Below, one piece after another: positions 1 through 64,000 of a DNA stretch of 64,000 nt. Under the pieces are notes generated by a model. It saw only the letters and a list, made by a program, of their open reading frames with translations. It was not told where the DNA came from and made no database searches. Both the position numbers and the translations under genes were made by a program. The stretch is from contig CM060732.1 in assembly GCA_030704615.1 (NCBI GenBank), positions 74,586,001 through 74,650,000 of the forward strand, in the 5' to 3' direction. This DNA comes from Takakia lepidozioides. Taxonomy: Eukaryota > Plantae > Bryophyta. Numbering within the stretch: position 1 is the stretch's first letter; the number at the start of each line of letters is the position of its first letter.

Positions 1-553
1 TGGCTCCACAAGGGGTGGTGGTAGCTTAGTGGGACTTAGTGGGGGTGGCATAGGACTCACCATGGGGGCGGAGACCTCGTGGTGGAAGTCGTGGGGAGTC
101 TTGGGACTCATCACGGTCCATAGGGGCCGTGGTGAGTGGGCCAAGACTCACCGCGACTCATCACCGGGAGTCGAGGGTTTTCGTGGTGGTTCGCCATAAA
201 ATGGCATGGCTAGTTGTGAAACCCCCGCGGACAGCTACAGAAGTATATATAAGGGGAGTAGTGACCCCGAGAACGGTGCAAGCCCGTTGGTGACCAAAAA
301 CTAGTGAGTAAGCGAGCGAGCCGGAAAGCGACCAAAGAGTGGGGAGCTGTTCCGGACTGCCATCTACCAAAGGGAATTCCACTAGGCCCAAATAGGTGGA
401 GGGTTTAGTGGGAAGCGAAGGGGGGGACCGTTATGTCCCGGTGAGCAGCCGAAGCTCCAAGTTGGCGCGGCGGCCAGGTTGGGAGTCAGGCGCGCGCATC
501 AAAGCGAGTAACTATGACTTGAAGGGGAGCTTACCGAAGTGAGGTGCGCGACA
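1..553 (+). mobile_element. LTR of Ty3/gypsy family B (3' or solo LTR, cut by window edge)
   Basis: Highly similar to the LTRs at 57840-58565 and 10434-11016(-). Ends ...GTGCGCGACA at 553 with no PBS after it, and sits inside the gag region of gypsy A. Confidence 0.9.
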
Positions 554-3500
554 CAGCGAGCACCCTTCCCGGATCAGTATACCACTGAACCACCCAACCC
601 TCTACCACAACAGCATAGCATGTATTTTGCTACTCCCACGCAGATAGCGCAACGGCCTAGAACAGATAAGGCAGGCCCATCATATTCTGGGGGCAATGCA
701 GCTATGGGACAGAATTCCCGAGCAACCTATTCAAATCCTGCGGCTCAGATTGCCCAGGGTTCTTCTAATATGTGGTCTCCCCCTCAGGATGTAAGGGTGC
801 AGGGAGGGCAGCAGGCATCCACTTCAGCGCCATCCCAGCAGCAGGCCAGTATGCATCCCGGTCAATCGTCCCGTCAATAGGAGACGCAGCACCAAGTCAA
901 TTGGATTTCCAGTGAGCTCGACGCCACTCAAACTACGCAGGCTAAACCAGAGGAAGGTAGCTATGCAGTAACGACCCAACAACAACGAGATACGCTAGGG
1001 AAAGGCCATGGGTATGTGGCGTCGGAGTCAGCCACATCGGCATCAGAACAAGAAGATCTGAACTTTAAAGTCATGAAGTCAGACGCACAGAAGGTGGCGG
1101 AAACTGTACTCAGGGAGGAAGAGGATACCCATCCCAAGGAGAAGCAGGTAGCATTTGCAGAGACCGAATCTTCGGCAGTCCGGCCAACCATTTCTCGGCC
1201 ACTTTTGACATCCAGAACAAAGAGACCGGCCAATCGACCAATAGCACCAGCGAAGCTTCCCAAAAGGAGAACACAATCCACTATGCGCTTCACCGATGAG
1301 TTGGAGCCGTATAATCTAATGGAAGACTTGCGCCACATTCAACATTACATTTGCCCAACTCATAGCACTGGCACCAACAGTTCGACATGCTCTCAAGGCA
1401 TCTTTGGTGAGGAAGCGAGTAGGTACTTTTGCTCAGACCCACCACATTAACGCCCATGTCGATCCGGGCCCAGTAGAAATAGAAGTGGAGATTGCAGACC
1501 GTCTGATACGACGTTGTTTAGTGGATGATGGGAGCTCAGTCAACATCATGCCACTCTCCACCTTGTCAAAGTTAGGATTGAACATGACAGGGGAGTCTCC
1601 ATTAACTATCAAGCTGGCTGACCAACGAAAGATCAGACCAGTGGGTCACTCAGCGAATGTTCAACTAAAGACCGGAGGCTACACGTACGCGGTAGACATC
1701 CAAATCATAGATTTCCCCATTGATGAGTATTCCTACGCACTCCTACTAGGAAGGCCATGGTTGGTCCAATCCCGAGCTCGAACGGGCTGGGGGGCAGGTA
1801 CCATCACTTATGGGATAAAACCTTATACGACTACAGTCGCTTTTCTTTCGGGAGCACCTCACCACGAAAACAGATGAGGATGAGCTCAGCATGATTGGTT
1901 CTGAAGAGGAATCTGCGGACTTGAGTGAGGAGGACTGGTGGACAGATAGAGAGATCCATCCAATGTCACATACCCACCAAGTATTAGCAACCAGCACCGC
2001 GCCTCGCAGGGAGGTTAAGCGAAGGAAGGTAGGACTAGAGGACGCCGTCAAGTCCCTAGGTCCGGGGGTATATGAATGCGAGTCTAATGCAAACTGATTT
2101 GCCTGGTTATTCGGGGAAAACCAAGGCAAGGAGGTGATGGTACACTCGGTATCAACTGAGGCACTTCCAGAGTTCAAGTCACTAACCGAGCTCTTCTCGA
2201 TATCCGGGCCGAACAAGTTGGTCTGCAGGAACCGGAGATTCCTTAGGAGAAGAACGGCGAGAGCATTGAAATGAGAATTGTAGAGGAGGCCGACCTAGAA
2301 AGGGATGTGATGAAACATAGTGCCCCCTACATTCCATATTTACAACAAGGGTCAAACGGATCAAGGTTTGAACCAGGATCAACCTTCACAGCCGAGCCAA
2401 CAACACAATTGGTCGATATGGCGGTGGGAGGAGGGCCGAGAGGATCTCAATTGCAGAGGTCACTTCCTTCATTCTCAGGCCAACAACAGTCGGGTGGCAG
2501 GGAAGGAACTCTACTCTTTCATGGATGGATTCTCGGGCTACAATCAAGTGTTGATCGACCCGAAAGATGTGCTGAAGACCACATTCACCTCACCCTGGGG
2601 AACATTTGCCTACACAAGGATGCCCTTTGGCTTGTGCAATGCACTCCTGACATTTCAGAGGGTCATGACGTATGCTTTCTCGGACATTGTGAGAAAGAAT
2701 CTAGTCATTTTCTTAGATGACTTTTGCTGCAACGGGGATGCAAAGGATCACGTTGTGGCACTACAAGAATGCTTCATCAAGATATCGGATGATCATGGCC
2801 ATCAGCGTCTGGTTAGCAAAGGGCACATCCTACTGCCACCGCTGAAGCATCAACATAAACATGAAAATGCGTGTTCCAATCCGGAGCTGCCAAGACTGGT
2901 GCAGACACCAACCGTTCCTTGAGCATTTCAAAAGACTCCTGACACCCTGCATCCCAGGAGAATACCTGGTTCTTTTTCAACAGTTGAGTCAGAGGTAATG
3001 CCTCTGTTGCATACTTGTCCATAAATTTCCTATACCACCCTGTGTGGCCAAAGAATCCTTTCACTTTGGACGACGTCTCTGGTGCGGGAAGTTCGACAAT
3101 GGCGCTTACTTTTGCGGGGTCTGTCGCCACGCCATCTTTGGACACTATATGTCCTAGGAGCAGTCCATGTGTGACTACGAATACGCACTTCATTGGATTG
3201 AGAGATATCCCATTTTCTCTTCAAAGATGCGCACATACATGTGTGAAAATGTGACTCTTGCCAGAGGTACGCTAAAAGGGATAACAGGCTTGGAATGTCG
3301 TTAGTTCCCACTCTCCCCCTTGCTCCGTTTGAGAAGTGGGGAATCGACTACGTAGGGGAAGTGCACCCCGCTTCAAGTCGACAAAATTGCTACATCATTG
3401 TAGCCACCGAGTATCTGACCAAGTGGGCAGAGGCCAAGGTGGTCAAGAGGGCCAACGCCCAGGTAACCGCCTCTTTCATCTACGAAAATATTATTTCCCG

Positions 3501-4177
3501 ATTCGGATGCCCCAAGGAGATAGTGAGTGACAGGGGCTCTCAGTTTATTAACGACGTCATCGAAGAAATGATGGCAGCATTCTCCATTAAGCATCGCAAG
3601 ACTACCCCCTATCACCCTCAGACAAGTGGTCAAGTAGAGCGCGCCAATCAGACCTTGTGCAACATCCTCTCCAAAACAATTAGGGAGCACAAGCGGGACT
3701 GGGACACCAAGTTGATCTCAGATTTGTGGGCGTTTCGCACTACACATAAAATAACCGCTCGACACACCCCCTTTTCATTGGTTTATGGGGTGGAGTCCAT
3801 TATGCCCATTGAAACAGAGATTCCCTCATTGCGACTGGCCATCACCGAGAGATTGGCGACATCCGAGTCCCCGAAAGAACGACTCGAGATGCTGGAGGGG
3901 TTAGACAAGCTTCGGCACGCAACAGCTCAACACATTGAGGCCGTCCAGCGAAGGAGGAAGGCTCGGTTTGACCTGAAGCGCAAAAAGAGGATTTTTGATC
4001 CAGGAGATTTGGTATTATTGGAACGAGGAATTCAAGGCCAAGTTCGACTCATACTGGATGAGGCCCTATCTTGTCAAAACAGTCTTTGACAACGGCTCAT
4101 TACAATTGGAGACACTGAGGGGAGTGGAGTTCCCCAATCTGGTGAATGGTGTCCAGTGCAAACACTACTACATATGA
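554..4177 (+). mobile_element. Degenerate Ty3/gypsy element A internal region (gag, protease, RT, integrase); non-chromovirus-like
   Basis: Protease LVDDGSSVNIM, RT YSFMDGFSGYNQ...MPFGLCNA...FLDD, integrase WGIDYVG...SDRGSQF...YHPQTSGQVER. Frameshifts and deletions; about 2782-3222 is inverted. Confidence 0.9.
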
Positions 4178-4294
4178 GTTCCTTTAACCAATGAATTTTT
4201 CCCCCATTAAGGGAAAGGTGCTAAGGGAGATCTTAGTGGCCTTTGCCCTGTCGGGAGAGATCTTTAGGATTTCTACCCATTTTTCGGAAGGAAA

Positions 4295-5072
4295 TGTTGG
4301 TATTTCCTATCCATGATTCATTGGATATTGGAGCTCCATAACAGGTGGAGTGCGGGGAACCTAAGTTGCAATCATCCAATGTTTTGTTAATGGGTTTTCT
4401 ACATATTTAATCGTAATTGCCTTCCAAGTCTTTGTTTATTACTACTTCCTACATGCCTGGACTCCCAACACGCTTATAGCCGGGACGAACCTTCAAATCC
4501 CTTCACAAAACGAATCTCGAGCCCAGGGAGATGGGGATCATCTATCTCCCGCCCAATGGCCCCCCCCTAAATCCCGAGGTGGATGAGTGTCCTACCTCCT
4601 AGGAAGGGACCGGATCCACTTTCCCAAGTCGGTCTCTCCTGCTTAGAGCGATCCCAAAATGCAACCTCAATGGTTAGTCCATCGGGTGAATGATAACAAC
4701 TCAACCTCTAGGTAATTCCCGAGGTCTAATAACAATGGCCATTCCTTGGCCCCCCCCCCCAAGCGGCCAGGTACTTGTCTTCAAATATCCTTGGCGGAAG
4801 GGGACGATACCGCCCTTAAAACTTGCGTTTCGAAGTTAAGGGGGTCCGGATAATATCCCTTAATAAAGGCGAATTACCCTGCTAAATAATAAAGACAAAT
4901 CATTAAAATATTCCTACAAATGCATGAAATTCGTAGAAATAGAGAATGATCGTAGGTTGCTCGAGCTAACTAAATTACCCTCAAGGTACCAGGGGAACAC
5001 CCTGGGAACGCTTCTTTATGCCGGGAGCGTGGGGAACTGCTCTCCTCTTGGGAGTGCCCCTAAATTACTACA
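4295..5072 (+). mobile_element. Candidate 3' LTR of gypsy A
   Basis: Follows the purine run CGGAAGGAAA (PPT-like); starts TGTTGGTATT and ends AATTACTACA (imperfect terminal inverted repeat). No second copy in the window to confirm. Confidence 0.45.
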
Positions 5073-5074
5073 CC

Positions 5075-6757
5075 AGAGAGAAGACTCCGGCCGAGGCCGG
5101 CGTAACTAAGAGCCACTTCGCCTTGCGGCTACTGCCCCCTTTCGGGGGTGGGCCCTATGACAAAAAGTGTCCAGGGGGACACCAGGTGACCGCTAAGAAT
5201 AGAAGGGGTGAGGGTACCTCTGGGTACCCAGGGGTATCCTGGGGGACCTAAGGTGCGTTTGAAGTGCCGGATTTCAGTTGGTGTTTGTTGGTGATAATAG
5301 CTGTGAGTGAACGGAGTGTCGTGAGATGGATTTCTTTGAAACATTTGTGGATGGGAAGAATGGGAATTTGGAAGTTATCGTGTATGTCCGTGATACTAGC
5401 ATTATGAATGCCACCTCGAGTGCCGGCTGTGATGACAGTTAACGGGCCGGTTTTCCAGCCACGCCTTCGGAGTGCAAGGATAAGCGGGGCATATTTTTGC
5501 CGTTTTTCTAAGATTGAATCATTTGGATAACGATCATGGCAAAATGTGAATTCAATGAAATGGATGGTGAGTTGTGGGGGAGGTGAGGTGGGGGGGTAAA
5601 ATGTTGATAGGTAGACCTTGGACGAGGAGTATGTCCAGACAAAGTCGAGCGGGGCATGAGCATGGTGTTTGGGTACATATGCATGGTAGTAGCCACGGTG
5701 GTACTGTGTGGTCGGGTGGCCATCCCTGGTAGGTGCCTGCATTCATGAGCGAGAACCAACGGGTTTCAGCACGTTTTAGAAAGAGTTTGTGGAGGTGCCA
5801 GACTGCCTGGTTATGACGCGTGATATGTAAGCCATGTATAACTGGGTGTGTACATTGGCTGATTAGATGTGGCCAAGTGTCACGAGCTTGGTGGGTGGTT
5901 GCACATAACGGGCAGTATGGGGATGGGAACAGATGTGGCCAGAAGATGTGTTTGCGCTGGTGGCCCATGTATTGGGCATATCGGAATTTGAGTGTTTGTC
6001 GGATTTGTGCGTCGGTGGTGGCTTTGGTTAGCCAGAAATGATTGGAGAGTTTATGGTGCAGTACATTGGATTTAGTCCATTTTTGGATGTGTACTTTGGT
6101 ATGGCTCATGGAGGCTGCCGCTTGTTTATTTGCTTCTCTGGTCAGAGTGGTCAGGAGGTTTCAGACTGGTCTGGGTGCAGGTGGGTCTGGAACGGGGTAT
6201 ATGATCCAGAAGGGATGGGTGTGGGCGATGTGAATAGGGTCGTTCGAGAGTTCAACTATGGGTTGGGAGGCGCCGAGTTGGGCGAGTAGGTCTGCTTCTT
6301 CATTACCATGGATGCCAGTATGCGAACGGACTTTGAGTATATGGACTGGGTGGCCTAGGGAGATGGCCCTCTGGACAATAGCGGCACTGAGGTTGCGGTC
6401 AGGGTGATGATGATGGGCAGAGGGGTGGGAGATGTGGTTGCGAATGAGGAATAGTGAGGTAAGGCTGTCGGTGAAGATGTAGTGTGGGGGGGGGAAGGTG
6501 TCGAGTAGAGAGAGGGCTTCATAAATGGCCATGAGTTCAGCCCGGAGGATGGTGGCAGGGCCAGGGAGCCTGAAGGCAATGCCTTCACTGGTGCCGGCGT
6601 GATAGATTCCATACCCTGCGTTAGGTTTGGTGAGGGATCCGTCAGTGTAATGTGAATTGGCCAGTGGGTATTTGGGGATAGTGTTTTGTTGATATATTGC
6701 AGGGATTGGGGGTAGAGGTGTTGTTGGCGCGACCTGGGAAGGGCGTGGTGTTGCTTC
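5075..6757 (-). mobile_element. 5'-truncated Dualen/RandI-like RLE non-LTR retrotransposon, copy 2 (RNase H, CCHC, RLE, 3' UTR)
   Basis: RNase H YTDGS...RAEL...TDS...KVRSHTGIHGNEEAD; CPLC-x8-WPH-x4-C; RHN; DILLV...IEFTFC...KRQKY; same 3' terminal structure and (CT)n tail as copy 1. Confidence 0.85.
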
Positions 6758-9700
6758 TTCCAAAGTGCCCTCCAAAATTCATTTGTAAACTTTGGATCGC
6801 GGTCCGAGACAATATCCTTCGGGAGTCCATGATGTTTGAAGACGTGGGCGAAGTAAAGTCGCCCCGTGCGCCGTTGCCATCTCCTTGGTGGGGATGAAAT
6901 GACCCATTTTACTGAACCTATCCACCACCACCATGATTGCATCGAATTCTTTTGACAGCGGCATAGCAGTCATAAAATCCATCGAGACACTTTCCCAAGA
7001 CCCCTCTGGAATCAGCAAGGGTTGTAACAGCCCCGTTTGTACTCGCTCTGGTTAAATTTGTTGGCATGTGGTGCATGTCTTGACATACTCCTCGGCCTCC
7101 TCCCTCAGTTTGGGCCAGAAATACTCTTTCTTCAAGAGTGCCGTGGTGTGCTTGGCTCCACCGTGGCCCGCAAGCGGGCCATCATGACATTCCTTCAAGA
7201 GACTATCACCGATCCCTCCCTTCGGCACATTGAGGCATTTTTGCTTGTACCGGAGCAGTCCATTTTGCAAGTGGAACTGCAATTTAACCCCCATCCTCAA
7301 GTCTGGCATCACGGACTTCGCCATCTCATCCTTCCGGTAAGCCTTCCAGATCTTTCTTTGGAGCGCCGTCTCGCCCCTGTACACCAACATGAGCTGCTGG
7401 CATTGGCCACCACATTGTCCCATCCCGGTTTGTACTGGATATCCACGTCGAACACCGCCAAAGTGTCTTGCCACCTAAGTTGTTTTGGGGACAACTTAGG
7501 TTGCGTGGCAAAATACTTCACCGTGACATTGTCCGTGAACACCTTCACCGGGTTGGAACCAACATAGTGGTGCCAAAGCTCAAGGCAATGCACCACCGCC
7601 TTAATTTCTTACTCGTGCGTAGACCACCATCGCTCCACTTCATTCAGTTTCTTACTTTTGTAAGCCACTGAACGTCCATCCTGCATGAGCCCACCCCCAA
7701 TTGCGAAGTCCGACGTATCTGTATGAATCTCAAATGGACGATCGAACTCCGGGATTTTTAGGACTGGAGCTTCCACCATCTGCTGCTTCAACTTGGCAAA
7801 AGCTTGGCCACAAAAAGTATTCCATACCCATACCTTGGACTTACACAGAAGGTCCGATAGCGGCCCCGCAATCTTGGCGAAATTTCTCATATACTTTCGG
7901 TAATAGGAGGCGAGTCCTAGGAAGGATCGCATTCCCGGGACCGAAGTCGGAGGCTCCTAGTCCAAGATCGCTCTCACCTTTTTGTCATCCATTTTGATCC
8001 CATCTTGTGTAATCACATGCCCTAGGAACTCTTATTTTGTGACCCCGAATTCGCACTTTGAAGCTTTGGCATACAACTTTCCTTTCCACAATTTCTGGAA
8101 CACCCTTTTTAGGTGCTCCAGGTGCTCTTCCTTTGTTTTCGAGTACACCAAGATGTCGTCGATGTACACGATCACAAAGTCATCCAACCACTCCTGGAAA
8201 AGGCTGTTCATTAGCGTGCTAAAGGTCACGGGTGCGTTGGTGAGCCCAAATATGAACCATATCTTGTCCTGCACGCGGTCTTCTCCTCATCTCCTTCCGC
8301 CAGTCGGATTTGATGGTAGCCGGAGCGCAAATCGATCCGGCTGAAATACTTCTCTCCTGCCAATCGATCGAAGAGGTCGTCGATCCTTGGCAAAGGGTAC
8401 CGGTTTTTGATAGTCACCTTATTTAGAGCCCTATAATCGACACACATCCGCAGCATCCCATCCTTCTTGTCTGCGAATAGCACCGGGGCTCCGTAGGGTG
8501 ACTTACTCGGCCGGATGTACCCCTTTGACATTAAATCCTTGAGCTGAGCCTTCAGCTCGACCAACTCTCTGTGGCTCAACCGGTAGGGCGCCTTGGTAGG
8601 CGGCTCCGATCCCGGTATCACCTCAATCTTGTGGTCAACTCCTCTACGCGGTGGCAAACCGCTTGGTAATTCCTCCGGCATCACATCCTGGTATTTCTCC
8701 AAAATCCCCTTGATCCAATCTGGGCTCGGCTCCCTATCGCCTTCTCCCTTCACTTGTCTTACGTAAAGCAAAAACTGGGGCTCGTGTGGCTCCTCCACAG
8801 CCCACTCCTTTGTTGACAGCAGGTTTATTCGCCCTCCCACTGGTTTGGGCGTTTCCGACACTCGTAAAACTTCGCCACCATTCCCACACGATAGTGTGAC
8901 TATTCTCTTGCGGCCATCTATGACCGCTCCGGATTTGCTCAAAAAGGTCATCCCTAAAATGAGATCCACGCCATCGATCTTGCAGATGGTGAAGTTCTCA
9001 CGTCCCTGGCTGAACGCACTTCAATAGAGGCCCCCACATCACTTGTTGGGAGCCCCAACTTTCATGCCGTTGCCGGTGTCATGAAGGAGTGCGACGCTCC
9101 TATGTCCACCAATAACGACACGTTAGTTCCGGAAATTATCCCATTCACGAACATTAACTGACTTCTTTTACGCAAGGCGCCAGTTTCCTGATACAACTCA
9201 CAGGAGTAGTTGCATACCTTGCAAGTCTTGGCGACCACCGCCTCCACCAAGCGGCTGATGGAATCTTCGGACAGCTCCGTGGCCGCCCGAGTCATGTTCA
9301 ATTTTCGGGGTTTCGTGTACTTCTTGGCCATGTGCCTGGGCTCCCCGCAATTAAAGCATACTCCATCGAATGTCGCCTTATGTCCGCCATAAGCCGCCGC
9401 ACCTAATTTTCTTTTCGGAGCACCAGGTGCCACCTTGACGTGTGAAGGCCCTCCCTTCGATTTCCACGTGCCATTATCACCGTGTGACCTATCCCACTTC
9501 TTTTCCGGTCGGAAGGAGTCACCCTCCCGGCGGGTCTTCTTGTGGTTCAGCTCTGTACGACCTTGTCTTTCGCCCCTAGGGACATCCGAGAAACATTCAG
9601 CCTTTTCAATTGCCTCGTTCAAAATCTTAGGTGGCTTCTCCTCCAACTTCCGTCTGGCCCATGGGGCCAGTCCCGCCACAAAGTTGAAGACCATTTTTGG

Positions 9701-11016
9701 TTCCGCCATATCCGCGACTTCAAGCAACAACACATTGAAAGCCTAAACATATCCCTGAATGTCATCCGTTTGCTTCAAATTCCTCATCTTGTCCCGGGCG
9801 AGCCAGGACGCGTTGAGGGGAACAAATTGTCTTTTCATAAGTTCCTTGAACCCACTCCAGTTCAAGGTTTCCGGGTTTGGACCTTGGTCGTGAAGGCGTT
9901 TCTGCCACCATTGTTGGGCATAGCCCCTCAAATAGGTGGGAGCCACTTCCACCCGATCCTCGTCACTCAACTTGGCCGCCCGGAAGTACTGCTCTAGCTC
10001 CAAGAGCCAGGTGTTGAGTGCCTTCCAATTTTGGACGCCCTCGAAGGTGCCGGGTTCCTTAGGCTTCACCTTAAACTTCGCCTTAGTGGAAGTGGCATTA
10101 GCCACCTTCAACACGTCTTTCAACGTCCCGCCAAACTGCGCCAACAACCCTTCTCAAAAAGCTGTTGGCATGGGAGACATCTGTTGGTATGGCGGAGCCT
10201 CCGGGAGGTCCTCGGGCTCCGACTCCCCAGATTCCTCCCGTTCTTGAGCGGCCTCCCTTTCAAAAGCATGAATCGCCTCCTCAAATTGCCGCTTCGGTGA
10301 CACATCGCCCCTATCGGGCTCACCAGGATCATCATCTTTCGGGCCGTTCCGCTTTCGCTTTGGCTTGCCTGACCCCATGATGAGACCGATCTCAAGGACG
10401 ATTGCGTACTCAACTCTAAGCTCTGATACCAAGTGTCGCGCACTTCCCCCTTTGCTCCTCCACAAGACCCTCTCTCAATTTGGGCCTAGTGGAAAATTTC
10501 CTTTGGTTGTTGGCAGTCCGGAACAGCTCCCCACACCTTGGGCGCTTTCCGGCTCGCACGCTTACTCTCTAGTTTTTGGTCACCAACGGGCTTGCACCGT
10601 TCTCAGGGTTACTACTCCCTATATATACTTCTGTGACTGTCCGCAGGGGTTTCACAAACAACCCAGTCATTTTATGGCGAACCACCACGAAAACCCTCGA
10701 TTCCCGGTGATGAGTCGCGGTGAGTCTTGGCCCACCCACCACGGCCCCATTGGACCGTGATGAGTCCCAAGACTCCCCACGACTCCCACCACAAGGTCTT
10801 CGCCCCATGGTGAGTCCTATGCCACCCCCACTAAGACCCACTAAGCTACCACCACCCCTCGTGGAACCACCCCCTAGTGAGCGCCTCCGCCTCCTTGAGT
10901 GCTTTGGGCACTCAAAGGTGCTTCGGCCCCCGTACCTATTGTTGCCACTGCCCCCACCACAGGGGCAGCCCCTCTTGTGTCCCGACCCCCTGCCCTCAAG
11001 GCAAAGGGCCGCGACA
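6758..11016 (-). mobile_element. Ty3/gypsy family B element (5' LTR, PBS, gag, PR, RT, RH, partial IN), chromovirus-like, degenerate
   Basis: LTR 11016-10434 (TG...CA); PBS TGGTATCAGAGC 10431-10420; gag knuckle CFNCGEPRH; LVDIGASHSF; CVDYRALN...DLRSGYHQ...YIDD; integrase SMDF...VVVDRFSK...SDRD broken at about 6758. Confidence 0.93.
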
Positions 11017-14000
11017 GTACCACTGAATACTCTGGCTCTTACTATGGCTCCACCCCACCTATTCATATTCTGCGTGGCACTATCCAAGGTGATACCCTAA
11101 ATCCATACCTCTTCATTATCTTTCTAGAACCACTACTGCGTTGGTTAGCTTGCGGCAATCTAGGATACCGCTACAAAACCTCACCCAATGAAATAACAGC
11201 TGCCGCCTATGCTGACGACTTAGCCATCCTTGCTCACAAACCCCAGCACCTAAACCGCCAAGTTGATAAACTATCCCGTTTTAACCAATGGTCCGGCATG
11301 GACTCTCAGTCTCCACAAATGCGCAGTCACAGCAGCCACCCATCACAGCAAATTCACCCGAGCCGTGATGGACTCTCAATGTAAACTGAATATCCATTAC
11401 CAGAATAGCCCCTTCCATGTCTTAGGCCCCGATGAACCTTACACATACCTGGGCATTCAGCTCGTCCCTTCACTCAAGTGGCACATCCAAAAAGCCACCA
11501 CACTCACCAAACTAGCTAACAAGAGTCTAGCTCTACTTCAATCTCCTATCCCAATTAGACCAAAACTAGCGATCACCCAATTGGTGCTCAAACCACAAGT
11601 CCAGTACGCCTTTCACGCTGCTCCATTCTTTCTCCCTACCATTCTCCCTGGTGTGTGCTTGATAAACATATCATTCTTACCAAACGAATATGTGGGCTTC
11701 CAACTAGCACCCCAAATGCCCTTACCCAACTCCCCGCGGATAGTTATGGTATCGGCTCTAGCCCCTTCATTACTTCTTATGCCCGCACGCTCGGTACCCA
11801 ACTTCTAGAAGCCCTTAACGACCTTGGGCGTCTTGGACTCATCTACCAAGGTATCGTCAGACACCTCGCCTCAAAATTTAATGGCCTCCACTCCCTCCCA
11901 ATCCTTTACCCGCAGTCATGCCGTCACTCCCCAACCGCACGCTCCTTACTCATTCTACGACAAATGCGTATTAGCCTGCAAATGGACCTGCCTGGCTATC
12001 CTAACACGGTGTCTTCACTAGAAGTTGCCTGGACCTCCAGCCCTTTTCTCCCCCAATTTGAAGCAATCCACCCCAGTCAGAAAACACCTATACTCAAGTA
12101 CTTTAAAGCTCGACACATCACTAACCTCACCCAACTCACCACTGCCACCGGTACCAAGTTAATAACCCCCCGTGAATACACTCTGAAATACTCTAGAGCC
12201 ACTACTAAGACCTGCCGATTCCTTCTATACCTTCGTACCTTATTCTGCTACCCCTCCACCTCATGCATCCTAGACTGTGACCTCCCATGCCGTCTCTTCC
12301 CACATAACACACAAGACTTGCTCCCTGAGTTCAGGTCAGCCCCGGCCCCCTCTATTCTCCATAAACTCCGATCCTCTCGCACAACCATACATCAAGAACC
12401 TACTACCCATGACTCTTCCTCCCAGCTTACCCATGATACCACTTCTCTACCACAACTCAGCGGCCACCAACAATCACCACCCTCTCCTACATGGTCTTCC
12501 CCACCGACACACACCCTACCCTCATCCACCCCTACCACACCACACTCCCACAACGCTACCACACCATCCCCTTCCCACACTAATCTCAACAACTCCAACG
12601 CTTTTATCATTGAAGCTATACTAGGGATTAAAACCCAGACTTCCACGGATTCATTTGGTGTGACTTGTATAGACACATACTACCTATGCAAATGGGCGGG
12701 CTTCTCAAGTGAAGACAATACCTGGCAAATTGAGGACGACCTCTTTGGTTCGCATGATGACTGTGACCCTGACCATAACCTGGCCCTTCTTATTGCTTTC
12801 TACAAGCGTACTAATACCAACTACCTCTCACACTTATACCAACAACATGTATCCCAAAAACTCAGACACTCAACATGTCTCTCGTCCGCTCCCCGCCGCC
12901 AACATTCTAGTTGACATCACAGAATGCAACCCCGACAAGGATATCCTTCATGACTCACCCATCATATGCACCGGCCCCCAAAAGTCCGCTATTCACTCTA
13001 ACAATGGTCAATTCCTTGGGCTCGTCCCTAACGACAGGATTGCCTGGTTATAGGCCCGGTACTCTTCCCACTCCTCCAACACTAGTCATTTACACCCACC
13101 TCTCCAAGACTTCGCTACCGAAATAAGTTGGCTCTTGGAGCGCTACCTCCGTGACACCCCCCACAAAAAACCCAGATCCGAAACCAAACTCTCTCAAGCT
13201 ATGTGTTATTTCCCACGATATCCTAACCCTTCTCATTACATCCTTCCAACTCACCCACTCATACTACTCTAGTCCACTCACTTGTCCCATAGACATCCAA
13301 TCATTCGCCAGTCCCAATCCCTGAGACTGCATCTTCGGGGCCTCTGGTTATGCCACCCAACACTCTTGGTCTGGCAGCCCCCCCCCCCGGGACCCCACAC
13401 CCATGAAGCTTTACAATGGGCTCGCTTTGCAACCCACACTTCCCCAACATCACTCACTATCCTTATACTCACTCACCAGCAATCACCTGATAACCCCCAT
13501 CCTTAACTGCAACTACCACCGGGCACCACACTACTAGCATCACTTGAACCAAGCCAGCATATATACTCAAAGAACCCACCCTTCCCTAAATATCTTATGC
13601 ATGAGGAGCCCACCATTACTCTTCTTCTACATATCCAACACGCATCCGCCCCTCCCATCCCACATACCATGCACGCCCACCTCGTCCACACACTCACGCG
13701 TACTCACGGCCTCATGGTCACCACCACCCTACCCGTCGTATCCCTTCCCCCACCTCACAGCTCTCATACCCAGGTATCTCAGTCACTTCCCATAGTCCAG
13801 CTGAGCAAATCCTGGATTAAAGCACCTCCCCGTCCCCTTCCTCTCCCCCCACCGATTCCAGTCACCTCACCGCCATATCATAACCATATGCCCCTCAAAT
13901 ACCCGCCACTTCATTCCCACTATACTGACGGTTCCCACACTCGACCCAACGCCGGAGACGACGTTTACCACGCTGCCTCAAGAATAGGCACATCCGCCCG

Positions 14001-15507
14001 ACTCCCTGGGCCTGCCACCATCCTCCGTGCAGAACTTATGGCCATTTACGTGGCCATCTCCCAGCTACCCTCATTCTCCCCTCCCCATTATATTTTCACA
14101 GACAGTCTAACATCACTCTTTCTTATTCGTAACCACCTAGCATGCCTCTCCTCACACCACCACCACCCAGACCGCAACCTCATTGATGCCATAACCAAAG
14201 GTGCCATAGACTTGGACCAACCAATTCACTTCCTGAAAAACCGCTCACATACAGGTATTGCTGGCAATGAGGAAGCTGACCTCCTCGCTCAAACTGGCGC
14301 TTTAGAGCCCTATATCGACCCAGCCGACGATCCTATCCACATTGTGCACACCCACCCATTTTGGCTCATACACTCCATCCCAAACCCTCCAGACCATAAG
14401 CAAATACATAACCTTCTTACCACCCTTAATAAGGAGGCCACTCAACAAGCTAGGGCATCTATGAGTCACACCAAAATCCACATTCAAGAATGGACTCTTT
14501 CCACCATCCTGCATCATAAGCTATCCAACAAATTTGGCACTCCAAAGCCGTGACTGATGCTCAAATCAAACAAACACTCAAGTTCCGATATGCCCAATAT
14601 ATGGGCCACCAACGTAAACACGTCTTCTGGCCCCGCCAATTTCCCTCACCAAACTGCCATTTATGCCTGCACAACCACCAGGTTCGAGACACTTGGCCCC
14701 ACCTCTTGAGTCAATGTACCCACCCGGTCATCCATGGTAACATGTCATAACCATCCTGTTTGGCACATCCACAAACTCCTTATGCAACGGTCCGGAACCC
14801 GCTGGTTTTCACTTGTTAACGCAGGCACCCACCAAGGCAAACCTCTAGACCATACTGTTCCACATTGGTTGCTCCCATGCCTATGTCCACGCTCTCCATG
14901 CACCTGCCTCGCCATGCTATGCCCTGATATCTTGCTTGTTCACGGCCTGCCCATCAATACCCAGCCGCCTACTTCCCCTTCATCACATATCACCATCTAC
15001 TTTATAGAATTCACATACTGTCACGATCGTTATCCTGCCCCCTCCATCTTGGAAAACGGCAAAAATATGCACCACTTATCACTGCTCTCCGTCGCAGGGG
15101 GTGGAACACAGGCCCCCTCTCTGTTATCACGGCCGACACTCGAGGGGGTATCCACAATGCTAGCATAACGGCGCTACACGACAAATCTCCCCTATCCACA
15201 AATGCTTTAAGACAATTCACCTCACAACCCTCCGTTCTCTCACAGCCATCATTACCAACAAACGGAAGCTAGAATCCAACCCACTTTCTGTTCCTTAGCC
15301 CTCCTCAACACCTTAGGTACCCATGGGTACCTAAGGGTACCCTTATGGGTACCCACCGTACCCCTTGGTACCTCCACCCCCCGGTTCCGGTGTCCACTGG
15401 ACACCTAGATTACTTATAGGGCCCACCCCCGAAAGGGGGCAGTAGCCGCAAGGCGAAGTGGCTCTTAGTTACGCCGGCTTAGGCTGGAGTCTTCTCTCTC
15501 TCTCTCT
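11017..15507 (+). mobile_element. Dualen/RandI-like RLE non-LTR retrotransposon, copy 1 (RT, chromodomain, PCIF1-like MTase fold, RNase H, CCHC, RLE), frameshifted
   Basis: RT GTIQGDTLNPYLF...YADDL...YTYLG; chromodomain 12603-12743; MTase-like 13202-13640; RNase H about 13915-14300; CCHC and RLE about 14655-15270; structured 3' UTR and (CT)n tail. The 5' part is cut off by gypsy B. Confidence 0.85.
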
Positions 15508-16500
15508 ACATGTCCACAAGCGCAGTCTCCAAATATATCTCGAAAGCCTCCCTGCCACATCCATGTTGAGCACACCCTGCGATCATGGTGTTCCATGATA
15601 CTCTACCTCGTTTAGCCATATTGTCAAAAGCTTGAAGCGCATCCTTTATGCTCCCACATTTTGCATACATGTCCACAAGCGCAGTCTCCAAATTTATTTA
15701 GCATGCAATTCCAGATTTAATGATGTCAGCATGGACCTCTTTGCCCTTCTCCAAGGCTCCTAGGCTGGCACATGCATTGATAACGCAAGTGAATGCGACC
15801 CTGTTGGGCGTTAGCCCTTTCTTTTGCATTTGTTCATACATCTCAATAGCCTCCCTGCCATACTCATGCAGAGCATATGCTGCAATCATGGTCCTCCATG
15901 AAACCACATCATGTTGTGTCATATTGTCAAACACTAGATGAGCATCCTTTATGCCCCTGCATTTTGCATACATGTCAACAAGGGTATTCTCCAGGATAGC
16001 ATCTGGCACGATTCTAGATTTGTTTATGTCATCATGGCCATGCCTCCCTTATTCCAGAGCTCTGAGGCGCATGCATTGAGAATACAAGTGAATGTGACCC
16101 TGTCAGGCGTCACCCCATCCTGTTGCATTTTCTCATAGATCTTGAAAGCTTCCAACAGCGTCCCCATGCTGAGCATATCCTGCTATCAATGAACTCCACG
16201 AGACCACATCTCGTTTAGCACATGCTATCGAACATTTGACGCGCCTTTTTCATGCTGCCACATTTTGCATACATGTCGATAAGGCTATTATCCAAATTGA
16301 TATAGGGTGCAATTTTAGCTTTCATGGTGTCAACATGCACCTCTTTGCCCCCTTTTCCAGGGCTCCTAGGCTGGAACACGCATTGAGAACACAAACAAAC
16401 GTGATTGTGTTGGGTCTCACCCCTGCTTGTTGCATTTGCATGTACATCTGGAAAGCCTCCCTCTACGCTGACACTGATCACATATCCACCCAACGAGCTA
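15508..16500 (-). pseudogene. PLS-class PPR protein pseudogene fragment
   Basis: Repeated P-L-S motifs (LVDMYAKCGSI..A..VFDNM..DVVSW; TF.C.NACASLGALEKGKEVH) with stops and frameshifts; truncated at the LINE tail. Confidence 0.9.
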
Positions 16501-16616
16501 ACTTACAGAATTCAATATGCATCTCAGGGCCGAGTCTGATGAGAGGGCGAAACAGGCTGAAAATAGGTGGAACAAGAAGGTGGATCCTCACCACATTGTC
16601 CTTGACCTTGTGTCAT

Positions 16617-16703
16617 GACCCATGGAGGATTTGACCGTTCATCAACCCAAAAGGACCTCTGTGTGTGCTGCTTGTGTCTATAGTCAGGTAATGTCGGATT
16701 GGT
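16617..16703 (-). other. C-terminal half of an OSB-type PDF motif, upstream of the PPR array
   Basis: Translates TNPTLPDYRHKQHTQRSFWVDERSNPPWV, matching NP..PDFKHK....LW....P.WV. Confidence 0.65.
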
Positions 16704-18130
16704 ATGTGAGAACCACCACGGTGCAGCTAAGTAGACAAAGATTGAAACACAGCCTGCTAAGACAAAGCTGAATCTCCCAAGAACCTTCTAAACATCAGGA
16801 AGAATACCAGATCATGGTACTAAGAGCCCCCATTTGCAGGATGGACAAACTTCTTCACATTGTACATTAAAGAATGAAAAATAACTTTTATGCGGCAATA
16901 ATGAGACAGGGTCAATCTGCCTTTTTATCGATGAGAGTGGGCAATTCATTAGAGTCTGTTTCGGAGTCCAAATTGATTAAATCTTGAAAATGAAACGATT
17001 TTGTGGTGCCACGAGGATACTACAATTGCACCATAACGTTGCAATCCTTAGTCAATTTCTTGACCTCTTTCGCTGGGAACAGGGTACAGCCAATCATACA
17101 AAGCGTGTACTCCTTCTCTGTTTCTATAGAGACCCCCTCCATAGAAGATGCTTCTCTGGGATGTAATTGCCAGCTGAAGTACACCTGAGACATAAAAATA
17201 TTCTTTGAACCTCCTACATTCTTATTCAACTGCACATCTGTAAACGAGAATGTTTCCAGCTGCACCGGTGTCGTTGCATCCAATTAATTCAAAGTGGGGT
17301 ATCTGGAATTGAATCTCTCCTTGACGAATTTGCTTCTGGGAGTGGATTGTATAATGGGCTTGGAATCCTCAGACTGCAGCCAGTCCCCATTTTGAAATGA
17401 AAAAAGGTTGTGCAACATCCACTATGTAGGATCTCCCTTTGAGATCGCTGTGTGAAACCCCTCCTTTTGGCATCGATATGAAAACATCTATCAGTGAGAT
17501 CCACGAATACATAAGATATCCTGCAATTGCCGCAAGGTCCACGCTCCCAGTTTCTTCTTCTACGGATGCATTGTCCGACAAACCAATAAGAGATGATTGA
17601 TCGCTGCTGACTCTCCGAGGTTTCGTTACAACCGACACAGAAATGACGACGTGGCGTGACGACGATGACGTGTCTGTGATGACATGGCAATGATGATGTG
17701 GCGGAGATGACATGGCACTATGGCACCCTATTACTGCTCTACGCTAAACTAGTCTCGTTGAACTCGTTAATCCAGACCTGTTCACATGAGTAAGTTCTGT
17801 AGAATTCTTTCTACAGAACTGAAATGAGCGCTGGGCGATTCATCAGTACCTCCAAAGGCACGCTGTGAACTTCATATAAACTACACGAGGACATCAAAAC
17901 ATGGAACTTTCTCAGAACTGTTTCTCACTTGGGCACAAAAGACCACTTGAGCTACCCATGCATTTACATTTAGTACAAGTTCACTGTGTCCATCCTTTTC
18001 CAACAGAGCTCTCTCCACAAGCTACAGTCATTTCGAATATTGAGGTTGCCTTTTGTGGGTTCAAGTTGATATTGCCACTTCCGAACCGGCACTTTCACCT
18101 TTGATTTTGTCATAAAAGACAAGGAAATGA

Positions 18131-21100
18131 TCAAAGAAACCGTGTAAGCTCCACTGCATACCGGCCCTTCTTTGTCACTGTGATTTCTCCTACCTGCAAT
18201 ATTCAACAGTTTGGAATCGTTTTCAGCATGTATACATGTATGTGAGAGCTTGGTAAAATCTGGACTCTAGAGTTGAGAGGTAACCAAAGATAAAATGAGA
18301 TAGCCACATCCAAGGTAAAGAAGAGCTCCCGAAGATGAAAACATAGGCACCAGATACAAGAGGAGAAAGAAACCAGAAAGAACGCTGTGAGAGGAGAGAG
18401 AGAATGTACTCATAAGACAATGTTTGCCGTAGCCTTGTGGCCATAGACCTGAGAAGAGAGAGAATATGTACTCATAAGACTTTGTTTGTGCCCATTGACC
18501 CGCGCCCAGTTGGAGCGGAACCCAAAGGGACAGAAACTACCTTTGTGAGGGGCTGACGCTGATAGTATGACCTACCTTGGGACAGACAATTGATCTAAGT
18601 TTTCCAGATATACTCTAGAAATCCCTTTACACAAGCATCTGCTGTGTGTGATATAGCTAGGCCCAAAAGGGCCTGGGCTTTTGGCTCGGCCCCAAGATTT
18701 TCAAAGTTAGTAAACAGAGGTCACAAATCTCTTGATGGATTTGAAGAGGGCGCCTCTCTGGTGAGAGTACCCAGGACAATGAATCAGAGAATGAATATTG
18801 TCTTCAAGTTGGAGGGGAGAGAGAGAGAGAAGATTCCGAGCAAAGCCAGCGTAAATAAGAGCAACTTCTCATATAACTGAGAGTCATCTAAGAGAATGAG
18901 ACAAATCAACTATACCCTGTATAACAGTGACCAGCTGTTATAACTTCCCACTGAATTCATCTAGTCCCAATAGACGGTGTCAACACGTAAACGTAGTTTG
19001 AGCATTCAAATCATAGAAACACCAGACTCATTCCCAAAGGAAGAGAATGTACTCATAAGATTGTTTCCCAGAACCTTGTGGCTATAGACCCCACGCCCAG
19101 TTTGGACAGAAACAGAGGGAGTAGACACTACCTTTGTGAGGGGCTCACTCCGGGAGTGGGACCTTGATATAAACAATTACTTCGGGCTTTCCAGATATCC
19201 AGAAAGCCCTTCACACAAGCATCAAGAGATTGTACTCATAAGACGTGGTTTGCCGTAGCCTTGTGGCCATTGACCCCGCGCCCAGTTTGAGCGGGAACAA
19301 AAGGGACAGAACCTACCTCAGTCAGGGGCTGATGGTGGTAGTGTGACTTACCATCATATATAGAATTAATCCGGGTTTTCCAGATATCCTCTAGAAATCC
19401 CTTCACACAAGTATCAATCTGCTGTGTGTGATTTGCCCAAAAACTAGGCCTCAGGAGGGCCTGGGCTTTTGGCTCAGCCTCGAGACTTTCAAAGTTGTTA
19501 AACAGGGGTACAGGCACAATTCCCTTGATAGAATTGAAGAGAGCGTCTCTTTGGTGAGAGAACCCCGGACAGTGTATCAGAAAGTGAATACTGTCTTCAG
19601 ATTGCCCACACAGCTGGCAATTGCACTCTCCCTTTCCTCTCTGCTTCTTTTTGCTGTTCAAAGGTAGGCTTCCTGCCCTGAGTTTAAATTTCAGTCTAGT
19701 GCCGAGAGTGGGTAGACCCTTGAGGTCATCCAAGATGTCCTCCCCCATGTCACTGACTGGAAACAAGTTCAGGGAAGTTTTCTGCCTAACTTCATTTTCA
19801 TCAGACAATCTCATGGCAACAGACATGGCTGAGGACACAACAGCCTCTAAGTCAGATTTATCCAGCAGGGTCAAGACTTGCGGATCCAGGTACAAGTCCT
19901 TGAGAATCTCTTCTACTCTCTTCTGCCAGGACTTAGCCTGTTTGACAGGGCGGTCCTGTTTCCAAGATATAGAGTCGATTAACTTAGGATATCTGGTGTT
20001 GGGCATATGTTGCAGCTGACCCCACCATCTGACCTTGAATTCATCTTTTCGGGAGCTTAAGGACGGAATGCCAAACTCACCCCGAACAGCCACATTGGCT
20101 GTTTTGGAGCATGCTGACATACACTCCTTAAGCACCCCCACTTGAATGGATTCTAGAGACTTAGCCTGGTTGGAGTTATCAACCCATATAGCAGATCCGT
20201 ACTCCAAGGCAGGTCTAATAACGCGACAAAGCATGGTTTTCTTAACCTCAGAGTTTTCCCCTCTGCAGTGGAAAAATTTAGTGAGCCCCAGAGCTTTGCC
20301 CTTGCCAGTTTGAACAACTTTCCGGATATGTGCATCCCAATTACAATTGGAGGAAAACTCAACGCCCAGGTAAGTGTAGGAAGGGAGGACCGGGATCTCT
20401 TGGCTACCCCACTGCCACTTAAGATCACTTCCTCCCTCTCCTCTGTCGTTGAAAGCTACCACTGCACATTTGCTGACATTAGCCTCTAGCCCCCAAAGAT
20501 CAAAGTATCTCTTCGCGCAATCAATCAACTCCTGGAGATTGGTTGGAGTCTCCCCTATGCCTGCGAAGTCATCCGCAAACATAAGGGCTGGTATGGTGGT
20601 ATCACCCACCCTTAACCCAAATCCCTCACTTTCCACATCCTCGAGGAGTTGATTGATGAAAACATTGAAGAGCAGAGGGGAGAGAGTACATCCTTGAGCT
20701 ACACCTTGGTTTATGTCAAAGAAGTTGGACTTCTGTCCGTTAACAGTGACACAGCTTTTGGTGTGAGCATACAAGTTGTGGACAACTCTCCACATCAAGA
20801 GAGACAGAGAGAGAGAGAGACACACACACACACATAACCTAACAAACATAAGTGGGGTGAAAAAAAGCCTCCCGCTTAAGCAGTCTGTTCTTGACTGAAG
20901 CAAACATATTGTAAGTAGATGTGTTTGGCTAGATCTCTAGACCAGGAGTGGACTAGCTAGATAGTAGTACGATAACTATGCCTCTCCATAAGCCAATCTA
21001 AGGCAGAAAAACTAAACTGGACTATTCATTGTGACATGCACCAGGGAGAAAATTATCTTTGAAATACCTCTAATCTTCCCTTCCCCTGTACTGAGACCAC

Positions 21101-24100
21101 ATCCCCAGTCTTGAGGCTAAAACCATTTTTGGTGACTTCCTTCCAATTCACCCTCACATCTCCGCCGCTGCTCAAACCAAAAGAGAAACGTTAACCAAAT
21201 TCATGTGGCAAGAAGCAACTAAGAGCCACCTGTTTTCATGTGGGCATCACTCTAAATTATATGTCAACTTGTGAACGTAAAGGGTGCTATAGAATAGGGA
21301 TGGCAAATGATGTAAGCTGTGATGTCACCTTACATGCTGTTTGAAAGCTCTTAGATTCATCCGAAGAACTGAGGGGTCCAGACACCAAACTGCACATACA
21401 TTTGTAACAAAATACTGTCTGTAGTTGACTGCTGACTAGGTAATAAAGCACATAAACAGAAAGACGATGGTGCCGGTGCAGTGAGGGGACAATGGAGACC
21501 TTATTAGATCAGCAAGCTTTGAACGGGACATACGAAAGCCAGCACTGGCAAGCGCATCCACACGCAGGGACGCCTCCACTGACCTAAATGTGTCCACTCT
21601 GCGTAAACGCCCACAACATCAAATCAGTTGAATTATGTTTACGAGATGCTTCAAGAGTAAAATAAAATAAAAGAGAGCTTATGTACACAAGCAATAGGGC
21701 AAGGGAGGAGTGTAACCTAGGTGGCTTCACTTGGAGGGCAGTCAAAGGTATGGTCGTTGTTTCCACTCCTACATTGCGCACCTGCAGTTTGCAGACACAT
21801 CTCACCTCCTCATGACCTCCCTCCCTTTCTCTCTTGTCCCCTGTAAGCAGAACCTAACATAATCTGTAGACGAGCTCTGCAGTAAATCTTACACCAAAAT
21901 GGGTGCAGCTGGCTTTCACCAGTTGATACCTGTGGACAAATCTACACCAAGACAGATGTTCCTCAGGACTTCGACAAAAAGTCTAGCACTCTTTCTTGCT
22001 TTTTTCTGTCAAAGTGTTTCTCACCCTCTCTCCTTCCCCCAACACACACTTGCTCCATCCAAGCTATGCAACCATGCCTTGGAGGCTGCCCCAAAGCCAA
22101 GTCTAACAATACATAACGAAACTAAACTGAAAAACAAACCTGCTTGAGAGATGTTTCAAGGAACTTGACAAGCTCAGGAACCACCAGAACTTGAGCCCCT
22201 TTTTCTCCCTGTGTCACAAGCGCGATCCAATTTCTGAGTTCACTTTATTGATGTAGTCAACTTTTGGATATCTCAATAGTGAGGAGGATCTTTTGGCATG
22301 GTATTCCCCATGGAGTACCTTTTCCACTCAGAGATCACAATGACAAACCCCTTGAGTGAGATTTTTCCTTGAAACGGAACCATACCATCTTCAGTCAGCT
22401 GCCAGGGGACCTAAGTTCGTCTGTTCTGTGGTGTATAATTAAACAACAGATGTTGAGATGTTTAGAGTATCCAAACAGGTCTCTTGGTTGAGCACCATTG
22501 ATAGGGCACTTAGTCCTCTGAAGTGCAAGGGCGGTCATCAGAGCTGAATAACACTTGCTCTGACCCAAGCTTCGGAAAACCCCATCACTCTACCCTTACC
22601 TAATTGACCCACTTTTCTCCTTCCTTTGGAAACCGGATTCAACTTTCATAAGACAAGGACAATTAGGAAGGTGATAGTAACCTGAACAATAATGTCACCC
22701 ACTTTTTCGCGAGCAATGCCTGTACCTAGCACCGCCCCCAGAAAGTCTGCATGGGTTGCTGTCTCAAACATGAAGTTCCCTGACACACTGTTTGCAGGGA
22801 GCAAGCAACCATCTCTACTCAGTAATCAGTGATTGCAAATGCCCCAGACCCCAATAAAATAGCTCAACCGAGCTGACCAGAAATTTGAGCACCAGAGCTC
22901 CAACATGTGATGAAGTACTGATTCATACCAGCCAGAGAAGGAGCTCATCCTCTGACCAAAATCCGGACTGGCAGATGTCAACTCTGAAACTGCCTTGTAA
23001 GACATCAAATTAAAACGTGTGGTGCTTCAGTTCACGCATTCACTTTAAAACTAGGTGAATTGGGTACAAATAAGGTGGCTCAACCACTTTACAATAGTAT
23101 CCCTCTCTTCTACATGCAACAGGGCCCTGTTAGGGATAAGGCTGCCATGCAAGTGGTCGTAGGTTAAACCACATTGGTGAATGTTGGATGGGTGTATGTT
23201 GGATGTCAACAATTATAGCCAACCAGCTATAAAAGGGGAGTCACTGCATCCACCAATCACCTACTGTGTGGATATGCAGGGCATTTCAAGTCGTCAGGGG
23301 AAGGTTTGGGCAATCACATTGCCCTGGTTATGGCCCTTAGAAGTGTCCACCTTCCAAATGGAAAGCAGTAGCCCTTCGGGGTGAAGAGAAACCATAATTT
23401 ATGCTTGCTTTGGGAGGAGGCCACTTTTCTGCTCTCTTCGTTCTAACTACTGCCAATCAACTCACTTCACTATAACATTGTCCACTTTTCCACTTATCAA
23501 TGCCCATCAACTTGTTACAGAGCTCCAATATGCTTATTCTGTTTGAACTCACCAGCAGTCATGCTTGACCAGGACAAATCCACCAGATGAAATGCATGAT
23601 CGTACAAAAACAGCACTACAGACCAACCTGAGAGCTGCAACTGCTCCAGGGAAGCCCGCATCCCCTCCATCTGCACTTGCTGCTATTGCCTCCAAATGCC
23701 CTACAGAAATCCGGCACCTCTCTGCCTACCCAGATACGCCGAACCACATCCAAAGCAAACTTGTCATTAGCTACCACATGTCAAATATGACAATCTTTCC
23801 CAAGTGCTAATATGGGAGAAACGGAGACAGATAGGTGAGAGAGTTGAAGATGAGAGAACTCGCAGTGCACAAGCCACTGCAGAGGGAAGATCAGTCCCAT
23901 TTTAGTCTGAGAAAAGGAGGCTTGTACGCACTGACAATTGACATATGAACACCTCCTTTTCTCACACACTCTCACTTACGTTCAGGGATGCCCTCAAGGG
24001 TTTACCCACCCTCGGTACTAGACTGAAATTTAAACTCAGGGCGGTAAGCCTACCTTTGAACAGCAAACAGAAGCACAGAGGGAAGGGGGATTGCAAATGC

Positions 24101-26942
24101 CCGTTGTGTGGGCAACCTGAAGACAACATCCACTTTCTGATTCTTTGTCCTGGGTACTCTCACCAGAGAGACGTCCTCTTCAAATCCATCAAGGGAATTG
24201 AGCCTGTACCTCTGTTTACCAACTTTGAAAGTCTCGAGGCTGAGCCGAAAGCCCAGGCCCTTTGGGGCCTAGTTATTGGGCAAACCACACACAGCAGATT
24301 GATGCTTGTGTAAAGGGATTTCTAGAGGATATCTCGAAAATTCGGATCAATTGTCTGTTCCAAGGTAAGTCATACCACCGGTGTCAGCCCCTGACAAAGG
24401 TAGTTTCTGTCCCTTTGTGTTACGCTCAAACTGAGCGCGGGGTCAATGGCCACAAGGCTACGGCAAACAACGTCTTATGAGTACATTCTCTTGCGTTAAC
24501 AAGGCACAAGGGTACGGCAAACAATGTCTTGTGAGTGCATTCTCTTGTGTTAGTCATCAAAAGCTGCTAGTAACAAAATAGATGAAAAGAAAAAGTCAAA
24601 CTCATGCCACCAGACACATCAACTTTTGCCATTAAAATAGACGTTTAGGATAGTAATGTACAGCTAAAAAGGGACCATACCTGGGAATAGCCACCTGACA
24701 CAACAGCCCCCACATTGGAGAGCCTGCCTACTGCCATCAAGGCATCACCCAATACTGGCGGTGACAAAAAATCAGAATGCGCTACCTCCCATCTATCTGC
24801 TGCCCTTTGTCCCTGTCTCAAATACACCAAGAAACAAGCGTGAACTTAAGTGCAAGCAATGTTGTGTTCAATCGACTAGACTTTTAGTAGCAAATGCTTC
24901 CGTCTTAGGCATTCTGTCTCCTTGTACGAGTCATAGCAACAAGGATACAGCAAGGAGTAACAAAACTTCTCTCGCTCTGTCTGCGTCACACAAAAGAAGT
25001 TAGGCGTAAAACTTCCTTGGACTTGTTTCCAATCTGTCACATGGGTGAGGACTTGAGGATCTTAAGGGTGACCTGAAGGGCCTGCCTACCCTTGGCACTA
25101 GACTGAAATTAGACTCAGGGTGGGGAGTCTACCTTTGAACAATAAACAGATGCAGAGAGGAAAGGTAGGTTGTCAATGCCCACTGTGTGGGCAGCCTGAG
25201 GACAACATCCATTTTCTGATACAATGTCAGGGGTATTCCCATCAGAGAGCAACCCTCTTCAGGAACATTATGAACGTAGTACCTGCACCTCTGTTCACCA
25301 ACTTTCAAAATATCGAGCTGAGCTTATAGCCTTGCCCTATTGGGGTCTGACAGATCACACACAGCAGATTGATACTTGTGTGAAGGGCTTTGTAGAGAAA
25401 ATCTGGAAAGCCCGAACAAATTGTTTATATCAAGGTAAATTCCCACTACTGGAGTGAGCTCCTCACAAAGGTAGTGTCTGTTCCCTCCTGTTCCGTCCAA
25501 ACTGGGTGCAGAGTCTATGGCCACAAGGCTACGGCAAACATCTTATTAGTACATTATCTGTGTCGCACATACAGACTTCACACCTGTATTTCCATCACTT
25601 GTCAACCACTCACTAGTCAAGCAGTTGTGAAGTTCAGGAGAGGTGAGACATACCTGTTCAAGAATATGTGCGACATCATCCACGTTGCCCTTATCAACAC
25701 CAGCCAGTAACTCATTTTTATCCTCGCGGGATAGCACAGCTGCATAGCATACACCTGTGCCCATTCAACCCCTCTTTTAGATCAGATCCTCTTGTAAGAT
25801 ATCTGCTCTGCTCCATTTTCGATTGCAGGTTTCCTTGAGCCGATATAACAATACACGATGCGATACAGCTCTAACAGCCAAGAGAATGCACTCGTCAGAC
25901 GTTGTTTTCCGGAGCCTTGTGGGCCTAACAGCCAATAGTGAAGGCCCTCCAGGTTCCAAGAGCTGAAAAGAATGGACTTATGACTGGAGTTCTGATCAGC
26001 CTACAACTAGCCTTACTGTGGAGCCTACACTCTTGGCAACTTACTGTAACCTGAGGAGTTGTGATCAATTTGCAGAAAACCTGCCATGGCAATTACTAGA
26101 AGGAAGTCCAAGGACCCAGCTTTTACAACGGTTTAAACAAAGTTGCATTGATTAGAGATGGAATATCTGATTCTTACTCTCTCATTCCCTCTCTCTCTAC
26201 GCTAGAGCAAACAATGTCTTATGAGTACATTCTCTACGCTAGAGCAAACAATGTCTTTCGAGTACATTCTCTCAATCAACTCTTTCTGGCGGTGTATAGA
26301 TTCTTTCTTTCTTTCATTTCATTTCATTTCATTTTTCTCATTCTATGAGTTCCCAAAAGATGTTATTCCTGCTATGTCCACTTTTCTCGTTCAGCCCTGA
26401 AGTTCGGCGGAAGCTAATATGGCCTTCCTTCATTTTACATGCAAACAACCGGAGCCTACCCCTGACAGGGAGCAGTGGCCGCAAGGTGAAGTGGCTCTCA
26501 TTTACGCCAGCTTTGGCCGAGTCTTCTCTCTCTACAAACAACAGTTACCTTATCAAACGAAGATAAATGGCTCAAGTGGCTACATGTGTTTGGCCAACTC
26601 AATTCTCTCCCTCAATTTCCATACCTGTTGCCGATATGCTGCTGGTAATTTTCACTTTCCAATATACGTTGGACTGTCATATACGCGAATGATGATTACA
26701 TACGAAACAGCACCTCTAAGAAAGGAGCTCTAGATCGTCGACCAACATTTCTCGCTACCACAAAACGGACAAGTGGCGATGAATTGTAGCATACCTGCTC
26801 TGTGACAGTGATTCCAGAGACGGGGCTTAGTTACACGAGCTCGGAAAGAGATTGTGCCCAAGGTGTGACCCAGCAAGTGCAATGGTCGCGGTACATGCAT
26901 AGCCTGAGCTCGTATCACGTGCCCCATAGTACAAGCAGCCAT
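18131..26942 (-). CDS. ylmH: Plastid-targeted YlmH/Sll1252-like S4-domain RNA-binding protein, 10 exons
   Basis: Exons 26942-26795, 25754-25654, 24812-24681, 23725-23628, 22787-22682, 22208-22140, 21781-21717, 21598-21500, 21167-21068, 18193-18131. All introns GT-AG and phases are consistent. Motifs SDFLSPP, GGYSQAERCRI, THADFLGAVLGTGIAREKVGDI, SLRVDALASAGFRMSRSK, GDVVSVQGKGRL. Confidence 0.92.
18395..18810 (-). mobile_element. Tandem 3' fragments of the (TC)n-tailed LINE family C
   Basis: Two consecutive ...CTTATGAGTACA(T)TCTCTC ends plus degenerate C-terminal coding sequence, in the last YlmH intron. Confidence 0.8.
19040..20798 (-). mobile_element. LINE family C copy (5'-truncated RT plus C-terminal CCHC) followed by an older 3' fragment
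   Basis: GVAQGCTLSPLLFN, LMFADD, YTYLG, CQLC..ED..HFL..C. TCTCTTGATG lies at both ends of the young copy (candidate TSD); older fragment at 19040-19225. Confidence 0.92.
23982..24546 (+). mobile_element. LINE family C 3' fragment with a tandem second 3' end
   Basis: [16 protein letters not shown]...[10 protein letters not shown] followed by a repeat of the terminal segment at about 24505-24546. Confidence 0.88.
25005..25555 (+). mobile_element. Degenerate LINE family C 3' fragment
   Basis: Homologous to the C-terminal coding region and 3' end of the other copies. Confidence 0.82.
26190..26273 (+). repeat. Tandem very short LINE family C 3' termini
   Basis: (CT)n followed by two copies of GCTAGAGCAAACAATGTCTT..GAGTACATTCTCT. 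Confidence 0.75.
26451..26533 (+). repeat. Stand-alone diverged copy of the Dualen-like 3' terminal structure
   Basis: GGAGCCTACCCCTGACAGGGAGCAGTGGCCGCAAGGTGAAGTGGCTCTC...GAGTCTTCTCTCTCT aligns with 15416-15507. Confidence 0.75.
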
Positions 26943-27577
26943 ACCTGCTTTCTCTTCTGTCACAAGATCTGTCTAGTGCCCGTAGGAGGAAGAGCAACGT
27001 GGGTATCTATCTAAGTGACGAGCCGCAGACACAAATGAGCAAGGACAGAAAAAATAACAGGAATCAGAAATAGACCGAAGTTGGGTGCCCAATTTGCTCC
27101 ACCGGTTTCCAACGATAACTTTTAGTGAAGAAGCCACATCACATGCAAGAAGACGGTCATGACTCATGACCAAGAGACGTTTGAACTTGATCGGTTTTCT
27201 TGTCTTTATACGTCCCTTTGTTTATGAGGTGGGGGGTTTCCTTCTCCACTAACCAGAGGTTCTTGTCAATCTTTGTACAAGCACCTCATTTGGGTCTTAT
27301 ATAAAGCTTACTGCCTTTACAGAGATTGTATTGATATGAACTTGCCATCTGTACTTGTGTAAAAGCCGGGCATTTTCCAGATCTAGAAGAGGAGTTTTGG
27401 GCACGTGGATTTGACAATAGTGTCTGCTGCGAGTAGCAAGGGTGATCGAAGAACGATCGAGCGGTGCCCTGTCTGCAAGCCACTGCTTGAATCAGTGTGA
27501 GGTTTGGCATTGGTCTACTGATCGGTGGTGATCCGAAGCTCAAATTTTATTTCGATTACGTTTGTGGACAGTTTGTA

Positions 27578-30500
27578 ATGGGTAAGCAGGAGGCAAAAGA
27601 GAACCAGGAAATGGAGGAGCTGATCGCGAGGCTGAGGAAGCAATTGACAGAGTTAGGGCAGGTACATGTGCTGGCGGGGCTCTCTAGGGGCGAAGAGTGG
27701 CAGCGCCAAGCTCTCATCGACCAGCTCCGAAGCATTGATTTTTCTGTTTTCCAACACGCCTTGGTCGATGTCCTTCACACACTCCATTCTCCAAAACTGT
27801 GAGTGTGTATGTGGCTTTTCCTTTTTTTATGTGGGTTTTGCTCACCATGGAGACCAACCCACTATTGTGGACTGTGGGGTGCATAATCATCCTTTCTTTG
27901 ACGAGACCTTTCTGTCGGAAATGTCACGGGAGGTTTGATACAGGGGCAGGGATTAGCTACATTGTGGCCTCGATTCGGCTATCCTTGTTGGTTGAGGAAA
28001 AAATTATCGAGAATGAATGTCAAGAGTTCAAGGACATCGTGGGGCTCATGAGTTTGTTAGACACTCCAGGCAGTTGTATATACGAATCATCTATGTCGCA
28101 TTTCAGAACATCTTTGGTTTGTGATTGTCCGGTGCTCAATTCACTCTACGCATCAGCTATCAATCTGAGTGAGCCATGCAGAGGAATATGCTTAGTTATG
28201 TATTCGAGAACGATTCCAGAGTTATAATCCTCTTGACAGCCTATGGGATAGACTGTTCAAGTCTCTCATAAATAGTGGAGTACTATTGTCATCTCATCTT
28301 TTGCACGGTGTGGTCTTGTGCTTTGGATTTGAGGGAGATCAGCCCGATCAGGCATCCAGAGCCGCCTCCATCATTCCCCTGCTCACATTGGGAGAACTTT
28401 CAGCACTGGCTGGTGAATGCCAACAATGAGGTCGAGAAGAGCATGGCAGCTGTGGATAGAGACACTGCACGATGGTGGATGGAAGGACTCAAGCTTGTGG
28501 CAGATGGAAAGGTGGCGACATTGGTTCTTGCTGGGGGCCAAAGCACACGCCTTGGGCCGGGTGCCCCTCCTGTCAAAGGCATGCTAGAGCTAGGCCTCCC
28601 ACAGCCCAAGTCGCTGTTCCAGCTACAAGCAGAGCGATTGTTTCTTGTTCAGGAGCTTGCTTCTGAAGTATGTATCCGAACACCTTAGTGTAGTCTGTAG
28701 ATCTACCAGGAAAGTAGTTAAGGTGTGGCTAGACTTGTTGGATCGGCAAAAATTGGCAGCCCTGTACTGTTCAACTGCTAAACCATTGGCTTCCTTGTCT
28801 CCCCAATCTAACTGGCAACACAAGTCCCCCATGGTGGTCATTCACACATCTGAGTGAATGTGTGGCCAATTTCAACACGTGGGAGTGCATCCTTGACGTT
28901 TCACATAGTAACCACTGGGGACCGTCACTGTGTTCTGCTAAAGCAATCTGGGCTGCCTTGGGGGCTCATCACCTTCTCTCCTGGTGAGAGTGCAGGCTCC
29001 CAAAAGGGGGCAATATCTGCATGGGGAAGAGGCTTGTTTTTATGCATCTCAGTCTCTTAACTCTCTCTCTCTCTCTACCAGCCCTTATGTTTGCGGATGA
29101 CTTTGCAGGCATAGGGGAGACTCCAACCAATCTCCAGGAGTTGATTGATTGCGCGAAGAGATACTTTGATCTTTGGGGGCTAGAGGCTAATGTCAGCAAA
29201 TGTGCAGTGGTAGCTTTCAACGACAGAGGAGAGGGAGGAAGTGATCTTAAGTGGCAGTGGGGTAGCCAAGAGATCCTGGTCCTCCCTTCCTACACTTACC
29301 TGGGCGTTGAGTTCTCCTCCAATTGTAATTGGGATGCACATATCCGGAAAGTTGTTCAAACTGGCAAGGGCAAAGCTCTGGGGCTCACTAAATTTTTTCA
29401 CTGCAGAGGGGTCAACCCTGAGGTTAAGAAAACCATGCTTTGTCGCGTTATTAGACCTGCCTTGGAGTACGGATCTGCTATATGGGTTGATAACTCCAAC
29501 CAGGCTAAGTCTCTAGAATCCATTCAAGTGGGGGTGCTTAAGGAGTGTATGTCAGCATGCTCCAAAACAGCCAATGTGGCTGTTCAGGGTGAGTTTGGCA
29601 TTCCATCCTTAAGCTCCCGATGAGATGAATTCAAGGTCAGATGGTGGGGTCAGCTGCAACATATGCCCAACACCAGATATCCTAAGTTAATCGACTCTAT
29701 ATCTTGGAAACAGGACCGCCCTGTCAAACAGGCTAAGTCCTGGCAGAAGAGAGTAGAAGAGATCCTCAAGGACCTGGACCTGGATCCGCAAGTCTTGACC
29801 CTGCTGGATAAATCTGACTTAGAGGCTGTAGTGTCCTCAGCCATGTCTGTTGCCATGAGATTGTCTGATGAAAATGAAGTTAGGCAGAAAACTTCCCTGA
29901 ACTTGTTTCCAGTCTGTGACATGGGGGAGGACATCTTGGATGACCTCAAGGGTCTACCCACTCTCGGCACTAGACTGAAATTTAAACTCAGGGCAGGAAG
30001 CCTACCTTTGAACAGCAAACAGAAGCAGAGAGGAAAGGGAGAGTGCAATTGCCCGTTGTGTGGGCAATCTGAAGACAGTATTCATTTTCTGATACACTCT
30101 CTGGGGTTCTCTCACCAAAGAGACGCTCTCTTCAAATCTATTAAGGGAATTGTGCCTGTACCCCCGTTTACCAACTTTGAAAGTCTCGAGGCTGAGCCAA
30201 AAGCCCAGGCCCTCCTGAGGCCTAGTTTTTGGGCAAATCACACAGAGCAGATTGATTGTTGTGTGAAGGGATTTCTAGAGGATATCTGGAAAACCCGGAT
30301 TAATTCTTTATATGGAGGTAAGTCTTACTACCAACGTCAGCCCCTGACAGAGGTAGGTTCTGTCCCTTTTGTTCCCGCTCAAACTGGGCGCGGGGTCAAT
30401 GGCCACAAGGCTACGGCAAACAACATCTTATGAGTACAATCTCTTAGGGGCGTGAGGCCAAGAAAGCTGAACTCATTAGACTCCATTTTGCTGCATCATG

Positions 30501-32454
30501 ATCACAGCCTCCATGTAAGATTTGGATAGACCACAGAGAAAGATGGGGAGAGGAACTGCAACTGGGATTTCTTATAAGAGCTCACCTGCTCAGCTGCTAG
30601 TAGATGTCTCGAGGGAATTTGGAAATGATGTGTATTCTGTATTGCCTTGAAATATTTAGCTTTCTATCAGTTTTTATCGTATCCTTCCTCATTGTCAGAT
30701 GGAATCATCTCAATTATATTGAATGCTCTGTGTTGAATTTATAACTGATTTGTCTGCTATTGCATGTTTCTGGTAGCTAGTCACTTTCTGGCAGTTTCCT
30801 AAGATGCCAGTCAGCTACTGAATTATTGACAAAATATCTCCAGGTTGCACCTCCAGGGGTGAAGCCTCGAATTCCATGGCTCATTATGACTAGCGATGCT
30901 ACTGATTCACAGACCCGCACCTATTTCGAGGAGGCGGCCTTTTTTGGCCTTGACAAGTCCCAGGCAATTCCTCTGCACTCTTCTGACGTTATGAAGTTTT
31001 TGGTTCAACAGTTCCATAAAATTTGCCTCCAGCAGCAACTAAGTGGAACGTAATGGTGGGAGCAGATCTGGTTTGTGAAGCAAAGCAGTCTTCCATGTGT
31101 GGGCCTGGATATGACAGATAAGGGCCTCTCTATCCTCATGGAGACACCATGGAAGGTTGCCCTAGCACCTGCTGGCAATGGTGCCATTTTCTCTGATCTC
31201 CGCACCGCAGGGGTCGTGGAAAGGCTTGCTGGCGAAGGGGTACAATATGTTCAGGTTGCTACAAGCGATCTCCATTTGCAGTGTTTTGCTGTTGTGTGGG
31301 CATGCATGTATCCTCTCCTTCTCAATGTTAGTACTGCTGACATTTAAATTTCAGACCTGACCTGATCAATTGAGAATACAACATTGGTGCAGATGTATGC
31401 AGTTGACAATGCCCTGGTGAGGGTTGCAGACCCAGTGTTCTTTGGATTTGTGCATGAGCGCAAAGCAGATGTTGGTGTGAAAGTGGTGACTAAGACGTCT
31501 CCAGAGGAGTCAGTTGGTGTTGTTTGCCTTCAGTCAGATGGAGCGAATTCTCTTAATGGGGATTCTGACCTTAAAGGTGTTGACCCTGAGGTGGAAGAAA
31601 GTGATGCTGTAGGAGCTAAGGAGGAGTCCTGTCATACTGTACGGTATGGGGTTCTGGAGTACAGTGAGATGCCTGAAACGTTGCGGACAGCAAGGGAAGA
31701 AACTGAAGTGTTGGAAAGTGAAGGACAAGATGCTGTAGAGAGGCAGCTGTTTTTCCGGGCAGCTCATATTTGTATCAACATGTTTTCAGTGGAGTATCTG
31801 AAAAAGCTGACTGATTCCCAGTTTGAATTGGAGTTCCACCCAGCAGTGAAGCGCATACCATGTGTAATGGAAGAGTCAGGAAAGTGGGTGTCGGTGGTTC
31901 CCAACAAACCCAATGGGATTAAACTGGAGCGGTTTATCTTTGATGCCTTCAGATACTGCGACACAGAGAAGGTGGGTTTCTGTTAAAAAAGCATATCGTG
32001 TCTCAAGAACCATCCCAACTATTTGCTCTTGCCAATAGTTTGTAAGTCTACGTGTCGAAGGGACAAAGCTTTGTCAAGGAACAATTTTCTACGTTACCTC
32101 TAAATCGCTTTTGGCCCTAGAGTGGGAAGTCACAATTTAATGAAAATGTCCCGAGTTTAAATTCTCTTAAAAGTACTTTGGACTTTGGCCTACCTGATCA
32201 GCTTCATTATTCTGGGCATGTAGGTGGCTTTGTTGGAGGTAGCTAGAGAGGAGGAGTTTGCACCTATCAAGAACGCTGTGGGCCCAGGTGTTCCTGACAC
32301 TGCTGCAACCGCTCGCGATTTGATGCTGGCGCTCTACCATCGTGTTTCAACAGGTGGCCCTGACCAAGCAGACACTCTGTACCAGCAAAAACTGAGCAGA
32401 TATTTATTGCTTCTGAAGGCTTATGTGGGAGGGCATTTAGGAGGAGTGGTCTAG
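27578..32454 (+). CDS. UDP-N-acetylglucosamine pyrophosphorylase-like protein (RimM-less paralog of the fusion gene), 6 exons
   Basis: Exons 27578-27798, 28343-28667, 30844-30963 (GC donor), 31066-31254, 31393-31971, 32224-32454. Motifs [53 protein letters not shown]. Confidence 0.88.
29076..30446 (+). mobile_element. LINE family C copy in intron 2 of the UAP-like gene
   Basis: Near-identical to the 19.2-20.8 kb copy, with one internal stop. TCTCTTA at 29053-29059 and 30440-30446 (candidate TSD). Confidence 0.92.
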
Positions 32455-33516
32455 ATCATTGAATTGGTTCATGGTTTTAGTTGCACATTGACTCTTCACT
32501 TTTTTTTGTGACTATAGCTGGCTCAAGACCTCTTACGTAGATGAGTATCAGTGTCTGGTAGAGACTATGATACAGTCATGAAGCCATTATGTCGTGCATT
32601 TTGCGAGTCACTCTGTTACTTCACAGGTTGGGTACACCTTACACAGGGAACACCATCTTCAATGTGCTAGTTCTCAGAAGGGGGCAAGAATGTCCACATA
32701 GCAGGAACTGGGCATATCAGTATGATAGGAGGATCCTTTGATGATTAGGGCTGCAGCATAATCCCCCGTCTCATGGTAAGATTGCACCCTCTCAGCAGCT
32801 AGCAATCCTTGCCCTACACAGTCTTGCACCGGACACTATCAATGCCAAAGATAATTTCAACAGTGGCAAAACCTTGATGCATGCACTGAGAAAAGGAATC
32901 GCATTTGTTGTCATACCTATCCCAAACCTTCAAGGCCCCCCCACCAGCAGGGGTGAATCAAGGGTTTTTTTCCTCCCCTCCCATGTATTCCATCATTCAT
33001 GTTTAGTGGCTACATCTTGCCATCCTATGTGCCCAGTTCCTTGTACCAACCATCTCTAGAAAAACCCAAATATCTCAACCTTCAGGAAGGCATGAAATGA
33101 TGGAGATTTGTTTGGAGAGCACTCTACCACACACACCTGCTCCAGACCTTCCGGCACAGCTCTCCATGCCACTCTCAAAACTAATTGCCAAGAGCCTTCC
33201 TGGTGGATGCCATATGTTTGTTTCAGATCAAGTGCCGGCATAAACTGTCCAAACAAAAGCCAGAATTGTCACTACTGAATGCAGACTCTACCCACCACAA
33301 CACACCCCTTCACCTCTGGGGCACATCGCCACCAGAGCTATAACTACGTTTCAACAGATCTGTACAGTGATAACTTGGACCTCTCTTTTGTTGAGGCAGA
33401 AACATCTGCTGCTCAACATGAACTCTTTGTACCACCACAATATGTATGAATTAAACTATAAATACACAATTTCTATTGCTATATATAATATTTTCACCCA
33501 AGTTCCTCCAGCAGCT

Positions 33517-33598
33517 GACAACTTGGCCGAGTGGTTAAGGCGACAGACTCGAAATCTGTTGGGCTCTGCCCGCGCAGGTTCAAATCCTGCAGTTGTCG
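33517..33598 (+). tRNA. tRNA-Ser (anticodon CGA)
   Basis: Acceptor GACAACT/AGTTGTC plus G73; D-arm TGGCCGAGTGG; anticodon arm ACAGA-CTCGAAA-TCTGT; long variable arm; GGTTCAAATCC; TTTT just downstream and AT-rich upstream. Confidence 0.96.
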
Positions 33599-35292
33599 CT
33601 GTCGTTTTCAAGGATGATCTTTTGCCTTATAACCAATATTACATCCAAAAGTAATAATTACTAAATCTAATTCAGGAACAGCACAAACAGTCACGTTTCC
33701 CTTTTTCTATGCAAAAACAAAAAAAAAAGAAAAAAGGTGCCGAGGGGTGAAATAACGCAGGCTTAGCAGAATAGTGAGTCAACGGCTTCGTTAGTGAAAT
33801 TTCTTACTGACGTCGAGACTAAACGAATGGATTAATAAGGAACTACGGCAGGTTAGTGAAGAGGTTAGTGGGATGATCCCGAGGCGCATGCTGTCACGTC
33901 ATGCGAGAGAAATGATGTCGCTGCATGTGCGGCGCCATGAAGGCATTCCCATCATGGCCCCACAATGTGCCACATCGGTGGGGGCCCCACCGCCCATTTA
34001 ACTAGGGTTAGTCTGGTTCACTTTTGGACGAACAGAGAAGATACGGATGAAACACCCCTGATAGGGACGTACACGTACGTTATATGGGCCCAGATATACG
34101 AGTACGTTCCTTAAATACTCGTACACTCGCGGCAATCGCAGTCTGAAGGGTACTACTGCACGTCGTCGTTGATGACTGTGGCTTTCGAGCGACGATCGGG
34201 GCAAGGATTTGCAGCGCACAGAGCTTTCGATCTGGCGGGGCCCCACCACAATCTGACCTTGTCTCGTCTTTCTGGTGCCCTGCCCATCTCTCTGCTCTGT
34301 TTGTGTTCCGCTGCAGTCTAGAAATTGTATTTTGTGTTATAAATTTGATGTTTTCTTCTCCTGTTCTGTTTCAGTCCGTGTGAGTCTTGTCGTGATTGCG
34401 CTTGGATGAGCTTGGACTTGTTGGACATCTGTTGTTGTAAGGAGCTTTGCTTCAGGCTAGATTTCCCTTCCAATTATACCTTTCTGGTTTGTCTGTCGGG
34501 AATGTCTGAAGGGCGGTGGGCGGTGTTGGTGTTGTGTTTACCTGGAATGTCACTTGTTGTTGGCAGCTATGGCCAACAGTGCTGTGGTTGTTTTCGATGT
34601 ATAATGTACTAGTTTCTGAGATTGTGTGAGTTGACCTTGGGTTGCTGAGTTGGCCCGGTAGTTGACCCATTCTTGATCGAGATCATGTAGGAAGGTAGTC
34701 AGGGAATCCTCAGCTTGAGATCCGAATTAGTGGTGAGGTCTTGTTTCGCAGACAGAGGTTTTGTCTTACTAGCACGATCGACAGGATACTACCTCTTTTC
34801 GAATTGCTAGAAAGCCGTGTACCTGATTCTGCCAATGCACGCGGAGTCGTCCATTCGAGGGGTTTGGGTTGCTCCAACCTACTCTTGGCGTTGGCTAGAG
34901 GAGTTGAGATTGAGAAGAAAGAGGCCGATAGAGGAGAGTTTCGGAGAGAACATAGGGGGGCAATTCATTGCTAGCAGATTCGTTGGTACCACTATATGGC
35001 GGCATATTCTCGGGTTTGGGAGATGACAGATAGACATTCACTGTTTGGGGATCTGAAACCAGCACTTTTACTTGGTTGATCTTCCCCGTGATTTAATCTA
35101 GAGTAGTTTCACAAGACAATCCACTGGAAATAAATTTGCTTACCAGTACGATGAGATTGTAGGCGTCAGTTCGTGAATTTTGAGATTCAAAGTGAAAAAT
35201 TTTGTTCCGTTTGTAATCGTTAAGTCGGCTCCTCTGAGTCTTCAGTGTAAATACTCCTCTACGTGAGGTAGATTTAGATTGAACTTTTGGTA

Positions 35293-38200
35293 ATGACCGA
35301 TGTCCACCACAGCACAAGAGCTCCTCGGAACATCAATTCTAGTTTTTGTCTTAAGAGACGAGCGCACCTTCAAGACCACGTACATCTCACTAACTGTATT
35401 CATCTTAAGAACCACGTGCACCTGCAGAAGCACACTCTGATGTTAGAGGCGAGGAGGGCCCCTCAACTCCCCCTAATGAGGGAGTTGACAGCATTGGGGA
35501 AAGCGCGGTCTCTCCGTGATCCATCAACCAGTTCGTCTTTGAGCTCGGCCTCTGTAGGAAGTCCAGTGGGGAGAGTGGACAATACAGATGGTGGGGTAGA
35601 CAGGGATGATGCACATCAATGGGCAGCATTGGAAGGTGAAATAAGAAAACATTTGAGGAGATCCAAGATCCAAGAAGAGCCAATGTCGATCAAGGAAGGT
35701 GATTGGAGAGAGAGGGCCAGTAATGGAAGGAATGGAAGGGGCAGATTGGAGGACGTTACTCGGTATGGTGAAAGGAACGGAGAGGGGAAAGTAAATTTGA
35801 AGGGGGTTAGTGTGAATGGAGGTTCAAGAGGGAAAAAAAATAGGGATGTCAACCTCAGGCAATCTAAGGAATCCATGACTTACTCAGGGGATCGTGACCT
35901 AGAAGTTGGTGAAGATGCTAGGATAGTAGAATTGAGAGGTCAAGGGACAAGGACACACACTGGACATGGGCGGACACCACTAGGTGATCCACCTGTCAGA
36001 GATGTGAATCAAGGAAGAGACAAAGCTCGGGAGAACATGAGAGCATATTCCATGGATTTCAGGGGAGGTGGAAAAGGTGGAAAGAGGGAAGAGGTGAAGA
36101 AGGATGATTCTTTCAGACCCGAGGAACGATGGCAAGGGGATGCTGCAAGGAGAGAAGAAATTGCAAGACGCGTGATCTGTGAGAGCAATGCTTCCATGGC
36201 TTCTCCTCTCTCATACTTGACTTTTGGATCAAACCGCACCCATCGGCATTCATTTTCCTCGTTTCGTGCCAGGGAACACAATGATGAGGCTGCAGGGAGT
36301 TTATTCCGGAGTGAGGATGGAGAGCTAAGTCCGATGACAAGAGATATCATACAACCATTATCCTCTCATTTAGAATCGCCATTAATGATCAGAGACTCAA
36401 TCAAGCCTGGAGATCAGAGGAGACGGAGACTCAAAGAGGGCTTAAACTTGCCAGTGGGTTTGCATACCCGGGCACGCCGGCTCCGTGGTCAAAGGTCCAC
36501 TCGATCTCCCGGCTATTGGGAGGCCCCACTTCTAAAGGTGGACGACGGACTTGAAGTATCAGAACCACCCAAACAACGTTGTGGAATTCCTTGGGATTGG
36601 TCGCGAGTCCACAAATACACAGGTAGAAACTGTCTGCATCTAGCAGCCAAAGGCCTTCCTTGTGCATTTCCAGAGAGAACAAAGAGGAAAGGGGAGTCTA
36701 AGCAAGTTTGGGAAAATGGGTCTTTCTCAAAATCACACCTCGACTTGGCGGTTGTAGGTACAATTACTGTAGACCAGTCTATCTCTTCCTTTGATGCAGA
36801 TTCAAATGCTCTTCCTCTTCTCACAGGGGCCGAGGACTCTCAGGACAGTGACGCTCGTGGTTTCCTTTCAGAAAGTGACAGCAACGCACCACGAGGAAGG
36901 GATGGAGGACCTGGGGACAATTTGCAAAGGTCTTCCCAAGCATTGATACACTTGCACGGAGTAGTGGCAGAGGATGGAGATCTTCATCAAAGCTTGAGTC
37001 AGAAGTACCGACCCAAGTCCTTCACGGATCTCGTGGGTCAAACTATGGTGGTGAAATCCCTTGAAACAGCTGTTACAAAGGGAAAAGTTGCACCTGTGTG
37101 TCTCTTCATGGGGCCTCGTGGCACAGGGAAAAAAACTGCTGCGAGGATCTTTGCAGCAGCACTGAATTGCCTGTCCACAGCACCAGATCGTCGTCCATGT
37201 GGACTTTGCCGGGAATGTGCAACCCTCACCCTAAAGAGGAACCCGGATGTGACATATATTGATGCTACACGCAACAGAGAGCTAGAAAGCCTACGAGTCT
37301 TGCTGGGCAACATGGCCTTGGCCCCCTGCCGCTCACGGTACAAGGTTGTCATCGTCAAGGGGTGTGAGTGCCTTAGTCCTGAAGTCTGGAATGCATTTCT
37401 GAATTGTTTGGAGGAGCCTCCCAGGAATGTGGTGTTCATTCTCATTACAACCAATCCCGAGCGTCTGCCTCTAACAGCTACGTCCAGGTAACTCACATTA
37501 CAACTAATAAACTGCTGGGTTATCATCTCTGACCTTAGCTGGGAGTGGTTTGTTGGTTCTCCTTATTGCAGGGTGGATAAGCTGTGGCCAAGTCTGGCGG
37601 CTTTGAGGAGTTTACTTTGGCAGCCTTTCTTCTAATAGCAACTCATGCCTTTGTTAATATAGTTGGACCCTGTTTGACATGCAGACTGTATCGGAGGGAA
37701 GAGAGACAACCCACTTGAAATGTTCTCTTTGTTGTTTACTATTCTTTGTCAAGCCAATGACACATCACATATGTTTGTGTGTCCCTGCCCCTACATGGAA
37801 CTGGTACCTTTTTTACACTCTTCTATAAAAATGCAAACATGTGCATGATTGAGTGGTCTGCTCAGGTGCCAGAAGTTCCCTTTTTGCAAAGTGAAGGAGG
37901 CAGAAATTGTGGGCCGGCTCCAGATGCTTGCTGCCAAGGAGGACCTGGAGGTGGATGAGGCAGCGCTGTCATTGATTGCCTCAAGAGCAAATGGGTCCCT
38001 CCAAGATGCAGAGACAACGTTGGATCAGCTGAGCCTTTTGGACAGAAAAATTTCTTTGACCATGGTGCAGGAACTTGTAAGTTAGTTTCTCTTTCCTAAA
38101 GTATCAATTTTAACAATGCTTGGGATTCGAACTCTTCATGTATTGTCCCATTTGATTCAGATTACGGCATCAAACTTGGAAGAAGTAACCCAGCTTGAAA

Positions 38201-40885
38201 TTTACTTTAATGACTTCTCCTTTGCAGGTGGGGCTTATCCCCGACACCAAGTTACTGGATTTGCTCGACTTTGCACTTTCAGCAGACACGGTGAACACTG
38301 TAAGATCCATGCGAGAACTTTTGGACTCCGGTGTGGAGCCCTTATCTTTGGTTTCACAGCTAGCCTGTCTGATCACAAATATTCTAGCTGGGAGTTTTGA
38401 TGTACTCAAGGAGACGCGCAAGAAGAGTTTTTTCAAGAGAAATATCTGTAAGTGTCTGATGTGTCTGTCTCCTTGTGCCTCTGAACACACTTTTCCTTCT
38501 ACTAGAGAAAGTTGTAAGGCCTCCACCTGCACTTCTCTATCTCGCTCCCCAAGGAAAAAGACAACTGGACGGTGAAAATGGGTATGATAAAGAGGGATAC
38601 CAGAAAAAGATGTTGCAACTTTGTAAAGTGACATGCCAGATTGAATGTTTGCAGCATCAGGCAATCATCTTCTTCATGCAGATTCGTTTTAGTATTTGTC
38701 ACAAGATTAAAAAGTGTCAATTGCTGCACTGTTTTTGCAGCAATGAAGGAAGAACAGCAACGGCTCCGTCAAGCATTGAAGGTCTTGTCAGATGCAGAGA
38801 AGCAGTTACGGGTGGCAAGTGACCGACCTACATGGCTAACAGCTGCACTTCTGCAGTTTGCCCCTGACCGTTCGTTTTTGCCCTCCTCTGTGGACACAAG
38901 TATGGTACAAAGCCCCATTGCATTTGACACAATCGAGGAAGTGACAGCAGTAGAGGCTGACGCTTCCAAAAGAACCTCAACTTTCAAAGAGCAGATTCAA
39001 ATCCCGCACAAGTATCAACATAAACAATGGGAAGGCCCAGGACTGGGGCGCACTCTTGCTGCCTATCTTGAGAGCCGGAAGAAGGGTTTTTCCTCAGGTA
39101 TCCAATCGGAAGCAAAAGTGCACCCTGCTGAGTCACCACTGGATGCTGACATCGGACATGGGGAGGGTAGATTGGAGAAGGCTGTGAGGGCTGCCCCTAT
39201 AGATGCCACGGCAACTGTAGATGCATCCACTTCAGCAGGCTCCTATAATTTTCAGATTCATGGTCATCATAACCTGGAGGATGTTTGGGTCAAGGTCCTA
39301 CAACGGTGCACTTCCAATGCTTTGAAGCAGATGCTGCAGTCTCAAGGAAGACTGATTGCTCTCACTGTGGCTGAAGGTAGTCTCCTATCTCTCTTCTCTG
39401 TTTTTCCACTTCTTTTCAAACGAGACAACCCACGTCGCTCACCATCAAATCCATGACTTTTTAGGTTGTCATTTGGGTCTCGGTCCTAATCAGAGCTATG
39501 GGTAGTGTGGATCAGATGACAGCTATGTGGTTGCCCACATGGAATTTCGGAACCCAGAGCACAAGTCAATCGCAGAGAGATTACGAAGCAGCATTTGTCA
39601 TTATTTTCAACTGGCCCTTAGTTGTCCTGTTGAGCTCAAGATCAGCAGGGCTTACCTTCAGGACAATGCCATTGAGGAGTACAGCATCTCTCAGAGTCAA
39701 GCATATGTGGGGAAATCACAGGCAGGCCCATCCAGTAGCCGGCAAAGAAAGGGCAAACTGAAAGGTGCTGGCCTCCATGGATTCACTCCTGATGCTATGG
39801 ATGTGGATGGAGCTCCTGTACACACTCACCGGCAATCAAAATCCTCAAAGACTCAGCGAAAGCTAGAACAGATGGAACATACTCCTGTTTTTGGAGAAAT
39901 TGTTCATCACCAGGGCTCGGAGATAGGTAGTTTCCGTGGAGCTGATTCCCTCAGCCAGAAGTCATGGTCTGCCCTTCATAGTGCGAGAAGTGGGGAGATG
40001 ATTAAGGGGGAGGGACGTCAATCTGATAACACCTGGGCAAATACAGCCCCACAACATTCTAGCTGGGTTTCTCAGGATGTGCATCCAATTCCGACTGGAC
40101 ATAAACCGGGTAGGAGAGTGTCGCTAAAGACAATGATGGATGAGCCACAACAGAGACTGAATGAGGACCACATTCACAGGGCCAAGCCGGGGAAATGGAA
40201 AAATGTGAAGTTCAAGGACAGCAATCACCTCAGCTCCCGTAATGAGCAAGAAAATATGTAAGTTCCAACCTCTACCATATCATTCAGCTGTTGTAACTTG
40301 CATTCTAGTCTGTGAGAGAACCATGCAGTAACAAATGCAATCTGGAGTTATACACTGCCTGCTGTTGCACTCAACAAACCAGCACTTATTACAAGTTTGA
40401 GAAGCGACCAAATATCAAAGGGTTTGTCGGGGGATCACCCAGTGCTTACAGTTTCCTGGACCAATCAATGACCTGGATCTGCCAATTTTTTGTTTGTGTT
40501 ACTGGACAGTCATTTGTCTGGTCTGTTGACCGTATGAACTACATCCTGCAGTGTCGGGTTTTAAGACAAATGGGTGGCAGCACAGAGACATATATACTGG
40601 AAAATCAAGGGTCCAATTCTTTCCAGATTGGTTTTTTTTAGTTTGGAGTAGTAAATCAACTGCTTAGTACATAAAAAGGAAGCATGTTAATAGATCCCAG
40701 CAGTTTGATGGTTCATAAAGGACACTTGACATCAGAGCTGATGCCATGCTCTCTCTATCGTTGGCACTGTTTCTGCGTCCCTCTTATGTTCTCCTGTGGA
40801 TCAATCATGTAGAAAGTTGGAGTCACAAGTCAAACCAAACAAGGTTCTCCTCTGCTGGAAAGCATCCCAACCCAAGAAACTCAAG
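35293..40885 (+). CDS. STICHEL-like protein (DNA polymerase III gamma/tau, DnaX-like AAA+); final exon uncertain
   Basis: N-terminal HLTNCIHLKNH, CGIPWDWSRVH, SLSQKYRPKSF, GPRGTGK, PCGLCREC, LEEPP. Exons 35293-37487, 37866-38076, 38228-38447, 38741-39376, 39516-40257, 40813-40885, plus a probable short terminal exon further downstream. Confidence 0.9.
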
Positions 40886-42831
40886 GTTGTTGCCTACCTA
40901 CATTTCACTCCCTCTCACTTTTTCACAGGCTTGCGCATTTCTCCTCTGAATGTTGTAGTTTGAAAATCCTTGTCTTCTAGTGTTGTGCCCATCATTTGGA
41001 TACCACTTTTTGTGATTCTGGCTGTAAATGTGTACATACAGAATAGGTTAATATTTAGCATTCAGATGGTGTCTCCATGGGAAGCCTCATAAAACTCTGA
41101 CACAATTTATCCGCATTTGTTGCCCTGTTTTACCATAAATTTAGTGATCATGTCTATAGTTTTGTTTTTTGTAGATTTATGCCAATAACCACCATCATTG
41201 CTGAACCCTTGAAGTTTTCCATGATGGGTTTTCCCTGTTAGAATCTGCTACTGGGCTTACACCAATCCCGCCAGCAATGCTCAGACTAACAGGAAATTGG
41301 GGGAAGCCTTGGTCTTGAGATTTGGCATATATTCCTCTAGAGTTTTTAGCTGCGGAGATGCATTGGCCATAGTTGTTGAAGACTTGTCTTGTGGTTGGTA
41401 TTGGATTCTGTCGTATGTGTGGCCAGTGGAATTCTCAGCATCAAAGAGCTCAAGGAAGAGCTCAATTCTTCCTCAAACTGGTTCCCTGTACCAAATCAGA
41501 TGCACCATGATGGACACGGATGTTACAGCCACAGCACTTCCTGTGACCACGCACTCAGCTATATTATAAATAAAATGGGGCCTATTGGGCGTCACCAGCT
41601 GATATGTGTAACGCAGGAGATGGAGCATTTAGATAAGGGAGAGGAGCATTAGTGAACATTGCAAAGGTTTTGCGGATACCTTCAGCCAGGCCAAGGGAGC
41701 AAAGACAAAACTGGCATCTCTGTCAAGAAGAGGGAGAACAGATTCATGTGAACTGCCAAGGACAGCCAGCTGCTTCATAAGATGATGAGAAGTGGAGTTG
41801 AAGCATATCCTTGCCCTCTGGCTGACCCTGCCCTCTTTATGGTGAGCAATTGACTTGAATTTGGTTGTATTTACACTCCAAAGCAGTAGCACCACTACAT
41901 TGTATACCACCAGCCACTAGAGAATTGGTTCACCCATGGCCATTGTACAATATCAGAGCAAATATAGTACATTCTTACATGATTCACAAAGCTTTCCCAT
42001 GAGCATTTGAAAGGACTTGCAGAGCAATAACTTGATTCTCATCTCTGATATTGCTCAGTCAAATGAATCAATTCCCCTCCTTGTTGAATGTACTACATCA
42101 CTATCATTTGTTTTGCTCCATTTTTTTCATTCACTATTGGCAGTTTCGTTAGATGCTGTAATCCTGAACTTGCTCAATGAGGCACGATTTGGGATCATTG
42201 GTACTGCAATCTGTGAAAGCATATATTATCTCCTGGATTTACCCATCCTACATGTATACAGAGACTCAGGGTGTGGTGCCCTTAATCCATGCAAGCCCAA
42301 GCTCAGCCAAGAGTGCAAATGCAAACATGTTAAAAATGACTTGCCATTACAACATAGTCAGTCTAAGCTTGCTTTACGCTTGAGCACATTGTAGAAGAGG
42401 ATATGGAAAGTCATACAATGCCAACAACAAAGTTGCCATCACCATGTAACAGTTGGTCACAACCCTACACTGCAATGGGCAGACCTTCATATTCAATCCA
42501 ACTTTGCCACCTTTGTACCCCAACAAACAACATTTCTCAAACCCACGCAGCTCAATATGTTAATACTAGTTTCTAAATTATAGCTAAGGACACTTCCAAA
42601 TACTTGGTGGGGGCTGTAGGTGAGGCAAATAGGTCCACAAAAGAAATGTAGAGTATCAAATTGACATGCTAGTGCTTTAAAAGGTAGTGGACAAGTTCTA
42701 TACTACTGTAGTGGATCTTAAAACCAGTGTACTAAAACCATCTACAAGATCTTTTCTCTCCATTTATTTCATAAAGAAGTTCTTCAAAATACCAGTTTGA
42801 AAATACTAGTTTTTTCTATTTTTTTCTATCT

Positions 42832-45800
42832 TCAAAATACTAGTTTTTCAGCTTTTGAAAAATCTTCTAAAAGCTCACCTGCATAAGCTCTGAGCAACAG
42901 CAATGCTCTGCTATCCTTTTCCTGGTTGGCAGTACCATGTCGAGATGCTGATGAGAGGCGGTTGTGGAGAGCAAGAACCATATCACGAGCCGTTGCAGCA
43001 GTATCAGGTATGTCCAGCCCTACATTCTTGATGGGTGCAAACTCCTCCGCTCGGTCTACCTCCAACAGAGCCACCTGCACAGCCCACCATGACACAAGTG
43101 ATGAGACAAACCAGTAGCTATTTTGTCATGCATATGCCCCAGACTGGTAGATGGAAGCTAAGCAGAAAATCAGTGAAGGCATAGACTTCAACAAAAGCAG
43201 TGAGACACAGCCAGGCAGCCCAAGATGTCCTGCCTTTTCTGGATCGCAATATTTGAAGGCATCAAAAATGAACTGTTCCAGTTTGATCCCGTTTGGCTTG
43301 TCTGGCAGTACTGGGTCCCAGTCCTCAGAGTCTTCCTTCAGGTGTGGTATGCACTTCAGAGCAGCATGGAACCCAAGTTCAAGCTGGGGATCAGCCACCC
43401 TCTTCAAATACTCCAGTGAGAACATATTGATGCAAATGTGACCTGCTCGGAAAAGCAGGTGCCCATTTGTTGCGTCTCTTGCTGTCCGCAACATGTCAGA
43501 CATCTCACTGTACTCCAAAACCCCGTAATGCTGAGAATTTGCAAACCTTGTGCTGCTTCCAAGAGTGTCAGTTTTATCAACTTCAGGTTCAATGCCATTG
43601 GCATTAGATTCTGCTTCGAAAGAACTACTCGTGTCCGAAGTCTTTCCTTGAAGGCAAACAACGCCAACAGACTCCTCTGGATACAGCTTAGTGACTACCT
43701 TTACACCCACCTCTGCTTTGTGCTCGTGTGAGAACCCAAAAAATACAGGATCTGCAACTCTAACCAGAGCATTATCCACAGCATACACCTGCATAAAGTA
43801 CCCAGGTCTTAGTTGTCTTAGTCCACAGAAAACAGAAACCAGAAAAAGAACAATATAGGTGAACGGGAGAGAGAATGTAGTCCAAACCTGCACATATTGC
43901 ACCCCTCGGTCGGAAAGCTTTTCCAGCAGTCCTTGAGCACGCAAGGCCGAGAAAACACCACCATTGCCAGAAGGTGCTAAGGCAACCTTCCAGGGTGTTT
44001 CCATGAGGATGGCATGACCTCCATCTTTACCGACACAAGGTAGACTGTCTTGTTTCAAAAACCATACCTGCCCCATCCCACCAAACCCTCCATTCTCAAC
44101 ATTACTTGCTCATTTACTGGTCCCCTTTCATGCTGCCTCACTGTCTCTCTGTTTATCTCTTCCCTTTACCTGACATAACGGAAGCAAGATTGACTGAAAC
44201 AGATGAGAGATAAACCTGCGTCTTGTCAAGCCCAAAGAAACCTTTCTCTTCAAAGAACGTGCGAGTCTGTACATCAGTGGCGTCGCTGGTCAAGATGAGC
44301 CATGGAATCTGAGGCATCACCCCCGAGCCAGCCATCTGGACACGTGCACATCACTGCCGCCAGATCATTATCTGAGAAAGTAAATCACGTAATTATTGTA
44401 ATACAATGTGACTGGATGGTGACTAGCTTAAACTCAATCTCGACTACAGATTACTGCATCAAACCAGTGAACAAGAAAAAGCAAGGAACAGATAATGTGG
44501 ATGGTTGGGCAATGTGAAAGAAGGGCACCCTGCAAGGACGTGCTTACTGAGGCAGCAAGCTCATTTATGGAAACCATTGGACACTACGGAGCATACATTG
44601 AGTCAGTATGCTATGATAAAACAGCACTCCGCCATAAGCTGGACACCTACCGAGGCAGCAAGCTCTTGCACAAGAAGCAATCGCTCAGCCTGTAGCTGAA
44701 ATAGCGACTTGGGCTGTGGGAGGTCTAATTGCAGCATTCCTTTCACCACCCCTCCCAGTCTTGTGCTTTGGCCCCCGGCCAATACTACCACTGCCACTTT
44801 TCCATCTGCCACAAGCTGAAGCCCTTTCGACCACCAGCGGGCAGAGTTTCGGTCTCCAGTGGCTTTACTATTCTCAGAAAGCTCTTCCCCATCAGGATTG
44901 ACCAACCAGTCTTCAAAAGACTCCCAGTGTGCACAAGGGAATAGAGGGGGTGGCTCTGGCTGCATCTCTGGGCTGAGTCATTTGACATGCATCAATCTGG
45001 ATACGTTAAAATTTGGATGATAATGGAGATATAATAACTATCTCAGTCAATATCTTACCAAACAGCTGAAGACTGAACTGAAAGAGGATCACGGATGTCT
45101 TCTTGCAGATGCAAATAAGTCTATCAAACAAAGTCCATGCAAGGTCGTGAAAAAGAGAAATGAGTCTTAAAGGTGCAGCAGTAGCTGGTCTTCAGATAGA
45201 ACCGTAGATCTCTCTCTCTCTCTCTCTCTCTTACCTGGGCGTTGAGTTTTCCTCCAATTGTAATTGGGATGCACATATCCGGAAAGTTGTTCAAACTGGC
45301 AAGGGCAAAGCTCTGGGGCTCACTAAATTTTTCCACTGCAGAGGGGTCAACTCTGAGGTTAAGAAAACCATGCTTTGTCGCGTTATTAGACCTGCCTTGG
45401 AGTACGGATCTGCTATATGGGTTGATAACTCCAACCAGGCTAAGTCTCTAGAATCCATTCAAGTGGGGGTGCTTAAGGAGTGTATGTCAGCATGCTCCAA
45501 AACAGCCAATGTGGCTGTTCGGGGTGAGTTTGGCATTCCGTCCTTAAGCTCCCGACGAGATGAATTCAAGGTCAGATGGTGGGGTCAGCTGCAACATATG
45601 CCCAACACCAGATATCCTAAGTTAATCGACTCTATATCTTGGAAACAGGACCGCCCTGTCAAACAGGCTAAGTCCTGGCAGAAGAGAGTAGAAGAGATTC
45701 TCAAGGACCTGGACCTGGATCCGCAAGCCTTGACCCTGCTGGATAAATCTGACTTAGAGGCTGTAGTGTCCTCAGCCATGTCTGTTGCCATGAGATTGTC

Positions 45801-46369
45801 TGATGAAAATGAAGTTAGGCAGAAAACTTCCCTGAACTTGTTTCCAGTTAGTGACATGGGGGAGGACATCTTGGATGACCTCAATAGTCTACCCACTCTC
45901 GGCACTAGACTGAAATTTAAACTCAGGGCAGGAAGCCTACCTTTGAACAGCAAACAGAAGCAGAGAGGAAAGGGAGAGTGCAATTGCCCGCTGTGTGGGC
46001 AATCTGAAGACAGTATTCACTTTCTGATACACTGTCCGGGGTTCTCTCACCAAAGAGACGCTCTCTTCAACTCTATCAAGGGAATTGTGCCTGTTCCCCT
46101 GTTTAACAATTTTGAAAGTCTCGAGGCTGAGCCAAAAGCCCAGGCCCTCCTGAGGCCTAGTTTTTGGGCAAATCACACACAGCAGATTGATGCTTGTGTG
46201 AAGGGATTTCTAGAGGATATCTGGAAAACCCGGATTAATTCTATATATGATGGTAAGTCACACTACCAACGTCAGCCCCTGACAGAGGTAGGTTCTGTCC
46301 CTTTTGTTCCTGCTCAAACTGGGCGCGGGGTCAATGGCCACAAGGCTACGGCAAACAACGTCTTATGAG

Positions 46370-46401
<32 letters not shown>

Positions 46402-49400
46402 GTTCTGCCCAAACTGGGTGCGGGGTCTATGGCCACAAGGCTACGGCAAACAACATCTTATAAGTACATCACACACACACACACAAGATGAGTCTCAAAG
46501 TGCTAAGGCATATGACACATGTAGGCAGGATAGCAATTACAGTTTCGCTACCAACTGTGAAAAGACATGCATGCTTACCTCCCTTGTGATTTTGGAGTAC
46601 TCAGAGAATCATCCAAGGCACGTTGGAAGACAGAAAAATCAATGCCTAACAGCTGCTGCATAAGGGCCTGACGCTGCGATGCTTCTCCTGTGGAGAGTCC
46701 ACCCAGCACATGTGTCTGCCCAGATGCTGTCAACCGCTTTCTTATACCTGCAACCCTTGCCTTTGTCTTCCGCTCCTGCTCAACAAATATCACTTTAATT
46801 ATAGCACCGACTACCACAGAATGATTGGGTTTGTGTGCAAAATCATATGCCGCTGGGGCGTCTATACTGTGGATGATGCCACCAGCTGAGTGTGACGCCA
46901 TGCTTTTGCACGAGTCCATGCAAGGGGCAGGCACAAGAGACCATGTATTGATTGGTATTATGTGCTCTTGCACTTCCTCACAGCTCTACACTATACAACA
47001 AGCCTATCATGCCATGCTCCACCGAACATTAGAGCATCATATCCATGCAGACACCAGCAGTGACTATCGAAAGGTGGGTGATGCTACAGTGCAGGTTCCC
47101 TGGAGGGAGAGAGGAAGGCAAGGGAGGCAGATATGGAAATAAGCAGAGATGTACTAATATGGTTCGTCAAAAGCTGACAGGCTATAGGTTTTGAGGGGGA
47201 ACCAGAAAGCAGTTACAGACTGCATCCTGTGATGTGTAAGAGAGAGAGAGTTCATAACATCCACAAAAGACGAGAAAGAACAAGGCTAGGGCAAACAACG
47301 TACCTTGACAGAGACAATTAGTTCGGGCTTTCCAGATATCCTCTAGAAAGCCCTTTACACAAAGCATCAACTTGCTGTGTGTGAGCTGCCCAGCAATTAG
47401 ACCCCAACAGGGCCAGGGCTTTAGGCTCAGCCTCAAGATTTTGAAAGTTGGTGAACAGAGGTGCAGGGACAATGTGCTTGATTGTCCTGAAGAGGGTCAC
47501 TTCCTCGACAATGTATCAGATTTTTCTACTGTGTCCTTCCATTCTTTAGAAGGCCCCTCACTATTCGAGTTAGATTCGCGGTCAAGAAGATACCTCGTCA
47601 AAACCTTTGAAGTCCCCAATATACCCTTATTATTCCTTAAAGCCTGTACTTTCTGGCCATTTTCGGCTTGTACAATCCAAGAACTTGGTTCTGACAGATC
47701 TCAGCCGGAAGCACCTAAGCTCTACTGGGAGCACCTTTTCACATCCTCAGTGTGGAAGCTCCCCAAACACCTACCAGAAAATAGCCTTTCATCGCATACA
47801 TTATCTTTATATTGGGTTAACGAGTGGTGTAGTGTGTACGTGTTGGAAGAGGCGCTATGGAATCCATTCCACTGAAGAACTCGGACACACAGGGGATCTC
47901 TAGGGCCTTGGTTGCCATGCAGTGCAATCCCCAGTTCTCTAGGACAAAACTTAGCAACCACTGGTCAAGATACAGTCTTGCTGGTGGTAGACTGCTGTGG
48001 TACCTCAGACGAGGAGTTCATGAAATGGAAAGGAGCCAACCTGCTTCTGCACCTCTTTCCTGGAGAGCCCTTCCTTTGGCACATTGAGCTCCAACAGTCC
48101 CTCTGGTGGCGTTATCTCCACCAACCTTGCTTCTTTGTTGACCACTGGCACTATCTCTTTCACAAAAGGAATCCAGATTCGGACATCATCGCTGTGCCCC
48201 TTAGAGCTACTGTTTGATGTCAGGCGTACCCGTAGGAGGTCACTGGCCCCACTGCTATGCACATCGACTATCGTGCCTATCTCTTTCCCGGATTCCTGCC
48301 AAAGCCATAACCCCATGTGTATTGATATGCTAAGATAAACTTCAGCTCAAGATGCTAGTACAAAATGCAAATCCATGATTGCCTCAAATCTGGTACAGGG
48401 ATTGAAGCACTGTAGAATACTAACCTGGATGATAACAGACATCCCCACAAGGTCAGGAATGTAAAATTCCTCTCCATCATCCTGCAATGGTGGCCTCTCC
48501 TTGGCACTCACTAGCATTGTACCCCCCAGCAAATGACTAGCCTGCTCCATTCACACCATGCCCAACAACGACTTATTCAAACAAAAAGCAACAAGGCACG
48601 TACAGAAACATAATGAGAAAAAGGAGAATGAACTTATGGGACAGTAATGCACAACAACAGAGAAAGAGAGATAGCTGACATAACCTCTTTGGCTGAGACC
48701 CCAAACTTGACTCGCAGAGGGTTAGTATTTCACAGGAACGATGCCGTTAAATGCATGTGACAACCAAAGTCTGTCAACCCCCATTCCTGTCCTGTCTGAG
48801 CCCCTTCTGTTCTGTCCAAACCAGGCACTAGTTCTATGGTCACACAGTATGCATCTCTCCTGCAGACTCTACCAAACAAACCTGGCAAAAAATTGCCTAA
48901 AAGCAACTGTGAAATTGGGATCACCTCCTCTGGTGTAGCAAAGCCCTCCAGTGTGACAAGCCAAGATGGCTGCTTGCCAGGTCCTTCACGGCCCTTCACA
49001 AGCTCCACGCGCTGCATGGAGGTCTTGCCCATGACAACTCTGCGAACCCATCGCACTCCTGGCTGAATACCCCACCCCACCACATGGAGATCCCAACATT
49101 AAGAAAATCTGTACACTATTTTGAGAATCAGAAAGTTCTCTGGTTCTATCAGAAATAGCAAAGAGTGTTTATGTTGAGATCTACAATTATTCACCAAGGA
49201 GAAACACTTTTTGCACAAGATGCAGGGCAAGTATCCAGCTTGACATATTCAGCAAAAGTTCAAACCTTTTCAAAGCGTTCCTCAGGAAAATCAGTAAGCG
49301 ATCGCACCCGCACTTCACCATGGACACCATGTGTTTCAGCAATAATACCCACTTCAACAAACTCAAGAGCATCCACATCCTCACCTGAAACACCAGACCC

Positions 49401-50447
49401 CTTGCCTACAGAACACATTAACAGTGAATAGCACCTTCAAGAGCAGACATATTGTTTGCCTAAACAAGACATTTGTTTTGTTCTTTCCAGATAGCTATAC
49501 ATCAAAACCATAGCTGGGGCAGAACACTAAGAGTTTAAAAACAGATACAAGAAGTTCACCTGCATCCAAGCCTTCCTCCTCTTCTGCCACCAGTGCCGAA
49601 CCTCCTGCCCACAGTAACATGCTTTATAATCACATCTTCTGCAGGAAAGGTTGGCTGAATACAAACAGATGACAAATCTCCGAGGAAAGGCTCTCTGAGG
49701 CGCATCTGTAACAATCTTCGTAACCCCAAACACCAAAGAGCACATAAAGGTTGATGTCTCCAAAGTGTGCCTTTACTGTGGTTCAGGGTTCAGGGTTTAA
49801 GGGGTGGACTTCGAGGCTTTGCGTTTAAGCATTGCACTGTGAGAGCTGAATGTAAGAAGTTTCATGGAAATTAAATAACTTCAAACATCTTCCTATGAGA
49901 CTCAGTCCAAAGAATGAAGGGTTGGTTGTTGAGAGTGAACTAATATACAAAAATTCGTGGAGACGAAGGAAAAAGATACAGGATGCAGGGGTCTTTCTAC
50001 ATTCTCCGGCCAACCCCTTTTTCAGAAAGCAGATCAATGCAGAATATTGCAGAGATGACCGAACAGAATGAGAAACGCTTAAAACCCAATGCATCAAAAT
50101 CCAGCCATGGACACAGCTGTCAGGATGAGGCAGCGAGAACAGGCAAGAAGAGAATTACCAGAAGACGACCGACAGGTGGTAGGGGCTAACCCTCTCCTTT
50201 CAGACCCCCCATGGAAGCCCTCTGTCCGGAAAAGTAGCATGCTGTTTTTTTGCTTGTGCGTGCATGTCTCGAGCGACCGACTGCATCTCAATTCCTTCTG
50301 GGGATTCTTTCTCAAAAGAAAGGATAGGTCCCTGTATACTAAGGAGCTTTCACCGACACAACTGCGAGAGCTCCGGATACAGGTGGACTGGGATGGGGAA
50401 AGAGAACACGAAGAGGTTGAACTGATAGAAAAAAACGAGGTCTGCAT
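42832..50447 (-). CDS. rimM: Plastid RimM (16S rRNA maturation) fused to a UDP-GlcNAc pyrophosphorylase-like domain, about 12 exons
   Basis: Ser-rich transit peptide from ATG 50447. RimM motifs HGVHGEVRV..TDFPEERF, EFYIPDLVG, GASDLL..IPFVKEIVP..PPEGLL. UAP exons about 46776-46579, 44972-44650, 44333-44216, 44067-43888, 43788-43233, 43074-42832. Boundaries of exons 1-2 are approximate. Confidence 0.9.
45231..46484 (+). mobile_element. LINE family C copy (antisense in a RimM intron) plus an older tandem 3' end
   Basis: (TC)n at 45209-45230 and 46375-46401 flank a 332-aa open C-terminal ORF; a second terminus at 46401-46469 carries an (AC)n tail. Confidence 0.92.
46855..47073 (+). pseudogene. 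Isolated annexin exon fragment
   Basis: 73 codons ASILWMMPPAECDA...GAGTRDHVLIGIMC...QAY...LE...DTSSDYRK followed by GTGGGT; colinear with the plant annexin repeat-2 exon. Confidence 0.8.
47300..47500 (-). mobile_element. Degenerate LINE family C fragment
   Basis: VPAPLFTNFQNLEAEPKALALL...HTQQVDA...[10 protein letters not shown]. Confidence 0.75.
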
Positions 50448-50578
50448 GGTGTGCAGCAATTGTAAAAATGTCTGTCTGTCTGTCTGTCTCTCTCCCTCTC
50501 TATCAATCTATCTAAGTGGTGTCTTCTCTTCCCCACAGCGCACTGGCTAACAGAGGCTAAGCTCTGTTCCTTCAAATC

Positions 50579-50789
50579 AAAAAGCTCCGTTTGTATTTGT
50601 ATTTGAATAATACTGTATGCCGTTAGATTTTTAAAACAGATTACTCCTTATTTGAGCGTTGGTTGAAAACAGATCCAACGGCCCACCTAGATCTCATTAG
50701 CTTATGGCTCAAATTCAATATCTCTTTTGAAATTTGAATTCTAACGGTATACTGTGTAATTCAAATACAAACACAACAAACGGTACTTT
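50579..50789. mobile_element. MITE-like inverted repeat upstream of rimM
   Basis: Long imperfect arms CCGTTTGTATTTGTATTTGAAT..GTATGCCGTTAGA and TCTAACGGTATAC..ATTCAAATACAAAC..CAAACGG. Confidence 0.7.
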
Positions 50790-51539
50790 CTTTTTCCCTC
50801 TCTTATTTTGCTCTTTTTAAAGTGAAACATTCTTCACAAATTAGGCCCCTGAATTACAGTGAGAGGACAAAAGAACATTTTTCAAAGTAGCCATGCGCCA
50901 CCACCCAAAGGAGACATTGCCACACACTATTAAATTTTTTATTTTTTTTATTTTTTAAAAGGTGGCAGCCAGAATCACCTGGTGGGCATTGCACTATCCA
51001 ACTCCGATATCGACTGTAGGTTTTATTTTGATTATATTATAAATTTGCTTATTATTCAAAGTCCTACTAGCTGGTATGTCTAAATATTTAAAAAAATGAA
51101 ATAATATTATTCACTCATAGATTTTTTAAGTCTTAATTTTATTAAAATAAATTTATTATAAATTGATGAATTTAAATAATTATTATGAATAAATGTTTCT
51201 TCTTGCTTTTAAATCTTCCAATGACAATCAAATTGAAGCTGGTTTCTGTGGAATTTGGTGGCAATAAGAGCCACAAGTAGACTTTTAAACATGTATAAGG
51301 TAATAATAATTGAAACACAACATATTTAAATGAAATGCATTAATTGATACAACTTTTTTTTTTAATAATGCGTTGATTAATACAATATATCTCAAGGAAA
51401 AAATGCATATCTTTGGTTTAAAGTCAAACTACACCTGGAGCATTTAGGTGTTAACCGAAACTTTAATCGCTGGTCTCAGCTAAGTAGCCACCCAAAAAAA
51501 TCAAGAAACAAGACAAATTTTCTCCTATAAAAGGAAAGA

Positions 51540-53899
51540 TAAACATGTCTATCGATTGAAGAAAAACCCTATATGGATTAAAGCAGACAGCCAGATCATA
51601 TCAAATTCCAGTCATTCCTCCAGCGATACGATTTGGTTGTGCGTGATGCTGATCCTTGCGTGTACCTTAGTAGTGACAAAGTGAAAACCTTTGCTGGTAT
51701 TTTTATGGATGATGGAATATCATGCTCCACAAACCTGCCCAAACTAGAAGACATGCTTCACCTTGATATTATCTTCAAGATTGTCAGAAGCGATATCGGC
51801 TATTTTGTTGGATTTGAGATGCTCAACAATCGTCTCAACCGTAGTACTTTTGTGTCTCAGAAGAGATATATCTCGGAAATCTTTCGCATGTTCGAGCTTC
51901 AAGATATCAATCTTGTTTGTATACCGGCAGACCCGAATGTTCAACTGAGTCGCACTCCTGATAACTCAGAGGATGCAGCATTCGTTGAAATGCCTTACCA
52001 GGAGGCAGTATGATGCTTAAAGTTTGTATCATTATTATCACGACCTGACATCACATATGCCGTGAATGTTGTCGCTAAATACAACGAAGTACGAAGGAAG
52101 ATACATTGGACTGTTGTAAAGAGGATATTGAAATACCTCAAACGAACCACTAGATATATTGGAATTCAGTATGGAGGTCTTCTTTCAAGTATCACTCTAC
52201 AAGGTTTTTGTGACGCTGATTATGCCGGGGATCTTGACACAACAGACGGTCTCGAACTGGTCATGTTTTTCTGCTAGCCAATGCTGCAATCACTACAGGC
52301 AAAGGGGGGGGGGGGGGTTTCCACGCCGGGCCACGCCGCACCCACGTTGTGGCGTCGTAAAACAGCCCTTTTCGGGGAGGGGGGGAGAACCAAATTTGCA
52401 ACGTCCGGGCGTCGCAAACCCGTCGCAAGGGCGTCGCCAAAAAAACGTCGCAAAATTACGACCAATGGGGGTCGCAAAAAGGCGAAACCACAATTTGCGA
52501 CGTCGACGCGATTTACGACGTCCAGGCGTAAAAATAAAAATAAAAATACAAAAAACCTACTCTGCATTGCAGAATTAGCACCGTCCGGGGGTCGCAAAGT
52601 GCGACGCCCGGACGTCACAATTCAAGGGGGTACATTTGAATTTAGGCGGGAAAATTTGAATTTCAAAAACGACTCCGGCGTTGACCATTGACTCCGGTTC
52701 TGTCTAATGGCGATATGTTCATTATTCTACATATATCATGCAATGCATACTTGAACCTAAGACCTCCACGTTATAACATTTCTAAGACACTATAGACTAA
52801 CCAACACACCTACGCTACATCTATGTATCGCAAAAGCAATCTAAATATATATATATATATACATATACATATGAAGATTTCCTTCAAGTTCCTTCTAAGG
52901 GGGTGTCCCTCTTGTGACGCCTGGGAGTTACAACCTCTACAATCTTAGTGCCCAACCCCAACGTCGTCGCCCCACCGCCAGGCGCCCCAAGTGACGTCCT
53001 TGTGATGACCTAAGTTGACTACAACACCATTGCGACCCCCTGGCGTCGCAGCGTTGGTCGTCCCAGCACGGGGCACCCCCAGCGACGCTTTTGTGAAGTT
53101 GAGGGCCGCAAAGCCAAAAAAAAACAAAAAACAAACTCTCATTGTGGTGATGCTGTTGCGATGCCCTGGCGTCGCAAAGACGCTGGGGCGCCCTCAGTGA
53201 CGCTTTTGTGACGCCGGGGCGTCGCAAGAAAAAAATCTGTCGCAGCAAGGGCCATATTTCCCCCTTCATGCCACCTTGCGACGGTTGGGCGTTGCAATGG
53301 TGTCGCACCGGGGGATTGCGACGCTGGGGCGTCACAAAAAATTGTCGCGGGCTCGGTGTCGCAGGCTCAGCGCCGCGCGGGGCGTGGGGGCGCGGTTGGC
53401 GTCACAAACAACCCCCCCCCCCCCCCCCCCCCCCATTTGTTGTAGTTAATAGCTTGGAACGACATAGGACAAAAATGTAAATCAATTTCTACCCCAGAAG
53501 CCGAATACATTGCAGCTTATGGTGCAACAAATGAAACCATCTAGCTAAGGATCAGGCTTGCAAGCATAGGTTACTCACAGGAGCATGCAACTGAGCTCAC
53601 GTGTGATAACCAAAATGCTATCAAATTGGTGAAGAACCCAGAATCTCATCATAGAACCAAGCATGTCGATACCCAATACCATTATGTACGCGACAAATAT
53701 CTAGAGAATCAAATTCAATACTTTCAAAATGTTCATATTGGTGAACAGATTGCATAATATATCTTCACTAAGGCTCTGCCCAAGGATCGTTCCACCAAGC
53801 TTGCGGTCATAACTTCTAAGAGTCATCAACACTCTAGAATAACTTGCAAATCATGCATCATGTGGCGTAATCAGTATAGTAATAGATTAAGTGAACGAG
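51540..53899 (+). mobile_element. Ty1/copia RT-RNase H remnant split by a CACTA insertion
   Basis: YRLKK..YGLK, DPCVY, MDDG, PYQEAV, SRPDI, CDADYAGD, EAEYIA, CDNQNAI, HHRTKHVD; purine-rich PPT-like run near 53884-53899. Confidence 0.9.
52291..53447. mobile_element. Non-autonomous CACTA (EnSpm) element
   Basis: Starts CACTACA and ends TGTAGTT (one mismatch); 3-bp TSD AAT; G and C homopolymer tracts in the termini; many CGTCGC/GCGACG subterminal repeats. Removing it restores copia AAISW. Confidence 0.88.
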
Positions 53900-54199
53900 T
53901 AGTTACTATATACATTAGGCTATTGTTCACAAGAGGGTTTCTGCATAGACGTTGTAGAACATTCACCAGAGTTTGTTATTTTGAACAGGCAGCTAGCGTA
54001 TGGTTTGTATTCTGGACACTGTTACTCTACTTGGTTTATCACTTTTGCATCTTAGGATACAAAGACGTATGTATAATAAGTACTCGTGTAATGGTTGTCT
54101 AGTGATCATTGATGATAGCAGTAAACAAATGATCGAACATTGAGGAACTGTGTACATGCATGAGTTATTCCTTGTTTCGTTCTAGAGCTTCAACAATTC

Positions 54200-55174
54200 T
54201 CAAATGAGGAGGAGATCTATTACTCGACCAAGTAAAATGTAGATCGTTCTCAGAAAGGGAAGAGATATCAATGAGCCCGATAGAAAAACATATAACATCC
54301 CATGATTCATGTTCCTGAACAGAGAAGCCATGCTCAGCAAGACAAGATCTATCATTGGGATTTTCAACCATGTTGAAATCGCCCCCAAGGATTCAGTGAT
54401 CCGCATCTTGAGCCAAGAGGAGTTTAGATTTGAGAAGGTCCCAAACTTCTATCCTTTCACTAGATAGATTAGGGGCATACATGTTGACAAGACCAATGGA
54501 TCCAAACTGGACACGACCTTGGCACCAGGTTTCGACCATAGAGATGGAATTAACAAGCGAGGGAAAACAAAGAATAGCGCCGATGTTGCCACGAGCCCCG
54601 AAAAGTATTGATCTGTTCCAGCAAGACTCATTTAATTTATGCTCTTGAAGTAAAAGGATGGAACGATGGTTTAAAGAATGAGAAGCCCATGCTCTGATTC
54701 TAGAACGCTTTAGAGTCGTGGCATATAATTAACCGATGCCACGAATATTCTAGCTATTGATGCTAAAAATCATGGATCAGGTGGAGGGAAAGGGCCAGGA
54801 GAAAACCCATATAAGAATGCCCAAAGAGATAGAATTTGAACTTTGGCTCTATCAGGAGGCAACAATGAAGATATCCAATAGTATCATGGAGGGGGTGAGA
54901 TAGGGCGAGGGAGCCTTATGGACACGATTGTTAACAACCCACAAAGGCGCCTAATATGATCTCGACTTGACAAATGAATTGGGAGTACTTCACAACAAGA
55001 GAGATATTGTGACTAGTAATCTTCATGCCAATGAAGTTGGACAGAATGGAAACGAAAGGAGGAGAGCTCAAAGCATGTACAGAAACAAAGATAGAATGAA
55101 GACATTTTTGAGGCATTTCAGTTCCGAGTCCATAACTAAAACTTTGCAACGCTTGAGATGGCTGATAATTATAT
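54200..55174 (-). mobile_element. L1-type LINE remnant (APE endonuclease start)
   Basis: S*NIRG, ILLLQEHKL, LVNMYAPN, GGDFNMV, HFTWS motifs across about 54775-54200. Confidence 0.78.
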
Positions 55175-56580
55175 CACTACAAGAGAAACTGGCTTTTTTT
55201 ACACCCTTTCTTACACCTGCAGGTGTAAGAAAAGCCAACCCCCCCCCCCCCCCCCGGGTGTGAGGTAAACCGTGTTGATTCCGCCACCCTGTCGAAAAAC
55301 CCAGTGGTGTCGAAAAAGCCATCTTACTAACACCCAACTACACCTTGACGTGGCGCTCGGCCTGTCTGGCTCTTTTGACATGGTTTTTTTAACACCCGTT
55401 TTGACTGACTTTTCTTACAACCATTTCGACTGGATTTTTTGACGGCTAATCTTACACCCTGCTTAACAATGTGGTGAAATTCAAAATTCAAAATTCAAAT
55501 TCAAATTTTAAAATTTAAATTTTGGCGGTTCAAAAATTCAAAATTTGAAATATGCGTTGACCCCGCCCCATCCCATGTCAACGGTTGAACGTGCTCCATC
55601 CCACACATTACTAGACGATACACACTTGAACCTAAGACCTCATCATTATAACATCACTAAGTCACTATATACTAACCAACATACCTATTACACATACATG
55701 CACAACATAAGTGGTTTGATTGTATATAACCTTAACAAACTAGGACTTTGTGTTGCTCCGCACTACTAGCGACGAATTCTGAGAACTATGTTCAATTTGC
55801 ACAAAAAAGGCGAGGTCATCCCCACGGTGTTACATACAGACATGCCCTATTTCATTGTTCATCGGAAGATGAAGTGCCTGATGAAAATATCTTTCACAGA
55901 ACAGCTGGATCAGTCTTCCTGACTGTTAAGATGTTTGGGATGACTTAATGAAGACTGTAGCATCTCACTTTCTATCGGAAGATGTCTAATACCTCAAAAG
56001 AAAATAACAGTCATCCAAATGTGCATAATCAAATGAGTATACTACAATGTGACATCTACATCCCCAACAAATATGCTAAACAGAGAAACGGTCCGGCTGC
56101 TTGTGGAGTTGTTTTTTGACTGTAATGTGCAGTTGAACACATACAAAGAACTTGCTGAAACGGTGTCTGGAAGTATACTAACTCCTGGACCCTCCCCAAG
56201 AGAAGTTGCATATCTACGGAGGTTAAGCCTCTACTAGATTTCAAGTTCACCAAGCTCACACCTTCTGTGGTCAGACCAAGAAGGTGTCGAATAGTATACT
56301 TGAGGCTTATCTCACACAAGTTTGAGAATAAGCTATATAGTGTAAGTTAATCCACACAATAGGGATCAACTATATGATGTGGCATGCTGACTAGACCTGG
56401 TGTGAGAAAGGTTACTGTGTTTATCTTACACTAGTGTGGATTATGCCACATTGGTTGGACACGTCGATTAAGGGACTCAAAGGTGGCATGTTGATCACTA
56501 GACATGGTGTGAGAAAAGTTACTGGGCTTATTTTACATTTATGTGGATTATGCCACATTGGTAAGACACGTGGATAAAGC
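55175..56580. mobile_element. CACTA element left end (right boundary uncertain)
   Basis: CACTACAAGAGAA start; TCTTACACC / GGTGTGAG subterminal repeats recur in a tandem duplication of about 100 bp at 56380-56580. Confidence 0.6.
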
Positions 56581-56739
56581 GAATCAGGTCAATAAACCTG
56601 CAATATGGGTAGATGATCAACTAAAGACAGCAGCTGCAGCGGCACAATTGATAGAATCAGACACCTCAACCATGACCACAGCTTCTGAGAGAGGATCAAG
56701 AGAAGGAGTCCACAATGCCTCTTCTGGCACTTCTAAGCA

Positions 56740-57839
56740 TGTGAAGATACTTCGTGCGGCAAGCAGACTAACAGAGGCTCTACAAACTCTAAACCAATGA
56801 GGCATTTCAGTAGATTCAGATACGTATGTCTGTCTCTTGCTTAAGTGCATGAAGATGGAAGGTCTGGAAGCTAGAAAGCAGGTGCACACCCCCATTACCC
56901 AAAGTGGATTCACGCCAAATGTTTTTCTACTCAACACCCTTGTCAACATGTATGTTAAGTGCGGGAGCATCATGGATGCCCACCAAGTGTTCAACAGAAT
57001 GCCTCAACGATCTTTGATCACGTAGAATATAATGTTGGCAGGATTTACCCTAGTAATGCATGTGCCAGCCTGGGAACCGTGGAAAAGGGCAAAAAAGTAC
57101 ATGCATACATCATCAAAGCTGGGATTATACCAGATTTTATTCTCGAGACTGCCTTTGTGGACATGTATGCAAAGTGTGGCAGCCTAAAGGATGTGCGTCA
57201 AGTGTTTGACAATATGGCTCAACAAGATGTTGGCTCTTGGAGTGCAATGTCAACAGGATATGCTCAGCATGGGTATAATAAGCTATAGACATATATAGGC
57301 TATATCATGGATGCTCACCAAGTGTTCAACATAATGCCTCAACCATCTTTGTTCACATGGAACATAATGGCTATGAGCAAATGATAAGGGAAGGTGTCAA
57401 GCCCAACAGTTGTGTTCATTTGCATTCTCAATATGTGTTCCAGTCTTGTCGCCCTATTTTCACGGTGTTTACAGGCAGTCAAGGCAAAAAGTATAGAACA
57501 GCTTTGGCAAGAATTCATGTCAGATACTTCACAGTGGTGGGACAACTGGGCTGATAAGGTGAGGCTCTACTTGCCAGCCAATAACGTACAGTTCCTATGA
57601 TAAAATGACAGTGGTTGTTTTCTGATTGAAGCTGGTATGATGCACCATGACTTTAGTGCTTGTGGTTCTTTGAAAATGACCCAAGCATTCAAGTTAGTTC
57701 TGTGGCCTCTTTATTGGCATTATTCTTGTGGAGTGGAGCTTTAGTGGTCGAAGCCCGGTATGTGTGCTTGTTGTCCGATCTTGTCAAAATGAAAAGCCTA
57801 GCAGAGGGAAAGCAAGTGCATACCCACATTATCCAAAGC
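56740..57839 (+). pseudogene. PLS-class PPR pseudogene fragments with an embedded PDF-motif exon
   Basis: NTLVNMYVKCGSIMDAHQVFNRM, ACASLGTVEKGKKVH, VDMYAKCGSL with stops; cut by the gypsy LTR at 57840. Confidence 0.88.
57475..57558 (+). other. N-terminal half of an OSB-type PDF motif as an AG/GT-bounded exon
   Basis: TTACAG|AVKAKSIEQLWQEFMSDTSQWWDNWADK|GTGAG matches LW..F..P..WWDNR..K. Confidence 0.7.
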
Positions 57840-60800
57840 TGTCGTGGCCCTTTGCCTTGAGGGTAGGGGGTCGGGACACAAAAGGGGCTTCCCCTGTGGT
57901 GGGGGCAATGGCAACAATAGATACGGGGGCTCGAGCACCCTTGAGTGCCCAAGGCACTCAAGGAGGCAGAGGCGCTCACTAGGTGGAGCCCCGCACACCG
58001 GGTTGCGGTGGGGGTGGTTCCACAAGGGGTGGTGGTAGCTTAGTGGGTCTTAGTGGGGGTGATATAGGACTCACCATGGGGCGGAAACCTTGTGGTGGGA
58101 GTCGTGAGGAGTCTTGGGACTCATCACGGCCCAATGGGGCCGTGGTGGGTGGGCCAACACTCACCGCGACTCATCACCGGGAATCGAGGGTTTTCATGGT
58201 GGTTCGCCATAAAATGAGTGGGTTGTTTGTAAAACCCCCGCGGACAGTCGTAGAAGTATATATAGGGAGTAGTAACCCCGAGAACGGTGCAAGCCTGTTG
58301 GTGACCAAAAACTAGTGAGTAAGCGTGCAAGCCGGAAAGCGACCAAGGCGTGGGGAGTTGTTCCGGACTGCCATCGACCAAAGGGAATTTCCACTTGGCC
58401 CAAATTGAGAGAGGGTCTCGTGGAGGAGTAAAGAGGGACTGTTATGCCCTGGTGAGCAGCCGAAGCTCCGAGTTGGCCCGGGCGGCCAGTTTGGGAATTA
58501 TGCACGCGCATCAAAGCGAGTAACTATGACTTGAAGGGGAGCTTACCGAAGTGAGGTGCGCGACACTTGGTATCAGAGCTTAGAGTTTAGTACGTGATCG
58601 TCCTTGAGATCGCCTCATCATGGGGTCGAGCAAGCCAAAGTGGAACGGCCTGAAAGATGATGATCCTGGTGAGCCCGATGGGGGCAACGTGTCACCGAAG
58701 TGGCAATTTGAGGAGGCGATTCATGCTTTTGAAAGCGAGGTCGCTCAAGAACGGGAGGAATCTGGGGAGTCGGAGCCCGAAGACTTCCCGGAGGCTCCGC
58801 CAGACCAACAGATGTCTCCCATGCCAGCAGCCTGTTGGGAAGGGTTGTTGGCGCAGTTTGGCGGGACGTTGAAAGACGTGTTGAAGGCAGCTAATGTCAC
58901 TTCCACTAAGACAAAGTTTAAGGTGAAGCCTAAGGATCGGGTGGAAGTGGCTCCCACCTATTTGAGGGGCTATGCTCGACAATGGTGGCAGAAACGCCTT
59001 CACGACCAAGGTCCAAACCCAAAAACCTTGAGCTGGAGTAGGTTCAGGAACTTATGAAGAGATAGTTTGTGCCCCTCAACGCGTCCTGGCTCGCCCGAGA
59101 CAAGATGAGGAATTTGAAGCAAACGGATGACATTCGGGGATATGTTCAGGTTTTCAATGTGCTGTTGCTCGAAGTCGCGGACATGGCAGAACCAGAAATG
59201 GTCTTCAACTTTCTGGCGTGACAAGCCCCATGGCGGAAGTTGGAGGAGAAGCCACCTAAGACTTTGAACGAGGCAATTGAGAGGGCTGAATATTTCTCGA
59301 ATGTCCCTAGGGGTGTAGGTCAAATGCAACTGTCGAGGGAAACACGGAAGACATGCAAAACAAGACAAATGATGTTAGGGTTATGGGATGTTGGGAGATG
59401 AAATTGCAATTTTTCATTCAGGCAGGATGAAATTACTTTTTTGTCAGGAAACACTCTGTCAAGTTATTTTACCACTAGTGTGAAACTAGCTAAGAAATAG
59501 CTAGCTTTTACATATTGACATTTGGGACAGGTGGATGACGGCTAAAGTGATGTTGGGGAATGAAAAATGGGAATGAAATAATGATTTTTTTTCATTGCAG
59601 GTGGATGACGAGATGGAATGGGGAGTGAACATGAGGATGAAATGACGATTTCTCATTACCAGGTGGAAGATCATCAAACAGTTGGCATGGATAAGAGGGA
59701 GTAGCAGTGAAGACAAAATACAGCAGGCTATTTATTAAAGTGATAAATTACCAGTCAGTAATGTAGTAATGGGGCTGGGTCCACGTAGCTTAGTATATAT
59801 TTTTGCACTATGAGTCAAAGATGGTCACATGGTGCAGAGGGGGATAACACTCGGCGGCCATTAGAAATCTAGAAATCTTTGTCTATTATATTTCATGTCA
59901 TAGTTAGTCATGCAGCCAGGTTCACGTGAAAGTGACGGCGTGCATTAAATAACTTAGGAGCTTGCTTTACCTATATAAGCAAGGATGCAAGACATACGAG
60001 CTCCCTCTGTTTGTATGCACTGGATAGAAGAAGGAAGTGGGAGTTATGCAAGAAAGATGTCAAGCAAGCTATGCTTTTATCAAAGGTTGATCAAATGAAT
60101 GGTGTGATGTTTGAAGAGTGTAGTATTGGAGTTGAATGAGTTCTTTTCCTGCAGATGTAGTCATGACCACAAGCAATCAGTAGTATGATCCTAGAGTAAA
60201 CATAGGCTTGGACAAAATGATGGAGTTTAGCATCTATTTACTGCGTCACAAGATAGAAGATCGTGGACAAGCGACTTGATAGAAGAAGGATATAGCAAAC
60301 AATATCTGGAAAGTAGTTGGACCAAAAGTCTTTGGATTCCAAGGGGCACATATCTACATGCAATTCTGACTGAGGGAAGCTATGGTGGCCAGAACTGTGA
60401 ACAATGAAAGTGGACCATGGGGAAGTGGACTGGGAAAGTGTCAGTTGAAGGCCAATGAATCCAACCAATGATGATGTCTCTCTTGAACAACGACACAGTA
60501 GATGTCTTGCAAGTAGTTGTCTTGTATACCCCTATCTTTTGGCTTTCTCTTCCGCTACAGCTATAAAGGTAGGTGGTGATCTAACGGGTGAAGTGGCATG
60601 GGTGTTAGGCCCCTCTTTTTTTTACTTACAAGGGCGAAAGACAAGGCCGTACGGAGCTGAACCACAAGAAGACCCGGCGGGAGGGTGACTCCTTCTGACC
60701 GGAAAAGAAGTGGAATAGGCAACGCGGCGACAATGGCACGTGGAAATCGAAGGGAGGGCCTTCACACGTCAAGGCGGCACCCGATTCTCCAAAAAGAAAA

Positions 60801-63274
60801 TCAGGTGCGGCGGCTTATGGCGGACAGAAGGCGACCTTCGATGGAATGTGCTTTAATTGCGGGGAGTCCGGGCACATGGCCAAGAAGTGCACGAAACCCC
60901 AACAATTGAACATGACTCGGGCGGCCACGGAGCTGTCCAAAGATTCCATTAGCCTCTTGGTGGAGGCGGTGGTCGCCAACACTTGCAAGATAGGCAACTA
61001 CTCTTGAGAGTTGTATCAGGAAACTGGCGCCTTGCGTAAAAGGAGTCAGTTAATGTTCATGAGTGGGATAATCTCTGGAACTAACGTGTCGTTGTTGGTG
61101 GACACATGAGCGTCGCACTCCTTCATGACACCGGCAACGGCATAGAAGCTGGGGCTCCCGACAAGTGATGTGGGGGCCATCATTGAAGTGCGTTTGGCCA
61201 AGAGGTTGGTGTTTGATGTTCCTCTTCAGATGGGGAGTTGGGAGGGACGTGAGAACTTCACCATTTGCGAGATCGATGGAGTGGATCTCATTTTGGGGAT
61301 GACCTTTTTGAGCAAATCCGGAGCGGTCATAGATGGCCGCAAGAGAATAGTCACGCTACCGTGTCGGAATGGTGGCGAAGTTTTACGAGTGTCGGAAACG
61401 CCCAAACCAGTGGGGGGGGGCGAATAAACCTGCTGTCAGCAAAGGAGTGGGCCGTGAAAGAGCCACATGAGCCTCAGTTTTTGCTTTACGTAAGACAAGT
61501 GAAAGGAGAAGGCGATAGGGAGCCGAGCCCAGATTGGATCAAGGGGATTTTGGAGAAATACCAGGATGTGATGCCGGAGGATTTACCAAGTGACTTACCA
61601 CCGCAAAGAGGAGTTGACCACAAGATTGAGGTGATACCAAGATCGGAGCCGCCTGCCAAGGCGCCCTACCGGTTGAGCCACAGAGAGTTGGTCGAGCTGA
61701 AGGCTCAGCTCAAGGATCTAATGTCAAATGGGTACATCCGGCCAAGTAAGTCACCCTACGGAGCCCCGGTGCTATTCGCAGACAAGAAGGATGGGACGCT
61801 GCGGATGTGTGTCGATTATAGGGCTCTAAATAAGGTGACTATCAAGAACCGGTACCCTTTGCCAAGGATCGACGACCTCTTCGATCGGTTGGCATGAGTG
61901 AAGTATTTCAGCCGGATCGATTTGCGCTCCGGCTACCATCAAATCCGAGTGGCGGAAGGAGATGAGGAGAAGACCGCGTGCATGACAAGATATGATTCGT
62001 ATAAGTTCTTGCTGATGCCTTTTGGGCTCACCAACGCACCCACGACCTTTAGCACGCTAATGAGCAGCCTTTTTCAGAAGTGGTTGGATGACTTTGTGAT
62101 CATGTACATCGACGACATCTTGGTGTACTCGAAAACAAAGGAAGAGCACCTGGAGCACCTCAAAAGGGTGTTCCAGAAATTGCGGGAAGAGAAACTGTAC
62201 GTCAAAGCTTCAAAATGCGAATTCGGGGTCACAAAAGTGGAGTTCCTAGGGCATGTGATTACACATGATGGGATTGAAATGGATGACAGATTAGTGAGGG
62301 CGATTTTGGACTGGGAGCCTCCGACTTCGATCCCGGGAGTGCGATCCTTTCTAGGACTCGTCTCCTATTACCGAAAGTATGAGAGAAATTTCGCCAAGAT
62401 CGCGGGGCCGTTGTCGGACCTTCTGTATGTCCAAGGTATGGGTATGGAACACCTTTTGTGCCCAAGCTTTTGCCGAGTTGAAGCATCGGATGGCGGAAGC
62501 TCCGGTCCTGAAAATCCCGGAGTTCGACCGTCCATTTGAAATTCATACAGATGCATCGGACTTCGCAATTGGGGGTGTACTCATGCAGGATGGACGTCCA
62601 GTGGCTTACGAAAGTAAGAAACTGAATGAAGTGGAGCGACGGTGGATTGCGCTCGAGAAAAAAATGAAGGCGATGGTGCATTGCCTTGAGCTTTGGCGCC
62701 ACTATGTTGGTTCCAACCTGGTGAAGGTGTTCACGGACAATGTCACGGTGAAGTATTTTGCCACGCAGCCTAAATTGTCCCCAAAATAACTTAGGTGGCA
62801 AGACACTTTGGCGGTGTTCGACGTGGATATTCAGTACAAACCGGGACGGGACAATGTGGTGGCTAATGCTTTAAGTAGAAAACAACAGCTCATGTTGGTG
62901 TACAGGGGCGAGACGGCGCTCCAAAAGAAGATCCGGAAGGCTTACCGAAAGGATGAGATGGCGAAGTCTGTGATGCGGGACTTGAGGATGGGGGTTAAAT
63001 CGCAGTTCCACTTGCATAATGGACTGATTCGGTACAAGGGAGGGATCAGAAATAGTCTCTTGAGAGAATGTCACGATGGCCCGCTTGCGGGCCACGGCGG
63101 AGCCAAGCGCACCGCGGCACTCTTGAAGAAAGAGTATTTTTGGCCCAAACTGAGGGAGGAGGCCGAGGAGTATGTCAAGACATGCACCACATGCCAACAA
63201 ATTTAACCGGAGCGAGTACAAAAAGCAAGCAGGGTTGTTACAACCCTTGCTGATTCCAGAGGGGTCTTGGGAAA
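57840..63274 (+). mobile_element. Ty3/gypsy family B element (5' LTR 57840-58565, PBS, gag-pol), degenerate
   Basis: TG...CA LTR; PBS TGGTATCAGAGC 58568-58579; homologous throughout to 6758-11016; interrupted by a solo LTR and a CACTA element. Confidence 0.93.
59314..60630. mobile_element. Solo LTR of an unrelated family inserted in gag
   Basis: TGTAGGT...ACTTACA termini; flanks AGGGG / AGGG(C); removing it restores CCTAGGGGCGAAAG seen in the intact copy. Confidence 0.82.
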
Positions 63275-64000
63275 CACTACAACAGATGAGCGTTTTTATG
63301 ACTTCACATATGACTATTTTTTCAGTCTTATATGCGTTCATGACTACATCACTCTGTAGTGAAAAAAACCCTGTCATAGCGACTAGTCTTTAGGACTGCG
63401 TTTTGCAAGTCATATCCATGACTGCTTGCGTGGCACCTGGAGTCCTGCTGCAGAAAGGGTTGCAGTCACAACCTTATGACTAATATATGACTACATTGTC
63501 TGTTGAGCGCTGCGTACATGGAGAGGCTTCAGCGGGACACGTGCGCCACTGCGCAAGCGACACGTCATGCATTCGTCAGGGGATTATATGACTATATGTC
63601 TGCAAAGTGATGCCTACATGGAGAGGCGACGGATGGACACGTGCGCCACTGCGAATTTGACATGTCACGACTTCTTGCCATAATCATATGACTACATGTC
63701 TACACAGTGATGCCTACATGGAGAGGCGCTAGCGAGACACGTGTGCTATGGCAGATTTCACACGTGGTGACTACATGACTCGCTCATATGACTACAGGGA
63801 TGTCTACATGGAGAGTTGTTAGCGGGACACCTGTTGCACTTGAGATGTGACATGTGGCACACAGACAAAATATATGACTAGCATATATGACTACGGATCT
63901 TTACACGTGGTGAAAATATGGATAAAGAATGTCGTGTCATATACTGCCACGTGTTCTGGTTTGAGCAAGAGTGATGCCACGTGTCATCAAGATTGTTTTC
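63275..64000. mobile_element. CACTA element left end with subterminal and tandem repeats
   Basis: CACTACAACAG inserted at integrase GSWE; many ATATGACTA repeats; four units of about 90-100 bp sharing TACATGGAGAG (about 63516, 63615, 63715, 63805). Confidence 0.85.

Follow-up and report, generated by a model that had tools for sequence, protein, structure and literature searches.

A dead PCIF1/CAPAM-clade methyltransferase-like domain in a decayed LINE of Takakia lepidozioides, a module of a Dualen/RandI-type lineage that is probably non-catalytic in land plants

In the 64,000-nucleotide stretch of Takakia lepidozioides DNA analysed here (the window), positions 13036-13650 hold a dead Rossmann-fold domain of the PCIF1/CAPAM clade, which is a fixed module of a LINE polyprotein and in land plants would act as a binding or structural module that does not methylate. 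We put the probability of this reading at about 0.85. PCIF1/CAPAM is the cap-specific mRNA (2'-O-methyladenosine-N6) methyltransferase (PF12237; PDB 6IRV, 6IRW, 6IRX-6IS0), and its cellular orthologs bear an N-terminal WW domain that binds the CTD of RNA polymerase II. An earlier note on this DNA had proposed a PCIF1-like fold in the LINE and had left its activity open between an enzyme and an inactive scaffold. The fold is borne out by the intact relatives of the element, and for land plants the motifs of these relatives favor the scaffold.

The host element

The domain lies in a 5'-truncated non-LTR retrotransposon, whose features are as follows.

11017..15507, plus strand: decayed non-LTR retrotransposon (Dualen/RandI-like LINE), 5'-truncated, with a restriction-like endonuclease; from Pfam and a three-frame reading
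11067..11300, plus strand: reverse transcriptase (RT) remnant, YADD motif region; PF00078 RVT_1, E 2.8e-8, residues 57-134 of ORF 10899-11381
12603..12749, plus strand: chromodomain; PF00385 Chromo, E 4.1e-7, 30.2 bits (cut-off 25.1), residues 317-365 of ORF 11655-12911
13036..13650, plus strand: PCIF1-clade methyltransferase-like domain, pseudogenised by five lesions; from a read-through against profile A1 and colinear pieces
13921..14301, plus strand: RNase H domain; PF00075, E 1.6e-9, 38.5 bits, residues 109-235 of ORF 13597-14550
14553..15165, plus strand: CCHC finger and restriction-like endonuclease; from alignment A2 with the C-termini of intact relatives

The order within 11017-15507 is RT remnant, chromodomain, PCIF1-like domain (about 200 aa, between chromodomain and RNase H), RNase H, CCHC finger and restriction-like endonuclease. 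By Pfam the RT precedes RNase H on one strand in the window, and the intact relative P0022 agrees. In alignment A2, which includes window positions 14553-15165, the C-x2-C...H...C, RHN, RPD, E and K positions are conserved. On its 5' side the copy is broken off inside the RT, and the flank there (10500 to about 11017) belongs to another repeat, with further copies at 57839-58384 and 1-373. The 3' limit was taken from the alignment of a second copy of the LINE, which ends at 15499. This second copy (minus strand, 6757-5075), the sole other one in the window, begins shortly ahead of RNase H, and the PCIF1-like domain is missing from it. None of the RNA runs searched carried the stretch.

The domain copy in the window

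A profile built from 40 intact homologous domains (A1) was searched against all 2997 six-frame pieces of the window, and the only significant matches were four colinear pieces: 13054-13200 (E 6.4e-9, profile positions 11-58), 13127-13321 (E 6e-12, positions 48-93), 13325-13378 (E 6e-3, positions 96-113) and 13390-13503 (E 1.2e-5, positions 122-157). When 13036-13650 was read through with an X at each break, the match rose to 155.9 bits (E 1.9e-46) over profile positions 4-202. The domain thus starts by profile A1 at about 13036, some 165 bases ahead of the start at 13202 given in the earlier note. The lesions and the key motif of this copy are listed below.

13051..13053, plus strand: in-frame TAG, replacing the Trp of the relatives' conserved WLW motif
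13195..13205, plus strand: frameshift from frame 1 to frame 2 in the N-terminal helical part (profile positions 11-47 in frame 1 up to 13200, positions 48-93 in frame 2)
13259..13285, plus strand: SYYSSPLTC, the motif I equivalent and counterpart of PCIF1 CFASPLNC, with Asn changed to Thr; from profile-to-PCIF1 and family alignments
13322..13324, plus strand: in-frame TGA directly ahead of the conserved D-x-I-F-G motif
13378..13388, plus strand: run of 11 C where the frame shifts from 2 to 1, coinciding with catalytic motif IV (NPPF in PCIF1, HPHN in the family)
13504..13506, plus strand: in-frame TAA; from translation and family alignment

The two translations quoted in the earlier note are exact plus-strand readings (frame 2 over 13202-13378, with the TGA at 13322-13324, and frame 1 from 13375, with the TAA at 13504-13506), and the reading frames agree with its statement that the segment is not one ORF. 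Its two lesions become five, the upstream TAG at 13051-13053 and the frameshift at about 13195-13205 being among them. The family alignment also places the catalytic NPPF position on the poly-C frameshift, as had been claimed. The proposed colinearity with PCIF1 holds overall, but one pairing within it does not: in the profile alignments FASPNP (13307-13321) corresponds to CSAFPD of PCIF1, while FASPLN pairs with SYYSSPLTC. A literal NPPF does occur at 13573-13584 (frame 1, SKNPPFPKY); it was rejected as the catalytic motif, since it aligns with the non-conserved ASPGLPKY of relative P0001, downstream of motif IV.

The poly-C run contains 11 C in contigs of runs X1 and X2, as in the window, and 12 C in a contig of run X4 from the same sample, a length that would bring both sides of the run into one frame; this lesion may therefore be just a homopolymer length call. 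Because the element is 5'-truncated and the domain is interrupted by three in-frame stops and two frameshifts, its reading frames indicate that the window copy is unable to make a PCIF1-like domain, and is dead, with no function of its own.

Intact relatives and the link to PCIF1

Window pieces 13151-13321, 13282-13503, 13507-13596 and 13544-13792 found nothing in Pfam or in a phmmer search of the PDB at E up to 10, so that the link to PCIF1 runs through the intact relatives, on which the assignment of the window copy rests and which are only about 40% identical to it. These relatives are proteins from metagenome assemblies. A homologous-protein search with window 13507-14550 gave no match at E 0.001 within its length band, and the relatives of this segment came from a search of representatives that had no length restriction.

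In all, 108 intact homologs of the domain were found, most of which carry PF12237 in their precomputed annotation. The PF12237 gathering score (31.1 bits) was exceeded in 17 of the intact relatives scanned: P0022 (51.7 bits), P0024 (51.3), P0194 (48.1), P0202 (47.8), P0069 (47.2), P0255 (43.7), P0266 (43.7), P0246 (42.0), P0009 (39.6), P0187 (38.4), P0185 (38.1), P0249 (38.1), P0171 (38.0), P0160 (37.5), P0230 (37.5), P0265 (37.2) and P0183 (35.3). Searched against the PDB, profile A1 matched PCIF1 alone (6irx, E 4e-9; 6irv, E 2.5e-7), the next match having E 0.96. The AlphaFold model of P0202:305-545 is confident (pLDDT 85.4, pTM 0.83), and in Foldseek PCIF1 takes each of the top six places (E 4e-8 to 1e-5), ahead of M.EcoKI (2.5e-3). 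In VIA-align the same model superposed on human PCIF1 440-668 with Z 15.7 and an rmsd of 3.7 A over 205 residues, and the runner-up, RlmJ, reached Z 8.4. Language-model features point the same way, as PCIF1_WW clusters make up 40 of the 100 nearest Atlas clusters. Profile and structure comparison of the relatives both return PCIF1 first, so that the fold claim of the earlier note withstands the refutation it had set for itself (no significant match to PCIF1 or other Rossmann methyltransferases).

No WW domain was detected in Pfam scans of the window ORFs or of the relatives, which makes the LINE domain a member of the PCIF1 clade and not a PCIF1 ortholog. The Pfam Dam family (PF05869) gave no match at E up to 1 in P0001, P0002, P0009 and P0024. 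A weak lead toward Dam was seen in the Atlas (score 0.81), to a cluster with Dam in 14% of its members.

The layout of the window element recurs among the relatives. In P0022 the Pfam order is RVT_1, PCIF1_WW and RNase_H, and in the distant relative P0135 it is apurinic-like endonuclease (APE), RVT_1, PHD, PCIF1-like domain and RNase H. The region of P0135 upstream of its RT holds the APE (Exo_endo_phos, E 2.8e-11) and a weak Josephin-like protease match; no APE was detected in P0081. When the 150 best relatives by RNase H were inspected, about 27 had the PCIF1-like domain, and wherever coordinates were compared it stands just upstream of RNase H. Ahead of it lies a chromatin-reader module, a chromodomain in the window and a PHD finger in some algal relatives; no Pfam chromodomain was detected in the relatives, though the region aligns at about 30% identity. 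The C-terminal module gave no endonuclease match in a PDB search by sequence only, and the top seven Foldseek matches to its AlphaFold model (P0002:440-708, pLDDT 80) are R2 retrotransposon proteins (E 1.8e-6 to 1.7e-3). As judged from these sequence comparisons, the PCIF1-like domain is no accident of the window locus but a fixed part of the single polyprotein in a LINE lineage of Dualen/RandI type that spans green algae and land plants; in this polyprotein it always follows the RT and the chromatin reader and directly precedes RNase H, with the CCHC finger and the restriction-like endonuclease further on.

Catalytic motifs and conservation

The catalytic motif IV is NPPF in PCIF1 ([DNSH]PP[YFW] in general form), and not one of the 136 domain-bearing proteins has NPP[FYW]; a look at intact copies for this motif is what the earlier note had proposed. 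Among the proteins without a gap at the motif, HPHN occurs in 61 and HPHT in 14. Both of these land-plant forms lack the Asn as well as the aromatic residue. Several algal relatives have NPEY or NPQY, and HPAA/HPAx is also found in algal copies. Motif I is FASPLN or FASPLD in algal relatives, YFSSPVTC in land-plant copies and SYYSSPLTC in the window, where S-P-L is retained and the Asn of FASPLN is lost.

Constraint was measured as mean column identity among 13 land-plant members less than 80% identical to each other. The values are 0.39-0.67 for the domain, 0.26-0.42 for the linker and 0.48-0.68 for RNase H, and the most conserved block of the domain is the one bearing HPHN (0.67). The domain, and the HPHN loop in particular, is conserved on a par with RNase H. 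Such strong conservation of the loop could equally reflect a pocket that is still in use.

Proposed function

The total absence of NPPF from the 136 proteins, together with the land-plant HPHN consensus, favors the inactive-scaffold or binding option in land plants. Judged from its motifs, the land-plant domain probably lacks enzyme activity, and its conservation at the level of RNase H makes a binding or scaffold role without catalysis probable. It would instead bind nucleic acid or form a structural 'connection' that links RT and RNase H, for example by gripping the template RNA at its 5' or cap-proximal end, or else the RNA:DNA hybrid. This proposal parallels the one made for the inactive PCIF1-clade domain of DIRS1 elements.

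Activity may persist in those algal relatives that have NPEY or NPQY. That green-algal Dualen-type LINEs, and perhaps those of some land-plant lineages, carry a functional PCIF1-like N6-adenine methyltransferase beside a chromatin reader (PHD or chromodomain) seems unlikely. In that case the LINE would place m6Am on the capped RNA that serves as its template, or 6mA on cDNA or at the insertion site; these marks would stabilise the RNA or make the new copy resemble active chromatin; and the enzyme would be the first nucleic-acid modification enzyme encoded by a LINE.

The LINE toolkit has been thought to be small, consisting of an RNA-binding protein, an endonuclease, an RT and sometimes RNase H. 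The relatives described here show that a whole LINE lineage, from green algae to land plants, retains a PCIF1-type fold under constraint beside a chromatin reader. Its loops form a natural series from near-canonical (NPEY) to clearly degenerate (HPHN), which makes the alternatives of writing marks and of binding RNA or caps testable. In genome annotation, plant LINE stretches of this type are best labelled PCIF1-like pseudo-domains, and not host methyltransferase genes.

Alternative explanations

One alternative concerns origin only: the LINE domain may have been passed between retrotransposon classes, sharing its lineage with the DIRS1-type domain, instead of being captured from a host PCIF1 gene. 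It is compatible with the preferred reading of function. Iyer et al. placed the DIRS1 domain in the PCIF1 clade and called it inactive (PMC4738411), repeated moves of adenine-methyltransferase domains between retrotransposon classes have been documented (preprint 10.64898/2026.05.21.726589), and the LINE domain shares no WW domain with cellular PCIF1. However, no Pfam Dam match was obtained at E up to 1 in the members scanned, and the order differs, being reportedly RT-RNase H-methyltransferase-like in DIRS1 and RT-methyltransferase-like-RNase H in the LINE. We regard such a transfer as less likely than not.

Harder to sustain is the proposal that intact copies, land-plant ones included, still encode an active SAM-dependent N6-adenine methyltransferase with a non-canonical loop (HPHN or NPEY). 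Its substrate would be the capped RNA of the element (m6Am-like), or else the cDNA or target DNA (6mA), and methylation would stabilise the transcript or mark new insertions. A His at the first position of motif IV is tolerated in some N6-adenine methyltransferases. No block of the domain is more conserved than the loop bearing HPHN, algal relatives retain an Asn and an aromatic residue (NPEY, NPQY) as well as FASPLN, the fold is predicted by AlphaFold with high confidence, its cofactor-binding half included, and the adjoining chromatin readers (chromo, PHD) would suit an enzyme acting on chromatin. Adenine methyltransferases encoded by retrotransposons have moreover been tied to raised 6mA and raised expression (preprint 10.64898/2026.05.21.726589). 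Nevertheless, NPP[FYW] is absent from all 136 members, and in land-plant copies motif IV has neither its Asn nor its aromatic residue, and FASPLN has lost its Asn. Mutation of NPPF lowers the activity of PCIF1 (PMC6318281), an insect Pcif1 whose motif is mutated shows no activity in vitro (PMC10158991), and the PCIF1-clade domain of DIRS1 was judged inactive on the same grounds (PMC4738411). An enzyme that is still active in land plants too is thus improbable, and a non-catalytic module remains the preferred reading for land plants.

Finally, a chance resemblance without any real domain, arising from biased composition (C-rich and G-poor; Pro, His, Thr, Ser and Leu), could appeal to the strength of this bias (GC skew down to -0.69), to the window pieces that matched nothing in Pfam or the PDB and to the FASPNP pairing that was indeed wrong, but it has a negligible probability and is already refuted by the profile, PDB and fold matches, given colinear pieces with E down to 6e-12 and none comparable elsewhere in the 64 kb six-frame translation, the read-through at E 1.9e-46, the 108 intact homologs and the agreement of Pfam, PDB and fold on PCIF1.

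Comparison with known systems

With cellular PCIF1 the LINE domain shares the Rossmann methyltransferase fold (Z 15.7, for a predicted model), a significant profile match (E 4e-9) and a motif skeleton consisting of F-x-S-P-L, D-x-x-F-G-S-x-G, W/S-G-x-x-x-x-(N/H)-P and A-x-x-(H/W)-A, followed by a hydrophobic strand. It differs in lacking the WW domain, in its location between the RT and the RNase H of a retrotransposon polyprotein, and in its extent, since it covers no more of the PCIF1 catalytic region than roughly the C-terminal 230 residues. In place of NPPF it has HPHN/HPHT in land plants and NPEY/NPQY/HPAx in algal relatives, and the land-plant copies have lost the Asn of FASPLN.

A second parallel is found in the DIRS1-type tyrosine-recombinase retrotransposons, for which Poulter and Goodwin (2005) are said to have given the order RT, RNase H and methyltransferase-like domain. 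Their methyltransferase-like domain belongs to the PCIF1 clade (Iyer, Zhang and Aravind 2016, PMC4738411) and was proposed to bind the transcript of the element or to mimic PCIF1. In both cases, a PCIF1-clade domain in a retrotransposon polyprotein has substituted catalytic and substrate-binding residues and is probably inactive. The host here, however, is a LINE with a restriction-like endonuclease and not a tyrosine-recombinase element, and the LINE domain stands before RNase H and is paired with a chromodomain or PHD finger, a distinction drawn from architecture.

The Dualen/RandI non-LTR retrotransposons, reportedly described by Kojima and Fujiwara in 2005, are defined by an APE upstream of the RT, hence a 'dual' endonuclease; this upstream region is missing from the 5'-truncated window copy. 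In mutation-accumulation lines of Chlamydomonas one Dualen LINE has been found active (PMC9977147). The LINE lineage resembles them in joining RT, RNase H, CCHC and a restriction-like endonuclease in one polyprotein, and P0135, with its weak Josephin-like protease and APE upstream of the RT, has the published layout. According to published domain lists (Lescot et al. 2016, PMC5029228; also PMC4640811, PMC9977147), these elements carry a cysteine protease, APE, RT, RNase H, CCHC and RLE, and one from a cryptophyte has SET in addition. In contrast to the present lineage, those lists name no PCIF1-like domain, chromodomain or PHD finger. Our literature search turned up no report that links PCIF1 or PF12237 to a LINE or to Dualen.

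Prokaryote-like Dam domains with preserved catalytic pockets are carried by the DAM-bearing DIRS and Ty3-like LTR elements (Fernandez-Moreno et al. 2026, preprint 10.64898/2026.05.21.726589), and LINEs enter that preprint only through an ambiguous RT placement in Euglena. These elements also encode an adenine-methyltransferase domain within a retrotransposon, sometimes together with a chromodomain, whereas the domain described here matches PF12237 and not Pfam Dam, and its catalytic motif is degenerate. LINEs are a third retrotransposon class with an adenine-methyltransferase fold, after the DIRS1 and DAM-LTR elements.

The LINE and its neighborhood

A non-LTR retrotransposon, 5'-truncated and decayed, occupies about 11017-15507 on the plus strand of the window, and Pfam scanning of its ORF fragments detected three domains. 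These are listed here with the neighboring features and with the matches to A1, a profile of 40 intact sequences of the PCIF1-like domain (about 200 aa).

Features in the window (E, E-value)
5075-6757, minus strand: second, 5'-truncated copy of the LINE family (70% DNA and 62% protein identity to 13893-15499)
9062-10147, minus strand: Ty3-type gag with zinc-knuckle/protease frame, directly 5' of the LINE (Retrotrans_gag, E = 3e-10)
11067-11300, plus strand: reverse transcriptase (RT) remnant (Pfam RVT_1, E = 2.8e-8)
12603-12749, plus strand: chromodomain (Pfam, E = 4.1e-7, above cut-off)
13054-13200, plus strand: A1 match (E = 6.4e-9)
13127-13321, plus strand: A1 match (E = 6e-12)
13325-13378, plus strand: A1 match (E = 6e-3)
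13390-13503, plus strand: A1 match (E = 1.2e-5)
13921-14301, plus strand: RNase H (Pfam, E = 1.6e-9)
15500-16500, minus strand: PPR-repeat gene fragments, directly 3' of the LINE (PPR_2, E = 6e-19)

The C-terminal 600 bases of the LINE can be aligned to the part of intact relatives (numbered P below) that comprises the CCHC finger and the PD...E...K endonuclease; for the C-terminal module of P0002 (AlphaFold pLDDT 80), the seven best Foldseek matches are all R2 retrotransposon proteins (E = 1.8e-6 to 1.7e-3). The region 5' of 11017 is a separate repeat, with the gag on the minus strand, and because 10500-11017 recurs at 57839-58384 (88%) and 1-373 (92%), the truncation point of the LINE adjoins another repeat family. 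On the 3' side, the PPR fragments, of a repeat type typical of a land plant, are broken by stops and frame changes, and short direct repeats are found at 15533-15598/15836-15901 and 15507-15538/15666-15697. The second copy, the only other one in the window, starts (6757) just upstream of RNase H, adjoining a Ty3-like integrase reading frame; it therefore has no PCIF1-like domain and is uninformative on it. Over 10600-15400, the LINE is strongly G-poor and C-rich on its sense strand (GC skew -0.3 to -0.69, strongest at 12200-12600), and Pro, His, Thr, Ser and Leu are abundant among the encoded residues. The same amino-acid bias exists in intact relatives, and thus looks like a family trait rather than decay of this copy.

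A broken copy of the domain

The two peptide strings from which the earlier note proposed a PCIF1/CAPAM-like methyltransferase fold at 13202-13640 are exact on the plus strand (frame 2, 13202-13378; frame 1 from 13375); the former is stopped by TGA at 13322-13324 and the latter by TAA at 13504-13506. Alone, the window pieces gave no Pfam match at E-values up to 10 and none in the PDB. Of the 2997 pieces in a six-frame translation of the window, only the four colinear ones listed matched A1 significantly, and a read-through of 13036-13650, with X at each break only, scored 155.9 bits (E = 1.9e-46, profile positions 4-202). The segment is thus a genuine but broken member of the family.

The A1 alignment moves the start of the domain from 13202 to about 13036, and the upstream part so added contains an in-frame TAG (13051-13053, replacing a conserved Trp) and a frameshift at about 13195-13205. 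The proposed pairing of FASPNP with FASPLN is also revised: PCIF1 CFASPLNC aligns instead to SYYSSPLTC (13259-13285), and FASPNP (13307-13321) pairs with CSAFPD, just ahead of the conserved D-x-x-F-G-S-x-G. The poly-C, as had been noted, coincides with motif IV, the catalytic site (NPPF in PCIF1). It consists of 11 C (13378-13388) in the window and in contigs of the sequencing runs X1 and X2, and of 12 C in the contig of X4, from the same sample; 12 C would put both frames in one, so this lesion may stem from polymorphism or from the calling of the homopolymer length. The other four lesions of the domain are undisputed, and the window copy is a dead remnant. A literal NPPF at 13573-13584, considered as the catalytic motif, is a coincidence according to the alignment. 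Between the chromodomain and the domain, 12915-13035 on the plus strand (ITECNPDKD...GLVPNDR) resembles by eye the pre-domain segment of algal P0024 (ELNPDLD...GLLTPDR), a similarity that may mark one more conserved piece of the module.

Intact relatives and their likeness to PCIF1

Used as a HMMER query without length restriction, the open frame 13507-14550 recovered relatives from metagenome assemblies, and in P0001, P0002, P0009 and P0024 the segment is uninterrupted, extending upstream of RNase H. A second search (query P0009:1-200) gave 108 homologs, most of them with PF12237 in precomputed annotation; in Pfam scans, 17 proteins passed its gathering score of 31.1 bits (for example, P0022, 51.7; P0024, 51.3; P0194, 48.1; P0202, 47.8). 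P0208 (533 aa, PCIF1_WW and RNase_H) is a member of the plant LINE family. NCBI lists it under an archaeal MAG, 'Candidatus Nitrosocosmicus sp.', with the label RNase H family protein; a eukaryotic contig was probably mis-binned into that MAG.

The PCIF1-like fold is supported by three independent routes, namely, Pfam, profile comparison with the PDB and structure. With A1, zebrafish PCIF1 came first (E = 4e-9) and human PCIF1 second (E = 2.5e-7); no other PDB sequence was better than E = 0.96. For the AlphaFold model of P0202:305-545 (pLDDT 85.4, pTM 0.83), the best six Foldseek matches were all PCIF1/CAPAM (E = 4e-8 to 1e-5, TM 0.64), followed by M.EcoKI (2.5e-3), an order in keeping with the literature, where PCIF1 is assigned to the M.EcoKI/M.TaqI group (PMC4738411); VIA-align superposed 205 residues on human PCIF1 440-668 (Z 15.7, rmsd 3.7 A; next fold RlmJ, 8.4). 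Language-model features gave the same answer for the family. The nearest PCIF1_WW Atlas clusters by these features have mostly Nucleocytoviricota and haptophyte members, and short PCIF1-like proteins thus seem common in giant viruses.

Architecture of the lineage

Of the 150 best relatives by RNase H, about 27 have the domain, and it lies shortly before RNase H in each case where coordinates were compared. The order is RVT_1, PCIF1_WW, RNase_H in P0022, and a weak Josephin-like match, APE, RVT_1, PHD finger, PCIF1-like domain, RNase H in P0135 (4210 aa), which corresponds to the published layout of Dualen (PMC5029228, PMC4640811) plus two additions; in P0101, too, a PHD finger precedes the domain. 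From these layouts and frequencies, the order 'chromatin reader, PCIF1-like domain, RNase H' is old and widespread in Dualen/RandI-type LINEs. The module preceding the domain is a chromodomain in the window (Pfam E = 4e-7) and a PHD finger in the two long algal-type relatives, P0135 and P0101, and in most land-plant relatives the chromodomain region aligns at about 30% identity, under the Pfam threshold; these sequences suggest that the chromatin-reader slot has been swapped. The window copy, truncated inside the RT, does not extend to where an APE would lie.

Motif state and possible activity

Of 136 proteins with the domain, none has NPP[FYW]. At motif IV, land-plant copies carry HPHN (61), HPHT (14) and variants, and they have YFSSPVTC in the place of FASPLN; algal relatives keep FASPLN, with NPEY, NPQY or HPAA at motif IV. 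Mutation of NPPF reduces PCIF1 activity (PMC6318281), and on such grounds the DIRS1 domain of the PCIF1 clade is regarded as inactive (PMC4738411). An insect Pcif1 whose motif is mutated lacks activity in vitro but is nonetheless functional in the nucleus (PMC10158991). In a set of 13 land-plant members with pairwise identity below 80%, column identity was 0.39-0.67 in the domain (highest, 0.67, in the HPHN block), 0.48-0.68 in RNase H and 0.26-0.42 in the linker; judged by this measure, conservation of the domain equals that of RNase H. With a probability of about two in three, the land-plant domain would be under constraint without being catalytic, and would connect RT with RNase H or serve as a binding module between them. 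Algal forms with NPEY may still be active.

Comparison with known elements

The observation of the earlier note is confirmed and its interpretation supported, with the boundaries and one motif assignment corrected; what deserves attention is the architecture shared by the family, together with whether the domain acts as an enzyme. Automatic Pfam annotation had already flagged the domain in database proteins, and in full-text literature on PCIF1 or PF12237 with LINE, Dualen or retrotransposon, no description of it in LINEs was found. The Dualen domain list of Kojima and Fujiwara in 2005 reportedly has no PCIF1-like domain. It is absent as well from the Dualen domain list of PMC5029228. Dam-like methyltransferases, at times with chromodomains, exist in DIRS and LTR elements, LINEs being unreported except for an ambiguous Euglena case (preprint 10.64898/2026.05.21.726589), and DIRS1 elements harbor a PCIF1-clade domain that is probably inactive (PMC4738411).

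Follow-up and report, generated by a model that had tools for sequence, protein, structure and literature searches.

[quoted passage not shown] The combination of the two is treated as unique to Dualen (PMC9977147, PMC5029228), and in the papers searched the only hosts listed for the group are green algae and cryptophytes (PMC4438587, PMC5029228). The Dualen/RandI elements of Chlamydomonas (DualenCr and the active Dualen-4b_cRei) and of a cryptophyte (Dualen-1_GCr) encode a single polyprotein comprising APE, RT, RNase H, CCHC and RLE; a microsatellite tail of the RandI type is known (PMC3747384), and the accessory domains vary, with a cysteine protease in the algae and a SET methyltransferase and a C48 peptidase in the cryptophytes (PMC5029228). 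Two domains discussed below have precedents in other mobile elements. Chromoviruses of the Ty3/gypsy type carry an HP1-like chromodomain, presumably aiming their insertions at marked chromatin. The cellular cap-specific m6Am methyltransferase PCIF1/CAPAM binds the Pol II CTD through a WW domain at its N-terminus, and a PCIF1-clade, probably inactive methyltransferase (MT) domain is present in DIRS1 retroelements (PMC4738411).

The window, by which we mean the whole analyzed stretch of 64,000 nucleotides of Takakia lepidozioides DNA, contains at 11017-15507 (+ strand) a decayed non-LTR retrotransposon, copy A, with RT, a chromodomain, a PCIF1-like segment, RNase H, CCHC and a PD-(D/E)xK endonuclease. 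It is very probably a dead member of the Dualen/RandI group in which a chromodomain and a PCIF1-fold domain have become accessory domains. The motifs listed for RT, chromodomain, RNase H, CCHC and RLE in the initial annotation are all found where it had put them and in the order it gave, as seen both with Pfam and in alignments with relatives, and a three-frame reading shows this order to be kept on the + strand across three frames. In-frame stops occur at 13051, 13322, 13504 and 14551, and there are at least five frame changes. The genes beside the element (PPR, STICHEL and UDPGP) bear out the earlier view that the host is a plant. The region around copy A is a nest of transposons. A Ty3/gypsy LTR retrotransposon lying outside the LINE (6779-11016, - strand) has its LTR terminus (TGTCG..) exactly at 11016, bounding copy A; because it ends precisely at this 5′ edge, everything upstream of the middle of the RT is missing, and simple 5′ truncation of the ordinary kind is ruled out. 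A second occurrence of the same gypsy LTR start lies at 57839 (+).

What is left of the RT is the second half of its core (11017-11650), recognized by Pfam (RVT_1, E 2.8e-8), by tblastn and by three-frame reading. It starts abruptly at 11017 and changes frame once near 11300, with QGD and YADD in the frame of 10992 and YLG in the frame of 11263, and it is 39-57% identical (tblastn) to residues 79-288 of the RT of L002, a relative recovered on a metagenome contig. The RT thumb and a Pro/Ser/Thr-rich linker follow (11655-12600; 31% identity to a Psilotum nudum transcript) and form the first part of a 419-aa open frame (11655-12914) that runs uninterrupted from the thumb through the chromodomain into the start of the MT domain. 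The RNase H domain (13921-14302; Pfam RNase_H, E 1.6e-9), located between RT and RLE, has the motifs YTDGS, RAEL, FTDS and GNEEAD and all four acidic catalytic positions, and lies in a frame of 318 aa (13597-14553) whose first part is a Pro-rich linker; a protein word-index search with this frame as the query gave no match. The CCHC zinc knuckle (14655-14717) stands upstream of the endonuclease (14737-15269; (R)HN, PD, IEF, EK..KY), which changes frame once near 15040-15100 and is also matched to L002 by tblastn. Neither CCHC nor RLE of copy A has a Pfam match; the RLE domain has no Pfam model, and its assignment comes from motif alignment, with CCHC, PDILLV, IEF and K..KY of copy A and of a second copy in the window (copy B, below) aligning with L002 and with an element of the green alga Gonium pectorale. 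The RHN motif that had been listed is intact in copy B and reads CHN in copy A. A 3′ UTR (15270-15507) ends in (TC)7.

Between the chromodomain and RNase H lies the segment earlier called PCIF1-like (12826-13503), and this likeness holds up: tblastn matches it with E 1e-16 to the PF12237 ORF of the intact relative L002. The segment is decayed, with stops at 13051 and 13322 and frame changes near 13200 and at a C-run near 13380, and its own broken pieces have no Pfam match, falling below PF12237 detection when taken alone; fold and motif are read from the relatives. These pass Pfam PF12237 with 35-40 bits (cut-off 31.1), and phmmer aligns a relative's domain with zebrafish PCIF1 (E 1.6e-5), placing ANPPF opposite AHPHN. 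An AF2 model of the relatives' domain built from an alignment of 101 sequences reached a pLDDT of 78.6 (an earlier model from 26 sequences, with pLDDT 51, was too poor for use). The structure search that the initial annotation had proposed returned PCIF1 only, the significant Foldseek matches being six PCIF1 entries (E 3.5e-7), and VIA comparison of the model with PCIF1 gave Z 12.8 across 205 residues, the next fold reaching 5.4; the MT-family profile matched PDB sequences only weakly (E 0.087). Judged by this predicted structure, the domain is a genuine member of the PCIF1-family fold. It corresponds to human PCIF1/CAPAM residues 417-638 and has in common with the cellular enzyme the FxSPL.C and D..FGS.G motifs and a P.EW..TP stretch. 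It differs in lacking both the WW domain and NPPF and in sitting within a retrotransposon polyprotein; Pfam scans of the window and of the relatives revealed no WW domain.

The position of motif IV is occupied by HPHN in the L002 family, by HPEH in Gonium and by GPHT (PGPHT) in copy A, so that of NPPF only the first Pro is kept and all other positions are replaced. Because the catalytic NPPF has been exchanged for a conserved HPH(N)-type motif, the domain is probably not an adenine methyltransferase, and the suggestion that the element contains a nucleic-acid-modifying fold becomes doubtful, since the replacement extends throughout the family. One could argue instead that the domain is still active as a methyltransferase, its motif IV being of a non-canonical HPH type, and acts on the element's own RNA cap, on cDNA or on target DNA for a purpose such as evasion of host sensing or silencing. 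The motif region is strongly conserved (family consensus GYAHPHN), with GYAHPH kept among members that are just 45-50% identical and AHP kept in Gonium, the fold appears intact in the model (Z 12.8), and in many relatives the reading frame is open across the domain. We nonetheless consider activity unlikely given the loss of all of NPPF bar its first Pro, and no active N6-adenine methyltransferase is known to us in which an HPH-type motif occurs. The analogous DIRS1 domains, moreover, have been judged inactive (PMC4738411).

The Gonium element carries an MT-like domain with the motif AHPEH (hhalign 91%, E 9e-7), although this segment alone matches neither Pfam PCIF1 nor any PDB entry. Since a chlorophyte element has the same domain, the MT-like domain of the probably inactive, PCIF1-fold type is no novelty of land plants. 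It has been met in a retroelement polyprotein before: DIRS1 likewise has a PCIF1-clade MT domain with its catalytic residues replaced (PMC4738411). DIRS1 elements differ in having a tyrosine recombinase, terminal repeats and the order RT, RNase H, MT, whereas the LINE has RLE (with APE in relatives), places MT between RT and RNase H, and has no tyrosine recombinase of the DIRS1 type.

The assignment to Dualen/RandI draws on near-intact relatives on metagenome contigs, which have the same domain order plus an N-terminal APE. Copy A is without its 5′ part, and no APE match was obtained within the window; the initial proposal of a Dualen-like RLE LINE with RNase H is strengthened by L002, L008 and L009, all of which add the N-terminal APE, and L001 likewise combines this domain order with APE. 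In many members the APE belongs to PF03372 or PF14529; that of L002 gave just weak ExoIII matches in PDB, and no protease domain was found in L002. Full-length relatives consist of an ORF1-like part, a 2A-like peptide, APE, RT, a chromo(-like) segment, the PCIF1-fold domain, RNase H, CCHC, RLE and a structured 3′ UTR. APE together with RLE constitutes the dual-endonuclease layout, the defining Dualen/RandI arrangement. The family resembles Dualen/RandI elements in a polyprotein that unites RT, RNase H, CCHC and RLE, together with the APE observed in relatives alone, and also in its microsatellite-type 3′ tail and its accessory domains of a variable kind; it differs in its host, a plant with PPR and STICHEL genes, and in the chromodomain and PCIF1-fold domain between RT and RNase H. 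In the literature searched, which extended to reports other than the original Dualen description, we found neither domain described in Dualen elements. The initial annotation had raised the possibility of an undescribed retroelement system; what we find is very probably a Dualen element with accessory domains, one of which, the PCIF1-clade methyltransferase, has its precedent in DIRS1 (PMC4738411).

The RT comparison fits this assignment in that a relative's RT is nearer to R2 (E 1.5e-24) than to L1 ORF2p (2.5e-9). Its best solved-structure matches are R2 proteins, as might also be expected if the family were another early-branching RLE clade (R2, NeSL/Utopia, HERO, R4, CRE) that had gained RNase H and APE independently. 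Utopia demonstrates that gain of RNase H is possible in RLE elements, but its RNase H lies upstream of RT (PMC4640811), and APE with RLE has been reported for Dualen only (PMC9977147, PMC5029228). Furthermore, the part comprising MT-like domain, RNase H, CCHC and RLE is common to the Gonium element, from an algal group in which Dualen is common. R2 shares the C-terminal CCHC and PD-(D/E)xK endonuclease and a structured 3′ UTR used for priming, but it lacks APE, RNase H and both the chromodomain and the MT-like domain, and its insertion is 28S rDNA-specific, whereas one insertion in the window (copy C, below) is at an unrelated site. Independent gain in another RLE clade is thus quite improbable, and we retain the Dualen/RandI placement, by which a plant lineage broadens the range of Dualen beyond green algae and cryptophytes.

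The chromodomain of copy A (12603-12750) is HP1/Chp1-like. It scores 33.1 bits with Pfam Chromo (E 5.4e-8) against a curated cut-off of 25.1, and the PDB entries closest to it are those of CBX1/HP1-beta and S. pombe Chp1, with CDY also matched. The W and F of KW.GF align with the aromatic cage of CBX1, and the first cage aromatic would be the F of FIIEAIL, as deduced from where the Pfam match starts. In relatives the corresponding position holds a homologous segment (hhalign 96.7%); that segment is unrecognized by Pfam and gave chance matches only in a PDB profile search, and no chromo-like segment was detected in the Gonium element. In chromoviruses the chromodomain forms the C-terminus of the integrase of an LTR element, whereas here it follows the RT thumb of a LINE, and we found no earlier account in the literature of a chromodomain in a LINE.

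A chimera, in which an RLE LINE acquired the chromodomain of a chromovirus and part of a host PCIF1 by insertion into copy A only, might be imagined in a transposon nest with a gypsy element adjoining, but it can be dismissed, given the single 419-aa frame in which the chromodomain is joined to the RT thumb and to the beginning of the MT domain, and the same order of both segments in single open frames of L002, L008 and more than 100 database proteins. Nested foreign insertion of these segments, which the initial annotation had itself named as the finding that would overturn its reading, is contradicted by the relatives, where both segments share one ORF and occupy the equivalent position.

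In the mechanism we propose, the RT would recognize the conserved 3′ hairpins described below and prime where RLE and/or APE has introduced a nick, (TC)n would be the element's own tail, and RNase H would remove the template. The chromodomain may tether the complex to H3K9-methylated chromatin, by analogy with chromoviruses, and the PCIF1-like domain, with adenine methylation lost, may bind the element's own capped RNA or the Pol II machinery instead. A chromodomain in a LINE offers a simple way to test chromatin-guided target-primed insertion. More tentatively, the domain of PCIF1 fold, in which AHP(H/E) is conserved, could be ancestral to Dualen and indispensable to it throughout the range from chlorophytes to land plants; it would then be a captured cap-methyltransferase that now reads the capped RNA of its own element or modifies it in a non-canonical way, and the plant lineage may have added to it the first histone reader seen in a LINE, steering insertions to heterochromatin. 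If so, DIRS1 and Dualen, two unrelated classes of retroelement, made independent captures of one host enzyme. A conserved PCIF1 fold without NPPF is common to the family and the chlorophyte element and parallels the MT domain of DIRS1, which suggests that Pol II-transcribed retroelements have repeatedly taken up the cap-methyltransferase fold for some end other than methylation.

The second diverged copy noticed initially is present on the - strand as copy B, a diverged subfamily copy (5075-6775; homology 5075-6677, with the ORF reaching 6775) that is 70% identical to copy A and spans only the portion from RNase H through CCHC and RLE to the 3′ tail. At the 5′ end it adjoins a gypsy integrase, which is cut after ..LWKK, and no target-site duplication was seen. 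Between copies A and B dN/dS is about 0.1, showing purifying selection between the two subfamilies. The 3′ tail is conserved far better than the coding sequence, the last ∼85 nt (15421-15492) being near-identical among copies that are otherwise 70% identical. It is predicted to fold into three GC-rich hairpins, for which the three copies show no compensatory changes, and the tail had no exact match among the JGI metagenome contigs scanned. Copy C consists of an 85-bp solo 3′ tail (26450-26534, + strand) with an 8-bp target-site duplication on both sides, CAAACAAC at 26442-26449 and 26535-26542, and it is an insertion of the target-primed type. Targeting of (TC)n microsatellites is ruled out here, as copy C inserted within CAAACAAC.

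Window positions 11017-15507 (+ strand; copy A) encode a non-LTR retrotransposon polyprotein, reduced to its C-terminal two thirds and spread over three frames, with Pfam matches to RVT_1 (E 2.8e-8), Chromo (E 4e-7; 5.4e-8 for a trimmed piece) and RNase_H (E 1.6e-9). The motifs listed in the initial annotation are all found: QGD, YADD and YLG in the reverse transcriptase (RT), YTDGS, RAEL, FTDS and GNEEAD in RNase H, a CCHC knuckle at 14655-14717, and (R)HN, PDILLV, IEF and EK..KY in the restriction-like endonuclease (RLE), these last aligning with those of relatives. Copy A is a dead element: stop codons interrupt the frame at 13051, 13322, 13504 and 14551, and the frame shifts five or more times. 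Its sense strand contains 14% G, versus 23% across the window; depletion to 11-12% is also seen in the relatives at L002 2962-12297 and L001 5500-11700, whose flanks have ∼23%, but not in the Gonium pectorale element (30%).

In a full HMMER search, the 419-aa frame running from the RT thumb to the chromodomain matched 121 proteins, mostly fragments, including a Psilotum nudum transcript and a G. pectorale protein. Near-intact elements are present on contigs from JGI metagenomes (L002, L003) and from a large ENA assembly (L001, L008), with the order ORF1-like region, 2A-like GDIEKNPGP, Exo_endo_phos, RT, chromo-like segment, PF12237 (PCIF1_WW), and RNase H-CCHC-RLE; all of the window domains align to L002 in unchanged order. 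The N-terminal endonuclease belongs to PF03372 or PF14529 in many members. An AP-endonuclease (APE) combined with an RLE has been described as unique to Dualen/RandI elements (PMC9977147, PMC5029228), and RNase H located 3′ of the RT in an RLE element has likewise been reported only there (PMC4640811). The RT of a relative matches that of R2 at E 1.5e-24 versus 2.5e-9 for L1 ORF2p, which is in keeping with a position near the RLE clades. In L002 the 2A-like ribosome-skipping motif lies at ∼5200-5260 (in the frame of 4945-5346), immediately 5′ of the APE domain, and sets the polyprotein with the enzymes apart from a long ORF1-like region of low complexity. L001 and L008 (ENA ERZ25073694; 140 and 733 kb) are very long, eukaryotic contigs from a 'metagenome' assembly, and carry many copies of a related dual-endonuclease LINE whose common 3′ UTR exceeds 300 nt and does not resemble the tail in the window.

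The window chromodomain resembles those of two H3K9me readers, CBX1/HP1-beta and Chp1, and retains the KW.GF cage residues. Its homologue at the same position in L002- and L008-type elements (BLASTP E 1e-6; hhalign 96.7%) has drifted so far that neither Pfam nor PDB profiles recognize it; no chromo-like segment was detectable in the Gonium element. A single open frame holds the RT thumb, the chromodomain and the first helix of the methyltransferase-like (MT) domain. This shared frame, together with the homologous placement of both domains in relatives, shows that neither is a nested foreign insert, an outcome that would have counted against the initial annotation.

The segment first annotated as PCIF1-like is borne out by several comparisons. 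The window pieces by themselves fall below Pfam detection, but align with the domain of L002, which is intact, at E 1e-16, and that domain and more than 100 database relatives pass PF12237. Zebrafish PCIF1 aligns with a close relative over 148 residues (E 1.6e-5). An AlphaFold model built from 101 sequences (pLDDT 78.6, pTM 0.76) has significant Foldseek matches only to six PCIF1/CAPAM entries (E 3.5e-7 to 8e-6), and VIA-align against human PCIF1 417-638 gives Z 12.8 over 205 residues, versus up to 5.4 for generic Rossmann methyltransferases. The catalytic NPPF motif is lost: ANPPF of PCIF1 is AHPHN in the aligned relative, and the window copy has PGPHT at this position. GYAHPH is almost invariant among members only 45-50% identical, and Gonium has a counterpart with AHPEH in a single 1167-aa open frame spanning the MT-like domain, RNase H, CCHC and RLE. 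The domain is thus an old one under constraint, and it is very unlikely to be an N6-adenine methyltransferase. For DIRS1 too, the MT domain has been grouped with the PCIF1 clade and considered inactive (PMC4738411).

Dualen/RandI was known from green algae only in a 2015 Repbase-based survey (PMC4438587), and a later report added a Dualen from a cryptophyte, which carries SET and C48 domains (PMC5029228). Our literature search, whose scope excluded the original Dualen paper and Repbase, found a PCIF1-like domain or chromodomain mentioned for no LINE.

Copy B (5075-6775, − strand) extends from RNase H through the 3′ end and is 70% identical to copy A in DNA sequence. The dN/dS between them is ∼0.1, with dS saturated, and the two subfamilies therefore separated while they were working elements. 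The final ∼85 nt are nearly the same in both copies, with an exact 37-mer in common. Copy C (26450-26534, + strand) is an 85-bp solo tail with the 8-bp direct repeat CAAACAAC on both sides, the signature of a target-primed, heavily 5′-truncated insertion; it also shows that (TC)n is part of the element and not of the target.

Plain 5′ truncation of copy A is ruled out, since 11016 is the exact LTR terminus (TGTCG...) of a Ty3/gypsy element (6779-11016, − strand). This element encodes gag, protease, RT, RNase H and an integrase cut after ..LWKK, at the point where copy B starts; it lacks a 3′ LTR and sits between copies A and B, both of which have their 5′ ends towards it. The region is therefore a transposon nest that has been rearranged at least once. 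The LTR start is found again at 57839, in a copy at 57839-58184 (+ strand), and a further LTR copy occupies 1-169 at the window start.

In the mechanism we propose, the RT would bind the conserved 3′ hairpins (predicted; the three copies show no compensatory changes) and prime on a nick made by the RLE, the APE or both, with RNase H clearing the template. The chromodomain may bias insertion to H3K9-methylated chromatin, which would fit both the nest in the window and the part that Dualen is reported to play in the make-up of Chlamydomonas centromeres (PMC8226300). For the PCIF1-fold domain, a role as a module that binds either capped RNA or the transcription machinery is proposed.

Two LINE-type RT remnants, at 19236-20903 (− strand; a 555-aa open frame with RVT_1) and 29021-30433 (+ strand), have just 23-26% identity to the Dualen-like RT and are thus of another clade. 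The host is a plant, as the genes 3′ of copy A show. A PPR gene fragment (15506-16493, − strand), made up of several short frames with PPR repeats, adjoins the 3′ end of copy A, and a second PPR-like stretch lies near 57.2 kb (∼57145-57272). Farther out on the same side, past the fragment, are a UDPGP gene and a STICHEL-like gene (35287-39456, + strand) with a DNA polymerase III gamma/tau-type ATPase and a STICHEL DnaA_N-like domain.
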